A DNA stretch of 64,000 nt, taken from assembly GCA_965195285.1 (NCBI GenBank), contig CBDAFS010000031.1, positions 83,912 to 147,911 of the forward strand, read 5' to 3'. This DNA is from an uncultured Aminicenantes bacterium (GTDB taxonomy: Bacteria; Acidobacteriota; Aminicenantia; UBA2199). Position numbers and translations under genes: made by a program. Positions 1-64,000 of the stretch are shown here, piece by piece. The notes below the pieces were generated by a model. It was not told the DNA's origin, ran no database searches, and saw nothing but the letters and a program-made list of their open reading frames with translations. Within the stretch, counting starts at the first letter, position 1; the number at the start of each line of letters is the position of its first letter.

Positions 1-1
1 A

Positions 2-1312
2 TTTAAAATTGCCGGCCGTATTACGTCCATACGAAAAATGGGAAAGAGTTCTTTTTTGCATTTATTTGATGGCCAGGAAAAACTACAGGTCTATATTCGG
101 AAGGATTTTCTTCCCAAGGCGGAATATGCGGTATTCGGATATCTGGATATCGGTGATATCATCGGTGTTCACGGAACTGTTTTCAAAACCCACAGCAATG
201 AACTGACCATTCTGGTTTCCCGACTGGTATTCTTGTCGAAATCATTACATCCCCTGCCTGAAAAATGGCATGGCTTGCAGGATAAGGAACTGAGGTTCAG
301 GCAACGCTATCTTGACCTGATTGTGAATGAAAATTCCAGAAAGAATTTTCAGGTACGGTCAGAAATTATCCAGCGCCTTCGAATGTTTTTTTATGACCGG
401 GGCTACCGTGAAGTCGAAACCCCAATGATGCAGCCCATACCCGGGGGGGCATCTGCTCGTCCCTTTGTTACTCATCACAATGCCTTGAATATTGATTTGT
501 ATCTCAGGGTGGCACCTGAATTGTACTTGAAACGATTGCTTATCGGTGGTCTGGAAAAGGTGTTTGAAATCAATCGGAATTTCAGAAATGAGGGGATCTC
601 ATTGATGCACAATCCTGAATTTACCATGCTGGAATTTTATCAACTGTACCGGGATTTCAATTTCTATATGGCCTTGACCGAGGAGCTCTTTGAAATGCTG
701 AACAGGCATTTTTCAGAGGGCAGCCAGATTCAATTCCTCGACACTGAAATATCTATGAAAGCACCCTTTAAAAGGGTCAAATTCATGGATTTAATATCCA
801 CAGCCACCGGTGTACCACTTGAAGATCTGTGGGATGAGAAAAAAATAAGGACATTCATCGGACAGCAGGTTCCGGATGAAACCCTTCCCCCCACTTACGG
901 TAAGATGCTGGAACTGGTTTTTGATCACTATGTGGAACCGACCCTGATGGAGCCGACTTTTGTCACCTATTATCCAAAGGTTATTTCACCCCTCTCCAAA
1001 GTCTCCAGATTGGATAATCGGGAAACCGAACGGTTTGAATTGTACGTGGGGGGGATGGAAATCGCCAATGGTTTTTCAGAATTGAATGATCCGGTTGATC
1101 AGAAGCAGCGGTTTGAAGATCAGCTCAGGGACCGGGAAAAGGGGGATGAAGAAGCCCAGGTCCTGGACAGTGATTTTCTGAAAGCACTGGAGTATGGTAT
1201 GCCGCCCGCTGCGGGAGAAGGTATCGGTATTGATCGTCTGGTCATGCTGTATACCGGAGCCAACTCTATCAAAGAGGTTATTTTATTTCCCTTATTACGA
1301 CCCAAAAAATGA
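2..1312 (+). CDS. lysS: lysyl-tRNA synthetase, class II (5' end lies outside window)
   Basis: The reading frame is open to the window edge; translation upstream of the M at 38 continues as FKIAGRITSIRKMGK, like the LysRS anticodon-binding domain. Class II motifs are present: motif 2 FRNEGISLMHNPEFTMLE and motif 3 GMPPAAGEGIGIDRLVM. Confidence 0.9.
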   Translation, partial: FKIAGRITSIRKMGKSSFLHLFDGQEKLQVYIRKDFLPKAEYAVFGYLDIGDIIGVHGTVFKTHSNELTILVSRLVFLSKSLHPLPEKWHGLQDKELRFRQRYLDLIVNENSRKNFQVRSEIIQRLRMFFYDRGYREVETPMMQPIPGGASARPFVTHHNALNIDLYLRVAPELYLKRLLIGGLEKVFEINRNFRNEGISLMHNPEFTMLEFYQLYRDFNFYMALTEELFEMLNRHFSEGSQIQFLDTEISMKAPFKRVKFMDLISTATGVPLEDLWDEKKIRTFIGQQVPDETLPPTYGKMLELVFDHYVEPTLMEPTFVTYYPKVISPLSKVSRLDNRETERFELYVGGMEIANGFSELNDPVDQKQRFEDQLRDREKGDEEAQVLDSDFLKALEYGMPPAAGEGIGIDRLVMLYTGANSIKEVILFPLLRPKK

Positions 1313-2532
1313 AATTTGAATTTTTTATAGCCCGGAGATACCTGGTTAAAGGCAGGAAAAGTTCGTTCATTTCCATTATCTCCCTGGTTTCCATCATCGG
1401 TGTAACCATCGGGGTGGCCGCCCTCATCATTGCCCTGTCATTGATCAATGGTTTTCAAAATGACATCAGAAACAAAATTCTGAGTTCGACGGCCCATATC
1501 ATGGTAAATAATATTCTGGGCGATGGACTGGATGGGTATGAGGAAATTATCCTTGATTTGAAAAAACGCTTTGATAAAATAGAAACCGCAGGTCCGGTGG
1601 TCTTCGGGACCATATTGCTTAAGGGATCTAATAGGAATACATCGGGTGCGGTTTTGCGCGGGGTTGATCTGGATTTGATCCGGGATGAGGGCTGGCAGCA
1701 AAAGCTAATGACCGGCAAGCTCCCTCTGGAAAAGAATGAAATTTTAATTGGAAAGGGACTCTCCAAGTACATGAGCCTGTACAGCGGTGATTCCTGTTTG
1801 ATCATATCACCCCAGCCAGTGCTGTCTCCCAGCGGTATTATTCCCAAGGTGAAAAAGTTTGTCATTTCGGGAATTTTCAATTCCGGATTGTATGAGGTTG
1901 ACAGAGGCACCATTATTACCAATCTTGAAAACGCCCAGAAATTATTTAACCTGAAGGGTAAAATCAGCTATATTCAAATTTATTTGAAGGATTTATTTGA
2001 TGCGGAAAAAGTGGCGAAGAAATTGAGGGAAATACTTCCGGTTCGTTTATCGGTGATTACCTGGAAAGAACTGAATGCCTCGCTTTATTCTGCCCTGGAA
2101 ATGGAGAAAACCGTGTTGTTTTTTACCCTGACCCTGATCATTGTAGTGGCCGCTCTGAATATTATTGCCGGATTGATCCTGCTGGTGATGCAAAAAATAA
2201 AGGATATCGGAATTTTACTTTCCTATGGAGCCACTCCTAAAATAATCAAGCGAATATTTTTTATTCAGGGCAGTATCATCGGGGTACTGGGTACCACCCT
2301 TGGGGTGGTCATCGGAGTGGTTTTTTGTTTTTTGGCCAATAAATTTGAATTAATCGGTGTCCCGGCCGGAATGGAAGAAATTTATCAATTGAGTTATATA
2401 CCCTTTAACACTTCTTTGTTTGATCTGTCGGCGGTTGTTCTGGCTTCTCTGTTGATCAGTTTTGTGGCGACCCTGATCCCATCCAAAAAAGCTGCTTCTG
2501 TGAATGTGGTGGAGGCGGTTAAGAATGAATAG
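1309..2532 (+). CDS. lolC: lipoprotein-releasing system permease, LolC/LolE (FtsX-like) family
   Basis: ATGA start/stop overlap with lysS. N-terminal TM (ISLVSIIGVTIGVAALIIALSLINGF), a periplasmic loop of about 220 aa, then three C-terminal TMs: the LolC/E/MacB-type architecture. Confidence 0.7.
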   Translation: MKFEFFIARRYLVKGRKSSFISIISLVSIIGVTIGVAALIIALSLINGFQNDIRNKILSSTAHIMVNNILGDGLDGYEEIILDLKKRFDKIETAGPVVFGTILLKGSNRNTSGAVLRGVDLDLIRDEGWQQKLMTGKLPLEKNEILIGKGLSKYMSLYSGDSCLIISPQPVLSPSGIIPKVKKFVISGIFNSGLYEVDRGTIITNLENAQKLFNLKGKISYIQIYLKDLFDAEKVAKKLREILPVRLSVITWKELNASLYSALEMEKTVLFFTLTLIIVVAALNIIAGLILLVMQKIKDIGILLSYGATPKIIKRIFFIQGSIIGVLGTTLGVVIGVVFCFLANKFELIGVPAGMEEIYQLSYIPFNTSLFDLSAVVLASLLISFVATLIPSKKAASVNVVEAVKNE

Positions 2533-3694
2533 CCCGGGACCGGTTCCGGGAATTGATATTTTCAGTGATCAGGCGGCCACGGTTTTAAAAAACCGAAAAA
2601 TTGCCCTGGTCACCGGCAGCTCCAATGTGGACACCTCAGGGAGACCGGTCTATTTGCAGGTCATGAAAATGGCAGGCCAACGACTGAAGGCGATCTGGTC
2701 ACTTCAGCATGGCTTTTTCGTTGATCAGCAGGATAACATGATCCTCTCCCGGTCTTTTTTCTGGGAAGAAATGGGGTGTAAGGTGTTGAGCTTATACGGG
2801 GATGAGTGCCTTCCCGCCCAGGATTCCCTGAAAGATATCGATGCCCTGCTCGTGGATGTTTTTGATGTGGGAACCCGGGTCTATACTTTTTTGAATCATG
2901 TGGTCATGATCATGAAACATCTGTCCGGAAGGGCAATAGATCTGATTGTTCTGGACCGCCCCAATCCCCTGAATGGAATCGATCATGAGGGGAATATTCT
3001 GGATGAAGATCATTTCAGCCTGGTGGGCATGCTTCCGGTTCCCATGCGGCATGGCTTAACGGCCGGAGAATTTTTAAGCATGGCTTTAACCTATTATGAT
3101 ATCGATATGAATTTGGAAATCGTAAAAGTTCAGAAATGGGAGCGACAGGAATATTTTAAGGGAATATGGTCCTATCCCTCTCCCAACATGCCCTCATTGA
3201 ATACGGCACTGGTTTACCCCGGAGCGGTAATCTTCGAAGCCACCAATCTTTCAGAGGGGAGGGGTACTACCAGGCCTTTTGAATTTGTCGGCAGTCCGTT
3301 TCTGGACAGCCCCAAACTGATTGATGCCCTGAAAGCGTTGAAATTAACCGGGGTTGTTTTTGTTCCGGTTTTTTTCAAGCCCGAGTTTTCCAAATATTCA
3401 GGCCAAGTGTGTCAGGGAATCCAGGTAATCCCCCAAAACCGGATTGAATTCAAAGGCTTTCAGGTGTATTATGAAATCCTCAGGTTGATCGTTGACAGGT
3501 ATCCCCGTCAATTCAGTTGGAATCCACCGCCCTACGAATTCGAATACCAGCGTTTACCCATCGATATGATCTGTGGGACTGACTTCATCAGGAAATCGCT
3601 GGAAGCGAATATGCCTTTTGAAGCCATCAAAGCGGACATTGATACCGGTATTCGGGATTACCGGGACCGGGCGGCAAATTTTTTACTGTATTAG
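2525..3694 (+). CDS. DUF1343 family protein (NamZ-like exo-beta-N-acetylmuramidase family)
   Basis: Segments LVDVFDVGTRVYTF and EGRGTTRPFEFVGSPF match conserved DUF1343/NamZ blocks as I recall them. ATG at 2525 overlaps the lolC stop by 8 bp; the 2504 start in the ORF track is less likely. Confidence 0.55.
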   Translation: MNSPGPVPGIDIFSDQAATVLKNRKIALVTGSSNVDTSGRPVYLQVMKMAGQRLKAIWSLQHGFFVDQQDNMILSRSFFWEEMGCKVLSLYGDECLPAQDSLKDIDALLVDVFDVGTRVYTFLNHVVMIMKHLSGRAIDLIVLDRPNPLNGIDHEGNILDEDHFSLVGMLPVPMRHGLTAGEFLSMALTYYDIDMNLEIVKVQKWERQEYFKGIWSYPSPNMPSLNTALVYPGAVIFEATNLSEGRGTTRPFEFVGSPFLDSPKLIDALKALKLTGVVFVPVFFKPEFSKYSGQVCQGIQVIPQNRIEFKGFQVYYEILRLIVDRYPRQFSWNPPPYEFEYQRLPIDMICGTDFIRKSLEANMPFEAIKADIDTGIRDYRDRAANFLLY

Positions 3695-3796
3695 AGGTCG
3701 GAACCGATGACTAAGGCTTTTGCTATTGAAATAAGGGCATGATTTATATACAATACCAGTCTGATCAGAAGGAGACAGGGTTTTAGGACCGGAATC

Positions 3797-6328
3797 ATGC
3801 TCAGGGAATATTCAGTTGAAGTCTGTAATCAATTGATGGAGAGGTTTCGACATCTCCGCTTGGTCCGTCCCATGCGGATATCCCGTTACGATGCGGGTAC
3901 AGAAGTGGATTTTGATATTGTTGGTGTGGAGAAGCGGAATAAAGGTCGGGTTCGCTTTTTAGTGGAATCATTTGTAGGCGGGGGATTTGCCGGCCAGGTA
4001 TACCGGGTCCGGGTAATTGGTCTGGATACCCCTGAGGGTCCCATCGGTTCCCTGAAGCTGAAGGGAAGATATGCGTTGAAAATCCTCATCCCTGCCTCCG
4101 GTTTTGCCCGGTTTTTCCGCAATTTTTTGTACTGGATCGGGTTTCAAGGTTTTTTTCAGCATCAGGTCAATCCCGAGGCTGTCCGGGCCGGTGCCCTCTG
4201 GCAGAAATTTTTTCGAAGGGGGGCCAAACTGCGCCTGGGTGATGAAAGTATGATCAATGATGTTCAGGCCACCCTGGTGGACATAAATCTGGGCAGTTGC
4301 GGGGAGATCAGTAATTGGGTTGATGGCCGGACCTGGAAGCTGGAGGTTGATGAATGTTTGGATGTATTGAAAAGGTTTTATCGCCGCCTCCCCGTGGACC
4401 GGGAAAAACTGGGATCGCCGGAGTACCGTGCCAAAAAAAAATTTATGACTGATTTTGTCCGGTTGCTTCATGATATGGGAGGGTATGAATTTGCCCGGCA
4501 ATATGAATGGTGGACCGGTAAGAGTCAGCCCAATTGTTTGAAGCGCAATACCACTCCCTATGATCCTTCAACCGGTCTGGTCGCGGTTGATTTCAGAGCT
4601 GGTTTGGTGCTCTTGCCTTTTTTTCCCATGAGCCCGGTCGATATCAAATTGATTTTACAAGGACTGTGGAGGAGAAGTCTGGTTCAGTTTGACCGGGGGG
4701 ATATCAGTAAATTGGAAGGCTTCATCAAAAGCCATCAGGATTCGTTTGCTGATTGTCAGTCCATGCTGTGTGAACTGAAACGTTCAGAAGCAATTTACCG
4801 GAACTCTGTTCCCGATATCACCCACCATCGTTTTAGGTTGCTATACAGCCGCAAGCTGTGGTCAACGATTTTTTCCAGTGCCATTACCGGCTGGCGTATC
4901 CGGAATTTGATTGATGGGGAATATGAACCGAAGCTCCGCGACAGCAGATACAGAACCATTGGGTTTTTCATGCTGGGATTGATTCCCTTTCTGGGAGGTC
5001 TCATCAGAAAATGGATGGGAAATGGCGATTGGAAACAGCACTCTAAAAAACTGATTTCAAGCTGGAATTATTTCAAAAAGGCCCTCCGGGGGAAATGTAT
5101 CGAGAAAACCATCAACTGGCATCGGAAAGGCCGAATAAATGAATTCCGGACCATGCGGATTTCGGAATCACTGGGGAGATTCAGTTTTCATCTGGTTTTG
5201 TCGTTGTTGCCTGTCGGATTACATCGGTTTCTGTCGGACAGAGGTTTTGCACGGGAACGTCTGGCTTATTTTTTTATCAGACCGGTTAAACTTTATTTCA
5301 ATGGAAAGGTTCGGGAACAATGGCTGAAAACCATGATCATTGAGGGGAAAAAAAAGCAGATACTCAGTGAGAATGATGTCCGGGTTATCCATTCCCAGCT
5401 CAAGGAACCCTACATTCAAAAATATTTGAAAAGCCTGGCTGTCCATGTTTTTACCTTGCCCGTTACCCAGATTGTTTCGGTTCTGGTCAGCTGGATATAT
5501 GTTAAAACCCATCCCGGCCTATCCGGAGCAGAAGCCATGGCCGCGGTGGCCACAATTCTGGTTCTGTTCCAGATCACCCCCATTTCACCCGGATCCCTGG
5601 TTAGGGGACTCTATGTGTTGTTTCTGGTCATAAAGGAACGAAATTTCAAAGACTATAACATTGCCATTTTCTTAAGTTTTTTTAAATATATCGGTTATCT
5701 GGCTTTTCCGATTCAGATGACCTACTACTATCCTGAATTGGCCAGGTTTATGGCTGGCCATTGGGCAACCGAAGCGGTCCATCATATTCCGGTTTTTGGT
5801 GAAAGAGGAGCTCTGCTGGAACACTGGGTTTTTAATTTATTCTACAACTGGCCCCTGACTATCCGCCGTCGAATGAGGAAAATAGCCGAGATCAGGCAGA
5901 AACAAAAATCCAGATACTGGCATACCGGTTTGATAGCCATAATTGGGGCGGGCATTTTCGGATTGGCTGATCATTTTTACCTGGTGCTGGCCGGGACCAT
6001 GCCCGGATTTAAAGATCTCTGGTGGTTCATGTTTATTTTACCTTTTATTTCCGGGATGATCCTGACCAGGGGCAGTGGTGGTGCCAAGCTGTCAAAAAGG
6101 GTTGTGTCCGCGGCGATATGCGGAATTTTTTTGGGTTTGTTTTACACTCTGATTTCTGTTTTTTTTGGCCAGGCTATCGGAATTTTCCCGGGTGAATGGA
6201 TTACGGCCGGAACCTGGAGGATATTCATTTTTTCAATTATGGCTGTTCTCGGAGTCCTGTATTTTGAGTTGAGACTGCCGGATCCGGAATTGAAATCAAT
6301 ATCCGAAAGAATATCAGTTCAGTCTTGA
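3797..6328 (+). CDS. protein-kinase-like N-terminal domain fused to ~9-TM membrane domain (unknown function)
   Basis: Gly-rich loop VGGGFAGQVYRV, putative VAIK-lysine equivalent YALKIL, DFG-like AVDFRAG. Residues ~340-843 contain at least 9 hydrophobic helices. No signal peptide. Confidence 0.55.
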   Translation: MLREYSVEVCNQLMERFRHLRLVRPMRISRYDAGTEVDFDIVGVEKRNKGRVRFLVESFVGGGFAGQVYRVRVIGLDTPEGPIGSLKLKGRYALKILIPASGFARFFRNFLYWIGFQGFFQHQVNPEAVRAGALWQKFFRRGAKLRLGDESMINDVQATLVDINLGSCGEISNWVDGRTWKLEVDECLDVLKRFYRRLPVDREKLGSPEYRAKKKFMTDFVRLLHDMGGYEFARQYEWWTGKSQPNCLKRNTTPYDPSTGLVAVDFRAGLVLLPFFPMSPVDIKLILQGLWRRSLVQFDRGDISKLEGFIKSHQDSFADCQSMLCELKRSEAIYRNSVPDITHHRFRLLYSRKLWSTIFSSAITGWRIRNLIDGEYEPKLRDSRYRTIGFFMLGLIPFLGGLIRKWMGNGDWKQHSKKLISSWNYFKKALRGKCIEKTINWHRKGRINEFRTMRISESLGRFSFHLVLSLLPVGLHRFLSDRGFARERLAYFFIRPVKLYFNGKVREQWLKTMIIEGKKKQILSENDVRVIHSQLKEPYIQKYLKSLAVHVFTLPVTQIVSVLVSWIYVKTHPGLSGAEAMAAVATILVLFQITPISPGSLVRGLYVLFLVIKERNFKDYNIAIFLSFFKYIGYLAFPIQMTYYYPELARFMAGHWATEAVHHIPVFGERGALLEHWVFNLFYNWPLTIRRRMRKIAEIRQKQKSRYWHTGLIAIIGAGIFGLADHFYLVLAGTMPGFKDLWWFMFILPFISGMILTRGSGGAKLSKRVVSAAICGIFLGLFYTLISVFFGQAIGIFPGEWITAGTWRIFIFSIMAVLGVLYFELRLPDPELKSISERISVQS

Positions 6329-7713
6329 ATACTTTCAATATGGGCTTTGATGGAACGCAACACCGGATCAACCGTATTTTGAATTTCAGCCAAATGGTCC
6401 CGACTGTCGGCTTCGTATCGAACCACCAGTGCTGGCTGGGTATTGGATGCCCTGACCAGGGCCCATCCGTTAGGGAACTTAATCCTGGCCCCGTCAATGT
6501 CTATGACTTCATGATTCTTTTTGAAATGGGATACGATCCGGGCAACAATTTTGAATTTGGCTGTCTCGGTTGTATCAATTCGAATTTCCGGAGTATTGAC
6601 TGCTTTGGGGATTTCCCGAATAATATCGGTGAATGATTTTTCCGAATGGCTGAGGATTTCCAGAAGCCTGGCTCCTGAATAAACAGCGTCATCGAAACCA
6701 TACCAGCGATCATTAAAGAATATGTGGCCACTCATTTCGCCGGCAAAAATGGCATTTTCTTCCACTATTTTTTTCTTGATCAGTGAATGTCCGGTTTTCC
6801 ACATGATCGGAATACCCCCATATTTCTGGATTTGCTGGTAAAGCACTTCCGATGCCTTGACCTCGGATATAATTTTACGGCCGGGATTTTTGGCCAAAAT
6901 ATCCTTTGAAAAAATGATCATCAACTGGTCTCCCCAGAGAATGGTCCCTTCTTGATCCACCACACCAATCCGGTCGGCATCACCATCAAATGCAATCCCC
7001 ACATCCGCTTTCACCTCCTTGACCTTGGATATCAGGTCCCTGAGGTTTTCCGGTTTGGTGGGATCGGGATGATGATTGGGAAACCGGCCATCCACTTCAG
7101 AAAAAATATCAATCACTTCTACCCCCATTTTTTTATATAGCGGTATAGCGGTCAAACCACCGGTTCCGTTTCCACAATCAACCACCATTTTTATTTTTTT
7201 GGATAGTTGAATATCATTCAGTATGGTGGCGATATAGTCATCTATAATATCCATTTCGGTAATGGTTCCCGGGCGTTCGGCCGGAAATTTTCCCTTGGAG
7301 GCTAGATGGTAAATTTCTTTGATCTGATCGCCTGATTGGGCTTCTTTTCCTACCAGTGCTTTGAAGCCATTGTATTCCGGGGGATTGTGGGAAGCGGTGA
7401 CAATAATTCCACCATCGAGATTCATTTTGAAAACCGCATAATACATGACCGGTGTAGGCACAAGTCCGATATCCAACACATCCAGTCCGTATTTTGACAG
7501 GCCGGAAATGACCATGTCCTTTATGTGGATGGAGCTGGGCCTTCCATCCATGCCCACTGCAATCTTTTTTTTACCTTCCCGGATATATACGGTGGCAAAA
7601 GCAGATGTGATTTTATCCACCACCTCATCCTGAAGCTCGCTGTCGACTATTCCTCTGATATCGTATTCTCTGAAGATGCTTTCTTCAATTTGACTCATGA
7701 ATCCTCCTGCCAA
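6319..7713 (-). CDS. phosphoglucomutase/phosphomannomutase family protein
   Basis: Active-site loop TASHNPPEYNGFK and metal-binding loop GIAFDGDADR. AGGAGG sits 5 nt upstream of the ATG at 7713. Confidence 0.85.
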   Translation of the reverse strand: MAGGFMSQIEESIFREYDIRGIVDSELQDEVVDKITSAFATVYIREGKKKIAVGMDGRPSSIHIKDMVISGLSKYGLDVLDIGLVPTPVMYYAVFKMNLDGGIIVTASHNPPEYNGFKALVGKEAQSGDQIKEIYHLASKGKFPAERPGTITEMDIIDDYIATILNDIQLSKKIKMVVDCGNGTGGLTAIPLYKKMGVEVIDIFSEVDGRFPNHHPDPTKPENLRDLISKVKEVKADVGIAFDGDADRIGVVDQEGTILWGDQLMIIFSKDILAKNPGRKIISEVKASEVLYQQIQKYGGIPIMWKTGHSLIKKKIVEENAIFAGEMSGHIFFNDRWYGFDDAVYSGARLLEILSHSEKSFTDIIREIPKAVNTPEIRIDTTETAKFKIVARIVSHFKKNHEVIDIDGARIKFPNGWALVRASNTQPALVVRYEADSRDHLAEIQNTVDPVLRSIKAHIESIQD

Positions 7714-7857
7714 AACAGGAGATTATACATGACTGAACAGTTTTAGACAAATATGTGACGGTACTCTCCGCCCGATAACACTATTCCATTCTATCCACTG
7801 ATCAACCAGCCGGGCCTGGTATTGTCTTTTGCAGGCTTTAATACTATAATATAGTAC

Positions 7858-9738
7858 ATGTTAAGGCGCTGGAAAAAAGTAGATCTGTTTATTGTCCTTT
7901 TGTTCATTCTGACCGGATTGTCTTTTCTTGCTTTTAGAGATCTGTATCAGATTTTTTTCTGGGTTCTCATTGTGGTACTGGCCTTACGGGTTTCACTTTT
8001 TTTAAAAAGGAAGTTGTTGTGGAAAACCAGAAATCGGCTTATTTTTTCTGGTTTGTTTTTCGTGATTACCCCTATTGTTTTGATTTTGATATTCTTTTTG
8101 TTTATTGTCTATATTATCATCGCCCAGTACGGGGTGATTATCATTGATAATTTGATTAGTCGACAGGTGGTTCAGTATGAGGCCAATGTGGAACGATACC
8201 TGGTGAATCTGGATGAAAATGAGATGATCAGGCGATCAACCCAACTCACCCGGTTCAAGCCGGAAAACCTGATTATTGCCCTGTATAGAAAAACAGGAGG
8301 AGGCTACCAGCATTTTTTTGTATATCCGGACGGATTTGGTTTCAACAAATTAAAAATCAATCAATATACCGGTTATTTTAAAATAAATAACACATTTTAC
8401 CTTGGGGTGCTAAAAAAACGGGGTGATTTTGCCGTGCTGATTTCCTCGGTGGTGGATCAGGATTTTTTAGATCAACTCTCAACCATTAGCGATTTTAAAA
8501 TAAAATTTGTCAAATATGATTCCCTTTCCAGTATGGGTCAGAAGACGGATGAAATTGCCGATATGGCCTCCAATGAAGAGGAAAAGCTTTTCCTGCCCTG
8601 GCCATACAAATTCAAGTTTATTGATTTTGATCAGGATCACTCCGGCAGGATCATTGAAAAAGAGCATCTTCACTGGCTGCTTATTGACTATGATAAAATT
8701 TTTCAGAAAATCCGCGGGATAAATTCCCATTCTGTACAGGTCAATATCCTGAAATTCATATATTTTTTAATTGGTCTTTTTGCCACTTTCATTATCATTT
8801 CATTTTTCGTTGGTTTTCGGATCATCCGGGTGCTCACCAAATCCATTAATCTGATCACCCGGGGAACCCAGAAAATCAGGAAGGGCGATTTCAGTTTTCG
8901 CATTAAAATTAAGTCCGGTGATCAACTTCAATATCTGGCTGAATCCTTTAATGAAATGGCTTCGGGAATTAACCGCCTGCTGATTGAGGAGAAGGAAAAA
9001 CAGAGACTTGAAGAAGAGTTGAGGATAGCCCGGAGTATCCAATTAAAGCTGCTACCGAAAGAAGAACTGGATACTCCGGAATTTGAGATCGCTGCTGTCA
9101 ATATCCCGGCCGAAGAGATCGCCGGAGATTATTTTGATTACTTTTATGAAGATTCAAAATATATGTATATACTGGTGGCTGACGTTTCCGGCAAGGGAAC
9201 ATCGGCCGCTTTCTATATGGCAGAATTGAAAGGGATAATGAATTATCTTCAGAAAAAAAAGATATCTCCCGCTGAATTGATTTCCGAATGCCATTCCAGT
9301 TTGAGCCACTCATTTGACAAGGTAACTTTCATTACCATTAATATTGCAGAATTTAAAATTCCGGAAAAGAAATTCATTCTGTCCCGGGCCGGACATACAC
9401 CCGCGCTATATTACAATCATAAAAAGAAGCAATGCATTCAGTTAACTCCGGCTGGGCATGCAATTGGATTGAGAAGTTTTTCCAAGGAAAGGATAAAAGA
9501 AGTTGTGATTCATTACCAGTCAGGCGATATATTGTTTCTTTTTTCGGACGGATTATCAGAAATCATGAATGAAGCGGATGAAATGCTGGGGATTGAAAAC
9601 CTGAAAAAAATCATTGAGCAGAATCACCATTTGTCAGCCAATGATATCAAACAAAAGATTCTGGATTTCAGTTTTGATTTTTCAGATTCCAGCTTCAATT
9701 CCGATGATTTAACCTTTATCGTATTGAAAGTAAAGTGA
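7858..9738 (+). CDS. membrane-bound SpoIIE/PP2C-family phosphatase with HAMP domain (RsbU-like)
   Basis: N-terminal TM helices, a second TM followed by a HAMP-like segment (ITRGTQKIRKGDFSFRIKIKSGDQLQYLAESFNEMASGINRL), a coiled coil, then PP2C/SpoIIE motifs GDYFDYF, ADVSGKG and FSDGLSE. Confidence 0.7.
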   Translation: MLRRWKKVDLFIVLLFILTGLSFLAFRDLYQIFFWVLIVVLALRVSLFLKRKLLWKTRNRLIFSGLFFVITPIVLILIFFLFIVYIIIAQYGVIIIDNLISRQVVQYEANVERYLVNLDENEMIRRSTQLTRFKPENLIIALYRKTGGGYQHFFVYPDGFGFNKLKINQYTGYFKINNTFYLGVLKKRGDFAVLISSVVDQDFLDQLSTISDFKIKFVKYDSLSSMGQKTDEIADMASNEEEKLFLPWPYKFKFIDFDQDHSGRIIEKEHLHWLLIDYDKIFQKIRGINSHSVQVNILKFIYFLIGLFATFIIISFFVGFRIIRVLTKSINLITRGTQKIRKGDFSFRIKIKSGDQLQYLAESFNEMASGINRLLIEEKEKQRLEEELRIARSIQLKLLPKEELDTPEFEIAAVNIPAEEIAGDYFDYFYEDSKYMYILVADVSGKGTSAAFYMAELKGIMNYLQKKKISPAELISECHSSLSHSFDKVTFITINIAEFKIPEKKFILSRAGHTPALYYNHKKKQCIQLTPAGHAIGLRSFSKERIKEVVIHYQSGDILFLFSDGLSEIMNEADEMLGIENLKKIIEQNHHLSANDIKQKILDFSFDFSDSSFNSDDLTFIVLKVK

Positions 9739-10466
9739 TTGAAGAACTGGAACAAAAAATAAACTACCATTTCAGGAACAAGGAGATTCTTAGGAATGCC
9801 CTGGTGCATAAGTCCTATAACGAGGGGGTAAAAAAGGGGACCATCAACAATGAGAAACTTGAGTTTTTAGGTGATTCGGTAATCAATCTTATTGTGACGG
9901 ATCTTTTGTTCAAGCGGTTTAAAAAATCAAGTGAGGGTGATCTGTCAAAGCTAAAGGCCCATCTGGTATCGACAAATTTCCTGTTTGAGATTGCCGAGTC
10001 CATCAATTTAAAGGATTATATACTTATGGGAAAAAGCGAGGAAAAAGGCGGAGGCAGGAGGAATAAAAAAATTATTTCTTCCCTTTTTGAGGCAATGGTG
10101 GGGGGCATATATATTGATTCCAATTTCAAGCTGGTATCGGCCATCATTGGTCCTTTTTTTAAAAAATTTCTGGAGAGTCTAGTTGAAAAAGATGTTAAGA
10201 TAAATGATTACAAGTCAGAGCTTCAGGAAATTCTTCAAAGACACAAGAATATTCTGCCTTTATATGAAATTCTTGAAGAATCAGGCAAACCACCCCATAT
10301 GACTTTTACTGCTGCTGTTTATTTATCCAACCAGGAGATCGGCAAGGGAGAGGGGAAAAGCAAACGACAGGCCGAACAGAACGCTGCATTTAATGCCCTG
10401 GAAAAGATTGAGGAATTTATAAATTATGAAAAACTATCGGAGGTATTCTTTTTAAAAAATGATTAG
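9735..10466 (+). CDS. rnc: ribonuclease III
   Basis: GTG start overlapping the upstream stop; RNase III signature EKLEFLGDSV; C-terminal dsRBD (GKGEGKSKRQAEQNAAFNALEKI). Confidence 0.9.
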   Translation: MIEELEQKINYHFRNKEILRNALVHKSYNEGVKKGTINNEKLEFLGDSVINLIVTDLLFKRFKKSSEGDLSKLKAHLVSTNFLFEIAESINLKDYILMGKSEEKGGGRRNKKIISSLFEAMVGGIYIDSNFKLVSAIIGPFFKKFLESLVEKDVKINDYKSELQEILQRHKNILPLYEILEESGKPPHMTFTAAVYLSNQEIGKGEGKSKRQAEQNAAFNALEKIEEFINYEKLSEVFFLKND

Positions 10467-10695
10467 ATTAATTCGCCAAGACGGGGTTGAGATATTATTA
10501 AATGTGGATGTCATTAAATCCATACAGGGAACGGAGCCAACGGTTATCACCCTTGCCAACGGAGAAAAACTGGAAGTAAAAAATCATTCCCGGGATATTA
10601 CCGAGAAAATCAAAGCTTATAAGGCCGGGATTGATCTGGCTGATCACAATGGCTTGTTTGTACCCGAGGAAATAGGAAGGGATAAATCTCGGTAA
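10459..10695 (+). CDS. FlbD-like small protein (flagellar/swarming FlbD family fold)
   Basis: 78 aa. MIRLIRQDGVEILLNVDVIKSIQGTEPTVITLANGEKLEV matches the FlbD pattern (M.+LTRLNG..+.+N.+.I..IE..PDTVITL.NG.K..V). Overlaps the rnc stop by 8 bp. Confidence 0.45.
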   Translation: MIRLIRQDGVEILLNVDVIKSIQGTEPTVITLANGEKLEVKNHSRDITEKIKAYKAGIDLADHNGLFVPEEIGRDKSR

Positions 10696-10768
10696 AACCG
10701 AATACTGATCGATTCCCGATTAAATCAATGCTCTTGCTTTTTAAAACCCAGTAAAGTAAAATTTCTAT

Positions 10769-11875
10769 ATGAAAGATTACTACCGGATCCTGGGTATCAA
10801 CCAGAAGGCACCCCTTTCCGAGATAAAGAAATCCTATAGAAAACTGGCCCGTAAATATCATCCTGATCTGAATCCGGGAGATGAAAATGCCGAAAAGAAT
10901 TTTAAAGAAATCACCGAGGCTTATGAAGTATTGAAGGACCCCAAAAAGCGGAAACAATACGATATCTTCGGTTCAGTAAAGGGAGATTTCAGAAATGACC
11001 GGGGGTTTTCGAATTTTGAAGGTTTTGATTTCACTTCACCGGGGGGCGCTTCTTTTGGAGATATATTTGAAACCATTTTTGGCGGGGCTGGAGGTTTCCA
11101 AGCTCAGCAAAAGGCCAGAAAAAACCGGCCACAGAGAGGCGAAGACCTTAATTATTCGATGAATTTAAGTTTTTTAGATGCGGCCAGGGGTATTGAGACC
11201 CCCATTCAGATAGTCAGAAAAGAGACCTGTGCCGCCTGCAAAGGCAAAGGAATTCAATCGGATTCGTCTAAAAAAACTTGTTCGGTATGCAAGGGAAGTG
11301 GTCGAATCCAGAAGCAGACCGGTTTTATGAAGTTTGCCTCGCTCTGTACCCATTGTGGGGGGAGCGGGATTTTACCAGGTGATACCTGTACTTCCTGTCG
11401 GGGTGAAGGCAGGATTGAAAAAGTCGCCCGGATCAAGGTGAAAATTCCTCCCGGAGTTGATAATCACTCAAGGGTGAGAATCAACGGAAAGGGCAATACC
11501 GGAAAATTCGGAGGTCCGGGTGGTGATTTGATCATTACCATTCAGGTGACACCGCATCCGTTTTTCAAACGGGATGGCCGTCATTTGGAAATTGAATTAC
11601 CTGTAACCTATGCGGAAGCTGCATTGGGAGCGAAAATCGAAGTCCCCACCCTGGACGGTTATTCGGTATTGAAAGTCCCACCCTCCATTCAATCGGGTGT
11701 TAAATTGAGATTAAAAGCCAAGGGTATCCTGAATCCAAAAACCAAAAGCATGGGAGATATGATTGTCAGGATTAAAATTATTCCACCCTCTATTAAAGAT
11801 TTGGAGGTCAGGGATTTGCTCAAGAAGATCGAAAAAATTGCGCCTTATAACCCGAGAGAGGGGCTGGGTAAATGA
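10769..11875 (+). CDS. dnaJ: molecular chaperone DnaJ (type I, with zinc finger)
   Basis: J-domain with HPD (YHPDLNPGD), a G/F-rich linker, and four CxxCxGxG repeats (CAACKGKG, CSVCKGSG, CTHCGGSG, CTSCRGEG). Confidence 0.9.
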   Translation: MKDYYRILGINQKAPLSEIKKSYRKLARKYHPDLNPGDENAEKNFKEITEAYEVLKDPKKRKQYDIFGSVKGDFRNDRGFSNFEGFDFTSPGGASFGDIFETIFGGAGGFQAQQKARKNRPQRGEDLNYSMNLSFLDAARGIETPIQIVRKETCAACKGKGIQSDSSKKTCSVCKGSGRIQKQTGFMKFASLCTHCGGSGILPGDTCTSCRGEGRIEKVARIKVKIPPGVDNHSRVRINGKGNTGKFGGPGGDLIITIQVTPHPFFKRDGRHLEIELPVTYAEAALGAKIEVPTLDGYSVLKVPPSIQSGVKLRLKAKGILNPKTKSMGDMIVRIKIIPPSIKDLEVRDLLKKIEKIAPYNPREGLGK

Positions 11876-12258
11876 AGGAAAAAACCTATTTGATATCGGC
11901 AGTGGCTTCTAAATATAATATCCATCCCCAAACCCTGCGTCTGTATGAGCGGGAGGGATTGTTGATTCCCAGCCGGACCAAAGGAAATACCCGGGTATAC
12001 AAAGAGGAGGATTTAAAAAAACTGGAATTTATATTGAATCTGTCCAGGGATATGGGTGTGAATCTGGCCGGAATCGAAATCATTCTCAATATGAAGGAAA
12101 AAATGGAGTCCATGCAAGAGGAGTTTTCAAAGTTCCTCGAGGAACTCAAGAGGGAATTCGAAGATAAAGAAGCCCTGTTTGAAGAAAAGAAAAATTCCAT
12201 CGTAAAGTTTTCACCCTCAAAGGTTACGATTTTCAGAAATGACAAAAAACAATCCTAG
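11872..12258 (+). CDS. hspR: MerR-family heat-shock repressor HspR
   Basis: 128 aa. N-terminal MerR HTH (YLISAVASKYNIHPQTLRLYEREGLL) and C-terminal coiled coil. ATGA overlap with dnaJ, the classic dnaJ-hspR arrangement. Confidence 0.7.
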   Translation: MKEKTYLISAVASKYNIHPQTLRLYEREGLLIPSRTKGNTRVYKEEDLKKLEFILNLSRDMGVNLAGIEIILNMKEKMESMQEEFSKFLEELKREFEDKEALFEEKKNSIVKFSPSKVTIFRNDKKQS

Positions 12259-13087
12259 GGAATCCCTGAATTCCCTGAACCTATATTTCCAAAAGATCAA
12301 GGGTATATCGATTTTAAATCCGGTTGAGGAAAAGGAATTGATTAAAAAAGCCAAGCAGGGGGATGAGGAGGCTTTTCAAAAAATCATCATTGCCAATCAA
12401 AAATTGGTGGTGAAGGAAGCTTTAAAATATTACTTCAAAGAGGATAATCTGCTGGACCTGATCAATGAGGGCAATAAAGGATTAATCGAGGCCTTGAAGC
12501 GGTTTGATGTTACCAGGGATAATCGTTTTTATACCTATGCCCTGTGGTGGGTCAGGAGTGAGATTAGACGATATCTGTCCAAGAATCAGAATATTATTTC
12601 TTTCCCGGATATTTTTTATAATGATTATCTCAATTTTAAAAAAGCTTATTTCAAATTGAGCAAAATTTTAAACCGGAAGCCCAGCGAGAGTGAATTGGCA
12701 GAACATCTGGATATCCCTGAAAAAAAAGTGAAGGTCATGCTTTCGGTCCCGAATGAAATCGTTTCTCTTGATGTAGGGATCGCCGATGGCCGGTTTCCCA
12801 ACCTGGCATCCTTTCTCCCGGATGATTCGGCTGATGATCCCCAGAAAATCATGCTGGGAATTTCAATGAAGAATGTCATCCGCGATGATGTTGAGGAATT
12901 AACCGAAAAGGAAGCCCGGGTAATCAAGATGAGATTTGGTTTTAACACGGAAGAACCCATGAAATTGAGGGAAATTGCCAAAATCATGAAAATGAGCCCG
13001 GAGGGAGTGCGAAGAATTGAAATGAAGGCCCTGTCCAAATTGAAAAGAAAACTGATCAAGAAAGGAATTTATGGAGTTTTGAATTGA
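12239..13087 (+). CDS. RNA polymerase sigma factor, sigma-70 family group 3 (regions 2-4; FliA/SigB/RpoH-like size, no RpoH box)
   Basis: Region 2 DLINEGNKGLIEALKRFD and YTYALWWVRSEIRRYL; region 4.2 HTH LREIAKIMKMSPEGVRRIEMKALSKLK. 282 aa. Confidence 0.8.
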   Translation: MTKNNPRESLNSLNLYFQKIKGISILNPVEEKELIKKAKQGDEEAFQKIIIANQKLVVKEALKYYFKEDNLLDLINEGNKGLIEALKRFDVTRDNRFYTYALWWVRSEIRRYLSKNQNIISFPDIFYNDYLNFKKAYFKLSKILNRKPSESELAEHLDIPEKKVKVMLSVPNEIVSLDVGIADGRFPNLASFLPDDSADDPQKIMLGISMKNVIRDDVEELTEKEARVIKMRFGFNTEEPMKLREIAKIMKMSPEGVRRIEMKALSKLKRKLIKKGIYGVLN

Positions 13088-13788
13088 GCCAGAAATTGTG
13101 TACAAAATGTAATGGAACCGGTTGGATCATAAAGAACAGGAAGGGCCAGGAATTTGCCATCCGGTGTGAATGCCAGGTCGAGGATTTGGTGCTGAATAAG
13201 TGCCAGTCGGCCAATATTCCCCAGAGATTTCTGGGAGCGGAATTGAAGGGTTATCAACTGGATCCTCAAAAACCTTCTCAGAAACGGGCCAAAAATACCG
13301 TTGGAAAATTTATTCAGGATTATCCGGCTGTGGAAAAGGGTTTGTTGTTGCAGGGTTCCATTGGCCTGGGCAAAACCAGGCTTCTCTGTTCTATAGGCTT
13401 TGAGCTGATAAAAAAAATGGATGTTGATGTGTACTATATTGACTGGAATGACCTGGTCAGGGAGATGAAAACCGGGGAAGATCATGCCAGCAGGGATTTT
13501 CAGGCTATTAATCAATTAATGAACCGTTTGATTGCGGTTGAATTGCTTTTATTCGATGAGCTGGGGGCTTCCAAAGTCAGCCCCTGGGTAAATGACAATA
13601 TTTACTATGTGTTCAACAAGCGTTACAACCTGAAAAAAACGACGGTGTGTGCAACCAATTTTTATGATGATCCGTCCGATGGAAAAGAATCACTGACCCA
13701 GCGAATCGGTGATCGAATCAGAAGCCGGTTGTATGAAATGGCCCGGGTTATTGAAATCAATGGAATTGATTACAGACTAAATTACTAA
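13084..13788 (+). CDS. DnaC/IstB-family AAA+ ATPase with N-terminal zinc ribbon
   Basis: N-terminal CTKCNGTG...CEC; Walker A GSIGLGKTRL; Walker B LLLFDELG. C-terminal VFNKRYNLKKTTVCATNF...RIRSRLYEM follows the DnaC/IstB pattern. ATGA overlap with the sigma gene. Confidence 0.6.
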   Translation: MSQKLCTKCNGTGWIIKNRKGQEFAIRCECQVEDLVLNKCQSANIPQRFLGAELKGYQLDPQKPSQKRAKNTVGKFIQDYPAVEKGLLLQGSIGLGKTRLLCSIGFELIKKMDVDVYYIDWNDLVREMKTGEDHASRDFQAINQLMNRLIAVELLLFDELGASKVSPWVNDNIYYVFNKRYNLKKTTVCATNFYDDPSDGKESLTQRIGDRIRSRLYEMARVIEINGIDYRLNY

Positions 13789-13800
13789 GAGGAGATTAAT

Positions 13801-14790
13801 ATGGATCCGGATATCACCTTCATCAATGAAAAAGTGAAAGAGGAAAGTGAAATTGTTGAAAGGATATTGTCAGAAATGGGAAAGACAATTGTTGGCCAGA
13901 GAATCTTGCTGGAAAGGATGATGATTGCCCTGGTCACTTCCGGACACATTCTTCTGGAAGGTGTTCCGGGCCTGGCCAAAACCCTGTCCATTAAAACCCT
14001 TTCCCAGGTACTGGATTTGAATTTCAGCCGGATTCAGTTTACTCCAGATTTATTGCCTGCCGATTTGACCGGAACCCTGGTTTTTAACCCCAAGACATCT
14101 GATTTCTATACCCGAAAGGGGCCGTTATTCACCAATCTCCTCCTGGCTGATGAAATCAACCGAGCCCCGGCAAAGGTGCAGAGTGCGCTGCTTGAGGCCA
14201 TGCAAGAGTTGCAGGTGACCATCGGAGAGAAGAGTCATGAAATTGAGAAACCCTTTCTGGTGATGGCTACCCAGAACCCGATCGAACAAGAGGGGACCTA
14301 TCCGTTGCCGGAAGCTCAGATAGACCGTTTTTTATTGAAGATAAAGGTGACATATCCGTCCAAAGAAGAGGAAAAGGATATCGTCACGAAAATGGCCGGA
14401 TCAGAACCCCAGCCGGTCCAGACCATTTGTTCCAAGGATGAAGTCTTCAGAATGAATCAATCCTATAAAATGGTTTATATGGATGAGCGCATCAAGGATT
14501 ACATCATTAATCTGGTTTTTGCTACCCGGTTTCCGGAGGAGGCCGGGCTGGAAAAATTGAAAAACCTGATTCAATTCGGGGCTTCGCCCAGGGCATCCAT
14601 TTATTTAACTGAAACATCCAGGGCGCTGGCATTTATCAAGCGGCGGGGATACGTGACCCCGGAAGATGTCAAAACCATTGGAATGGATGTGTTGAGGCAT
14701 CGCATTATTCTTTCTTATGAAGCTGAGGCCGAAGAAATGACCACCGATGACATTATAACCGAAATTTTCAATAATATTGTTGTGCCCTGA
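13801..14790 (+). CDS. MoxR-family AAA+ ATPase
   Basis: AAA_3-type Walker A LLEGVPGLAKT, Walker B LLLADEINRAP, sensor region FLVMATQNPIEQEGTYPLPEAQIDRF. Confidence 0.85.
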   Translation: MDPDITFINEKVKEESEIVERILSEMGKTIVGQRILLERMMIALVTSGHILLEGVPGLAKTLSIKTLSQVLDLNFSRIQFTPDLLPADLTGTLVFNPKTSDFYTRKGPLFTNLLLADEINRAPAKVQSALLEAMQELQVTIGEKSHEIEKPFLVMATQNPIEQEGTYPLPEAQIDRFLLKIKVTYPSKEEEKDIVTKMAGSEPQPVQTICSKDEVFRMNQSYKMVYMDERIKDYIINLVFATRFPEEAGLEKLKNLIQFGASPRASIYLTETSRALAFIKRRGYVTPEDVKTIGMDVLRHRIILSYEAEAEEMTTDDIITEIFNNIVVP

Positions 14791-14806
14791 ACCAAGCCGG
14801 ATACCA

Positions 14807-15238
14807 ATGGGGAAAAAAAAGAAACGAATACTTCAGAAGATCAATCCGGAAAAGTCCAACAAGATGATTTATGCAGTGGGTATCGGACTGGTGATCATTT
14901 TTACGGTTTTCTTCATTTTAATTAGCAGAGGAACCGATCCGGAAAATAAAAAGGAATTGCTTTCTGGGGTTTTGAGGTACTTAACCAAAACCCAGGGTAT
15001 AATCGATTTGGTGATATTACCTGAAAAGAACAATGTCCAAATCCGATATGACGGTCTGGACCGTAAAGATTTTTTTAAAATCACCACCTATGCCGGTATC
15101 AAGCTTTCTTTGGAATTGAAGGGTGAAAAAATAAAGGTGGAACTCTTTCGAGACAATGAAAAACGGCCGGTCTATACGATTTTTTTAAAGAACGGAACCA
15201 TTTTGAAAGAGGAGAGATCCATTCCGGCTGGGCAGTGA
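14807..15238 (+). CDS. single-pass membrane protein, unknown function
   Basis: Likely start MGKKKKR at 14807. TM helice IYAVGIGLVIIFTVFFILI followed by a beta-rich extracytoplasmic domain. Overlaps the MoxR stop. Confidence 0.45.
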   Translation: MGKKKKRILQKINPEKSNKMIYAVGIGLVIIFTVFFILISRGTDPENKKELLSGVLRYLTKTQGIIDLVILPEKNNVQIRYDGLDRKDFFKITTYAGIKLSLELKGEKIKVELFRDNEKRPVYTIFLKNGTILKEERSIPAGQ

Positions 15239-15277
15239 TCCCTGACCGGCTGGGGGTTCGGAAGTCCCGAATCACCA

Positions 15278-15306
15278 CTTGAGTGTAGCGAATCGAAACA
15301 CTCAAG
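15278..15306. promoter_or_regulatory. HAIR-like inverted repeat CTTGAGTGT-N11-ACACTCAAG (HspR operator half-sites with extended spacer)
   Basis: The arms contain exactly CTTGAGT / ACTCAAG, the half-sites of the HspR-associated inverted repeat. They are separated by 15 nt instead of the canonical 7, giving a 9-bp perfect stem. There is no downstream T-tract, so a terminator role is less likely. Confidence 0.4.
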
Positions 15307-15438
15307 ATACAACTTTAAGCTTCTGAGTTGTTGCCTTTTGCCAATTTATTGTCCTCGAGTGTATCAAAATGGAACAATTTGATCAGTTATCGATAGAGCA
15401 GTAATAAAAGTAACGTTGACCTGATTTACGGATTTGGC

Positions 15439-15455
15439 TGTAGCGATTTGCTACA
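15439..15455. promoter_or_regulatory. inverted repeat TGTAGC-N5-GCTACA, candidate enhancer-binding-protein UAS
   Basis: 6-bp perfect arms, about 87 bp upstream of the -24 GG. Shares TGTAGCGAWT with the loop of the HAIR-like repeat. Confidence 0.3.
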
Positions 15456-15532
15456 CTTACATGATAATTGAAAATATAATCTGTTTCTGAAAAGCCTTTC
15501 CGGATAAGAAATTCCCTTCCTATTGCTTTTTT

Positions 15533-15548
15533 TGGAAAATAAATTGCT
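15533..15548 (+). promoter_or_regulatory. weak sigma54-type -24/-12 element TGGaaaataaaTTGCt
   Basis: GG and TTGC have the correct 8-nt separation; about 90 nt upstream of the SD/ATG at 15689. A sigma70 alternative, TTGGAA-N18-TATTAT, overlaps it. Confidence 0.3.
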
Positions 15549-15688
15549 TGCTATTTATTATACGATTGCCTGAAATATTGTAAATCTGCTTGGTAGGAAT
15601 TGGATATAAATTAATTTGATAACCGGAGGGTAAAATTATGCAGAAAGCAATGTTAAATCCAATAAAAATATCAAAAAGGAGAAATCAG

Positions 15689-16342
15689 ATGAAAAAAAAG
15701 GTTTTAAAACCGATTTTGGTTGTTTTGCTGGCGGTCTTTATTTTATCCGCCTGGTCAGGTCAGGCGTATGCCAGACTGGTTTATAATCAGGTTGATGGCT
15801 GCTTCGATGATACGGGCCGGCAGGCCATTCGAACTCACATTATTGAAGCGGCAGGCTATTTTCTGAAAGCCTATTCGGAGATTCTGGCCTTATCGGATCG
15901 TATCGAAATGTCGGATTTGAGCGGTATTGATTACTTTGAATCCCGGTTATTGGTTGACCAGGCGATTTTCAACCTGGAGAATGCCAGGGAGAAATATCTG
16001 ATTCTGACTCAAATTGCAGCCAACACTCCTTATAACCCGGGAGTGATCAACAATTTGCTCATTTTCAATTATCGGGAATTCAGAGATAATCAACAGTTAA
16101 AGGGGTTACAGTTTGATCAGGTCAAAAGTTTCCTGATGAATGGCGATGTCCGGGGGATATTTGATAAAGCGCTGGCCGATGTGGAAAATATCCTGGAAAG
16201 GCTGGACCGGGTAAAAATTGCCATTTATTCCCTTTCATTGCCTGAGATGTCAGATATTTGGGAATTGAACCGGCTGTGCTCCGAATTCATGATGTTCGGG
16301 CAATATTCAGCCAGAATCTTTTATCGGGTCACTGGAAAATAA
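15689..16342 (+). CDS. secreted alpha-helical protein, unknown function
   Basis: AAGGAG sits 8 nt upstream of the ATG at 15689. Signal peptide MKKKVLKPILVVLLAVFILSAWSGQAYA. No recognisable domain. Confidence 0.55.
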   Translation: MKKKVLKPILVVLLAVFILSAWSGQAYARLVYNQVDGCFDDTGRQAIRTHIIEAAGYFLKAYSEILALSDRIEMSDLSGIDYFESRLLVDQAIFNLENAREKYLILTQIAANTPYNPGVINNLLIFNYREFRDNQQLKGLQFDQVKSFLMNGDVRGIFDKALADVENILERLDRVKIAIYSLSLPEMSDIWELNRLCSEFMMFGQYSARIFYRVTGK

Positions 16343-16367
16343 TGTAAAATTGGTTTACTATTAAACG

Positions 16368-17705
16368 GTGAAAACTTTATACACCGTTTTTTTATTGGAA
16401 CTCAGGAGGGTATTCAGTAAGCGAAATATTGTCATTTTAATCTTATTCCTGATGCTATGCCTGTATTTTGTTCAGGTAGGTATTCAGCACTACCGGACCA
16501 TCATTGATAACAAGGAGAAATTCCTGGAGACCGAACGCTTAAAAACCGATCTTTATATCACTTATTCCATGTATGCCGCTTATGGTTTTAGGCTTCAGTT
16601 TGTCCCCTCTCCTCTGAGTGTTTTGTTTGTTAATTCAACGGTAATATCAGAACTCTCATCCAATGTGGATGTGGCCAGTCTGTTGAATATATACAAATCT
16701 TACAAGGGCAGGGTCCTGTTTGCTGAAAAGTCCGGGGGATTTAAAGATTTTTCCGGAATCATTCTCCTGTTTGGCACCATGATAGTGCTCTATCTGGGGT
16801 TTGAAACCTTCCTGAATAAAGACTATATTCGTTTTATATCCAGTTTTATTCAACCCAAAAAGTTGTTTTATTCCATTGTCGGGTCCCGATTGTTGTTGCT
16901 TGTACTGTACTTTTTTTTCATGACCATCAGCTCGATTATTTTACTCGGGATAAACGGGATTCAGCTTTTGAAAAATGAATTCAGTCATCTCTATTATTAT
17001 TTGCTGGTCATGGCCATAATGCTGGTTTTCTTTTTCATATTGGGTTTGGTTTCCGGAACCATAAAATCTCGATTTGCCGGATTTATCATGGTGATTTCGG
17101 TATGGTTTATTTTTGTTTTTTTGATCCCCGGGGTCATTCAGTCCCTTATTGCCACCAGTGCAGAAAATATCACCTCCGGTTATGATCTGGAATTGAAAAA
17201 ACTTCAGGCCCATATGGGTTTTGAAAAAAGAGCCATGGAGCAGGAAGGGGTTTTGCAGGATTCCCGAAAAAACACCCAGTCTGAAAGGGATATAATGGAG
17301 AGCTATTGGAAAAATGAATTGAAAAAAATTCAAAGCCTGGAAAAAAACATGGAAAACGATATGAGAAAGAATATCAGGAATTTTCAAAGAATGTCCCTGA
17401 TTGTTCCCTCCAGTTTTTATATATCGGTAAGCAATGAAATCAGCAGTCGGGGCTACAAGAATTTTGTTAATTTTTTCAGTTATTTGCAGAAGCTGAAGGA
17501 GGGATTTATTCGGTTTTACATTGATAAGCGCTTCTATTCCAATTTTTCAAAGGTTGAGTTGTATATCAAAGGCGAAGAAAATATTTATTATTCCAGAAAT
17601 CTCCTGCCGGATTTTTTTATATGGGGCGTGTGTTTAACCCTGCTTTACATCATGTCATTATTTATTTTTGCTTATTATCGGTTTAAAGGGTCTCTGGTGA
17701 TATGA
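16368..17705 (+). CDS. ABC-2-type permease-like polytopic membrane protein with long C-terminal cytoplasmic extension
   Basis: Six predicted TMs with the ABC-2 topology (TM1, large loop, five clustered TMs), an extension of about 190 aa rich in K/E, and a final TM. GTG start. Confidence 0.55.
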   Translation: MKTLYTVFLLELRRVFSKRNIVILILFLMLCLYFVQVGIQHYRTIIDNKEKFLETERLKTDLYITYSMYAAYGFRLQFVPSPLSVLFVNSTVISELSSNVDVASLLNIYKSYKGRVLFAEKSGGFKDFSGIILLFGTMIVLYLGFETFLNKDYIRFISSFIQPKKLFYSIVGSRLLLLVLYFFFMTISSIILLGINGIQLLKNEFSHLYYYLLVMAIMLVFFFILGLVSGTIKSRFAGFIMVISVWFIFVFLIPGVIQSLIATSAENITSGYDLELKKLQAHMGFEKRAMEQEGVLQDSRKNTQSERDIMESYWKNELKKIQSLEKNMENDMRKNIRNFQRMSLIVPSSFYISVSNEISSRGYKNFVNFFSYLQKLKEGFIRFYIDKRFYSNFSKVELYIKGEENIYYSRNLLPDFFIWGVCLTLLYIMSLFIFAYYRFKGSLVI

Positions 17706-18394
17706 TCAGGATTGACAATCTGTTTTTAAAAAAGAAAATTCCCGAAATCAGTGATCTCAGTCTACAGGTGAAAGCCGGGGAAACGTTTGTATTGTTGTCC
17801 TCCGGTGAAAGGGTCAGCAACCATCTGATTAATATTTTTACCGGAAGGGAACGAGATTTTTCCGGGACTGTGAAGGTTGATCAACAAAATATATTAAATG
17901 ATCTGAAAGAACTCAGAAAAAACCTGGTTTATATAGGTAAGGAAAGCGACTGGCCTCCGGTGATCAGAATCAAAGATATCATGGGCTTTCTGAGGAGGAT
18001 TACCCGCATTTCAGAGGAAGAGTACGAGGAATTCAAAATAAAAATGAATCTTGATCAATTGAACCGCTACCGGATCAATGACCTGGAAGAGGTGGAAAAA
18101 CGTCGATTGTTGTTTTCAATTGTTCAGCTGGGCAAAAGCAACAATTTTGTAATCCATGACCTGGCCAAGGGTATGCCCATTGATTTTATCCTGGAATTCA
18201 AGGAAAATATTCGCCAGTTGAAACAAAACGGCTGTTCAATACTCTATATCAGCGATGATGTTTTTTTTGCTCCTGAGATCGGGGATCGCATTGGATTTTT
18301 GAAAAAAGGCAAGCTGTTACTGGAGCTAAAAGGAAGAAAAGTAAAACGGATGGACCTGAAGGAACTGTATTTCAGGTTTCTGGCCGAAGAATAA
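17702..18394 (+). CDS. ABC-transporter nucleotide-binding-domain-like protein with degenerate catalytic motifs
   Basis: NBD-like order: beta strand IDNL...LSLQVKAGETFVLL, then LSSGERVSN where Walker A should be (no GxxGxGKS/T); signature region EEVEKRRLLFSIVQL in place of LSGGQKQR; Walker B VIHDLAKG (Asp kept, catalytic Glu lost); H-loop His absent. ATGA overlap with the upstream gene. Confidence 0.55.
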   Translation: MIRIDNLFLKKKIPEISDLSLQVKAGETFVLLSSGERVSNHLINIFTGRERDFSGTVKVDQQNILNDLKELRKNLVYIGKESDWPPVIRIKDIMGFLRRITRISEEEYEEFKIKMNLDQLNRYRINDLEEVEKRRLLFSIVQLGKSNNFVIHDLAKGMPIDFILEFKENIRQLKQNGCSILYISDDVFFAPEIGDRIGFLKKGKLLLELKGRKVKRMDLKELYFRFLAEE

Positions 18395-18395
18395 G

Positions 18396-27456: not shown

Positions 27457-27692
27457 ATTTTTTTAATAAAAAATGGGTGACATTCGGATCAATAAGGAAA
27501 AAGAACAGTCACTTCTGAGTTTGAATAGATGATGAGGTCAATCAGTGGATTTTGATACAATACTTGGTTTGATTTTAATCTTTGGCGGGATTTTTTTTAT
27601 TACTTATTTGTTTTTATGGAGTTGCAAAACCATTAATATTATTTCGAAAGACAACCTCCGTTCACTTCGAGAGATCCTGAATCGATTACGAA

Positions 27693-29960
27693 ATGGCCGA
27701 TAGAGATTCTATCCAATCAGAACTATCTCGTGAATTAAATCTATTCCATATTACCATGATGGGATTGGGTATGATGATCGGTGCCGGTGTATTTTTGGGT
27801 GTAGGAAATGCCATTTATGTGGCTGGCCCCGGAGGAGTGGTTTTAACTTTTTTATTAAATGGTGTCATTGCTCTATTTACAGCCGCATCTTATGCTGAAT
27901 TGAGTTCAGCAATACCCCATGCGGGTGGTGCATATAACTATGCCAGAGTTGGATTTGGCAAAGGTCCAAGTTTTGTTGCTGGTTGGATGGAGTGGTTCGC
28001 ATCCAGCGTAGCCGGAAGTTTATATGCGGTCACTTTTTCTATTTATACGGTTCGATACCTGAGTGTTCTGGGTCTGTTATCCTGGTTGCCTTTTCCCACA
28101 ATAATCACAGAAAAGATAATGGCTATACTGGTGGCTCTATTATTCATATACATTAATTATTGGGGTGCATCGAAAACCGGAAAAATCGGAGCTTTATTCA
28201 CATTAGGACAAACTATATTTTTGATATTGATAGGACTGATTGGTGTAATCGTTGCCATTAAAGATCCTTCTCGTTTGCAGAATTTTCAACCTTTTCTCCC
28301 CAAAGGGTGGGCAAAATTATTGGTTACCATGGGATTTACTTATGTTGCTTTCGAGGGTTTTGAGGTGATTGCTCAAGCAGGAGATGAAACCATTGAGCCA
28401 AGAAAAAATTTACCCAAAGCCATGTTATATTCCGTATTTATTGTTACCATAATCTATATGATAGTTGCATTCGCAACAGTTATAGCAGTAAAAGCCGGTG
28501 ACCCGGGAATCAATGTTGCTCCCTGGCAATGGATCGGTGGTTTCAAAGAAAGAGGTTTTGGAGAGGCCATTTCCCGATTATTGCCAATGGGAAATTTCCT
28601 GTTGACGCTGGCGGTTATTTTTGCTTCAACTTCAGCTCTGAATTCTACTATCTATTCAGCTACCAGGGCGTTGTATGCTCTGGGACGTGATCGCATGGTA
28701 TCTCCATTTTTTGCCAAAATTTCAAAAAAGCGAAAAACTCCCTGGGCGGCTTTACTGGGTACAGCAATTCTACTTATTATTGTAGCTACCGTGTTACCGA
28801 CTATGGATGTTGCCTCCAGTGCCAGCATGATGTTTTTGATTTTGTTTTTTTTGGTTAATATATGTGTGATCAGAGTCAGATGGCATATCGGAGATGAATT
28901 AACCTATGGTTTTGTTATGCCATTGTTTCCATTGTTTCCATTGCTTGCCATTATTTGCCAGGCTGTATTAATTTTCTGGATGATACACATGAGTATTATT
29001 GCTTGGATAATTGCTCCATTGTGGATTATTTCTGGTGTGTTGATATTCAGATTGTATTCAAAAAAGCATGCCATAGCCACAGCGGATGAAATTCAGGTAC
29101 TGGAAGAAGAGGAAGCCCCTGCTGGTGAGGAATACCGGATCATGGTTGCTGTTGCCCATCCCAAGAATGCCATTGAAATGATGAAGACAACTTATAAGCT
29201 GAGTACTGCAAAAAAGGCCAGGATCGAGCTCATCCATATGGTTCCCGTACCGGAACAGGTTCCCCTGACTGCAGCCAGAGATTATATGTGGGAGGGCAAG
29301 GAAGCTATTGTCGAGAGCATGATGTATCTGGAACCGTTATTCCAAATCAGTTCAACCATTCGTTATTGTCGAAATATTTCTCGTGGCATTGTGACGGCTG
29401 CCCGGGAAAAAAAAGTAAACATGTTGATAACAGGCTGGCATGGTCGTCGACGTACCCATGATTTCATATTCGGAAGCACCATTGATCCCATTATGGAGCG
29501 GTCGCCCTGCAATGTGGTAGTATTAAAGGGCGGGAAAATTGATTCTTATCAGAAAATTTTATTACCTCTGGCTGGAGGCCCGAACGGGCCATTTGCTCTG
29601 GAAGTGGCCAGTCTTCTGGTTGATACAGATGGAAAGATCACACTGCTCTATGTATATAACGCAGAAACTGAAAAAAGGAAGTTTGATGTTTATCTGTTTT
29701 TAAAAGAATATTCTCAGAAGTATCATCTGGCATCAGAGAGAATCGAAGTGAAAATAGTCAAAAATGATAATATTGAAAAAGCAGTATTAAAAGAAGCGGA
29801 AAATTACGATCTGCTCATTCTCGGAACCACCCGAAAACCTCTTCTGGCCCAGCTGGGAAAGGAGTCAATCCCGGAAATTATCTCCCGGAAATGCTCAAAA
29901 CCATTGATTATGGTGCATGCGGCAACCGGAATTCAATCCTGGATCAAACGATTAATATAA
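27693..29960 (+). CDS. APC-family amino-acid permease fused to C-terminal tandem universal-stress-protein (UspA) domains
   Basis: 12-TM core with the APC N-terminal signature ITMMGLGMMIGAGVFLGVGNA, then about 280 aa of cytoplasmic Usp-like folds (ILLPLAGGPNGPFAL..., LLILGTTRKP). Confidence 0.8.
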   Translation: MADRDSIQSELSRELNLFHITMMGLGMMIGAGVFLGVGNAIYVAGPGGVVLTFLLNGVIALFTAASYAELSSAIPHAGGAYNYARVGFGKGPSFVAGWMEWFASSVAGSLYAVTFSIYTVRYLSVLGLLSWLPFPTIITEKIMAILVALLFIYINYWGASKTGKIGALFTLGQTIFLILIGLIGVIVAIKDPSRLQNFQPFLPKGWAKLLVTMGFTYVAFEGFEVIAQAGDETIEPRKNLPKAMLYSVFIVTIIYMIVAFATVIAVKAGDPGINVAPWQWIGGFKERGFGEAISRLLPMGNFLLTLAVIFASTSALNSTIYSATRALYALGRDRMVSPFFAKISKKRKTPWAALLGTAILLIIVATVLPTMDVASSASMMFLILFFLVNICVIRVRWHIGDELTYGFVMPLFPLFPLLAIICQAVLIFWMIHMSIIAWIIAPLWIISGVLIFRLYSKKHAIATADEIQVLEEEEAPAGEEYRIMVAVAHPKNAIEMMKTTYKLSTAKKARIELIHMVPVPEQVPLTAARDYMWEGKEAIVESMMYLEPLFQISSTIRYCRNISRGIVTAAREKKVNMLITGWHGRRRTHDFIFGSTIDPIMERSPCNVVVLKGGKIDSYQKILLPLAGGPNGPFALEVASLLVDTDGKITLLYVYNAETEKRKFDVYLFLKEYSQKYHLASERIEVKIVKNDNIEKAVLKEAENYDLLILGTTRKPLLAQLGKESIPEIISRKCSKPLIMVHAATGIQSWIKRLI

Positions 29961-29995
29961 ACCTGTGATTGTGATTGGGAACGGTGGATCTATAT

Positions 29996-30436
29996 TTAAT
30001 GCGCCGTCTCCACTCCTTTTTTAATCCTGACTGCTTCAAAATACAGTTGTCGGGGATTGCGCTGGGAAAACACTTTGAACCAGTCTTTGCCAATGAATTT
30101 AATCATAGAGGTGGAAAAGGTAACCGGTCTTCCGTTTTTATAGATTCCCCGGCATAAATAGGACTTGTTGTATTTTTTTATCTTTAAAACGGCATAGATG
30201 TATTCCCGGCTCAATGGTTTTTGAGATGTTTTATATTGATAGAACTTGAAACCATAGAATTTCCTGACAAATTGCTTGGAATACTCAAATGTATAATTGC
30301 TGTCCTGAATTTTCCAGGTTCCCAGGATTAGTTTTGCGGTCTCCGGATCCGGTTCTGCAACTTCCATGAAACTCTCAGCCAGGATCATGGTGGTTGAGAG
30401 CAACACCATCATAAAGAGAAAATTGATTTTTTTCAT
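29996..30436 (-). CDS. secreted hypothetical protein
   Basis: Signal peptide MKKINFLFMMVLLSTTMILA; no motif recognised. Confidence 0.5.
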   Translation of the reverse strand: MKKINFLFMMVLLSTTMILAESFMEVAEPDPETAKLILGTWKIQDSNYTFEYSKQFVRKFYGFKFYQYKTSQKPLSREYIYAVLKIKKYNKSYLCRGIYKNGRPVTFSTSMIKFIGKDWFKVFSQRNPRQLYFEAVRIKKGVETAH

Positions 30437-30565
30437 GCTATTCCTTTATACTCTTTTATACTGGAGTTTCTATGAAAAAGTCTTTTAAGTTTAATTTTTA
30501 TTTTATCACATTCTTCACTTTTTTTTACTTTTCTGTTATTAAGAGAGAAGAAATCGGAGGAATTC

Positions 30566-31654
30566 ATGAAGGTACTTGAGCCCCTGACATTGAAATCTCA
30601 TGAGTTGATCAATCGTTTCATCCGATCTGCTACCTGTGAATATATGGCGGATGAAAAGGGCGTACCGGAAGATAGATTCGTGGAACTTTACCGTCAACTG
30701 GCATCCGGAGGAATCGGAATTGTGATTTCCGGATATGCCTATGTGATGCCCAATGGCAAATCCAATCCCGGGCAATCTGCAATTTGTTCTGATGAATTGA
30801 TTCCAGCCTGGAAAAAAGTCACCCGGATATTTCAGGATTCGCCCTCATTGTTTCTGCTTCAGATTGTTCATGGCGGGAGACAGGTCCGTCCCAAGCATCA
30901 CCAGGGATCCATATGGGCTCCTTCGGCGGTTCCGGACCATGCCTATAAGACCCGGCCCCGGGAAATGACTGTTGCCCAGATCGAAGAGGTGGGTGAGGCT
31001 TTTATCCAGGCTGCGGATCGGGCCAAGAAAGCCGGATTCGATGGTGTCCAGCTGCATGTGGCACATGGTTATTTGCTGAGCCAGTTTATTTCTCCCTATA
31101 CCAACCGGAGAAATGATGCCTATGGGGGGGATCAGAAAAAACGAACACGGCTGGTTGTGGATATCATAAACGGTATAAAGAAACAGGTTGGAGATGAATT
31201 TATTGTTTCTGCCAAAATCAATGGGGAGGATTTTGTTCCGGGAGGCCTGAAACTCGAACAGGCTGTGGCTTCCGCCCGGCTGATGAAAAATGCCGGCCTT
31301 GATCTTATCGAAGTTTCAGGTGGAATGGCAGAATCCAGGCTGGGGACGGTCAGGAGGGACATAAAATCCATTGATCAGGAAGGATATTTCCGGCAGCATT
31401 CCGGGATGATATGCCGGAAAGTTAAAATTCCCACTGCAGTGGTGGGGGGATTCAGAACCCTTTCCGTCATGGAGCAAACCATCAGTTCTGGTGAAGCCGA
31501 TTTTATCAGCCTGTGCCGCCCCTTTATCCGCGAACCTCAGCTGGTTCTCCACTTTGAGAAAGCGTTACAAAAGCGGGCTTCATGTGTTTCCTGCAACCGC
31601 TGCTTCAATCCCCGGGGATTGAAGTGCTGGCAGCTCGATTTGAGAAAAATCTGA
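30566..31654 (+). CDS. NADH:flavin oxidoreductase, Old Yellow Enzyme family
   Basis: GGAGG SD. TIM-barrel OYE motifs HVAHGYLLSQFISP and GFDGVQLH; C-terminal Cys pair CVSCNRC. Confidence 0.8.
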   Translation: MKVLEPLTLKSHELINRFIRSATCEYMADEKGVPEDRFVELYRQLASGGIGIVISGYAYVMPNGKSNPGQSAICSDELIPAWKKVTRIFQDSPSLFLLQIVHGGRQVRPKHHQGSIWAPSAVPDHAYKTRPREMTVAQIEEVGEAFIQAADRAKKAGFDGVQLHVAHGYLLSQFISPYTNRRNDAYGGDQKKRTRLVVDIINGIKKQVGDEFIVSAKINGEDFVPGGLKLEQAVASARLMKNAGLDLIEVSGGMAESRLGTVRRDIKSIDQEGYFRQHSGMICRKVKIPTAVVGGFRTLSVMEQTISSGEADFISLCRPFIREPQLVLHFEKALQKRASCVSCNRCFNPRGLKCWQLDLRKI

Positions 31655-31737
31655 ATTTAAACAATTGTGTGAAAAGAGGTTGACATCGGGTATATTTTGT
31701 ATTACCTTCGAAAACGGGTCGATAATGAAGGAGTCAC

Positions 31738-32694
31738 ATGCCTGAGGAAAAGACACCGGTTTCACTGCGGTTAAGGAATCTCTCCAAATCTTACAGGGAT
31801 ATAAAAGCAGTGAGAAATTTGACTCTGGACATATTTAAGGGGGAAGTGTTCGGTTTTTTGGGACCCAATGGGGCCGGTAAGACCACAACCATCCATATGA
31901 TCTGTGGCTTGCTGAAAAGTGATTCCGGTGAAGTGTTCATCCAGGGCAAATCACTGAATCAATTTTACCGTGAATGCAAATCTTCACTGGGATTGTGCCC
32001 CCAGAACCTGATTGTCTGGGAAACACTGACATGCCTGGAACAATTAGAGTTCATAGGTAGGCAATACAATGTGAGTCAGAAGAATGTCAGGAAAAAAGTC
32101 TGTGAACTCCTGGAGTTGTTGGGGCTTTATGATAAACGACACAAGCTGGCCAAAACCCTGTCCGGTGGCATGAAGAGACGGTTGAATCTGGCCCTGGGAT
32201 TGGTTCATGACCCGGATATCTTAATACTGGATGAACCCCAGGCCGGGCTTGATCCGCAGAGCCGAATACTGGTAAGGGAGTACATCCGTTCAATGGCCAG
32301 GCACAAAACCATTATTTTGACTACCCATGAAATGGTTGAGGCTGATCAGCTTTCCGATCGGATTGCCATTATTGATCACGGACAGCTGCTGGTTCTGGAC
32401 ACACCCGATGAATTGAAAAACCGCATGGGCCAGGGTAATATTCTGGAGATTAAACTTGCCCCTGGCCAGCATCAAAAAATTTCACCGTTTATTGAGCATC
32501 TGCCCCGGAGACTCCGGCATCTCTCTCTGCAAAATGATAGCCTGCATATGGTGGATACCGATATCCTGGGTATCTTGTCGGTTCTGATTGATAAACTCAG
32601 GAAGGGCAATATCAAAACCGAAGATGTTAAGATCCGGAAAAAGACACTGGAGGATGTTTTCATATCCCTGACCGGCAGGAGGCTTAGAGAATGA
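31738..32694 (+). CDS. ABC transporter ATP-binding protein
   Basis: Canonical Walker A GPNGAGKTT, Q-loop, signature LSGGMKRR, Walker B ILILDEPQAGLD, H-loop TTHEM. Confidence 0.9.
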   Translation: MPEEKTPVSLRLRNLSKSYRDIKAVRNLTLDIFKGEVFGFLGPNGAGKTTTIHMICGLLKSDSGEVFIQGKSLNQFYRECKSSLGLCPQNLIVWETLTCLEQLEFIGRQYNVSQKNVRKKVCELLELLGLYDKRHKLAKTLSGGMKRRLNLALGLVHDPDILILDEPQAGLDPQSRILVREYIRSMARHKTIILTTHEMVEADQLSDRIAIIDHGQLLVLDTPDELKNRMGQGNILEIKLAPGQHQKISPFIEHLPRRLRHLSLQNDSLHMVDTDILGILSVLIDKLRKGNIKTEDVKIRKKTLEDVFISLTGRRLRE

Positions 32695-33860
32695 GATTGC
32701 TAAGCCTGATCAAAAAGGCCTTGATTGAAAACTTCAGGGACTGGAAAATTATGGTCCTCATTTTGACTTTCGCCCCTTTTTTTGTTTTCCTGATGTACTT
32801 TTATTTCGGAGAGACCACCAAGGTTTACCGGATCACCGTGGTAAATCATGACCAGGGACTGCAGCGTGACAATGGAGAGTGGTTCCGGGCCGGAGAAGAA
32901 CTGATTTCGGAAATGATGCAGATCCGTTCATCCGAAGGTAAAAACATGTTGAAAATTCATATGGAAAAGAACTTGAAAAATGCCCGGAAGCGGGTGGAGA
33001 ACAGGTCCGCGGATCTGGTGGTGGAAATCCCCCGGGATTTCTCCCGGATACTTACGGATTATAAACAGGGAAGTCAACCCGATCCCGCCATTGTGCGAAC
33101 TCACGGTGACCAGTCCAACCTGGACTACCTGATGGCAGTGGTCTGGAGTGATGTCATTACCTATCAATATGCCAGCCGGGTAACAGGGTGGAAAGGTCCG
33201 CTCGACCTGCAGGCACTGCCCGTGGGAAATATGAAATTCCTTAATGAGTTTGACTTATATGTGCCGGGTTTGCTGGTTCTGTCGCTGATAATGCTGATGT
33301 TTACCGCAGCGGCCTCGCTCATAAAAGAAAAGGATAAGGAAACCCTGGTCCGTCTGCGCATGTCCCGTATGACCACTTTTGAATGGCTTCTGGCCGTGAG
33401 TTTCACTCAGATCATTATCGGGCTTCTGGCCCTGGCCCTGACTTTTCTGTCTGCTCTGGCAGTGGGTTATGAAACCGGCGGATCTATATTGGCCATGATG
33501 GTGGTGGGCCTGTTGTCATGCCTGTCGGTTATGGCCATCGGGGTCATTGTGGCAGCCTTTTTACGGACTGTTTTTGATCTCATGACCATTGGCTGTTTTC
33601 CCTTTTTCATTCTGATGTTTTTTTCTGGCGGAATGTTTCCGCTTCCCCGCCTGAAGCTCTTTTTCCTGTTCGGTCATGCCATCAATGTCAATGATATCCT
33701 TCCGACCACCCATACTATCTCGGCCTTGAACCAGATACTGAATTTCGGGGCCAGCCTGGGTGATGTATTATTTGAGCTGGTAGCCATCCTCATCCTGACC
33801 GTGATTTATTTCTCTCTGGGAGCCTGGATTTTTACCCGGCGTCACATGATGGCTCGATGA
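32691..33860 (+). CDS. ABC-2 family transporter permease
   Basis: ATGA overlap with the ATPase; N-terminal TM, a large extracytoplasmic loop, then five C-terminal TMs. Confidence 0.75.
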   Translation: MRLLSLIKKALIENFRDWKIMVLILTFAPFFVFLMYFYFGETTKVYRITVVNHDQGLQRDNGEWFRAGEELISEMMQIRSSEGKNMLKIHMEKNLKNARKRVENRSADLVVEIPRDFSRILTDYKQGSQPDPAIVRTHGDQSNLDYLMAVVWSDVITYQYASRVTGWKGPLDLQALPVGNMKFLNEFDLYVPGLLVLSLIMLMFTAAASLIKEKDKETLVRLRMSRMTTFEWLLAVSFTQIIIGLLALALTFLSALAVGYETGGSILAMMVVGLLSCLSVMAIGVIVAAFLRTVFDLMTIGCFPFFILMFFSGGMFPLPRLKLFFLFGHAINVNDILPTTHTISALNQILNFGASLGDVLFELVAILILTVIYFSLGAWIFTRRHMMAR

Positions 33861-33865
33861 ATTTT

Positions 33866-33890
33866 AAGATCGGCCGGAATCTTATTTTTT
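33866..33890 (+). terminator. putative intrinsic terminator after ABC-2 permease
   Basis: AAGAT-cggccgga-ATCTT stem followed by ATTTTTT. Confidence 0.35.
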
Positions 33891-33901
33891 GGTGCAATCG
33901 C

Positions 33902-36900
33902 TTAGATAGCGGTTGAATCCTGGTTGGACGGTTTCTCATCCAGGACATCCCGGATTTTTTTTGATAATTCTTTTATATTAAAGGGTTTTTGAATGAATCC
34001 GTTACAGCCACGCTGGAGGAGTTCGCTGGCCTGGCCATCAACACTATATCCACTGGAAAGAAGAATTTTTACATTGGGATTGATTCCCTTAAGCCTTTCG
34101 AAAGTAACGCCCCCACTCATTTTTGGCATGACCATGTCCAAAACAACCAGATCAATTTCCTTTTTTCTCCCCCAGTAAATTTCAATGGCTTCCTGGCCAC
34201 TTCGAGCCACAAAAACATTGTAGCCAAGACTTTCCATTATTTGTCCAACAACCTCAATCACGATCTCTTCATCATCCACCAGCAGTATGGTTTCGGTTCC
34301 GTAAACCAGATCTTCCTTGACCACCTTTTCTACCATCGGTTGTTTACTGGAAGCCGGAAGAAAAATATCGAAAGTAGAACCGATATCCAGTTCGCTATGT
34401 ACGGTGATAAATCCGCCATGATTTTTTAAAATACCATAAACTGTTGCCAGTCCCAGTCCAGTACCGCGCCCTCTCTCTTTGGTGGTAAAAAACGGATCAA
34501 AAATCCTTTGTTTGGTCTCGTCATCCATACCTTTTCCGGTATCGGTTACTGATATTTTGACAAAATTTCCCGGTTCTATAAGATGGGGTTTTGTCTGGTT
34601 GTGATCCAGATAAACATTTCTGGTTTCAATCAGGATATCTCCGCTCTCCGGCATTGCCTGCCAGGCGTTTACAAACAGGTTCATGAAGACCTGATCCATC
34701 TGACCCGGATCCACTTCAACCGTAGAGATGTTATCTTGATATTGAGCACGAATACCAATTTCCTTTTTGGTTCGACCAAACATCAATACGTTATCTTTGA
34801 CCAGGTTATTTATGTTGATTGGTTTGACCTCGAATTTTCCTTTTCTGGCAAAACCAAGTAATTGTTTGGTCAGATCCGCAGCATTCTTTACATAATGTTC
34901 CATTTCCTTTAAATGATCTTTTGGGCTGGATTTTTTATCAAATCCAATTTGCATGAGCGAAACCCTTCCCTGGATTCCAGTCAGAAGGTTGTTGAAATCA
35001 TGGGCGATACCACCGGCCAGAGTACCCAACGCTTCCAGTTTCTGTGCCTGTTGGATCATTTTTTCCATGTTTTTGCGTTCGGTAATATCTCTCAATATGC
35101 CCTGAACAGCAACTCCGCCTTTATATAAAATAGTGGTGACCGACGCTTCAACTTCCAATTCTTTTTGATCTGATGTGAGAGCGGTGTAGTTGAATTGTGA
35201 TTCCGACTTTTTTTCATCAATGATCTGCTGGAATTTCCGTTCAACAGAATTTTTGCTCTTGAGTGAAATCAACTCCAGATAATCGAACTCGGGCCGACAT
35301 ACATATTCCTGACTGACACTAAAGAGTTGCCTGAATTTTTCGTTAATCAATTCGAATTTTCGGTTATGCAGAATAAAAATCGGATCATTGGAAGATTCTA
35401 CCAGATGCCGGTATTTCTTTTCGCTGGCCCTTATCTCTTCCTCAGCGCGTAGTTTTTCTTCAATCTCCTGATTTAGCTTCAGATTTTTCCTCTTCAGCTC
35501 GTCAACTTTTTTTCTTATGGAATAAGTCCGGTAAAAATACAGTAAACCAATAAACAGCGAAGCAATTAACAGACCCAATAATCGGATCCAGGTGTTGGAA
35601 AAAAACGGAGGTGTGATGGAAATTCTTACAGCCGTACCTTTTTCATTCCATATTCCTTCGTTATTTGATGCTCGCACCCTGAAGGTATATTCTCCCGGTG
35701 GAATTCCTGAATACGTTGCATGTCTCAGATGTTTGATGTAATTCCAGTTTTCCTCCAGCCCCTCCATCTTGATGGCATACTCATTTTTTTCTGGAAAAAT
35801 GTAGTTTAATGCTGAAAAATTTAAGGTAAAAATATTTTCTTTATAGGAGAGATTAACCTCTGAATATTTCGAAGAAGACTTCCGGGATGAATTTGATTGG
35901 GTCCTGGATTGCCAGATCTGTATCGGTTTGTTGAATATTTTAAAATCCGTGATTATAACCGGGGGTATATACCGGTTGATTCGTACCTCATAGGGATGAA
36001 AACAGTTCAATCCTCGAATTCCCCCAAAAAAAAGCCGACCTGACCTGGTTTTATAATGAGCACCGGTGTTGAAGGTGTTGGATTGCAAACCATCTTGAAG
36101 TGTAAAGTTTCTTATGGTTTTGTTATCGATATCAAAATGGGATAATCCTTTCTTGGTACTCAGCCAGAGATTGTTTTTTGCTCCGGGAAGAATTCCGGTT
36201 ATGATATTGTCAGGGAGTCCGTTATTTTTTGTGTAATGTATAAAGGTTTTATTCTTTTTTACAAATTGGTTCAACCCCTTGCTGGTACCGATCCAAAGAC
36301 GCCCTTGTTGATCTTCCATTATTGACAATACCTCATTTATACTGAGGCTGTTTATGTCACCCGGGCTATATAAGTAGCGAATTGGAGGAAGAGTCGGATT
36401 GAAACATATTAATCCTCCACGGCTGGTTCCGGCCCAAATATTTTGGTTTTGATCCTGGTAAAGGACATTGATTTGGTCATCATTGAGATCGTTCAATTGC
36501 GGAAATTGAGAAGTTATTGCGTTAATGGTCGAGTTTTCGATATCCATTTTAAACAGACCTTGATCTGTTCCCACCCACAGGTTGTTTTCATTTTCAGCCA
36601 ATAGGGCAGTTACCGATGTGCCTTTGAAATTAAATATGCTATCGAAGTCATATTCTTTAATTATGTGTCGGGTATTTCGACTCAATTTATTGAGTTCCTG
36701 GTTTTCATTTTTTAGGCCCAGCCAAATAATATCGTTTTTTGTGTGGGGATTAATATAGATTACCTGTATGTTTCCTGTTGGACCGGATCTGGGAACTATG
36801 TTGACAAATTGATCGGTTTGGGGATCGAATCGATTAAGCCCCTTATACCCCCCGATCCAAATTTTTCCTTCAGGATCTTCGCAAATTGAGTGAACACTCG

Positions 36901-38038
36901 ATATTTTCAGACTATTTGTACTTTCGGAAATATTCTGATACTTTCTGAATTTTTGCATGCATGGATTCCAGTAATTTAATCCACTGCTCCGGGTGCCAAT
37001 CCATATAGTAAAGCTGCGATCCCGGTACAGGTGGGTAATGGTATCATGACTTAAACTATCCGGGTTAATGGGATCGCGATATTGATGGAAAAACAGGTTG
37101 CTCTTTTTATAAAAAATATCAATTCCTTTTTGCTGAAATCCTATCCAAATTCGTCCCATATTGTCCTCACAGATATAATTGACAAAATTATCCGAAAGGC
37201 TGGTGGGATTTTTGGGGTTGTGGGTGAAATGAGAAAATGTTGATTCACCTGGCTTCAAACGATACAATCCTGAGCCCATTGTGCCGATCCATAGATTGTT
37301 TTCACTATCGACAAAGAGATCATTTGGATTTTTTATTTGATTGTTATATGCTTCTGAATCGATGATTTGAATGGATTGAGATTTAAGATCACCTTTCTTT
37401 AAATGGAATAGCTCCTTACTCGAAGCCATCCAAAAATGACCTTTGCCATCCTCTACGATATCTTTTATGACTTGGCTGTTAATTTTTTGAATCTTACTCT
37501 GTTCAGTATCAAGAAAGTATATTCCTTGTCGGGTTCCCACCCAAAAATGATTGTCGTTATCTTCAAAAAGACAGGTGATATGTTCCTGAAATTTCCCCTT
37601 TCTTTTGCGATTGTTATAAGGGATGAAAAGTTCAATTCTTTCATGTTCTTTGCTAAAGCGGTACAATCCTTTTTCGGTTCCCACCCAGATAGTACCGTTA
37701 TGACTTTCCAGTATGGTGGTGATATTATAATTGGCCCATTTGATAGGGGTATTCGTATCTCTCGGAAATATATTAAAATCATATCCATCATAACGATATA
37801 GCCTTTCGGTGGTAGCAAACCACATGAATCCGCTGGCATCCTGTAAAATTCCCTGTATTTTGCTTAAAGGCAGATCATCTGGAAGAGAAAGGTATTTGAA
37901 TTGATGCTGGATTTGACCCTGATCAGAAGATCTTTCCTGGTTGTTGGATTCGAGGTTTATTGCAAATAAAAGAATAATAACCAGGGTACTCAGTATTGCT
38001 CTCAAAAAGAAGAAAAATAAATTGTATACTTTTTTCAT
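33902..38038 (-). CDS. hybrid sensor histidine kinase with periplasmic double beta-propeller (Reg_prop repeats + Y_Y_Y), PAS, HisKA, HATPase_c, REC
   Basis: Signal/TM; about 14 W.GT..GL.+F propeller repeats; [22 protein letters not shown]; coiled coil; PAS; H-box [16 protein letters not shown]; G-boxes DTGKGMD and GTGLGL; C-terminal REC ([10 protein letters not shown]). No DNA-binding domain. Confidence 0.85.
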
Positions 38039-38154
38039 TTAAAAACAAACACTGTTTCTGGTTTGGTCTGGTCTCCCTTACCTAATAATTATTAATCTTA
38101 TTTAGTGAATTTGCAACCTTTTTATCATTTTTTTTAAATTATCAAATTTCTTGA

Positions 38155-39276
38155 TCAATCAGCCCTTGGTACCTTTATCGAAAACTTGGAAACAGCCAGG
38201 TTTCCCTCTTCATCCTCGGTAGCAATAAAAAGCCACTGGTCCCATATAGTGAAAGTTTTGATGGACAGACCGTCTTCCACCTTCATCTCTGAGGTGTAAA
38301 GATATTTTCCCTGCGGGGAAAATATATCGATTGATTTACGGGACCTGCTTTCCGGTTCTGAAACAAAAATGTAGATCATTCCGTTTTTATCGATAAACAT
38401 ATTGTAAAAATACGAGGCGGTTTCAGGCAGGCCATCAATGATTTTCTTAACCATATCCTGGGGCGCATCATTGAACTGTTTCCCCAATTCCTTTTTGTAT
38501 TGATTGGATATTTTTTTAGGTTCCCGGTTCTCGATACAGAAGCTGTTAACAGGCTTTCCTTCCAGGTCCATGATATGGATCCGATACTGACTGGTCATAC
38601 CCTGGTATATTTTCCCATCATGGTATCTCACAATCATCAAAGGAGTGATGTCACCGATCACGATGGCAATCATGACCTTATTCCCCCGGTTTTCCTCAGA
38701 AACGGTTGCTTTTTTAAAGGGTGTAAATGTGGCAATGACTTTTTCTGCATTATCTTTCAAATTATACAATTTGATTTTGGCTTCGGGTTTTCTCGGGTTA
38801 TCAATAGTGGCCGGGGCAGAGATGAAAACATCTTCTGAAACAAAAGTCTGGGGTTTTGTCTGAAAAGGATACGGAGCGGTTCTTTTAAATTCCCCTTTGC
38901 GGGTGAAAAAGTGGACCCTTCCCCGGTCAACCACAATGATATTGTTTCCGATACTGAAAAGCTGTGCCCCCATCCGGAGATTTTTTATTTCACCCGGGCC
39001 TTCTCCCTTTCTGCCAAAGGCGGATATAAATTTTCCATTTTTGTCAAAAATAAAAATCTTGAAATTTTTAGCATCCAAAATATAGACCTTCCCATCTGGA
39101 GTGATGTCAATTTCTTGTATAGCACCGAACACATCGTTTCCGGCGGTTTCAATCTCCCACATTTTTTTCATCTGCAGGTTCCAGGAGCCTTTTTCAGGCT
39201 TATCTGGATTTATGATCTGGCCAAAAGTGAGACAACTGGCAATGATGAAAACCAGGAAAAATAAATTTTTTTTCAT
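38155..39276 (-). CDS. secreted 6-bladed beta-propeller lipoprotein (Bacteroidetes-type DUF5128/NHL-like family)
   Basis: Lipoprotein signal MKKNLFFLVFIIASC; repeated +IFIFDKNGKF.SAFGRKGEGPGE-type blades. AGGAG SD. 116 nt upstream of the hybrid HK on the same strand. Confidence 0.6.
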   Translation of the reverse strand: MKKNLFFLVFIIASCLTFGQIINPDKPEKGSWNLQMKKMWEIETAGNDVFGAIQEIDITPDGKVYILDAKNFKIFIFDKNGKFISAFGRKGEGPGEIKNLRMGAQLFSIGNNIIVVDRGRVHFFTRKGEFKRTAPYPFQTKPQTFVSEDVFISAPATIDNPRKPEAKIKLYNLKDNAEKVIATFTPFKKATVSEENRGNKVMIAIVIGDITPLMIVRYHDGKIYQGMTSQYRIHIMDLEGKPVNSFCIENREPKKISNQYKKELGKQFNDAPQDMVKKIIDGLPETASYFYNMFIDKNGMIYIFVSEPESRSRKSIDIFSPQGKYLYTSEMKVEDGLSIKTFTIWDQWLFIATEDEEGNLAVSKFSIKVPRAD

Positions 39277-39463
39277 CTTTTTCTCCTAAAAAGTCATTAA
39301 AAATATGAATTGATATGTGATTTATTTGCATGGAGCAAACAGACAACATATTACCATGACGCCAACATTTAAGTTAAAGTTTATTCAGAGAGAATATCTT
39401 GGAATATTATATCATTATTCTTAATAATTACCAATTTGATTTTGGTTTTTTCTTTCTGTGGAA

Positions 39464-39492
39464 TTGACATTTTCAGGGGTGAGTTTTATAAT
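39464..39492 (+). promoter_or_regulatory. consensus sigma70 promoter TTGACA-N17-TATAAT for lipoprotein gene
   Basis: TTGACA at 39464-39469, 17-nt spacer, TATAAT at 39487-39492. AAGGAG SD at 39502-39507 and ATG at 39514. Confidence 0.7.
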
Positions 39493-39513
39493 CACCGGCA
39501 GTAAGGAGATAAC

Positions 39514-40023
39514 ATGAAATATTACCGGTTTATATGGGTTGTATTCGTTATGGTTTTTCTTGCTTCCTGCGCTTCCAAGGGTGTGATGATCAACATCACC
39601 CCTTCGGAAGTGAAACTTTCTTCCTACAAATCCCTTTGGGTGAGCGTTTCGTCTGAGACTGCCAATGAAGATGAGATGAGAATGCTGGTAGACGAAGTGG
39701 TCAAAAAGTTGAAGTCGACAACCATGTTTGAGCAAATTTCAGGTCTCGAAGATTCAGCAACTCCGCTGGATCTGCATTTGAAACTGAATATTGTGGATGT
39801 CATCCGGGTGAGCATGCAGGACAGGGCTTTTGCCGGAGCCATACCGGGAAAGGCGAAAATTCTGGTTGATGGGGAGCTTATCGATACCGCATCCGGGAAT
39901 TCAGTCGGGTCTTTCCGGGTGGAAGGGAAATCCTCCGGAGGTTCTGTGTTTGCCGGGGATACCCGCCAGGCTATTTTGCGGGCCTCTGAAATGATTATAG
40001 AATATATTTCTATAAATCATTGA
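39514..40023 (+). CDS. lipoprotein, unknown function
   Basis: Lipobox FLASCAS. Driven by a consensus promoter and an AAGGAG SD. Confidence 0.6.
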   Translation: MKYYRFIWVVFVMVFLASCASKGVMINITPSEVKLSSYKSLWVSVSSETANEDEMRMLVDEVVKKLKSTTMFEQISGLEDSATPLDLHLKLNIVDVIRVSMQDRAFAGAIPGKAKILVDGELIDTASGNSVGSFRVEGKSSGGSVFAGDTRQAILRASEMIIEYISINH

Positions 40024-40211
40024 TATTTGATATTATAATGGTTTGATTATTGTATTTCAGCCCTTTACCAGAAGCTCTGATATTTCCTCTATATTGCATT
40101 TGATTCACTATTCAGAGGCTACTGGATTCAAATCAAAATAGGGCAGGTAATCATCAATAGCCCCTATGTTTATAAAAATGGTTTTCATTATCAAATAAAT
40201 ATATTTTTGTA

Positions 40212-40240
40212 TTGACAAAAGTAGAGATGAGAATTATCAT
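40212..40240 (+). promoter_or_regulatory. sigma70 promoter TTGACA-N17-TATCAT for the Nox/CoADR-family oxidoreductase gene
   Basis: TTGACA at 40212-40217, 17-nt spacer, TATCAT at 40235-40240. A leader of about 60 nt with a GAAGGAG SD. Confidence 0.6.
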
Positions 40241-40303
40241 AGCCTGTTAAGTTCCTGACAGAGACGTCAAGACTGCAAAAAAAAAATTTGAAGGAGTAAG
40301 CTG

Positions 40304-41650
40304 ATGATAAAAACCGACATTGCCGTGATCGGGGGCAGTGCAGCCGGATTGACCGCTGCTATTACGGCACGACGTCATTACCCTGATAAGAAGATCACGC
40401 TTATACGCAAAGAAAAAAAGGTTTTAATTCCATGCGGAATCCCTTACATTTTCGGAACAGTTGGGACACCGGACAAGAATTTAATGCCGGATGCGGCACT
40501 TGAGAAAAACAATGTTGAGCTTATGATAAGCGAAGCAACCGACATAAACCGGGAGAAAAAGACGATTCTCACCAAAGACGGGGAGATCGGCTATGACAAG
40601 TTGATTATTGCTACCGGTTCCAAACCGGTCATGCCACCGATTCCCGGCTTTGAGCTGGAAGGGGTCTATGCGGTGGTCAAAGACATTGATTATCTTTCCG
40701 CCCTGCAGAAAAAGCTGGAAACCGTCAAGGAGATTGTCATCATCGGGGGCGGTTTTATCGGTATCGAATTTGCGGATGAAATAAACAAGCTCGGGGGCAA
40801 GAATGTAACCGTGGTTGAAATTGCACCCCATTGTTTGAACCTGGCCTATGATGAAGAATTCTGTGAGGAAATGGAAAATCATCTGCGGGATCGCGGGATC
40901 AATATACTGACTTCAACTAAAGTTGAGCGTATTGCCGGCAGGGAAAAGGTCGAGAAGGTTATCTTTTCCAATGGAGATGAAATAAAAGCGGATATTGTCA
41001 TCCTGGGGATCGGGTCGGTTGCCCATAACGAACTGGCCAGGAAGGCGAAATTAAGGATCGGATTGACCGGTGGGATTGAAGTGGACCGTACCATGAAAAC
41101 TTCGGATGAGCATATCTTCTGCTGCGGCGATTGTGCGGAAAAGGTGTCGTTTTTTGGTGGTAAAGCGTCGCCTCTGAAGCTGGCTTCTATTGCTTCCCTG
41201 GAAGCCCGGATTGCCGGAGCCAATTTGTATGGGTTGCACCGGGAGAACGGAGGTACCATCGGGGTGTGGTCAACCGCAGTGGGTGATCTGGCCCTGGCCA
41301 CTGCCGGGTTAACCGAAGAAATGGCCAAAATGCTCGGTTATGGTATCGTGGTGGCCAAAATCGAGGGTCCCAACCGCCACCCGGGAATGATGCCCGGAGT
41401 CAAATTGCACAAACTCAAGCTGGTTTTTGAAAAAACCACGGGAGTATTATTAGGGGGTCAGGTATTGGGTGGAGAAAGTACCGGGGAAATATCGAATATC
41501 ATTTCTGCCTGCATTATCTCCCGTATGACGACCAATGATATTTCCATGTTCCAGGTCGGAACTCACCCGGCTTTGACATCTTCACCGGTGGCATATCCCC
41601 TGATCAATGCGGCCGAGATGGCCATCGGGCAGATGAAAAAAACCAAATAA
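40304..41650 (+). CDS. FAD-dependent pyridine nucleotide-disulfide oxidoreductase, NADH oxidase/CoA-disulfide reductase family
   Basis: FAD motif IAVIGGSAAGLTAA; single redox Cys in LIPCGIPYIF (cf. SFxNCxLPY of Nox/CoADR); NAD motif IVIIGGGFIGIEFA; C-terminal dimerisation domain. Confidence 0.85.
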   Translation: MIKTDIAVIGGSAAGLTAAITARRHYPDKKITLIRKEKKVLIPCGIPYIFGTVGTPDKNLMPDAALEKNNVELMISEATDINREKKTILTKDGEIGYDKLIIATGSKPVMPPIPGFELEGVYAVVKDIDYLSALQKKLETVKEIVIIGGGFIGIEFADEINKLGGKNVTVVEIAPHCLNLAYDEEFCEEMENHLRDRGINILTSTKVERIAGREKVEKVIFSNGDEIKADIVILGIGSVAHNELARKAKLRIGLTGGIEVDRTMKTSDEHIFCCGDCAEKVSFFGGKASPLKLASIASLEARIAGANLYGLHRENGGTIGVWSTAVGDLALATAGLTEEMAKMLGYGIVVAKIEGPNRHPGMMPGVKLHKLKLVFEKTTGVLLGGQVLGGESTGEISNIISACIISRMTTNDISMFQVGTHPALTSSPVAYPLINAAEMAIGQMKKTK

Positions 41651-41673
41651 ATGACCCTGTCCAGAGGTGGATT

Positions 41674-42084
41674 ATGTTAAAAATTTTATTGATAGACGAT
41701 GATTTGGATTGCATCGAGCCCCTGAAGATTGTACTGACTTCAGAGGGATTCGGGGTAGAAACAGCTTTATCTCCCCAGGAAGGAATCGAAAAGGTAAAAC
41801 AGACAAACCCTGATCTGGTGGTCCTGGATGTCATGATGCCCAATGATTACGAGGGTTTTGAAGTGGCTAAGCATATACGGGAAAATTTGGGATTAAAGGA
41901 ATTGCCCATCCTGATACTCTCCAATGTACACAATGTTAAAAAAGTTCCTTACCGGTTTGCCCCGGATAAGGATTTTTTACCGGTGGATGTTTTCATCGAC
42001 AAACCGGTTGATCCTGATATTTTACTTGATACGGTGAATAAACTGCTTGGCGAAAAACGTGAAGATCCCAGGACCCCCCTATAG
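41674..42084 (+). CDS. single-domain response regulator (CheY-like receiver)
   Basis: DD pair (LLIDDD), phospho-acceptor Asp in LVVLDVMMP, conserved Lys region PILILSN. No output domain. Confidence 0.8.
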   Translation: MLKILLIDDDLDCIEPLKIVLTSEGFGVETALSPQEGIEKVKQTNPDLVVLDVMMPNDYEGFEVAKHIRENLGLKELPILILSNVHNVKKVPYRFAPDKDFLPVDVFIDKPVDPDILLDTVNKLLGEKREDPRTPL

Positions 42085-42160
42085 AGGGAATCTGATTTCC
42101 GGCATCATTCCATTATAACCCGGTGCAGGATCACTTCAGCTGTAAAATTTCAGATTTGGA

Positions 42161-43483
42161 TTAAATTCCGGAAACCACCACGTCGGTAAATACCAGGCTG
42201 GGTGTGCGCCAGCTGGAATAGATCCAGGGATCGTTGGCCGCTTCAGACAGTTTCTGCCAGAATTCCAGATGATTGTAAGCAATATTCATTTCCACCACGG
42301 TTTGAACCGGTAGGCCCTTGTCAAAGAGTTTTCCGATGATGCCTACCGAGGCATCCCCGGTGATGGAGTTGGAATTACCACCGATAAATCCGGTAATGAA
42401 AATTCCCCGGCCCAGGTCTTTCATGATCTCTGACACCGATCGTTTCCCCGGGGGGATGATAATATTGGAAGGCCGTCCGGCGGTCGGTTCCCAGCCCAGT
42501 TTCCGGCTGTAATACCAATCCAGATAAAATTCCTTTAAAACGCCCTTTTCAACCATGGTTCTTTTCTTGGCGGCAAATCCGTCACCATCATACAAACGGC
42601 TGCCCAGGCCCCCTTGCATCAGGGGATCATCGATTAGGGTAAACCAATCGCTGCCTATTTTCTGTCCCTTTTTCTCAGCCAGGAATGAACGTTTTTGTTG
42701 AATGCTTCGTCCGAACAGGGGAGACAAGAATCCATACATGATGCGGGGAACGTTACGGTTTTCAATGATGATGGGCAGGGTTTCGGTTTTGATTTTTTTG
42801 CCTCCCAAAAGGTCAAAGGTGCGTTTGGCTGCCACTTTTCCGATTTCCTCTGCTGGGGGAAGTCCCTTTTGATTGACCGAGGCCACATAGTTGTACCCAT
42901 TGGGCCGGCGGTCTCCCTCATCCTGCATGGTTATTTCCGCTCCGGCCCAGTAAATGGTGGCCTGCCTGTATCCTTCGAAGCCGTTACTGGCCATCATGAC
43001 CGATTCATAACGGTTGTCATATTCCATGGCCGTTACTGAAATTGTTTTTTCCCCGCCTTTTTTCAGGCAGGCATTTTCAATGGCCTTAGCCATTTTATGC
43101 CGTCCTTCGGCAGTCAGATTCTTATAATCCGGATCATTGATTTCCAGATCCACATTGGCTCTGCCCTGATAATATTTGGGGTCCGGCAAGATTCTGAAAG
43201 GGTCCTCGGCCAGAAGTTTGGTGGCACTAACCGCATTGGTAATAAAGGTTTTCAGCGCATTCATTCTCAAATCGGATGTCCATTGGCGGGAATAACGCTT
43301 GTTGACAAAAATTTCGACCGAGAGTTGCATTTTAGAGGCTTCTTTTATATTTTCCGGCTTCTGATTGCGGTAGCTGATTTCAACAAATCGTTCACTGTCA
43401 ATATTAACCCGGCATTCATCTGCTCCGGCTGCCTTGGCTGTTTTTATTGAAAATTCAGACAAATCACACATTTCTTTTTTCAT
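42161..43483 (-). CDS. pmbA: TldE/PmbA-family metalloprotease component
   Basis: 440 aa. Fold typical of the PmbA/TldD superfamily: it lacks the HExxxH that is present in the TldD partner. Sits immediately downstream of the TldD-like gene. Confidence 0.75.
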   Translation of the reverse strand: MKKEMCDLSEFSIKTAKAAGADECRVNIDSERFVEISYRNQKPENIKEASKMQLSVEIFVNKRYSRQWTSDLRMNALKTFITNAVSATKLLAEDPFRILPDPKYYQGRANVDLEINDPDYKNLTAEGRHKMAKAIENACLKKGGEKTISVTAMEYDNRYESVMMASNGFEGYRQATIYWAGAEITMQDEGDRRPNGYNYVASVNQKGLPPAEEIGKVAAKRTFDLLGGKKIKTETLPIIIENRNVPRIMYGFLSPLFGRSIQQKRSFLAEKKGQKIGSDWFTLIDDPLMQGGLGSRLYDGDGFAAKKRTMVEKGVLKEFYLDWYYSRKLGWEPTAGRPSNIIIPPGKRSVSEIMKDLGRGIFITGFIGGNSNSITGDASVGIIGKLFDKGLPVQTVVEMNIAYNHLEFWQKLSEAANDPWIYSSWRTPSLVFTDVVVSGI

Positions 43484-43498
43484 GGTTACCTCCCTGAT

Positions 43499-45034
43499 TT
43501 AGGCTTTTCGCCCGCCAACCGTCATTGATTTGACCAGAACCGTAGGCATCCCAAAACCAACCGGAACTCTCTGACCGTCTTTGCCGCAATATCCGGTACC
43601 GCCTTTGGACATCTCCAGATCGTTGGCCACCATGGTCATATTTTTCAGCATCTTGGGGCCATTTCCCATGATATTCATGTCTTTTATAGGGGCGGTCAAT
43701 TTTCCGTTTTCGATCATGAGTCCCTGGGACACATAGAAGGCAAAATCTCCCTCGCCAATTTTAACCTGGCCATTGCTAACGTCTTTTACATAGATTCCCT
43801 TTTTAACACTCTTGATAATTTCTTCGGGTGTGGATGGCCCTGCCAGCATATAAGTGTTTCTCATTCGAGGGACTACATAGTGTTCATAGCTTTGACGGCG
43901 GCCGTTTCCGGTGGGTTTCACCTGGTAGTGTCTGGCTGAAATTTTGTCATGCATATAGCTGGTCAAAATTCCATTTTCTACCAGAATGGTTTTTTGACCC
44001 GGTGTTCCTTCATCGTCTACATTCAGTGCACCCAGTAATTTTGGAATGGTCCCATCATCGATAATGGTCACAAAGGGTTCGGCCACTTTTTTCCCGATCA
44101 TGGTGGTGTAGGTGGAAATCTTTTTCCGGTTGAAATCGGCTTCCATCCCGTGCCCGATGGCTTCGTGAAGCAGTATGGCCGGTATACCCGGACCCAGTAC
44201 CACCGGCATTTCACCAGCCGGTGCCGGGACGGCATCAAAAAGAACCAGGACCCGGTCAACAGCGGTTTTACAGATTTCTTTCACCACGTCCATGGTGTAA
44301 TAAGAGAAGTCATGACGTCCGCCTAGATTCCAGCCCGAACGTTCCCGCTTACCGTTCTTTTCCGCGACAACCGAGGCGTAAAGATAATTTTTCGGAATCA
44401 GGTCTTCGGTTTTAACCCCGTCACTGGTGACCACCAGTATGCGTTTTTGACGGTCGTGAAATCCTGCACTGACCTTTATAATATGTGGTGAGAGGGCAAA
44501 ACACCTGTCATTGGCTGCCTGGACCAGTGGAAGCTTGGATTCCAGGGGAACCGAAGTCAGGAGTCTTTTCAAGGGATAGTAGTTTTTGGTCTCCTGCCGT
44601 ATTAATTTATCGGCCGGTTTTTTTGCGGTTCCGGATGCGATAGTGGCAGCTGTGGCTGCGGCATCCAGCATTGATTTTTCATTGAGTATCTGGGTAAATC
44701 CATAACCCACCTGATCCCCTTTTACCGTCCGGATACCGACTCCCAGCTGGACCACGCTGTAGGCTTGATTGACTTTTCCGTCTTCAAGATTAACCCAGTT
44801 TCCGATGGAATGCTCGAAAAATAAATCGGCAAAATCACCCCCTCTGGAAAGGGCTTTGGTAAGTACCCTCTGGCAAAGCAGGTCATTAATCCCGAATTCC
44901 TTTTCAAAATAACCGGTAGTTTTTACAGCGCCAGGGCCGGCTAAACTCCGGGGGATTAATGGAACTGATGCCATTGCAATTGACGTCATGGCAGAGCTCT
45001 TCAGAAACGAACGCCTGCTTATTTTTTTCATCAT
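43499..45034 (-). CDS. tldD: TldD-family metalloprotease with twin-arginine signal peptide
   Basis: Tat motif SRRSFLKSSAMTSIAMASV; HExxxH-type motif LLHEAIGHGMEADF characteristic of TldD; GxC motif near the C-terminus (GTGYCGKDGQ). Confidence 0.8.
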   Translation of the reverse strand: MMKKISRRSFLKSSAMTSIAMASVPLIPRSLAGPGAVKTTGYFEKEFGINDLLCQRVLTKALSRGGDFADLFFEHSIGNWVNLEDGKVNQAYSVVQLGVGIRTVKGDQVGYGFTQILNEKSMLDAAATAATIASGTAKKPADKLIRQETKNYYPLKRLLTSVPLESKLPLVQAANDRCFALSPHIIKVSAGFHDRQKRILVVTSDGVKTEDLIPKNYLYASVVAEKNGKRERSGWNLGGRHDFSYYTMDVVKEICKTAVDRVLVLFDAVPAPAGEMPVVLGPGIPAILLHEAIGHGMEADFNRKKISTYTTMIGKKVAEPFVTIIDDGTIPKLLGALNVDDEGTPGQKTILVENGILTSYMHDKISARHYQVKPTGNGRRQSYEHYVVPRMRNTYMLAGPSTPEEIIKSVKKGIYVKDVSNGQVKIGEGDFAFYVSQGLMIENGKLTAPIKDMNIMGNGPKMLKNMTMVANDLEMSKGGTGYCGKDGQRVPVGFGMPTVLVKSMTVGGRKA

Positions 45035-45201
45035 TACCTCCTTAAAATTCGGATAAAAAACATTTTTCTGTTTTTATGGTAGCAAAATAATTTTTAATTT
45101 TCAACAGTGATCTTTAGATGATTTATTTTACTAACCAGATTCATTTTTGATGATTTTAATTCGGAATAAAAAATATTTTTCCCTATGACATTATTAAAGG
45201 C

Positions 45202-45230
45202 TTGACCCCTTGTTTCCTGGAAGGTAAGAT
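45202..45230 (+). promoter_or_regulatory. sigma70 promoter TTGACC-N17-TAAGAT, possibly producing a leaderless DUF1846 mRNA
   Basis: The -10 hexamer ends 5 nt before the ATG at 45236; no SD. Confidence 0.45.
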
Positions 45231-45235
45231 GGGGT

Positions 45236-46756
45236 ATGAAAAAAAAAATTGGTTTTGATAATGAAAAATATTTGAAAGAACAGACAAAAGCTATTTTTCA
45301 GAGAATGGAAAGGTTCAGTGATAAATTGTATCTGGAATTTGGCGGCAAACTTCTATATGATTACCATGCGGCCCGGGTTTTACCGGGTTTTGATCCAAAT
45401 GTTAAGATTAAATTGCTGCAAGAAATAAAAGACCAGACCGATGTGATTCTGTGTATATATGCCGGTGATATCGAAAGAAAAAAGATTCGGGCAGATTTCG
45501 GTATCACCTATGATTCCGATGTTTTAAAACTAATTGATGATCTAAAGGAATGGGGGATTTCATTATCTGCTGTGGTTATTACCCGTTTTGAAAATCAAAT
45601 AGCTGCCCAGGTGTTTAAAAATAAGCTGGAGCGCCGGGATATCAAGGTCTTTACCCATAAATATACCAGAGGATATCCCACTGATATTGATGTGGTTGTT
45701 AGTGATGAAGGATATGGTAATAACCCGTATATTCAAACCGACAAACCCATCGTGGTGGTCGCCGGCCCGGGGCCTGGCAGCGGGAAACTGGCCACCTGTC
45801 TCTCTCAGATGTATCATGACCACAAGAAAGGAATTCAGGCCGGTTATGCAAAGTTTGAAACCTTTCCCATCTGGAATCTTCCCCTCAAGCATGAGGTAAA
45901 TGTGGCCTATGAAGCGGCCACGGCAGATATCAAAGATTTTAATTTAATTGATCATTTTCATCTGGATGCCTACAATCAGAAAACAGTGAATTACAATCGG
46001 GACATTGAGGCATTTCCTTTACTTAAACGAATCATGGAAAAGATTTCCGGAAATGTTTTGCCCTATAAATCCCCTACTGATATGGGAGTAAATCAGGTTG
46101 GATTCGGGATAACCAATCATGAAATCATTAGAGAAGCCTCTACCCAGGAGGTTATCAGACGCTACTTTCGTTATGCTTGTGAATATTCCATGGGTTTAGC
46201 AGAAAAAGAAACAGTTCAGAGATTGGAATTGTTGATGGAAAATTTAGGGGTCACTGTAGTGGATCGCCAGGTGGTAACCCCTGCACGGAAGGCTGCGGCT
46301 GAAGCTCAGAAAACCGAGGGAAAGGGAAGTAGCGGTATTTTCTGTGGGGCTGCGATTCAGTTCCCTGATGGGAGCATTGTAACCGGGAAAAATTCTCCTC
46401 TGATGCATGCGGCATCCAGCCTTATTTTAAATGCGACAAAAGAACTGGCTGCCATTCCGGATGAAATCCCATTATTACCTCAAAATATTATTGAATCTCT
46501 GAGTTATTTAAAAAAAGATGTTTTAAATGGAAGCAAAGTGAGTTTGAATCTGGATGAAACCCTGATTGCACTGGGAATTAGTGCCACCAGTAATCCAGCT
46601 GCCCGGGTAGCAGTGGAAAAATTAAAAGAGCTCAGAAATTGTGAGGCTCACATGACCCATATGCCCTCACCCGGAGATGAGGCCGGTCTGAAAAAATTGG
46701 GAATTAATCTCACCAGCGATCCCAACTTTTCCTCAAAAAACCTTTTTATTAATTAA
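45236..46756 (+). CDS. DUF1846 (UPF0371) family protein
   Basis: About 500 aa. Assignment from length and recalled resemblance to UPF0371 proteins; unknown function. Confidence 0.5.
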   Translation: MKKKIGFDNEKYLKEQTKAIFQRMERFSDKLYLEFGGKLLYDYHAARVLPGFDPNVKIKLLQEIKDQTDVILCIYAGDIERKKIRADFGITYDSDVLKLIDDLKEWGISLSAVVITRFENQIAAQVFKNKLERRDIKVFTHKYTRGYPTDIDVVVSDEGYGNNPYIQTDKPIVVVAGPGPGSGKLATCLSQMYHDHKKGIQAGYAKFETFPIWNLPLKHEVNVAYEAATADIKDFNLIDHFHLDAYNQKTVNYNRDIEAFPLLKRIMEKISGNVLPYKSPTDMGVNQVGFGITNHEIIREASTQEVIRRYFRYACEYSMGLAEKETVQRLELLMENLGVTVVDRQVVTPARKAAAEAQKTEGKGSSGIFCGAAIQFPDGSIVTGKNSPLMHAASSLILNATKELAAIPDEIPLLPQNIIESLSYLKKDVLNGSKVSLNLDETLIALGISATSNPAARVAVEKLKELRNCEAHMTHMPSPGDEAGLKKLGINLTSDPNFSSKNLFIN

Positions 46757-46801
46757 TATTTGATTGTTATTTCTTGTCCAAAAGAAACGCTTCAATCCGG
46801 G

Positions 46802-47221
46802 CTAATTCAGCTGGATGTCCTTTTCCTTTAAAAAATTTCCGAATTGAACATCTATGCCCTTGATGTGTTTGACCAGCCAGTTATTGAGAAAACTATTGAG
46901 GGCATCGGCCAGCTGAAAGGTGGCTCCTTCCTCTTTGAAATCCCGCTCCAGATCATTCAAGGTGTTGACCAATTCCCGGTGGCTGGTCTGGTGGGCTTCC
47001 AAACCCGGGTAGTTATTGGATTGCATGTGGTTTTCTTCGGTTGAAAAATGAAAGTGGGTATAGTCGATCAGAAAATCCAGCGTTTTGATGATTTGAGTTA
47101 ATGCCTGGCCATTGTCAATGGCCAGGGAAACATCATTGGCCCGCTGAAACAGCATTTTATGTTGTTCATCGATCAATGCTATCCTGACTGCCAGGTCCTG
47201 GGTCCATTCAAATGTGGGCAT
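46802..47221 (-). CDS. bacteriohemerythrin-like protein
   Basis: Hemerythrin His/Glu ligand pattern: HF..EE..M, H..L and HI..ID at the expected spacings in a 139-aa four-helix-bundle-size protein. Confidence 0.7.
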   Translation of the reverse strand: MPTFEWTQDLAVRIALIDEQHKMLFQRANDVSLAIDNGQALTQIIKTLDFLIDYTHFHFSTEENHMQSNNYPGLEAHQTSHRELVNTLNDLERDFKEEGATFQLADALNSFLNNWLVKHIKGIDVQFGNFLKEKDIQLN

Positions 47222-47256
47222 GTTTTTCCCTCCCTGAAAGGTGGCTTGGTGATGAA

Positions 47257-48552
47257 TTAACTGTCCGGTGTCCAGTTTTCCATTTCATCAAACACCTCTT
47301 TGATTATGTTCGTGCAACGGTCCATATGTTTCTTGGTATGGCTGGATGAGATGGATAAACGCAGGCGTGTGCGTTTCTTGGATACTGCCGGGAAGGTTAC
47401 CACGCCCGTATAGAGCCCTTTCTCCATAATTCGTTTGCTGACTTCCCGGAGTCGGATGTCCTCTCCGGTCATGACCGGAATTACATGAGACTTGGTATCA
47501 CCGATGTCCAGGCCCGCCTCATTGAGTTTCTTATGCATATAGTGGATGTTTTCCCAGAGTTTTTCCTTAGGGGATTTATCCTGTCGGTAGAGATCCATTA
47601 CCTTCAAAATACCGGCCGCGGTATGAGGGGCCATGGCACAGGAAAATACATAAGACCGGGCAGCCATTTTCAGATACCACATCAATTTCAGTTTGCCGGC
47701 GGCAAAACCACCGATGGCTCCGAAAGCCTTGCTGAAGGTTCCGATGGTGATGTCAATCTCACCCTCAACTCCGAAGTGTTCACCGACACCGCCGCCCCTC
47801 TCACCGAAAATAAGGGTGGCATGGGCCTCATCCAGGAGAATTTTAGCCCCGTATTTCTTGCAGACCGGGACAATTTCCGGTAAATTAGCCAGGTCACCAT
47901 CCATGCTGTATATACCTTCTACGCAGACGATTACCCGTCTTCCCTTCAATGACTGCAGGATCTTTTCCAGGTGTCTGGCACTGTTATGGGAAAAAACCTT
48001 AATCTCAGCGCCGGACAGTAGTACGCCGTCATATATCGAGGCATGGGACAGGATATCCAGTACCGCCACATCCCCGGGTCTCAATATGCCGGACAAGGCC
48101 CCCAGATTGGCGCTGTATCCGGTCGGGAAAACCACTGCCGCTTCCTGACCCTTGAATTGGGCAATGGTTTCTTCCAGTTGATAGGTCAAATCATAATATC
48201 CGCTGAGTAACGGAGCCGAAACCGCACCGGTGCCGTATTTGGCAACGGCATCCTGTACCGCTTTTTTGACTTCGGGATGAAAGGAATATCCCAGATAATT
48301 ATAGGAACAAAAGTTTAAGAATTTCCGGATTTTATTAGTATATCGGTCGAGCACGTCGAATTCCGGGGTGGGAGCGCTGGAAATGGGTTGGCCGTAAACC
48401 ATGTATTTTTTTCTGTCCCAGTCCCGAATATATTCAAAAAAGTATTCAGAGGCCTCAAACATGTCATCGCTCTTGAAATTGACAAAATCAAAAGTGGTAT
48501 AATCATTTGAATTGAGATTCTTCAAGTCCATATCTTTTTTGTTTAGTGTCAT
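47257..48552 (-). CDS. alpha-oxoamine synthase family PLP-dependent acyltransferase (serine palmitoyltransferase / 8-amino-7-oxononanoate synthase-like)
   Basis: Family hallmark FCSYNYLGY; PLP-lysine region GTFSKAFGAIGGF; about 80-aa N-terminal extension, longer than BioF/Kbl. Confidence 0.75.
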   Translation of the reverse strand: MTLNKKDMDLKNLNSNDYTTFDFVNFKSDDMFEASEYFFEYIRDWDRKKYMVYGQPISSAPTPEFDVLDRYTNKIRKFLNFCSYNYLGYSFHPEVKKAVQDAVAKYGTGAVSAPLLSGYYDLTYQLEETIAQFKGQEAAVVFPTGYSANLGALSGILRPGDVAVLDILSHASIYDGVLLSGAEIKVFSHNSARHLEKILQSLKGRRVIVCVEGIYSMDGDLANLPEIVPVCKKYGAKILLDEAHATLIFGERGGGVGEHFGVEGEIDITIGTFSKAFGAIGGFAAGKLKLMWYLKMAARSYVFSCAMAPHTAAGILKVMDLYRQDKSPKEKLWENIHYMHKKLNEAGLDIGDTKSHVIPVMTGEDIRLREVSKRIMEKGLYTGVVTFPAVSKKRTRLRLSISSSHTKKHMDRCTNIIKEVFDEMENWTPDS

Positions 48553-48717
48553 GGTTTTTACCTCATTTTCAGTTTATTATATTTCCTAATCATATTTAAA
48601 TACCATTATATGATAAAAATTTCAAATATTTTCTCATTAAAAAGTAAAATACTTTGTAATAGATGAACCGGCTAAAATTCTGGTTTCGTTCGGTAAGAAA
48701 AGGTTGAAAGCCAATGA

Positions 48718-49407
48718 TTACAGGTTCATTAAATGGCCCTGGTGTTTTAACCAGTTTCTCTGTTCCCGGTAGTTTGGGATTAATTGTTCGACCCGGTCCC
48801 AGAAAGCTCTGGAATGGTTGTTTTCACGAATATGGACCAATTCATGAACCACGACATAATCAATGACTTTCAGGGGGGCCATGATCAGGCGCCAGTTCAG
48901 GAATAGATTGCCCCTGGTGCTACAGGACCCCCATCTTTTACGGGCATTGGAAATGTTTAGCTGACGGCAGTGGATACCCGAAAGTCGATAATAAAGGGAT
49001 ATCCTATCTGTAAATATATCCATGGCCTGTTTCCGGTACCAGACCTTGAATAATTCACGGGCCTCGGACAGAGATTTCGGGGTAATGTGGAATTTGTTCT
49101 CCCGGTAGAGGAACGGAATCTCCTGGCCTTGGGCCAGGATCAGTGGGTATTCATTTCCCAGAAATAGAAATTTTTCACCGGGGATATATTTTTTCTGTGG
49201 AACCTGGGCCAGCCTCTTTCTGGCTTCCTGTTGTTTGCGTAAAATCCAGATCTTTTTTTCAATCACGATTCGGTTGATTTGCCGGGTTGATACCAATAAA
49301 GGTGCGCGTACAATCAGGCGGGCATTACCGGAAATCTCCAGTCCTATGCTTCTTCTTCTGGATCTGATTATCTGATCAATCTGAATTTTCGAGTGGGATG
49401 AATCCAT
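48718..49407 (-). CDS. DUF45/YgjP-like zinc metallohydrolase (WLM/SprT-like HExxH)
   Basis: C-terminal HELVHIRENNHSRAFW with HExxH. Confidence 0.65.
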   Translation of the reverse strand: MDSSHSKIQIDQIIRSRRRSIGLEISGNARLIVRAPLLVSTRQINRIVIEKKIWILRKQQEARKRLAQVPQKKYIPGEKFLFLGNEYPLILAQGQEIPFLYRENKFHITPKSLSEARELFKVWYRKQAMDIFTDRISLYYRLSGIHCRQLNISNARKRWGSCSTRGNLFLNWRLIMAPLKVIDYVVVHELVHIRENNHSRAFWDRVEQLIPNYREQRNWLKHQGHLMNL

Positions 49408-49463
49408 CTTATTTTTCCATTATATATTTTATCCTAAAATTTTGATTTTTCAATCCTAAAAAT

Positions 49464-50234
49464 TTATTGATACTGCTTCCAGATGGCATCCAGGGCAGCG
49501 GCTGCGCCCTGATTGATTTTGATATCCACCAGATCGGATATCTCGGTCCTGCCGGGATTAATTTCAATGGTCGGACGGCCCTGATGCCGGGCCAGCATAA
49601 CCGGTTGCATGATATAGGGGAATACACTGGTGGTTCCAATGGAAAAGGTCAGGTCAAAACCCATCTCCAGCTGGCTTGATAACATTGCCAGGCTGGGAGC
49701 GGGAAGTATCTCACCGAAGAATACCACATCCGGCCTTATCAGGGCCTGGCATTCGGGGCAAAGAGGGGGTATGGACAGGCCGTCAAAATCTTTCACCCGC
49801 TGCTTCCAGTTACAATTCGAACAGATCAGTTGATGGATATCACCGTGAATATTGATCACATTCCGGGAACCGGCGTCCTGGTGGAAGCCATCCACATTCT
49901 GGGTCAGGACCCACACCCGCTCAAAACAGGTTTCCATTTTGGCAATTATTTCATGCCCGCGGTTGAAGTGGGCTCCCCGGCATTTTTTTTCAATCTGGGA
50001 TATGTATTTCCAGGTCAATTCGGGCCGGGTCCGAAGGGTGCAGACAGACAAAGCTGTCTCAATTGACATTCCATCCTCGGTAGTCTGGCTGTCATAGAGT
50101 CCCCCGATTCCCCGGTAGGTGGGTAGTCCGGAATCCGCTGAAATACCGGCGCCGGTAATGAAAAGGATGCTGCGACAACTTTTCAAGAGGCTGGCAGCCT
50201 GGCTGATTTTTTCCGGTTCACTCATCTCAGACAT
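49464..50234 (-). CDS. cobB: NAD-dependent protein deacylase, sirtuin (CobB/Sir2)
   Basis: GAGISADSGLPTYRG NAD pocket, catalytic QNVDGFH, Zn tetrad CSNC...CPEC. ATG at 50234 is preferred; a GTG at 50315 gives the longer ORF in the track. Confidence 0.8.
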   Translation of the reverse strand: MSEMSEPEKISQAASLLKSCRSILFITGAGISADSGLPTYRGIGGLYDSQTTEDGMSIETALSVCTLRTRPELTWKYISQIEKKCRGAHFNRGHEIIAKMETCFERVWVLTQNVDGFHQDAGSRNVINIHGDIHQLICSNCNWKQRVKDFDGLSIPPLCPECQALIRPDVVFFGEILPAPSLAMLSSQLEMGFDLTFSIGTTSVFPYIMQPVMLARHQGRPTIEINPGRTEISDLVDIKINQGAAAALDAIWKQYQ

Positions 50235-50326
50235 GTCATTGTTAGGTGATATCCGGTCTATTTTATCCCCTGCTGATAAAAATAGCAAGGCCTGGTTTCT
50301 GGTGAGCCCGCCCACTACTTTTTTAA

Positions 50327-50348
50327 AAATGTGACCAAAGTCACATTG
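50327..50348. promoter_or_regulatory. CRP/FNR-superfamily-type palindrome aAATGTGAccaaagTCACATTg
   Basis: Perfect TGTGA-N6-TCACA with 8-bp symmetric arms (AATGTGAC / GTCACATT), centred about 103 nt upstream of the sirtuin ATG at 50234. Confidence 0.5.
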
Positions 50349-50590
50349 AAAAAAACCCTGTCTTATAATATTTATATTTATGTGATTCGGCTGAAATTCA
50401 GATGTCGAATATAAAAAAAGAAAATGAAAAAAATTATCATTTACTTCCTTTTGTTTTTATTCTTGCTGTTCTTTGCCTGGTGAATGCGATCGGGGAAACG
50501 GATTAAAACAGCATTTTTGTTTGCCGGATTGTTTTCTGGTTTCCCATCAATTTTTCCGATATTATCTTTTTGCTAAAAGTCAGGCTTCAA

Positions 50591-51121
50591 TTATTTTTTT
50601 TTTACCGGGATTTCAATGCGGGTCAACAACTCCTCCGGTTTTGTCTGCATGGGGCTATTGAGGTAAAATTCATAGGTGGGCAGGGCCATTTCATACTGGT
50701 TGGCCTGGATGTAGGCTGCCAGTTTTTTATAGACTGTTGGAAGTAAATCGTAACTTCCCTTGTGGATAAACTCCAGCACGGTTTTCTTTTCATAAGTGGC
50801 CATTTGCAACGGTGATTTTACCTGGATGTCAGTAGAGACCGGGAATCCGATATCCCACTTCAACTCGCTCTCCTCCACCATCTCCGGTGAATTGTGATAA
50901 ACGGAAATCAGAGCTCCGGCGGGTTGCAGTCCCTGTTTGAAGAATTCTCCCATAAATGCCATTATGTTCTGGGACATGGTTTTAAAGGAACCGCTGAAAG
51001 ACATATAAGCATAGGAAAAAGCCGGTTTTTCCTTGACCTGAATCGGGGTTTCGCCCGAGGTAAATGAAAAAGTGGCCAGTATCGTCAGACTCAAAAATAC
51101 AAAAAATGTAATTTTCTTCAT
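50591..51121 (-). CDS. secreted GyrI-like small-molecule-binding domain protein
   Basis: Signal peptide. AGGAGG SD and a TATAAT in the upstream region. Fold assignment is by general resemblance only. Confidence 0.45.
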   Translation of the reverse strand: MKKITFFVFLSLTILATFSFTSGETPIQVKEKPAFSYAYMSFSGSFKTMSQNIMAFMGEFFKQGLQPAGALISVYHNSPEMVEESELKWDIGFPVSTDIQVKSPLQMATYEKKTVLEFIHKGSYDLLPTVYKKLAAYIQANQYEMALPTYEFYLNSPMQTKPEELLTRIEIPVKKK

Positions 51122-51224
51122 TTTTTCCTCCTGTTCGCTGATTGTTCGCCTTTATTATATTCGCTGAAATCCAAAACGTCAAGTGAAAAATATTTTTTCT
51201 ATTATTTTATGGTAATATTTTTGT

Positions 51225-52352
51225 ATGAAAAAAACAGAAAAGTTTATCTGGCGGCACTTTTTTTGCAGGCCTCTGATTTTTTTAATGATTTCTGTCCTGG
51301 TTATTTCATGTTCTACTGAAAACAGCATGGAGATTGACATTACCCCCCTGCAATTGAATGATGGATGGAAAATATCCACACCGGAAGCACAGGGAATGAG
51401 TTCGAGTGAATTAATAGAGGCTTTTGATAAAGCATCAGACATGTCCTTCTTATACAGCATAATTATTGTCAGGAATGGGTTTTTAGTGGCAGAGAAGTAT
51501 TATAACGGTGCAGGTGTTGATCAGGCTAAATATGTGGCTTCTGTTACCAAAAGTTATCTTTCAGCTCTTATTGGCATTGCCCTGGATAAAGGCTTTATTC
51601 AAAGTCTGGATCAGAAAATGATGTCCTTTTTTCCCGAATATGATTCAATAGATATTGAATCGGCAAAATATGAAATCACTCTCAGACAATTGCTACAAAT
51701 GCAAGCAGGATACTGGCATGACAGTGAAACCAGCCGATGGCTGGCATGGGTGAATAGCCCGGATTGGATTGCATATATGATCAATCTGCTTTTGGAAAAT
51801 TCCCCGGGCACTCAATGGAATTACTCAACCGGTTCTTCTCATATTTTATCGGCAATATTAACAAAGACCTCCGGAATGAGTGGTGAAGATTTTGCCAGAC
51901 AATATCTTTTTGAACCGCTGGATACGGAACTTGTCCATTGGGGTGAAGATCCGCAGGGCTACAATTACGGTGGTTTTGATATGCATATTACCCCGCGAGA
52001 TATGGCGCGTTTTGGATTGCTTTATCTTGGCAAGGGACAATACCAGGGTCAGCAAATTGTGCCGGAAGACTGGATACGGAAATCAACTTCAGCCTATAGT
52101 GACGTATCCTGGTTTTTCGGGGTTATCCAAAATCCACAGTACGGTTATCACTGGTGGATCGGAAGTATGGAGGGTCATAACATTTTTTTCGCCCAGGGGC
52201 ATGGCGGTCAGAATATTATTGTGTTCCCGGGACTTGAGATGGTTGTGGTCACTACCACAAATCCTGATCTCGGCTTTGAAGACAGCTGGCTACAATCCAT
52301 TTCCACATTCCATTTCATTGCCAAGGATATTCTTGTTGCTGTGAAAGAATAG
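51225..52352 (+). CDS. serine hydrolase, beta-lactamase/transpeptidase-like family (lipoprotein)
   Basis: Lipobox VISCS; SxxK motif ASVTKSY; C-terminal HGGQ region. Confidence 0.8.
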   Translation: MKKTEKFIWRHFFCRPLIFLMISVLVISCSTENSMEIDITPLQLNDGWKISTPEAQGMSSSELIEAFDKASDMSFLYSIIIVRNGFLVAEKYYNGAGVDQAKYVASVTKSYLSALIGIALDKGFIQSLDQKMMSFFPEYDSIDIESAKYEITLRQLLQMQAGYWHDSETSRWLAWVNSPDWIAYMINLLLENSPGTQWNYSTGSSHILSAILTKTSGMSGEDFARQYLFEPLDTELVHWGEDPQGYNYGGFDMHITPRDMARFGLLYLGKGQYQGQQIVPEDWIRKSTSAYSDVSWFFGVIQNPQYGYHWWIGSMEGHNIFFAQGHGGQNIIVFPGLEMVVVTTTNPDLGFEDSWLQSISTFHFIAKDILVAVKE

Positions 52353-52415
52353 TTATTTTCATTTATTATACACTTTGTCCTTTCCCTCTTAATTTTGAAT
52401 TAATTGTTTTTTATT

Positions 52416-52444
52416 CGGGAAAAATATCCCGGCTGGGTTTTTTT
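52416..52444 (+). terminator. putative intrinsic terminator after serine hydrolase gene
   Basis: CGGGA-aaaata-TCCCG stem, then gctggg and a T7 tract. Confidence 0.3.
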
Positions 52445-52538
52445 ATCCTCCAGGAACTGGGAAAAGGTCAACATCTATTGGTAAGCAGGGAAAAATAACA
52501 TTATTTCAGATCGGGAAAATATTTTATATTTCTTTTTA

Positions 52539-52937
52539 TTATCGGGTGCAGACCCAAGTACCTGGGGTGCCTTCCTCATCCAGGGTTCCGTTCATGGTAT
52601 TGTCTGTGGTTATGGTTCCGGTGCAGATGTCGGTTACATCAGCACTGGGCCAGTAAACCGTCCAATTAACCGTTGAACCACTGACCGTATAAGTCCCAGG
52701 ACCTGTATAGGTACCGGTTGTCCAGTCCGGGCTTACCGTACAGGTTACCGCTCCGGAAGTATCGGATCCGGCAAAAGTAATCGTACCAGTATAGGTCCAG
52801 GTGCCCGAATAGGTCATGGTGATATTCCAGTTTCCGAGAATACTGAAGGTGTCTTCCTCTTCACTGGTTTTACATGACGTGTTGAATGTCAAAAAAGCAA
52901 AAAGTAGCATACAAATCCAAATTGATGTTTTTTTCAT
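52539..52937 (-). CDS. small Thr/Gly-rich lipoprotein
   Basis: GGAGG sits 5 nt upstream of the ATG at 52937; lipobox NTSCK; two Cys near the C-terminus. Confidence 0.55.
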   Translation of the reverse strand: MKKTSIWICMLLFAFLTFNTSCKTSEEEDTFSILGNWNITMTYSGTWTYTGTITFAGSDTSGAVTCTVSPDWTTGTYTGPGTYTVSGSTVNWTVYWPSADVTDICTGTITTDNTMNGTLDEEGTPGTWVCTR

Positions 52938-53078
52938 GATAACCTCCGCTCTGTTTTTACTATATGGGAAATTGAAAGTCAACCTCAATTCATTTAAATA
53001 TACCTATTTTGGTCAAGATTAGAATTTTATCCGATAAGGTTACTACCGGGGTGTTATAATTACTCTATTTTTCAAATT

Positions 53079-53417
53079 CTAAATATTCAGAATCGAACCT
53101 TCTTTGATGATGATCATTTTTCGTTTTATGGGGAAAAATAGAAAATAAAAAACTCGGTGATAATGAACTTCGACACGAAAAGTACCCGCTTCCTTGTTTT
53201 CAGTGATGATGATGTCATCGGATTTTACACGTAGTCTGTCATCCCGGTAGATCCCCATTATCTTCTCTTTGAAGGCCTTTTCGCCTATGGTGTTGTAATC
53301 ATTTAAAATGGTTCCTAAATTCAAATTTAAGCTGACTTTCTGGTTACTGTGATTAAACAATTGAATGGCTAAAAATACCAGGTAGATCACCACCAAAATC
53401 AGAATAATCTTTTTCAT
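53079..53417 (-). CDS. membrane-anchored hypothetical protein
   Basis: GAGAGGA SD-like upstream; N-terminal TM MKKIILILVVIYLVFLAIQLF. Confidence 0.45.
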   Translation of the reverse strand: MKKIILILVVIYLVFLAIQLFNHSNQKVSLNLNLGTILNDYNTIGEKAFKEKIMGIYRDDRLRVKSDDIIITENKEAGTFRVEVHYHRVFYFLFFPIKRKMIIIKEGSILNI

Positions 53418-53692
53418 GGTTAATCCTCTCTTTTCTCCTGGTTACACAATGCTTGTCTATATATTATATTAAATCATAATAAAAAAAAATCAACTGGTAT
53501 AACAAAATATGAAATGACCGACCGAACCACTATCCGGAATCCCCCGGATCCGTTTTGCCTATAGAGTATCGAAACAAAAGTCAATGGTTGCGGAATTCGG
53601 GAAACTTTTTGGCCGCTGAATCCGTTATTATAAATATGATAGGAGATTTGTATTTGTCTCCCCACTTATTCATTTTTAAAGGAGTGATATCA

Positions 53693-54649
53693 ATGCTTTT
53701 ACCCGAAAAAAGAATAATTGATTATCAAGTCAAATTTTTAAGCTGGTTTTTTCTGACATTCTTTCTGACTTCGAGCTGGATTTTTCCGGCCCGGGCTCTG
53801 ACCGTTCCGTCCCGAACCTGGGGGATCTGTTTCGGGAATTCTCCCCGCTTTACCGGATTGCGCTTCAATTTTATCGACCGCAATATCCAGACTATCAACG
53901 GCATCAATCTAACCTTGTGGAAGCCTTCGGATAAACTGGCCAGCGGAACCGTAAACGGTTTTTCTCTGGGATTGATACCATATGCCAATCATTTGAATGG
54001 GATTCAAATCGGGTTGCTAGGTGCGGGGGCCAAAGAAAACATCACCGGGATTACCATTGGTTTGATCGGTGCCGGTTGTGGTAGTGATATGAAAGGCATT
54101 AACATCGGTGGAATCGGGGTGGGGGCCGGTGGCAGTATGGTCGGTCTCAATCTGGGCCTGGTGGGAGTCGGTGCCGGAGAGAATGTCATCGGCATTAATA
54201 TCGGTGGCCTGGGTGTCGGAGCAGGTCAGAATTTGATTGGTTTGAATATCGGCCTGCTGGGTGTGGGAGCCGGTGAAAATGTGACCGGGATCACTATTGC
54301 CGGACTGGGAGCCGGTGCCGGAGAGAAATTGACCGGGCTGACCATCTGCGGGTTGGCGGCCGGTGCTCCAATGATTAAAGGAATTACCATTGCCGGATTT
54401 GGACTTGGCGGAAAGTCCATATCCGGACTCTCAATTGCATTGGGAACGGTGCAGGTAACGGATGACGGCATCATCAGCGGCTTGAGCATCAGTGCTTTCA
54501 ATTATATCCGGGGTACCCAGAGAGGAGTGGCCATCGGTATTGTCAATTACGCCTACCGGTTGAAGGGATTGCAGATCGGACTGGTGAACATTGTCCGGGA
54601 TAATCCCAAAGGAAGAGTGGTTCTTCCCATCATCAATTTTTGCTTTTGA
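53693..54649 (+). CDS. secreted glycine-rich protein built of ~13 tandem 16-residue repeats (consensus hNIGhhGVGAGENhhG)
   Basis: AAAGGAG SD before the ATG at 53693. Signal peptide ...SSWIFPARALT. The 16-aa periodicity is visible as a 48-bp DNA periodicity over about 53990-54600. Confidence 0.7.
   Translation: MLLPEKRIIDYQVKFLSWFFLTFFLTSSWIFPARALTVPSRTWGICFGNSPRFTGLRFNFIDRNIQTINGINLTLWKPSDKLASGTVNGFSLGLIPYANHLNGIQIGLLGAGAKENITGITIGLIGAGCGSDMKGINIGGIGVGAGGSMVGLNLGLVGVGAGENVIGINIGGLGVGAGQNLIGLNIGLLGVGAGENVTGITIAGLGAGAGEKLTGLTICGLAAGAPMIKGITIAGFGLGGKSISGLSIALGTVQVTDDGIISGLSISAFNYIRGTQRGVAIGIVNYAYRLKGLQIGLVNIVRDNPKGRVVLPIINFCF
53990..54600 (+). repeat. ~48-bp tandem coding repeat (13 imperfect copies) inside the Gly-rich protein gene
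   Basis: Recurrent ...aatatcggtggcctgggtgtcggagcaggtcagaatttgattggtttg... units. Confidence 0.7.
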
Positions 54650-54657
54650 CGGTTACT

Positions 54658-54813
54658 TCAGGTTTTATAAATTGTATTGACCCAGTTCCGGAACCAGGGA
54701 GGCTTTTCCAGGATCACATAGATCAGCAGGATGGCCATGAAGGGAATGGGAATAATCATATCAAATACGGCAAAAACGATCAGGAATATCAAAAGAGTTG
54801 TTTTTAATTTCAT
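54658..54813 (-). CDS. small two-TM membrane protein
   Basis: 51 aa (MKLKTTLLIFLIVFAVFDMIIPIPFMAILLIYVILEKPPWF...). ATGA-type overlap with the methyltransferase stop. Confidence 0.4.
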   Translation of the reverse strand: MKLKTTLLIFLIVFAVFDMIIPIPFMAILLIYVILEKPPWFRNWVNTIYKT

Positions 54814-55463
54814 CTTAATTTCCTTGTTTTTGATTCCGGTTGGCACAACCAGACGTTGCCGAAGCTCGAGGTGGGGAAAGATTTTTTGATTTTCAGGCCG
54901 GCAGCACCAAATTCCGCTTCCCGGGAAGTGGAAATAAATTCGGGATAATTTGGGCCCTCGATCCATTCGATCAGGCGTACAAACCAGCCTCCCTCACAGC
55001 AGTAGTCAAAAATCACCACATATTCGGCGGCAATACGGGATATGTTATTCAAAATGGTTTTTCTGAATTCCGGGGAAAGTCCGTGGAGGAAGTAACCGGA
55101 TGAAACAATCCCGAAACTAGTGGAGGGGATTTCAGGAAGGTCAACCAGGTCAAATTTTTTAAAATCGATCCGGGGAAATTTTTTTCTTGCCCTTTTCAGC
55201 AGTCGTTGCGAAAAGTCGAATCCGGTTACCGGGTGGCCCTGACGGGCAAAAGCTGCCGCCAGTATCCCGCTGCCCGTGGCCACATCCAGGACCGATAGTT
55301 CGGGGTGAAGCCCCAGTTTCCTGATGACTTCTTCATAGCGGGGAAACAGATGCCATTCGATCAGGGGATACAGAATGGCTGTCAAATTGAAAAAAATTTG
55401 GGCCCGCTTTCTTTCCGATAAAAAATCTTTGGTTTGACCCGGGTCCGGGTTGCCTTTTTTCAT
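54810..55463 (-). CDS. class I SAM-dependent methyltransferase
   Basis: Motif I VLDVATGSGILAAAFA; acidic residue after beta-2 (GFDFS). Confidence 0.8.
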   Translation of the reverse strand: MKKGNPDPGQTKDFLSERKRAQIFFNLTAILYPLIEWHLFPRYEEVIRKLGLHPELSVLDVATGSGILAAAFARQGHPVTGFDFSQRLLKRARKKFPRIDFKKFDLVDLPEIPSTSFGIVSSGYFLHGLSPEFRKTILNNISRIAAEYVVIFDYCCEGGWFVRLIEWIEGPNYPEFISTSREAEFGAAGLKIKKSFPTSSFGNVWLCQPESKTRKLR

Positions 55464-55733
55464 CCATCTATTTTGCCAAAAAACCGAAAAAAAGTAAAAG
55501 ATAAATAGTAAATCCGACTTCTCTAATTCATTTTGTACTTAATGACCACGGGATTGTAATGTATTTCCCGTTGTGATCAAATACATCCACCAGGACCCGC
55601 TTCTGTGTATTCATGGCCGAAGTAACGACCATTAACTTTCTCTTGGTAAGACGCCTTTCTTTTAAAAAAAGTTTACCAGAAAGCAACCGGAATTTGAATA
55701 TAAATGACCGGGATTTGATTTTTTCATCCCGAC

Positions 55734-55762
55734 TTGTCATTAATTTAGAAATGGAATATAAT
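55734..55762 (+). promoter_or_regulatory. sigma70 promoter TTGTCA-N17-TATAAT driving the K-rich sORF
   Basis: TTGTCA at 55734-55739, 17-nt spacer, TATAAT at 55757-55762. Confidence 0.6.
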
Positions 55763-55794
55763 CAATATGAGGACAGGGTAAAAGGAGGAACAAG

Positions 55795-55899
55795 ATGCCC
55801 AAAGGAAGGGAAAAACCCAAATCCAGTGATAAGAAACCCCCAAAACTATCTTTAAAGGAAAAACGGAAAAAAAAGAAAGAAAAAAAAGAAAACAGATAA
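55795..55899 (+). CDS. lysine-rich 34-aa small protein/leader peptide (MPKGREKPKSSDKKPPKLSLKEKRKKKKEKKENR)
   Basis: AAGGAGG sits 8 nt upstream of the ATG; a TTGTCA-N17-TATAAT promoter lies 33 nt upstream of the SD. Confidence 0.4.
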   Translation: MPKGREKPKSSDKKPPKLSLKEKRKKKKEKKENR

Positions 55900-56061
55900 T
55901 CTCCTGCTATCAGGGCAGGAACCAGTGGATGTAACGGCAGGTGTCGCACACGTAGTACCTGGCATTCCGGTTGGCCCAGTCCAGGGTTTTGCTGAATATT
56001 AAATCTTAAAGTCCGGTTTGTTTCGTTCCGGAGAATTCATTTTATTTCTGGAGGTAATCAA

Positions 56062-58629
56062 ATGAGATCAAAATTTGCTGTTTTACTGATACTGTTAATG
56101 ATCGTTCCCGTATTGGCAGTCGATACCGCCAAAGAAGCGGAAAAGGAAAAAACCATAGAGAACTGGCTGATGCTGGGTCCCGGTCCGGTGACGGGGCTGG
56201 AACAGGCGGTTTATAAATCGAACCGGGATATTGCCAATCACCGGTTTCTTGATATCTCCGCACTCTGGCCCCGGGCCGGCCAGGAGGTGGTCTGGAGCCA
56301 TGGCCGGGTACTCCAATGGAATCCGGTTAACCAGTATAGCATTACCCCGACAGGCGATTCGCTCTATTATTTTGTCAGCTTTGTGGATGCCCATAAATTC
56401 CTGAAGGCCAGACTGGTGGTCAACGGAATCCATAAGGCCATGGTCAACCTGTACCTGAACGGCCAGGAGGTAAAGAAGCAATGTGACCAGAAAACCGGGA
56501 AGGTAACGGCAGACCTGACCCTGCTGAACAAAAAACATGTACTCCTGCTCAAGGTGTTTATCCCTCAAGGAGAAAACTTTATCCTGGATGTCCGGGTGTC
56601 TGATGCCCGTCAGGTGGAATCCGGAGAGCTTGCTTTTTCAAATTCCCGGACCAGGCGGGTTGATTTCAACCAGATTTTGAAGGTGAAAGGCGTATACTCC
56701 CTGAAGGTCTCTCCTGACGGCCGGTATGTGGCGGTTTCGCTGGGGCAGACCGGACCGGATGGCAGCACCGGCCGCTGGATCGAGATCCTCAAAATCGCTG
56801 ATGGCTCTAAAATCCTGACTACCGAAGGTCGGGGAAGTTTTTCCAATCTGACCTGGCTGAAAAACTCCAGGGGCTTTCTCTACAGTGTCGAGAGCAAAAA
56901 GAAAACCACCATCTATCAATACAACCTGCAGTCCGGGGAAAGAACAGCGGTCATCTCCGGAATCAAGGACCTTTCCAATTTTCGCCTGTCTCCGGACAAC
57001 TCTTTTATCATGTACTGGACCTATAAGAAAAAAGACACGGGGAGTGGGTACAAGTATATCGAAACCATACCCGACCGGGCCGCTTCCGGGCGCTATGACT
57101 ACGAACTGTGCCTCCGCTACCTGAGGGGGGGAGCCGCTCACAAGATTCGTTCCTTCACCGAAAACCTCTATTCGGTGATGATCAGCCCGGACAGCAGCAA
57201 GGTGCTCTTCTCCACCCTGGTCCCGGATCCCCGGAAAAGGCCCTATTACAAAAGTGTTTTCCATATATTGGATCTGAAAGACCATAGCATTAAAAAGCTA
57301 TTTGAAAGCAACCTGGTTTTTCCGGCCGCCTGGGCACCGGACTCCTCCCGGCTTTTGTTCACCGGAGGCCCGTCCTCATTCGGGGGGATCAGTAATACCC
57401 TTAAGGAGGGTGTGATTCCCAACGAATACGACACCCAGGTGTTTATTTACGATATCGCCACCCGCAAGGCCAGCACCATCACCCGGGATTTCACTCCCTC
57501 GGTGGAGGATGTGTTATGGAGCCAGTGGGACGGGAATATTTATCTGCGGGTCACGGATCGGTCCTTTATCAAATTGTACCGCTACCAGACCAAACGGAAT
57601 ACCTTTAGCGAGATCCGGATGCCGGTAGAGGCGATCCGGCGTTTTGATGTTTCTTCCAGAGGAGGGTTTGCAGCCTTCTGGGGTTCCGGGGCTGCCAATC
57701 CCCACAAGCTTTACCGGGTGGACCTGTCCCGGCTGCGAGTGTCACTGCTGAAGGACTACAATGCCCGGTATTTTCGCCATATCCGGTTCGGAAAGGTGAA
57801 AGACTGGGATTACCGGACCCCGGAGGGGAAATACATCATTGGCCGTATCCATTATCCCCTGGATTTTGATGCCAGTAAAAAATATCCCTGCATTGTCTAT
57901 TATTACGGCGGTACCTCGCCGGTGGAGAAAAGTTTCGGCGGCCGTTATCCCTTCAACTGGTATGCGGCCAACGGCTATGTGGTGTACGTGCTGCAGCCCA
58001 GTGGTGCCGTGGGTTTCGGCCAGGCCTTTTCAGCGTTGCATGTCAATGATTGGGGCAAGGTCACTTCCCGGGAGATCATCGGGGCTACCAGAGAGCTGAT
58101 CAAGGCCCATCCCTATATCGATCCCCAACGGCTGGGGGCCATGGGTGCCTCTTATGGTGGTTTCCTGACCCAGTATCTGGCCACCCGGACCGATATCTTC
58201 GCGGCCTTCATCTCCCATGCCGGTATCAGTTCCCTATCCAGTTACTGGGGAATTGGCGATTTTGGCTATACCTACAGCGGGGTAGCCACAGCCGGAAGCT
58301 TCCCCTGGAACCGCCGGGATATCTATGTGGACCAGAGTCCGCTGTTCCTGGCTGACAAAATCACCACCCCCCTGCTGCTGCTTCACGGCGAAAAGGATAA
58401 CAATGTGCCCCCGGGTGAGAGTTACCAGATGTTTGCCGCCCTGAAGCTGCTGGGCAAGGAGGTCGCCCTGGTAACCGTCAGCGATCAGGCCCACTGGATC
58501 ATGAAATATGAAAAGCGGCTCCACTGGATGAAGACCATCATGGCCTGGTTTGACAAATGGCTCAAGGGGGAAACCCTTTACTGGGATGACCTGTACGGAA
58601 AATACCAGACCAAAAAAGAGAAAAAATAA
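56062..58629 (+). CDS. S9-family serine peptidase (prolyl oligopeptidase/acylaminoacyl-peptidase type) with N-terminal beta-propeller
   Basis: Signal peptide; GGAGGT SD; nucleophile elbow GASYGGFLT; C-terminal catalytic Asp/His region (LLLLHGEKDNNVPP...DQAHWI). Confidence 0.9.
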   Translation: MRSKFAVLLILLMIVPVLAVDTAKEAEKEKTIENWLMLGPGPVTGLEQAVYKSNRDIANHRFLDISALWPRAGQEVVWSHGRVLQWNPVNQYSITPTGDSLYYFVSFVDAHKFLKARLVVNGIHKAMVNLYLNGQEVKKQCDQKTGKVTADLTLLNKKHVLLLKVFIPQGENFILDVRVSDARQVESGELAFSNSRTRRVDFNQILKVKGVYSLKVSPDGRYVAVSLGQTGPDGSTGRWIEILKIADGSKILTTEGRGSFSNLTWLKNSRGFLYSVESKKKTTIYQYNLQSGERTAVISGIKDLSNFRLSPDNSFIMYWTYKKKDTGSGYKYIETIPDRAASGRYDYELCLRYLRGGAAHKIRSFTENLYSVMISPDSSKVLFSTLVPDPRKRPYYKSVFHILDLKDHSIKKLFESNLVFPAAWAPDSSRLLFTGGPSSFGGISNTLKEGVIPNEYDTQVFIYDIATRKASTITRDFTPSVEDVLWSQWDGNIYLRVTDRSFIKLYRYQTKRNTFSEIRMPVEAIRRFDVSSRGGFAAFWGSGAANPHKLYRVDLSRLRVSLLKDYNARYFRHIRFGKVKDWDYRTPEGKYIIGRIHYPLDFDASKKYPCIVYYYGGTSPVEKSFGGRYPFNWYAANGYVVYVLQPSGAVGFGQAFSALHVNDWGKVTSREIIGATRELIKAHPYIDPQRLGAMGASYGGFLTQYLATRTDIFAAFISHAGISSLSSYWGIGDFGYTYSGVATAGSFPWNRRDIYVDQSPLFLADKITTPLLLLHGEKDNNVPPGESYQMFAALKLLGKEVALVTVSDQAHWIMKYEKRLHWMKTIMAWFDKWLKGETLYWDDLYGKYQTKKEKK

Positions 58630-58797
58630 AACACGTAAAAAGTAAAATCTAAATGGTAAGGTTTCTTGTCCTGAATATAGATTTATATTTAAATTGAAAG
58701 AAAGAGAAAATTATATTATTTATTTGTTAGGAATAATATCACAATGATATGGAGAGTTAGAACATTAAGATAAAAATCAAAAATAAATAACAAAAAA

Positions 58798-61700
58798 ATG
58801 AATGACTCAATAAAAATTTTTGTCATCATTTTGTTGATTTTATTTCTCAACTTATCTGCTCAACAACTACACATAAAAAATTATACAACCGATAATGGTC
58901 TCCCATCATCACAAGTATGGTGCAGTTTACAGGACAGTAAAGGTTATATCTGGTTTGGAACATCTAATGGCCTGGTAAAATATAACGGGAAGAGATTTTT
59001 CACATACAAGGTCTCGGACGGACTTGTCAGTAGTGTTGTGCTGGCATTATTGGAAGAAAATGGTAATATCTGGATTGCAACTGATAACGGGATAAGCTGT
59101 TATAATGGTAAAAGTTTTACCAATCATATATCAAATAATGATTTAAATTTTGGAATAGTTTGGTGTATCTCAAAATTTCAGGGTTGTTTGTGGTTCGGAA
59201 CAAAAAGACAGGGGTTGTTTAAATTTGACCCTGCCGGGGCTGAAGATAATGTTTTTTCAAATTATTCTGCAAAAGAAGGCTTATACCTTTCCAGTATTTT
59301 TTCCTTGGCTGCGGATGATAACCATTTGTGGATTGCCAATGCCCATACCGGATTATTCATGTATGATGGGAAAAATTTTTTAGATTATACAAAAAGTTTT
59401 AACCTGGAAAATAAAACATTAACAAACTTATTAATAGTTGACTCTACATTACTGGTAGGAACGGCAAAGAATGGCTTATTCGAATTGGATCTTAATAGAT
59501 TGCCTGATAGAATGGCTAAATCAAAAAAAGTTGCCAACTACTTTCCTACTGATTACATTTATTACTTGGCAGCAAAAAAGGAAAACCTGTTTTTGGGAAC
59601 TCGTGGTAGCGGTCTTATTCATTATAAAGACAGACCAATCAGGTATACAACGGCAAACGGTTTAATAAATAATTTCATTTATTCAATATTAATAGACAAG
59701 GAAAATTCCGTATGGATTACCACCAACAAAGGAATCAGCAAAATTATTTCTCATAAATTTATAAAATATGTAGATAATATGTCGGTATTATCTGCTTGTG
59801 AATTTAAGAGTGCAATCTGGCTGGGAACGTTTGAAAACGGTTTGATAAGAATAGAAGGTGATAAGATTACTACTTATAACCAAAATGGTTTCTTTAACCC
59901 CAGCCATATATGGGTGCTGGGTGTGTTCGATAACAAGCTGTGGATAGGGGGTATGAGTGGATTATATAGTTATGATGGTAATAAGTTTAAAAAATACAGA
60001 AGAAAAAATGGAATTGCTGAAGAAGGCGTATTAAGCCTCTTACCTACCGTGAAATCTTTGTGGGTTGGAACTGTAAATAAAGTATACAAATTCGAACCTC
60101 ATAAATTAAAAGATAAATTTTTAACTTATGGATCAGAAGACGGTCTAACCAACACCTATTTTCAGACTATCTGTCAGGATGGGAATAAAATATGGGTTGG
60201 TTCCCCTGGCGGTGCCTTCTGTCTTGACCTAAAAGAGGGGGGGGGATTTAAAAAGTTCTCAAAAAAAGATGGGCTGTCTTCTAATTGTATAAATGTGATT
60301 TTTAAGGACAACAAGGGAATATTATGGTTCGGAACTTCAAATGGGCTGAATAAATATGAACCAGACAAAGAAAAGAAATTTAGCGTTTACACTATTGAAA
60401 ATGGATTAAGTGACAATCATATAGTATCTATTATTCAAAAAGGTAAATATTTATGGCTCGGGACCAGTAATGGATTAAATAAATTTGATGGCGAAAATGT
60501 CATAAAAATATTTACCCAGAAGAGTGGCTTAATTGGTAATGAGTCATCATCACCAAACGCAATGTTTCTTGACAGCAATAATCATATCTGGATCGGTTCT
60601 CCAAAAGGGGTAACAAAATATATTCCTGAGAATGATATTCCCAATAAAGTGCCTCCACCGGTATATATTGAGAATTTTTTTATGAATAATTCACTGGTTG
60701 GTGATGAACAAGATCTTGAGTTTGAATATAAAAAAAACACAGTAAAATTTTCTTATATAGGTCTTTCCTTTCAAAATGAAGACGACGTGCGGTACAAATA
60801 CAAATTAGAAGGATACGATAAAGAGTGGTCGGAAGTAACTGAAAAAGATGAAGTTAGATATACCAATTTAAATAACGGGACTTACACTTTCATGGTATTT
60901 GCTCGAAACGGGGATGGTTTTTGGTCAAAAACTCCGGCAGAAATATCTTTTAAAATACTTCCCCCTTTCTGGAAATCCTGGTGGTTTGTAATTATTGTGG
61001 CACTCATGCTGGTTGGGATAGTATATGTTGTTTTTATATTGAAGACCACTCAAATGAGGAATAGGGCAAAAAAGTTAGAGCAAAAAATTGATGAAAGAAC
61101 AAAAGTGCTAAAGGACTCAGAAGAAAAATACAGAACATTAATTGAACATTCAAACGATATGATATGGACCCTGGACGAAAAGGGAAATTTCAGCTACTTT
61201 AACAAAAAGTCAGAAGAGATAACAGGCCACCAAATTGAAGAAGGGATCGGAGGGTCATTTGCTCCCATAATTCTTGAAGAAGATTTAGAAAAGGTTCAGA
61301 AGGTTTTTATTGGAGCAATGCAGGGAAAACCTCAACATTATGAAGTAAGAATTTATGACAGTAAAAAAAGAATATTATTTTTATCTGTAAATACCGCGCC
61401 CATTTTTAAAAACGGAAAGGTTATTGGAACTATTAGTTTTGGAAGAGACATAACGAAACAAAAGAAAATGGAGGAAGAACTTCTGAAAGCAAGCAAACTC
61501 GAATCACTCGGGATCCTTGCCGGGGGTATAGCTCACGATTTCAATAACACCCTTACTGCAGTTATTGGTAATTTATCACTGGCAAAATTACAAGTAGATT
61601 CAAAAGACAAACTCAATAATACGTTGATGAAAATCGAAAAATCCTCACAGCAGGCAAGGGATTTAACTCAGCAATTACTAACTTTTGCCAGAGGTGGTAC

Positions 61701-62613
61701 TCCGATTAAGAAAAAAATCTTTGTTAATGATTTGCTAAAAGATTCCGCTTCATTTGCCCTGCGAGGTTCCAATGTCAGATGTAAGTTTTTGATTTCTGAT
61801 GATACATGGCCTGTGGAAGTTGATGAAGGACAGATTAGTCAAGTTATAAATAACCTAACTATGAATGCTGACCAGGCCATGCCAGCAGGAGGAGTATTAA
61901 ATATATCTGCAGAGAATATAAGCATTGACATAGAAGAATCTCTTCCTATTAAAAAAGGAAACTATGTAAAAATAACCATCAAAGACATAGGCGCCGGTAT
62001 ACCGGATGACTGTATACAAAAAATATTTGATCCCTATTTCACAACAAAACAAGAGGGAAGCGGACTGGGGTTGACAATTACTTACTCAATTATTAAAAAG
62101 CATAACGGGTATATTACTGTAAAATCAAAACCGGGAGTTGGAACAACATTTTTTGTTTATCTTCCGGCTTCTGAAGAAAAAGAACCATCAAAAGAAAAAA
62201 AGAAAAAAATACCACTTCAAGTTGGAAAAGGGAAAGTCCTGGTAATGGATGATGAAGAGTCGGTTAGAGATATTGCCGGGGAAATGCTAAAACATATTGG
62301 CTATACGGTGGAGTTTGCAGAAGATGGAAAAGAAGCTTTAAAACTATTCATGAAGGCTAAAGACTCCGGAGCTCCATACGAGGTTATGATTTTAGATTTA
62401 ACGGTAGCCGGTGGGATGGGAGGCAAGGAAACGATTAAGGAACTAAAAAAGATTGATCCCAACGTAAAAGCAATAGTATCCAGCGGTTATTCGGATGATC
62501 CGGTTCTGTCAAATTTCAGAAAGTATGGTTTTTCAGAAGTAGTCTCAAAGCCATACACTATTCAAGAACTCAGCGCTGTATTGAATAAAGTTTATCAAAA
62601 AAAATCCATATGA
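58798..62613 (+). CDS. hybrid sensor histidine kinase with periplasmic double beta-propeller (Reg_prop + Y_Y_Y), PAS, HisKA, HATPase_c, REC (paralog of 33902-38038)
   Basis: Signal peptide; repeated IW.GT.NGL..YNG blades; TM WWFVIIVALMLVGIVYVVFIL; H-box [16 protein letters not shown]; G-boxes DIGAGIP and GSGLGL; REC Asp in MILDLTVAG. Confidence 0.85.
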   Translation: MNDSIKIFVIILLILFLNLSAQQLHIKNYTTDNGLPSSQVWCSLQDSKGYIWFGTSNGLVKYNGKRFFTYKVSDGLVSSVVLALLEENGNIWIATDNGISCYNGKSFTNHISNNDLNFGIVWCISKFQGCLWFGTKRQGLFKFDPAGAEDNVFSNYSAKEGLYLSSIFSLAADDNHLWIANAHTGLFMYDGKNFLDYTKSFNLENKTLTNLLIVDSTLLVGTAKNGLFELDLNRLPDRMAKSKKVANYFPTDYIYYLAAKKENLFLGTRGSGLIHYKDRPIRYTTANGLINNFIYSILIDKENSVWITTNKGISKIISHKFIKYVDNMSVLSACEFKSAIWLGTFENGLIRIEGDKITTYNQNGFFNPSHIWVLGVFDNKLWIGGMSGLYSYDGNKFKKYRRKNGIAEEGVLSLLPTVKSLWVGTVNKVYKFEPHKLKDKFLTYGSEDGLTNTYFQTICQDGNKIWVGSPGGAFCLDLKEGGGFKKFSKKDGLSSNCINVIFKDNKGILWFGTSNGLNKYEPDKEKKFSVYTIENGLSDNHIVSIIQKGKYLWLGTSNGLNKFDGENVIKIFTQKSGLIGNESSSPNAMFLDSNNHIWIGSPKGVTKYIPENDIPNKVPPPVYIENFFMNNSLVGDEQDLEFEYKKNTVKFSYIGLSFQNEDDVRYKYKLEGYDKEWSEVTEKDEVRYTNLNNGTYTFMVFARNGDGFWSKTPAEISFKILPPFWKSWWFVIIVALMLVGIVYVVFILKTTQMRNRAKKLEQKIDERTKVLKDSEEKYRTLIEHSNDMIWTLDEKGNFSYFNKKSEEITGHQIEEGIGGSFAPIILEEDLEKVQKVFIGAMQGKPQHYEVRIYDSKKRILFLSVNTAPIFKNGKVIGTISFGRDITKQKKMEEELLKASKLESLGILAGGIAHDFNNTLTAVIGNLSLAKLQVDSKDKLNNTLMKIEKSSQQARDLTQQLLTFARGGTPIKKKIFVNDLLKDSASFALRGSNVRCKFLISDDTWPVEVDEGQISQVINNLTMNADQAMPAGGVLNISAENISIDIEESLPIKKGNYVKITIKDIGAGIPDDCIQKIFDPYFTTKQEGSGLGLTITYSIIKKHNGYITVKSKPGVGTTFFVYLPASEEKEPSKEKKKKIPLQVGKGKVLVMDDEESVRDIAGEMLKHIGYTVEFAEDGKEALKLFMKAKDSGAPYEVMILDLTVAGGMGGKETIKELKKIDPNVKAIVSSGYSDDPVLSNFRKYGFSEVVSKPYTIQELSAVLNKVYQKKSI
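60237..60245 (+). repeat. G9 homopolymer inside hybrid HK coding sequence (potential slipped-strand site)
   Basis: aaaagaGGGGGGGGGattt encoding KEGGGF. It sits in a gene of about 33% GC where such a tract is unexpected. Confidence 0.6.
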
Positions 62614-64000
62614 AAAAACATAACTATTTTTTAATTCCTTTTCTTATTTTAAGTATTAATCTGTTCTCTCAGACCAATATCGATAGTCTGGAAAAAAGAT
62701 TATCCCGATTTACCGGGACGAATGAGGAAAAAGTTAATATTTTAAATAAATTGGCAAAAGAGTATCTGAGTACATCACCTGAAAAATCAATAGAATACGG
62801 ACAACAAGCCTTGACATTATCAAAACAATTAAATTTCCTTAAAGGACAAGCAAAATCTTTAGAAAACATTGGAATAGGGCATTCTTATCTGGGCAATTAC
62901 AATAAGGCTTTGGAATATCTTACCAAATCATTAACAATAAGTGAAAAAGCAGGATATATAAAAGGGGTTGCCGACACGGCAAAAAATATTGGAATTAATT
63001 ATCGAAAATTAAGCAATTATGATATGTCGTTAGAGTATTATTTAAAATCGTTAAAAAAATATGAACAAATTAAAGATAAAAATGGGGTTACCGATGTTTT
63101 AAACAACATAGGAATTGTATATGGAAAATTAAGTAATTTTGATAAGGCGTTAGAATATTTTCTTAAATCATTAAAAATGTATGAAGAAATGGGTAATAAA
63201 AAAGGTATTTCTTTTTCTTCAATTAATATTGGGAATGTCTATTATTTCTCAAAGAAGTATAACAAGGCATTGGATTATTTTCTAAAGTCCTTGAAGATTT
63301 TAAAAGAGCTCGGGAACAAATTCGGTATTGCCAGTTCTATGAGTAATATCGGAGAAATTTATCAACAATTAGGTGATTACGATAGGGCTTTGGAATATTA
63401 TTTGAAATCATTAAAAATAGTAAAGGAAATCGGAGATAAGAACATCATTGTCATTAACTTAATCGGTATTGGAAATCTTTACTTAGAAAAGAAAAAGTAT
63501 GACAAATCATTACAATATCTTGAGCAAGGGTTGACATTAGCAAATGAAATTGGAGCAAAAGATTTAATTCAGGAAATCTATAAGGTCTTTTCTGATTTGT
63601 ATTCGAGAAAATCCAATTACAAAAAGGCTTTAAAATATTATTTGCTTTATTCGGAAGTAAAAGACAGTATTTTTACCAAAGAAAGCAACAATAAAATTGC
63701 AGAAATGCAGACTAAATATGAGACGGAAAAGAAAGAAAAAGAAATCGAAATATTGCGCAAAGACAAAGAAATTCAAAATTTCGAGATAATTCGCCAGAAA
63801 AATGTTCGCAACTCATTTATTGCTATTTCGGGATTAATTTTGGTTTTAGTTTTAGTGATTTACAGTCGTTATCATACCAAAAAGAAAGCAAATAAAATGC
63901 TTTCAGAAAAAAATATTCAAATTACCAAGCAAAAAAATCAGCTATCTCAAACTTTAGCCGAATTACAAGAGACTCAGAAAATATTAGTTGATACTGCACA
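62610..64000 (+). CDS. TPR-repeat membrane sensor protein (3' end outside window)
   Basis: ATG overlaps the HK stop. Signal peptide; at least 8 TPR-like repeats (AL.YYLKSLKI... motifs); TM FIAISGLILVLVLVIY; coiled coil. Open to the window end, so it is absent from the ORF track. Confidence 0.7.
   Translation, partial: MKKHNYFLIPFLILSINLFSQTNIDSLEKRLSRFTGTNEEKVNILNKLAKEYLSTSPEKSIEYGQQALTLSKQLNFLKGQAKSLENIGIGHSYLGNYNKALEYLTKSLTISEKAGYIKGVADTAKNIGINYRKLSNYDMSLEYYLKSLKKYEQIKDKNGVTDVLNNIGIVYGKLSNFDKALEYFLKSLKMYEEMGNKKGISFSSINIGNVYYFSKKYNKALDYFLKSLKILKELGNKFGIASSMSNIGEIYQQLGDYDRALEYYLKSLKIVKEIGDKNIIVINLIGIGNLYLEKKKYDKSLQYLEQGLTLANEIGAKDLIQEIYKVFSDLYSRKSNYKKALKYYLLYSEVKDSIFTKESNNKIAEMQTKYETEKKEKEIEILRKDKEIQNFEIIRQKNVRNSFIAISGLILVLVLVIYSRYHTKKKANKMLSEKNIQITKQKNQLSQTLAELQETQKILVDTA

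Follow-up and report, generated by a model that had tools for sequence, protein, structure and literature searches.

Genes and Features of the Locus

The window, a 64,000-nucleotide stretch of DNA from an uncultured Aminicenantes bacterium, encodes on its forward strand a run of three proteins: p234 (15638..16342; 234 aa), a secreted or signal-anchored helical protein of no known family; p445 (16368..17705; 445 aa), a permease with six predicted transmembrane (TM) helices and two large extracytoplasmic loops; and its partner (17702..18394; 230 aa, ATG start), which shows the fold of an ABC nucleotide-binding domain (NBD) without the catalytic motifs and is called the pseudo-NBD here. The start of the pseudo-NBD gene overlaps the stop codon of the upstream 445-aa ORF by 4 nt (ATGA), and the GTG start of p445 is backed by N-terminal conservation. 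In p234, a single hydrophobic segment at the N terminus precedes AYA|R, and translation may in truth begin at the internal Met18 (15689); Pfam and NCBIfam searches with it gave no match. On the reverse strand, a gene for a soluble histidine kinase (18396..19625; Pfam HisKA and HATPase_c, with an unclassified N-terminal domain of 180 aa) converges on the pseudo-NBD gene, the two stop codons being 1 nt apart, and beyond it, on the same strand, lies a gene for an NtrC-type response regulator (19670..21016; Pfam REC, sigma-54 activator AAA+ and Fis HTH). A candidate sigma-54 -24/-12 promoter, TGGAAAATAAATTGCT (15533..15548, forward strand), precedes the operon's first gene by approximately 90 nt. 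PADLOC defence models returned no matches to the pseudo-NBD, the permease, p234, the kinase or an 84-aa ORF.

The Pseudo-NBD Is Related to ABC ATPase Subunits and Has Lost Their Motifs

Homology of the pseudo-NBD to ABC NBDs is weak by sequence, yet real. The Pfam ABC_tran model (PF00005) gave it 21.2 bits (E 4.6e-4), short of the gathering score of 25, and only 3 of the 120 homologues listed have a precomputed match to this model. The NCBIfam model galliderm_ABC covered residues 15-225 with 36.6 bits, and a phmmer search of the PDB found 4u00_A over the full length (E 7e-6). An AlphaFold2 model based on 119 homologues (pLDDT 90.6, pTM 0.89) contains the predicted RecA-like core and helical subdomain of an ABC NBD. 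When this model was compared with the PDB by Foldseek, 1204 matches were obtained at E<=1e-3; all 50 of the matches listed were ABC ATPase subunits or ABC-transporter-related proteins, with LptB at the top (4p33_A, E 1e-15, TM 0.82) and ArtP and MalK also matched. The NBD fold, which the preliminary description had read from the sequence and proposed to check against the ABC_tran model, thus holds in structure prediction, at an ABC_tran score that remains subthreshold.

The motifs were mapped through alignments of the pseudo-NBD to 4u00 and to intact Aminicenantes NBDs. Walker A, GxxGxGK(S/T)T, corresponds to S33-S34-G35-E36-R37-V38-S39-N40-H41, the very place at which a P-loop replaced by LSSGERVSN had been named; across the family, Ser, Asp/Glu, hydrophobic residues and Asn/Asp stand where the P-loop glycines, Lys and Ser/Thr would be, the Lys position itself is V, I, F, L or N, and GxxGxGK[ST] was found in none of the 119 aligned homologues. 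The A-loop Tyr is replaced by an aliphatic residue (I13) and the Q-loop Gln by K80, at a position that is variable across the family. The LSGGQ signature has become L128-E-E-V-E132, which sits inside the proposed replacement INDLEEVEKRRL; SGGQ strings that a pattern search returned in 3 homologues lie at non-homologous positions and were rejected as signatures. Within VIHDLAKG, read before as the substitute for Walker B, the Walker B Asp is kept as D153 (D in 99 of 119 homologues, 83%), and the catalytic Glu has given way to L154, with F, L, Y or I at this position in all 119. The D-loop SALD is G157-M-P-I, and the H-loop His, reported as absent by the preliminary description, is D185 (D, N or S across homologues). 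The claim that all catalytic motifs are degenerate is therefore borne out, with D153 as the Walker B residue that is kept.

This loss is a property of the family. More than 130 homologues (133), nearly all of about 230 aa, carry the same substitutions, and the motifs were lost in 119 of 119 aligned homologues at 48-98% identity. In a profile search of 1.84 billion cluster representatives the best 56 matches all lacked Walker A, the first intact NBD appeared at rank 57 (E 3e-21), and 102 of 150 matches were without Walker A; among clusters at 50% identity, it is missing from at least 93 representatives that are 200 aa or longer, in split and fused forms alike. Comparison with a 98% relative gave a dN/dS of 0.067 at a dS of 0.137, the lowest value of the five module genes compared. 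Since the degeneracy is conserved and the gene is under strong purifying selection, these data point to a pseudo-ATPase structural subunit, one of the two roles suggested beforehand, and not to a recent pseudogene; orthologs with intact motifs at the same positions, which would mark this copy as one, were not found among the homologues.

At the substituted motif positions, conservation is slightly above the protein average (0.74 vs 0.69), M158 and D186 being invariant and S33, H41, R134, G157 and P159 more than 90% conserved, a pattern consistent with new constraints on what was the ATP/dimer interface. Among the motif-equivalent positions checked, the former G-K stretch (37-40) varies most, with a top-residue frequency of 0.29-0.46 vs 0.69 for the whole protein. 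The other suggested role, sensing rather than hydrolysing nucleotide, fares poorly, as the P-loop residues are replaced, the former G-K positions vary most and the A-loop aromatic is gone; nucleotide sensing by the pseudo-NBD is unlikely.

A Diverged Permease and a Secreted Protein Accompany the Pseudo-NBD

To judge from its sequence, p445 is a diverged ABC-2 (PF12679)/DUF3526-type permease. Pfam and NCBIfam searches with p445 gave nothing significant; a 50%-identical homologue (P0133) matches PF12679 with 30.2 bits against a cutoff of 27.2, where p445 itself has no match, and a precomputed PF12679 match is present in many p445 homologues. Residues 222-383 align by BLASTP (E 3e-8) to the DUF3526-containing region of a PF12679+DUF3526 permease from locus L020. 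About 40 p445 homologues are fusions with an equally dead NBD; in the 39 fused permease-NBD forms searched, Walker A was found in none and the motifs are lost in all, a few fused forms still having D-E at Walker B. A single-chain AlphaFold model of a fused form (pLDDT 91.1, pTM 0.90) places a helical bundle between TM5 and TM6, where the DUF3526-type insertion is located, and its best global matches in the PDB are ABCA half-transporters (TMq 0.40-0.46). The 4-nt gene overlap, the roughly 40 fusions and the single-chain model together indicate that permease and pseudo-NBD are physically coupled, in support of the pairing with the neighbouring permease-like protein that had been put forward.

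Of the 51 permease positions that are at least 90% identical, 36 fall in the two outside loops. A p234 homologue of approximately 200-230 aa adjoins the permease and pseudo-NBD genes in every split, fused and distant locus examined, and the triad is kept in a 32%-identical distant lineage that has neither kinase nor regulator.

A Two-Component System and Candidate Sigma-54 Promoters Adjoin the Operon

The kinase gene adjoins the pseudo-NBD gene in 11 of 13 distinct split-form loci, and the regulator gene stays beside the kinase gene in orthologous loci. The kinase has a single, borderline hydrophobic stretch (residues ~107-133), which we read as not transmembrane, and its N-terminal 180 aa matched no Pfam family and no PDB sequence. 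The regulator is likely the activator of the candidate sigma-54 promoter at 15533. In the window, this site has 2 mismatches (TGGAAA, not TGGCAC), overlaps a sigma-70-like match, and is of a quality that occurs at chance level across the window. Near-consensus TGGCAC/T-N5-TTGC is found at the same place in the orthologous loci L001, L004, L005, L010/L035 and L037, and in weaker form in L006; strict matches number only 1-2 per orthologous locus of 12-20 kb, and each split-form locus checked has a predicted sigma-54 promoter ahead of the operon. Generic scans for sigma-70 promoters and terminators stayed at chance level, and an inverted-repeat search for enhancer-binding sites in two promoter regions revealed nothing shared. 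The only inverted-repeat match, a hairpin at 15278-15306, was read as the terminator of the upstream unit. Given the adjacent two-component system in this clade, a regulatory role of the pseudo-NBD is possible; in a distant clade the triad occurs with no kinase.

Comparison with Known Systems

The closest comparison is with the intact ABC-2 PF12679+DUF3526 systems of Aminicenantes (loci L012-L014, L018, L020 and L022), which share the gene order of permease followed by NBD, and whose DUF3526 permeases likewise have six TM helices and a helical insertion between TM5 and TM6. The pseudo-NBD aligns to intact Aminicenantes NBDs over the full length (20% identity, E 3e-12) and has in common with them the C-terminal signature 'DRIGFMKKGKL...ELY.QYM.E'; the intact NBDs with this signature sit after PF12679+DUF3526 permeases. 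These relatives, which reach 94 bits on ABC_tran, carry GANGAGKTT, (Y/F)SKGMRQK, LLDEPTxGLD and STHD, whereas the pseudo-NBD has none of these motifs and scores 21 bits, and p445, unlike the intact DUF3526-type permeases, no longer reaches any Pfam model. In the papers searched, no literature on intact DUF3526 transporters was found, and a literature search on degenerate or pseudoenzyme ABC proteins, Aminicenantes and DUF3526 yielded no description of the pseudo-NBD family.

Asymmetric ABC exporters (TM287/288, BmrCD, TAP, CFTR, MRP1 and Rv1273c/72c) have one degenerate nucleotide-binding site, and in them, as here, the catalytic Glu, the H-loop His or the signature is lost while the NBD is still folded, conserved and functionally important (PMC7756269, PMC12038006). 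These exporters keep Walker A and bind ATP at the degenerate site, whereas the pseudo-NBD has no Walker A; they always retain one fully competent site, whereas no competent partner site is encoded here, a second intact NBD in the same operon or polypeptide being absent from the conserved module in every locus examined; and they are of type IV, whereas the pseudo-NBD system is ABC-2/type V-like.

With BceAB-BceS (PDB 8g4c, 8s5g) and PstSCAB-PhoU-PhoR, the locus would share an ABC-type membrane complex that is genetically linked to a two-component system controlling its expression, this control being putative for the present locus. The Bce system needs ATP hydrolysis; its permease is of the FtsX type with 10 TM helices, its kinase is of the intramembrane-sensing kind and its regulator is OmpR-type. 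At the present locus, by contrast, the permease is ABC-2-type with six predicted TM helices, the kinase is soluble, the regulator is of the sigma-54 NtrC type and the NBD has no ATPase motifs. The fused-form model resembles the ABCA1/3/4/7 half-transporters in having a TM domain followed by an NBD, no domain swapping and a large extracytoplasmic domain, with the TMq of 0.40-0.46 extending over approximately 550-620 alignment columns at only 10-14% sequence identity. The likeness is at the level of the fold only; the ABCA proteins export lipids in eukaryotes, driven by ATP, and they have two different halves and an extracytoplasmic domain of much greater size.

Interpretation of the Pseudo-NBD Complex

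Taken from sequence comparison and models, our preferred reading, to which we assign a probability of roughly 0.7, is that the 230-aa protein descends from the ATPase subunit of an ABC-2/DUF3526-type (type V-like) transporter, is catalytically dead, works independently of nucleotide and serves as a structural subunit of an ABC-2-derived envelope complex. On the cytoplasmic side, the pseudo-NBD would serve as a dimerisation module and a permanent clamp, keeping the permease dimer fixed so that it does not cycle. The working surface of the complex would be formed by the periplasmic domain, which is highly conserved, and by p234, and the two may bind or organise an envelope component; that the ligand might be lipid-like is a guess from the ABCA-like fold. 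The triad would be the autonomous functional unit, with the kinase and regulator as a clade-specific control layer, and the neighbouring two-component system would turn on expression through sigma-54.

A different role can be imagined for the kinase. The permease, pseudo-NBD and p234 might form a membrane sensor on which the neighbouring soluble kinase depends, a periplasmic event passing by way of the permease to the pseudo-NBD, with the pseudo-NBD docking the kinase's orphan N-terminal domain and the phosphorylated regulator inducing the operon through sigma-54 in a feedback. The kinase lacks both a clear TM segment and a recognisable sensor domain, its gene is kept directly beside the pseudo-NBD gene across 48-95% identity in differing flanks, and the periplasmic loops are the most conserved part of the permease. 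Pst-PhoU-PhoR is an ABC complex that controls a kinase. Such control therefore has precedent, and BceAB-BceS (8g4c) is among the fold matches of the pseudo-NBD. However, kinase-free triads occur in the fused-form loci, where XRE-type regulators or radical-SAM genes are the neighbours, and also in the distant split clade L046 and in L004/L006, and the adjacency and the sigma-54 promoter are equally explained if the operon is simply the regulon of the two-component system. We therefore regard this receptor role as doubtful, one chance among several. The same tentative standing applies to its full form, a transmembrane receptor that is independent of ATP and represents a fossilised ABC transporter. 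Its conserved periplasmic domain and secreted partner would capture an envelope signal that the permease relays, and the dead NBD, in which a protein-protein surface would have taken the place of the ATP/dimer interface, would control the orphan kinase encoded tail-to-tail with it. Were it true, the locus would represent a 'three-component' sigma-54 signalling system.

Three further readings are improbable to differing degrees. The dead NBD could be half of a hetero-complex and pair with an intact NBD or half-transporter encoded elsewhere, so that ATP is still used at one site as in asymmetric exporters. Transporters with one degenerate site are common (PMC7756269), the phylum has intact paralogous NBD/DUF3526 systems, some with many permease genes per NBD, and a divergent intact ABC-2 transporter adjoins locus L006; but none of the more than 15 loci examined has an intact NBD conserved in the module, the only intact ABC NBD in the window, at 31738-32694, lies 13 kb off beside its own ABC-2 permease, neither composite site would be canonical with Walker A and signature both dead, and the fused forms are self-contained half-transporters expected to homodimerise, all of which makes such pairing unlikely. 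We give still less credence to a non-canonical sensor of nucleotide or small ligands, in which a remodelled pocket (S33, D/E36, H41, E129-E132, D153, D185, D186) would bind nucleotide in a new way, a metal or another ligand: its substituted positions, slightly above average in conservation, are rich in Asp, Glu and His, and the Walker B Asp is mostly kept, but there is free variation at the former G-K-S/T positions, the aromatic residue of the A-loop is missing, and neither the fused nor the distant subfamilies conserve the acidic and His residues. Finally, the subthreshold Pfam score might be taken to mean a decaying pseudogene or a chance resemblance to ABC proteins; a family of 133 homologues of constant length, the low dN/dS, a confident model with a TM of 0.82 to solved NBDs and the existence of permease fusions leave this almost no probability, and dN/dS together with conservation across the family led us to discard the pseudogene idea.

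What defines ABC transporters is the dimerisation of their NBDs, driven by ATP. Degenerate ABC sites are well studied and, to our knowledge, always stand beside one working site. Here, a broad, strongly conserved family is without any working site, which indicates that the ABC-2 architecture can be kept for an ATP-free job, and apparently an ABC transporter has here been turned into an ATP-independent membrane complex. As structural subunit of such a complex, the pseudo-NBD would offer structural work a natural 'frozen' ABC-2 complex, and one may ask what has taken the place of ATP where the NBDs meet. It also draws attention to an uncharacterised envelope system with a wide distribution in the Aminicenantes, a sediment lineage without cultured members. 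In current annotation, pseudo-NBD genes are labelled 'ABC-type multidrug / Na+ transport ATPase'. This label is almost certainly wrong.

Fold and Motif Loss of the Pseudo-NBD

The pseudo-NBD ORF (17702..18394, + strand, 230 aa) shares 4 bases (ATGA), stop codon included, with the 445-aa permease ORF that precedes it. By sequence alone its product is only a marginal ABC protein: it scored 21.2 bits against Pfam ABC_tran, under the gathering score of 25; its top NCBIfam match was weak but full-length (lantibiotic-protection ABC ATPase subfamily, 36.6 bits), and solved NBDs matched it full-length at E 7e-6 and weaker (phmmer against PDB sequences). The predicted structure removed the doubt about ABC identity and bore out the NBD fold assigned earlier. 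The AlphaFold2 model, based on an alignment of 119 homologues, had pLDDT 90.6 and pTM 0.89, and Foldseek returned 1204 PDB matches at E ≤ 1e-3; among the 50 matches listed, all 50 were ABC ATPase subunits or ABC-transporter-related proteins, with LptB, ArtP, TM0544 and similar proteins at the top (E ~1e-15, TM ~0.8).

Motif positions were set by HMMER alignment to 4u00 and, in MAFFT, to intact NBDs from the phylum of the window, and family patterns were taken as frequencies over 119 aligned homologues. The degenerate strings quoted in the preliminary description proved to be exactly the aligned motif positions. The A-loop Tyr is replaced by I13 (aliphatic in the family), Walker A GxxGxGK(S/T)T by S33-S-G-E-R-V-S39-N40-H41 (V/I/F/L/N at the Lys position), the Q-loop Gln by K80 (variable), LSGGQ by L128-E-E-V-E132 (acidic), the catalytic Glu by L154 (F/L/Y/I in 119/119) and the D-loop SALD by G157-M158-P159-I160 (M158 invariant). 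The Walker B Asp is present as D153 (D in 99/119), and the H-loop His is indeed absent, its position being held by D185 (D/N/S). The pseudo-NBD is thus a folded NBD without ATP-handling residues.

Conservation and Ancestry

A search of 5.8 billion proteins yielded 133 homologues of 98% down to 48% identity, nearly all of ~230 aa, and no Walker A or signature was found at the homologous position among those aligned. Against the 98%-identical relative (locus L044), dN/dS of the pseudo-NBD was 0.067 at dS 0.137, and the values for the permease (0.12), kinase (0.15) and regulator (0.12) were all higher. Mean top-residue frequency was, if anything, slightly higher at the substituted motif positions (0.74) than over the entire protein (0.69); M158 and D186 are invariant, S33, H41, R134, G157 and P159 exceed 90%, and among the motif-equivalent positions checked conservation is lowest at 37-40, formerly G-K-S/T (0.29-0.46). 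Purifying selection therefore acts on the pseudo-NBD, substituted positions included. When 1.84 billion cluster representatives (50% identity) were searched exhaustively by HMM, 423 proteins matched at E ≤ 1e-10. GxxxxGK[ST] was absent from all of the best 56 representatives, the first intact NBD ranked 57th (E 3e-21), and 102 of the best 150 lacked Walker A (93 of them ≥200 aa). From homologue conservation, dN/dS and this search we infer that the degeneracy is old, widespread and selected, which settles in favor of selection the question of orthologue conservation raised in the preliminary description. A pseudogene or a chance ABC resemblance is excluded. The public annotations of the homologues as multidrug or Na+ transport ATPases are very probably wrong.

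Aminicenantes genomes also encode intact ~240-aa NBDs (GANGAGKTT, (Y/F)SKGMRQK, LLDEPTxGLD, STHD), with genes directly after those of ~470-aa PF12679+DUF3526 permeases. The C-termini are closely alike, 'ADRIGFMKKGKLVM...EDLTELYIQYMEE' in the intact NBDs and 'GDRIGF(L/M)KKGKLLLEL...LKELYF.FLAEE' in the pseudo-NBD, and the best interpretation of the pseudo-transporter is a branch derived from transporters of this kind. Multi-permease systems occur among the intact relatives (L012 3267-12917, also L013): at L012 six same-strand ORFs of 419-530 aa flank a single intact NBD gene, and all three of those scanned against Pfam were ABC2_membrane_2 permeases, two with DUF3526.

The Permease and Its Secreted Partner

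The permease (p445; 16368-17705, + strand) is predicted to span the membrane with six TM helices and to expose two large loops on the outside (residues 40-130 and 258-415). It matched no Pfam model; its homologues match PF12679 (ABC2_membrane_2), and its residues 222-383 align (E 3e-8) to the DUF3526-bearing region of an Aminicenantes PF12679+DUF3526 permease. Among its 91 homologues, about 40 carry permease and C-terminal NBD in one chain of 630-690 aa, with the NBD equally dead, and such fusions serve as Rosetta-stone evidence for a single machine made up of the two window proteins. The AlphaFold2 model of one fusion, P0174 (pLDDT 91.1, pTM 0.90), found its best whole-chain PDB matches in ABCA half-transporters (TMq 0.40-0.46), and type IV exporters matched it through the NBD only (rmsd ~30 Å); these matches to a predicted model are consistent with an ABC-2/type V architecture. 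Across 83 split and fused sequences, 51 permease positions are ≥90% identical, 36 of them within the two outside loops. Four fused pseudo-transporters from the exhaustive search (P0217, P0219, P0245, P0253) reach 730-758 aa because their TM5-TM6 helical insertion is ~50-90 residues longer, and periplasmic stalk length therefore differs between subfamilies.

The first operon gene encodes p234 (15638-16342, + strand), a helical protein with a signal peptide and no known Pfam or NCBIfam family. A p234 homologue adjoins the permease in every split, fused or distant locus examined; an ABC-2-like permease and this secreted protein are thus obligatory partners of the pseudo-NBD. Two split copies occur in one MAG (CAZCVI01; L004 and L006), and split and fused forms occur together in JGI sample 3300038338 (L036 and L043), so that paralogues of the system coexist in a population and, in at least one case, in the same genome.

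Regulation of the Triad

The window comes from a member of Candidatus Aminicenantes; identity is 95% with L011 (residues 146-230) and 81% with L002. In 11 of 13 distinct split-form loci, genes for a soluble HisKA/HATPase_c kinase and a REC-sigma54-HTH regulator converge with the pseudo-NBD gene, and the remaining neighbors differ. In all split-form loci checked, a GG-N10-GC sigma-54 element lies shortly before the p234 homologue, and five independent loci carry a near-consensus TGGCA(C/T)-N5-TTGC, of which strict matches number only 1-2 per 12-20 kb locus. The candidate site of the window (15533-15548, + strand, TGGAAAATAAATTGCT) is weaker than these, would alone not be significant, and overlaps a sigma-70-like match. 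Together, these data link the triad to sigma-54 and the two-component system in the window's clade. Fused-form loci lack a two-component system, and the stretch immediately before their p234 homologue has no sigma-54 site; XRE-type regulators or a radical-SAM/SPASM gene lie nearby. The triad (211 + 449 + 228 aa) persists in a split lineage of 32% identity (L046), with neither kinase nor sigma-54 site at the locus. From such loci it follows that the triad is autonomous and that kinase and regulator form a layer of control specific to the clade.

Proposed Role of the Pseudo-NBD

We consider it probable (about 0.7) that the pseudo-NBD is a nucleotide-independent structural subunit of the permease complex. 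Its part would be that of a permanent clamp on the cytoplasmic side, or of a dimerization module, for a non-cycling permease dimer, whose function would lie in the conserved periplasmic domain and p234. A more exciting but rather unlikely alternative is that the complex of permease, pseudo-NBD and p234 serves as sensor for the soluble kinase; the data are compatible with this, and the clades that lack the kinase weaken it. BceAB-BceS, among the Foldseek matches of the pseudo-NBD, and Pst-PhoU-PhoR are ABC complexes that communicate with kinases; both need ATP turnover and differ from the window system in permease and kinase types.

Nucleotide sensing by the pseudo-NBD itself, suggested in the preliminary description, is unlikely, since P-loop and A-loop are lost and the positions once held by Gly and Lys are drifting. 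There is a small chance of a reshaped ligand-binding pocket, although the residues it would need are not conserved in fused or distant subfamilies, and a small chance that the pseudo-NBD pairs with an intact NBD encoded elsewhere, for which no conserved gene speaks. The degenerate NBDs of TM287/288, BmrCD, TAP, CFTR and Rv1273c/72c keep Walker A, still bind ATP and always stand beside a competent site (PMC7756269, PMC12038006). Keyword searches of a limited literature collection turned up neither a fully dead ABC-2 family nor any account of DUF3526 systems, which is absence of evidence for that collection alone.

Neighboring Genes

A second sigma-54-like -24/-12 site (21340-21355, + strand, TGGAAAACATATTGCT), nearly identical to that at 15533, precedes by ~90 nt a conserved ORF of 84 aa (21432-21686, + strand), which matches no family and points away from the divergent response-regulator gene. 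Both the site and the ORF have counterparts at L002 and L003, and the ORF has one at L044; this may be a second target of the response regulator. The kinase (18396-19625, - strand) has no clear TM segment, and its residues 1-180 form an orphan sensor domain, as they match no Pfam family or PDB sequence.

Three further kinds of gene follow a sigma-54 consensus site at related loci: one encodes a PKS/NRPS megasynthase, another is a radical-SAM gene that lies immediately before the p234 homologue, and the third is a string of 23S_rRNA_IVP, radical-SAM-SPASM and fused pseudo-transporter genes. At L037 an NRPS gene flanks the triad (loci noted for such associations: L035 8067; L004 3562 and 3900-5543; L042 5034-9193; L037 1-5089). 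The pseudo-transporter may be linked to peptide natural products or envelope stress, an association that is inconsistent across loci.

The upstream unit (10769-15306) encodes DnaJ, a MerR-family regulator and a sigma-70-family factor, then AAA+ proteins (IstB/DnaA-like, 13084-13788; MoxR, 13801-14790) and a 153-aa single-TM protein, and the hairpin at 15278-15306 is probably its terminator. Its synteny is kept in the closest relative (L044) only, which places it outside the pseudo-ABC module. In two very long ORFs of the window (33902-38038, - strand, 1378 aa; 58798-62613, + strand, 1271 aa), tblastn picked up segments resembling histidine kinases, at 34394-35056 and 61420-62127.

Follow-up and report, generated by a model that had tools for sequence, protein, structure and literature searches.

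What kind of protein is encoded by a gene built almost entirely of short glycine-rich tandem repeats, and what might such a protein do for its host? The question is raised by an open reading frame on the forward (+) strand, positions 53693-54649, of a 64,000-nucleotide stretch of DNA from an uncultured Aminicenantes bacterium, here called the window. The frame codes for a protein of 318 amino acids; it is a genuine gene, and its product is exported and built of repeats. The listed reading (53555-54649, + strand) begins with TTG. The ATG at 53693 is the likelier start, because a strong ribosome-binding site, the Shine-Dalgarno-like AAAGGAG, read directly off the sequence at 53678-53684 (+ strand), precedes it with a spacer of 8 nt; a public protein, P0001, also of 318 amino acids and 100% identical, is called from the same ATG. 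The stop codon, TGA, lies at 54647-54649 (+ strand), as seen in both the ORF list and the sequence.

The opposite (-) strand of the same gene carries two Pro/Ala-rich ORFs within 54004-54501 (54004-54195 and 54226-54501), separated by an in-frame stop. An earlier note on this DNA had dismissed them as spurious, and our results agree that they are by-products rather than genes: GGN codons for glycine in the sense frame read as CCN, proline, in the antisense frame. Comparable antisense ORFs, confined to the Gly-rich part, occur at 65 of 82 related loci. It is the sense frame that encodes the signal peptide and the conserved ends of the protein. Third codon positions are common to the sense frame and the antisense ORFs, so patterns of codon-position substitution cannot tell sense from antisense coding.

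Residues 1-35 (53693-53797, + strand; MLLPEKRIIDYQVKFLSWFFLTFFLTSSWIFPARA / LTVP) have the sequence features of a signal peptide. By inspection, all three regions can be recognised: a basic n-region (K6/R7/K14), an h-region with a hydrophobic core of 17 residues, and a c-region with A-R-A at positions -3 to -1 as the AxA cleavage motif. The AF2 model contains a lone helix at residues 6-30. Signal ends of relatives are of the canonical AxA/AQS type, and a lipobox-like motif occurs in just 6 of 268. From these Sec-type features, which the relatives share, we infer that the window protein is exported, in line with the word "secreted" in the earlier note, and that the Sec pathway is used. It would then reside beyond the inner membrane.

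The mature part, of about 283 residues and 22% glycine, is made up as a whole of approximately 17 consecutive repeat units. It opens with conserved N-terminal units (aa 36-101; 53798-53995, + strand) at spacings of 11, 15, 19 and 14 residues, which recur across 268 family members. Residues G44, G48, N49, G55, R57, N59, D62, G70, N72, T74 and W76 of this region are invariant in an alignment of 68 sequences (A1). The register and unit table place next the expandable module, in which eight Gly-rich units are each exactly 16 residues long (aa 102-229; 53996-54379, + strand), with consensus xG[IL]NIGGLG[AV]GAG[E/x][N/D]h. Conserved C-terminal units of LA_2272 type (GVAIGIVNYAYRLK, GLQIGLVNIVRDNP) complete the protein (aa 230-318; 54380-54646, + strand), with spacings of 15, 15, 18, 15 and 14 and the terminus ...VLPIINFCF-COOH. 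Here G263, G274, G278, G282, N285, G292, Q294, G296, N299, L311, P312 and N315 are invariant (A1, n=68), and the motif [LMFV]PxxN is found in 251 of 268 relatives.

Self-comparison of the protein gives the highest identity at lag 16 (0.244), followed by lags 32 and 48, and that of the DNA has peaks at lags 144, 96 and 48. Within the core (aa 70-309) identity at lag 16 reaches 0.304, compared with 0.112 +/- 0.02 in 5000 shuffles (shuffle maximum 0.19; z = 9.7). Together with the glycine content, this periodicity bears out the description of the product as a Gly-rich repeat protein. Of the "about 13" repeats with strict 48-bp periodicity that had been reported, the periodicity is thus real, and the exact 16-mers number only eight. 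The higher count arose because spacings of the end units sum to 48 (15+19+14 and 15+15+18), so that the 16-residue register seems to be kept over approximately 14 unit lengths. Nor are the central units nearly identical, as had been stated: pairwise identity of units is 25-81% at the protein level and 44-73% at the DNA level. Because of this divergence, a TRF score of just 3.5 copies and the absence of long exact DNA repeats, collapse of the copy number during assembly is unlikely.

How far is this architecture shared? A homologue search gave 755 matches among the scored candidates, and the relatives form at least 347, 1575 and 5399 clusters of 50% identity at E<=1e-30, 1e-10 and 1e-3, respectively. 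They follow a common plan: spacings of 11, 15, 18-19 and 14-15, then n x 16, then 15, 15, 18, 15 and 14, where n, the number of central 16-mers, ranges from 0 (P0234, 166 aa) to approximately 13. In 268 proteins the spacing of 16 residues was counted 1884 times, 15 residues 1115 times and 14 residues 450 times. The end units are the most conserved part of the family. The region equivalent to aa 102-245 spans 112 to 224 residues in A1, nearly always in multiples of 16, and near-identical relatives vary in length by whole units: close relatives (88-96% identity) possess 6, 8 or 9 central units. Family members come from diderm phyla throughout (Aminicenantes, Calditrichota, Bacteroidota and others), and their hosts are mostly anaerobes of sediment and wastewater.

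A profile of 817 family units shows G2, G9, G11 and G13 of the 16-mer at 100%. Position 4 is occupied by N, T or S (63, 17 and 13%), charge is restricted to the variable positions 1, 14 and 15, and the acidic position holds E (31%), G (21%), Q (11%), K (11%) or D (8%).

The family had been called one that cannot be placed; judged from profile matches, it is partly placeable, by a match to the LA_2272 repeat model and as a distant relative of the VC2662 family. The window protein passes the cutoff of the NCBIfam model NF047436, "LA_2272 family surface repeat-containing protein", by a marginal 26.1 versus 25 bits (E 5.6e-06; best stretch aa 290-304). The same model matches 62 of the 68 A1 relatives at E<=0.01, and all six distant members tested pass its cutoff at 26-40 bits. 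The C-terminal units GVAIGIVNYAYRLK and GLQIGLVNIVRDNP match this 30-position repeat model above cutoff, and the Leptospira proteins of the group, LA_2272 and LA_2273, are likewise repeat proteins that diderm bacteria export. The match is limited to the end units, however: the amplified 16-mer has GxGAG where the model has NxAxxx. The window protein also lacks the lipoprotein N-terminal domain and lipobox of LA_2272/LA_2273; it does not match the lipoprotein model NF047435, and its signal peptide ends in PARA/LT without a lipobox.

Similarity to NF047437, the equivalog model of the "VC2662 family" (Vibrio cholerae), is weak and consistent, covering aa 200-301 (E 1.3e-10). The model matches 67 of the 68 relatives at E<=0.01 (best E 5.8e-13), and the smallest relatives, of 166-199 residues and composed of caps only, are near the size of its 187 positions. 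Against its cutoff of 140 bits, however, the window protein scores 41 bits and six distant members 22-42 bits, and they are not members. VC2662 is itself uncharacterised: it is enriched in a V. cholerae ompU mutant, and its deletion gives no colony phenotype (PMC10865864). LA_2272 appears among the predicted outer-membrane proteins of two Leptospira screens, both purely bioinformatic (PMC5348505, PMC2387172). Our literature search on LA_2272, VC2662, LIC11664/LIC11665 and the family names returned only bioinformatic listings and one proteomics mention. Both groups thus have a name and no characterisation, so the match to LA_2272 is not the match to a well-characterised family that the earlier note had named as a refutation of its reading.

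Other searches gave no further placement. Pfam has no match to the window protein even at E<=10, including the models for bactofilin, LRR, PE/PPE, the curli repeat and the YadA head; the exclusion of bactofilin, LRR, hexapeptide and PE/PPE proteins made from the letters alone was thus correct. Searches of PDB sequences with the single sequence and with a 68-sequence profile returned only noise, Rfam at E<=1 gave nothing across 52300-56100, and tblastn found no match on plasmids. No precomputed Pfam domain is present in any of 120 relatives among the matches listed, and ten longer relatives have no Pfam match and no fused domains hinting at function.

Structure prediction, which the earlier note had proposed as a check, was carried out with AF2 and yielded a confidently predicted all-beta repeat. 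The whole protein was modelled with pLDDT 89 and pTM 0.74, and the repeat core (aa 102-245) with pLDDT 95.8 and pTM 0.86; each unit of the core model contains one strand of 7-8 residues and one of 4 residues. Foldseek searches of the PDB with the full and repeat-core models found nothing significant (best E 0.085, TM <= 0.41), and BFVD viral models gave no significant match. The weak matches are all parallel beta-helices. A beta-solenoid, as already suggested for this protein, therefore appears to be the best structural reading of these models. Its geometry, handedness and inward-facing residues are deduced from DSSP strings and the type of weak fold matches, and should be read as predictions. 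Features expected of this structural class, namely constant coil length, in-register units free of indels and a position-specific inward hydrophobic pattern, are present. Parallel stacking of the coils would fit the repeating strands of the models and the beta-helix matches, all of them non-significant.

AF2 is known to over-predict confident beta-solenoids for repeats (PMC11795689), and this bias makes it necessary to consider that the solenoid is an artefact and that the Gly-rich middle is flexible, disordered or otherwise folded, for instance as an elastic linker between small folded ends. A glycine content of 22% and the absence of any matching solved structure would fit such a protein. 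However, the repeats are imperfect and natural (25-81% identity), not perfect, and the five AF2 models agree with each other (mean pLDDT 86-89). A disordered linker is further disfavoured because it would not keep a constant unit length of 16, in which hundreds of units show almost no indels, or a pattern in which hydrophobic, small and Gly residues are strictly position-specific and charge is found only at positions 1, 14 and 15. We consider an artefact quite improbable.

The top Foldseek matches of both models are left-handed parallel beta-helices (the hexapeptide-repeat acyltransferases LpxA, LpxD and GlmU, and gamma-carbonic anhydrase), which suggests a similar local parallel-beta geometry in the predicted fold. 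These matches are non-significant (E >= 0.085, TM <= 0.27), and the proteins are cytoplasmic enzymes with 18 residues per triangular hexapeptide coil, in contrast to 16 here; with a period of 16 and no Pfam match at E<=10, the window protein is not of the Hexapep type. Short-period, Gly-containing solenoid coils also occur in exported surface proteins, such as the YadA head and the RTX beta-roll (GGxGxDxUx). The left-handed beta-roll of YadA-like heads consists of 14-residue NSVAIGxxSxAxxx repeats. The C-terminal unit GVAIGIVNYAYRLK matches five of the seven specified positions of this consensus, which we take as a lead only. Neither YadA_head nor HemolysinCabind is matched in Pfam, neither fold is among the Foldseek matches, and the window protein lacks a trimeric autotransporter anchor. 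The GGxGxDxUx nonapeptides of the RTX beta-roll have a conserved Asp for Ca2+. RTX-type Ca2+ sites are unlikely in the window protein because conservation is lacking at the acidic position (E 31%, D 8%), and a Sec signal is present here instead of the C-terminal T1SS signal of RTX proteins.

Taking these results together, we propose that this exported protein is probably a capped beta-solenoid rod of variable length, whose place would be in the cell envelope or on the surface. The approximately 17 units would stack as coils of a single parallel beta-solenoid, which would be about 80 A long if the coil rise is 4.8 A. A thin core between two sheets would be filled by hydrophobic positions 3, 5, 8 and 16 and the small positions 10 and 12, and tight turns or flat faces would be lined by the invariant glycines 2, 9, 11 and 13. 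The end units, 14-19 residues long and of LA_2272 type (Gh[Q/x]hGhhNxAxxxx), may serve as caps, interaction ends or both. The middle may be a Gly-rich 16-residue variant of such an end unit that has been tandemly amplified, with in-register recombination adding or removing whole units and thereby changing the length of the rod.

The flat, glycine-lined faces could in principle have another use. With an Asn/Thr ladder at position 4, the protein might act on a crystal lattice, of ice, mineral or another kind, by ordering it on its surface as ice-nucleation or antifreeze solenoids do. The ladder is indeed regular (N/T/S 63/17/13%), and the 16-residue period equals that of bacterial ice-nucleation proteins (InaZ, PbINP), whose tandem units each form one coil of a flat two-sheet solenoid in AlphaFold models, and which also combine variable coil number with a specialised C-terminal end (PMC9418140). 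No sequence relationship accompanies this likeness: at most 5 of 16 residues, mostly Gly, match the consensus AGYGSTQTAGEESSLT in any cyclic shift, the TxT motif is absent and Pfam Ice_nucleation is not matched. Ice-nucleation proteins possess 50-80 coils with a Tyr ladder and with TxT and SLT motifs that organise water, and a domain at their N-terminus anchors them to the membrane; the window protein has eight Gly-rich coils and a cleavable signal peptide. As the hosts are, moreover, mostly anaerobes of sediment and wastewater, a lattice-organising function is hardly credible.

One property of the protein does count against the solenoid-rod reading: with GRAVY +0.60 and 10% charged residues, the mature part is unusually hydrophobic for a soluble rod. 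Such hydrophobicity would suit an outer-membrane-inserted or BAM-dependent beta protein whose C-terminal ...N-x-x-F-COOH is a beta-signal. The family is confined to diderm phyla, 71% of the relatives with the C-terminal motif end exactly in N-x-x-[F/L] (F in 79%), and LA_2272 has been predicted bioinformatically to be an outer-membrane protein (PMC5348505, PMC2387172). An outer-membrane beta-barrel of the BAM-substrate type has the terminal F in common with the window protein, but the AF2 strands of 4 and 7-8 residues are too short to span a membrane and no beta-barrel is among the Foldseek matches. In addition, 1-9 extra residues, often charged, follow the F in 24% of members, and the hydrophobic residues lack the alternation of a classical beta-signal (for example LPLFNTSF). 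We therefore assign little probability to membrane insertion.

High hydrophobicity and scarce charge could also reflect a self-polymerising fibre subunit, similar to functional amyloid or silk, in which Gly faces or solenoid ends would drive lateral or end-to-end assembly into extracellular fibres; this is the fibre-forming protein that the earlier note had suggested. Glycine at 100% of positions 2, 9, 11 and 13 over 817 units is hard to explain if these residues are exposed to solvent, unless they are packed, and the Sec signal agrees with extracellular assembly. The curli repeat motif is Q-x-G-x-G-N-x-A, and the LA_2272-type unit Q-x-G-x-x-N-x-A resembles it, which serves as a lead only. Against polymerisation, the terminal units are distinct and the most conserved, as in natural solenoids that are capped and do not polymerise; Curlin_rpt and other Pfam models give no match at E<=10; and genes for secretion or nucleator partners are not conserved nearby, unlike in the csg and fap operons. 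On balance a fibre subunit seems unlikely.

Genomic context, compared over 80 related loci from genomes, one from a metagenome and that of the window, gives no hint of function and revealed no conserved gene neighbour beyond synteny within clades: the best neighbour cluster is present at 13 of 82 loci, and only two other loci (L001 and L002) share the neighbours of the gene in the window. Neither the protein nor its two small upstream neighbours matched a PADLOC defence model. A stand-alone structural protein fits this picture, because neither a fused Pfam domain nor a conserved neighbour is found. In the diderm envelope or at the surface, the proposed solenoid rod would most likely play a passive part, structural or adhesive, as a stalk or spacer of freely varying length and not as an enzyme. 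A periplasmic strut of fixed distance was considered and rejected, with total coils varying from approximately 8 to approximately 24 across the family and central units from 6 to 9 in near-identical relatives.

These results have no bearing on a long-standing open question. They concern a family that has no Pfam model, solved relative or studied member, yet comprises hundreds to thousands of clusters across several poorly known diderm phyla. We tentatively suggest a wider meaning, which is speculative: the Gly-rich 16-mer may be a coil type without solved counterpart, whose bare-backbone Gly faces pack rods face to face or onto an envelope polymer, and the family may be a widespread, unrecognised envelope or surface scaffold of uncultured diderms (Aminicenantes, Calditrichota, Poribacteria and others), its length rapidly tuned by gain and loss of coils. 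If the structural prediction is true, the protein represents a compact beta-solenoid whose length varies naturally and whose coil is unusually rich in glycine. Such a coil type would be new among solenoids, and of use in the classification and design of repeat proteins. The protein would also provide a first starting point for understanding a component of the envelope or surface in uncultured lineages, as well as two uncharacterised groups, LA_2272 of Leptospira and VC2662 of Vibrio.

The repeat protein is encoded by the + strand frame 53693-54649, which the earlier note had proposed as a gene and which proves genuine: it is contained in the ORF list, and public NCBI and Logan data include an identical protein (P0001; 318 aa, 100% identity, called from the same ATG). 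P0001 is also carried by an independent Logan contig with the same neighbouring genes. The ORF list gives TTG 53555 as start and 54649 as end; because AAAGGAG (53678-53684) precedes ATG 53693 with an 8-nt spacer, the latter is the likely start. Long Pro/Ala-rich antisense ORFs, noticed earlier at 54004-54501 and already suspected to be spurious, are present in the ORF list and are by-products of sense Gly codons, since their frame reads sense GGN as CCN. Of 82 related loci, 65 have comparable ORFs beneath their Gly-rich stretch.

The gene stands alone, with a divergent gene upstream and a convergent one downstream, and an Rfam search around it (52300-56100, E<=1) returned no element. The divergent 112-aa ORF (53079-53417, - strand) has an N-terminal membrane anchor; its conservation is limited to L001 and L002, the two closest loci, and it is therefore not a family-wide partner. 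Next to it, the predicted product of 52539-52988 (- strand), probably starting at an internal ATG near 52940, is a small lipoprotein or other exported protein (MKKTSIWICMLLFAFLTFNTSCK...); Thr, Gly and Trp are very abundant in its mature part (TYSGTWTYTGTITF..., GTYTGPGTYTVSGSTVNWTVYW). Neither product has a match in Pfam or PADLOC. Convergent with the repeat gene is a pair on the - strand: a 51-aa hydrophobic ORF (54658-54813), called at 6966-7121 of L001, the identical public contig, and a SAM-methyltransferase gene (54810-55463). Their 4-nt overlap suggests a tiny membrane protein translationally coupled to the methyltransferase. Two ordinary genes lie further on, an 855-aa S9 peptidase (56062-58629) and downstream of it a 1271-aa hybrid sensor kinase (58798-62613, + strand) with Reg_prop/Y_Y_Y propeller repeats, PAS, HisKA, HATPase and receiver domains. 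G+C content falls to 0.31-0.35 at 26001-28000 and 60001-64000, while most of the window has about 0.40-0.47, and from 60 kb on the low G+C is accompanied by strong positive GC and AT skew; these stretches may be of foreign origin or atypical for some other reason.

The protein begins with an apparent Sec-type signal peptide (aa 1-35; basic n-region, 17-residue hydrophobic core, ARA|LT), modelled by AlphaFold2 (AF2) as a lone helix at aa 6-30, and is very probably exported. Its mature part (about 283 aa; 22% Gly, 10% charged, GRAVY +0.60, pI 9.6) consists of repeat units from end to end. Compared with itself, the protein shows identities of 0.244, 0.22 and 0.19 at lags 16, 32 and 48, and of about 0.1 elsewhere; within the core (aa 70-309) the value at lag 16 reaches 0.304 compared with 0.112 +/- 0.02 in 5000 shuffles (z = 9.7), and DNA self-identity is strongest at lags 144, 96 and 48. 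The 16-residue, 48-bp period reported earlier is thus borne out, yet exact 16-mers are limited to eight units (aa 102-229), the remaining ones being 11-19 aa long. Spacings run 11, 15, 19, 14, then seven times 16, then 15, 15, 18, 15, 14; flanking triplets add up to 48 aa by chance, so that the apparent 16-aa register is kept. Nor are the central units nearly identical, as had been stated: units share 25-81% identity in protein and 44-73% in DNA. Because of this divergence, with only 3.5 copies found by TRF and no long exact DNA repeats, a copy number created by assembly is unlikely.

The pattern Gh[Q/x]hGhhNxAxxxx describes the end units, among them GFSLGLIPYANHLN, GVAIGIVNYAYRLK and GLQIGLVNIVRDNP, and the central ones are Gly-rich variants of it. 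The profile of 817 16-mers from relatives reads x G(100%) [I/L] N(63%)/T/S I G G L G(100%) [A/V] G(100%) A(82%) G(100%) [E/G/Q/K] [N/D] [L/M/V], with variable, polar or charged residues restricted to positions 1, 14 and 15.

Relatives are numerous. A word-indexed search gave at least 755 among the candidates scored, all annotated "hypothetical" and none of those listed with a Pfam domain; searching 1.84 billion representatives exhaustively with a profile gave 347 clusters at E<=1e-30, 1575 at E<=1e-10 and 5399 at E<=1e-3. The majority of 233 confirmed relatives in species-representative genomes belong to Candidatus Aminicenantes, as does the MAG with the best match (88%), so that the window itself most likely derives from these bacteria. 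Other hosts are Calditrichota, Cyclobacteriaceae/Flammeovirgaceae, Poribacteria, Latescibacterota, Desulfobacterales and Acidobacteriota, and all host lineages are diderm. Members share the N-terminal and C-terminal unit spacings, while the number of 16-mers in between varies from 0 (P0234, 166 aa, end units only) to about 13. In an alignment of 68 sequences, the stretch matching aa 102-245 measures 112, 128, 144 ... 224 aa, nearly all multiples of 16, and relatives 88-96% identical possess 6, 8 or 9 central units through whole-unit deletions and duplications. Nearly all invariant residues sit in the end units (G44, G48, N49, G55, R57, N59, D62, G70, N72, T74, W76; G263 ... Q294, G296, N299, L311, P312, N315). 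C-terminal [LMFV]PxxN occurs in 251 of 268 proteins; 71% stop exactly at N-x-x-[F/L]-COOH and 24% carry 1-9 further residues. Export-signal features, repeat architecture and expandable central module are shown for the repeat protein. The longest members have no Pfam domain, and no neighbouring gene is conserved across the loci beyond local synteny. One Aminicenantes clade (L022, L026, L033, L035, L049, L062, L064, L077 and others) has a gene of about 760 aa upstream of the repeat gene and a convergent one of about 608 aa starting 10-70 nt downstream, a clade-specific arrangement missing from the window.

The earlier note could not place the family. NCBIfam does so: since the C-terminal units pass the cutoff of NF047436, "LA_2272 family surface repeat-containing protein" (26.1 bits, cutoff 25), the protein is LA_2272-repeat-containing by the NCBI rule, a distant branch of this group with a predicted beta-solenoid type of repeat. 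The same rule eliminates an LA_2272/LA_2273 lipoprotein, and a VC2662 equivalog is rejected at 41 bits against the cutoff of 140 (NF047437, "VC2662 family protein"). Among the aligned relatives, 62 match LA_2272_repeat and 67 VC2662_fam at E<=0.01; six distant members all pass the former model and all fail the latter. Both named groups are themselves uncharacterised, and no paper turned up in literature searches for either family name. Mention of LA_2272 is confined to two computational screens for outer-membrane proteins (PMC2387172, PMC5348505), where it is listed as a predicted one; in one of them it was threaded onto 1dab, the beta-helix of pertactin. VC2662, likewise uncharacterised, was enriched in an ompU mutant of V. 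cholerae, and its deletion had no colony phenotype (PMC10865864). That the repeat protein is an outer-membrane or BAM-dependent protein we consider improbable. Pfam gave no match to it at E<=10, which excludes the hexapeptide, RTX, curli, YadA-head, bactofilin, LRR and PE/PPE models, in agreement with the earlier judgement on four of these.

AF2, run on the 68-sequence alignment, predicts an all-beta mature part (pLDDT 89, pTM 0.74; five models all 86-89), each 16-mer forming a strand of 7-8 residues and then one of 4, both followed by two further residues, and the C-terminal units near-continuous strands of 13-18 residues. A nine-unit fragment (aa 102-245) gave the same strand pattern at pLDDT 95.8 and pTM 0.86. 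Foldseek found nothing significant in the PDB for either model (best E 0.63 and 0.085, TM <= 0.41); the weak matches were essentially all parallel beta-helices (LpxA, LpxD, GlmU, gamma-carbonic anhydrase, CfAFP, HMW1 secretion domain, Tapirin). Foldseek against BFVD and sequence searches of the PDB were empty too, and the predicted coil appears to have no solved counterpart. AF2 over-predicts confident solenoids for repeat sequences (PMC11795689), and the solenoid could be such an artefact, or the region a flexible linker. We regard this as unlikely on sequence arguments independent of AF2: because unit length is fixed almost without indels; because the hydrophobic/small/Gly pattern is position-specific, with charges only at variable positions; because relatives differ by whole-unit indels; and because the end units are distinct and conserved. 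Such ends are a trait of capped natural solenoids. A beta-solenoid, the reasonable guess of the earlier note, is therefore the probable architecture. Two packings would fit the sequence: a core in which I3 and I5 lie opposite A12 and [AV]10, the glycines being outside, or one in which I3 and I5 rest directly against a Gly backbone.

In such a solenoid the units would stack as coils of a rod, predicted at about 80 A (about 17 coils of about 4.8 A) and at anything between about 36 and more than 110 A in the family. The conserved end units would serve as caps and make any specific contacts, while the Gly-rich middle would be a spacer free to change its length. This wide range argues against a fixed-distance periplasmic strut. 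Exposed stalk-like proteins typically show such fast whole-unit variation between near-identical strains, and a specific structural or stalk role is put forward tentatively. The 100% conserved glycines and low charge suggest that flat faces pack against another copy, a membrane or a polymer, which keeps a fibre or self-association in play; a self-polymerising fibre subunit seems rather doubtful. Ice-nucleation proteins resemble the repeat protein in that their central domain has a 16-residue coil, modelled by AlphaFold as a flat two-sheet solenoid (PMC9418140), but are unrelated to its unit in sequence (5/16 residues at best, without a Pfam match); an ice- or crystal-organising surface is most improbable. 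The repeat protein would be a component of the envelope or cell surface with a passive role, either structural or adhesive. Its family is placeable, its members are unstudied, and its interest lies in its large size without annotation, in a coil without solved counterpart and in the unusual all-glycine coil positions.
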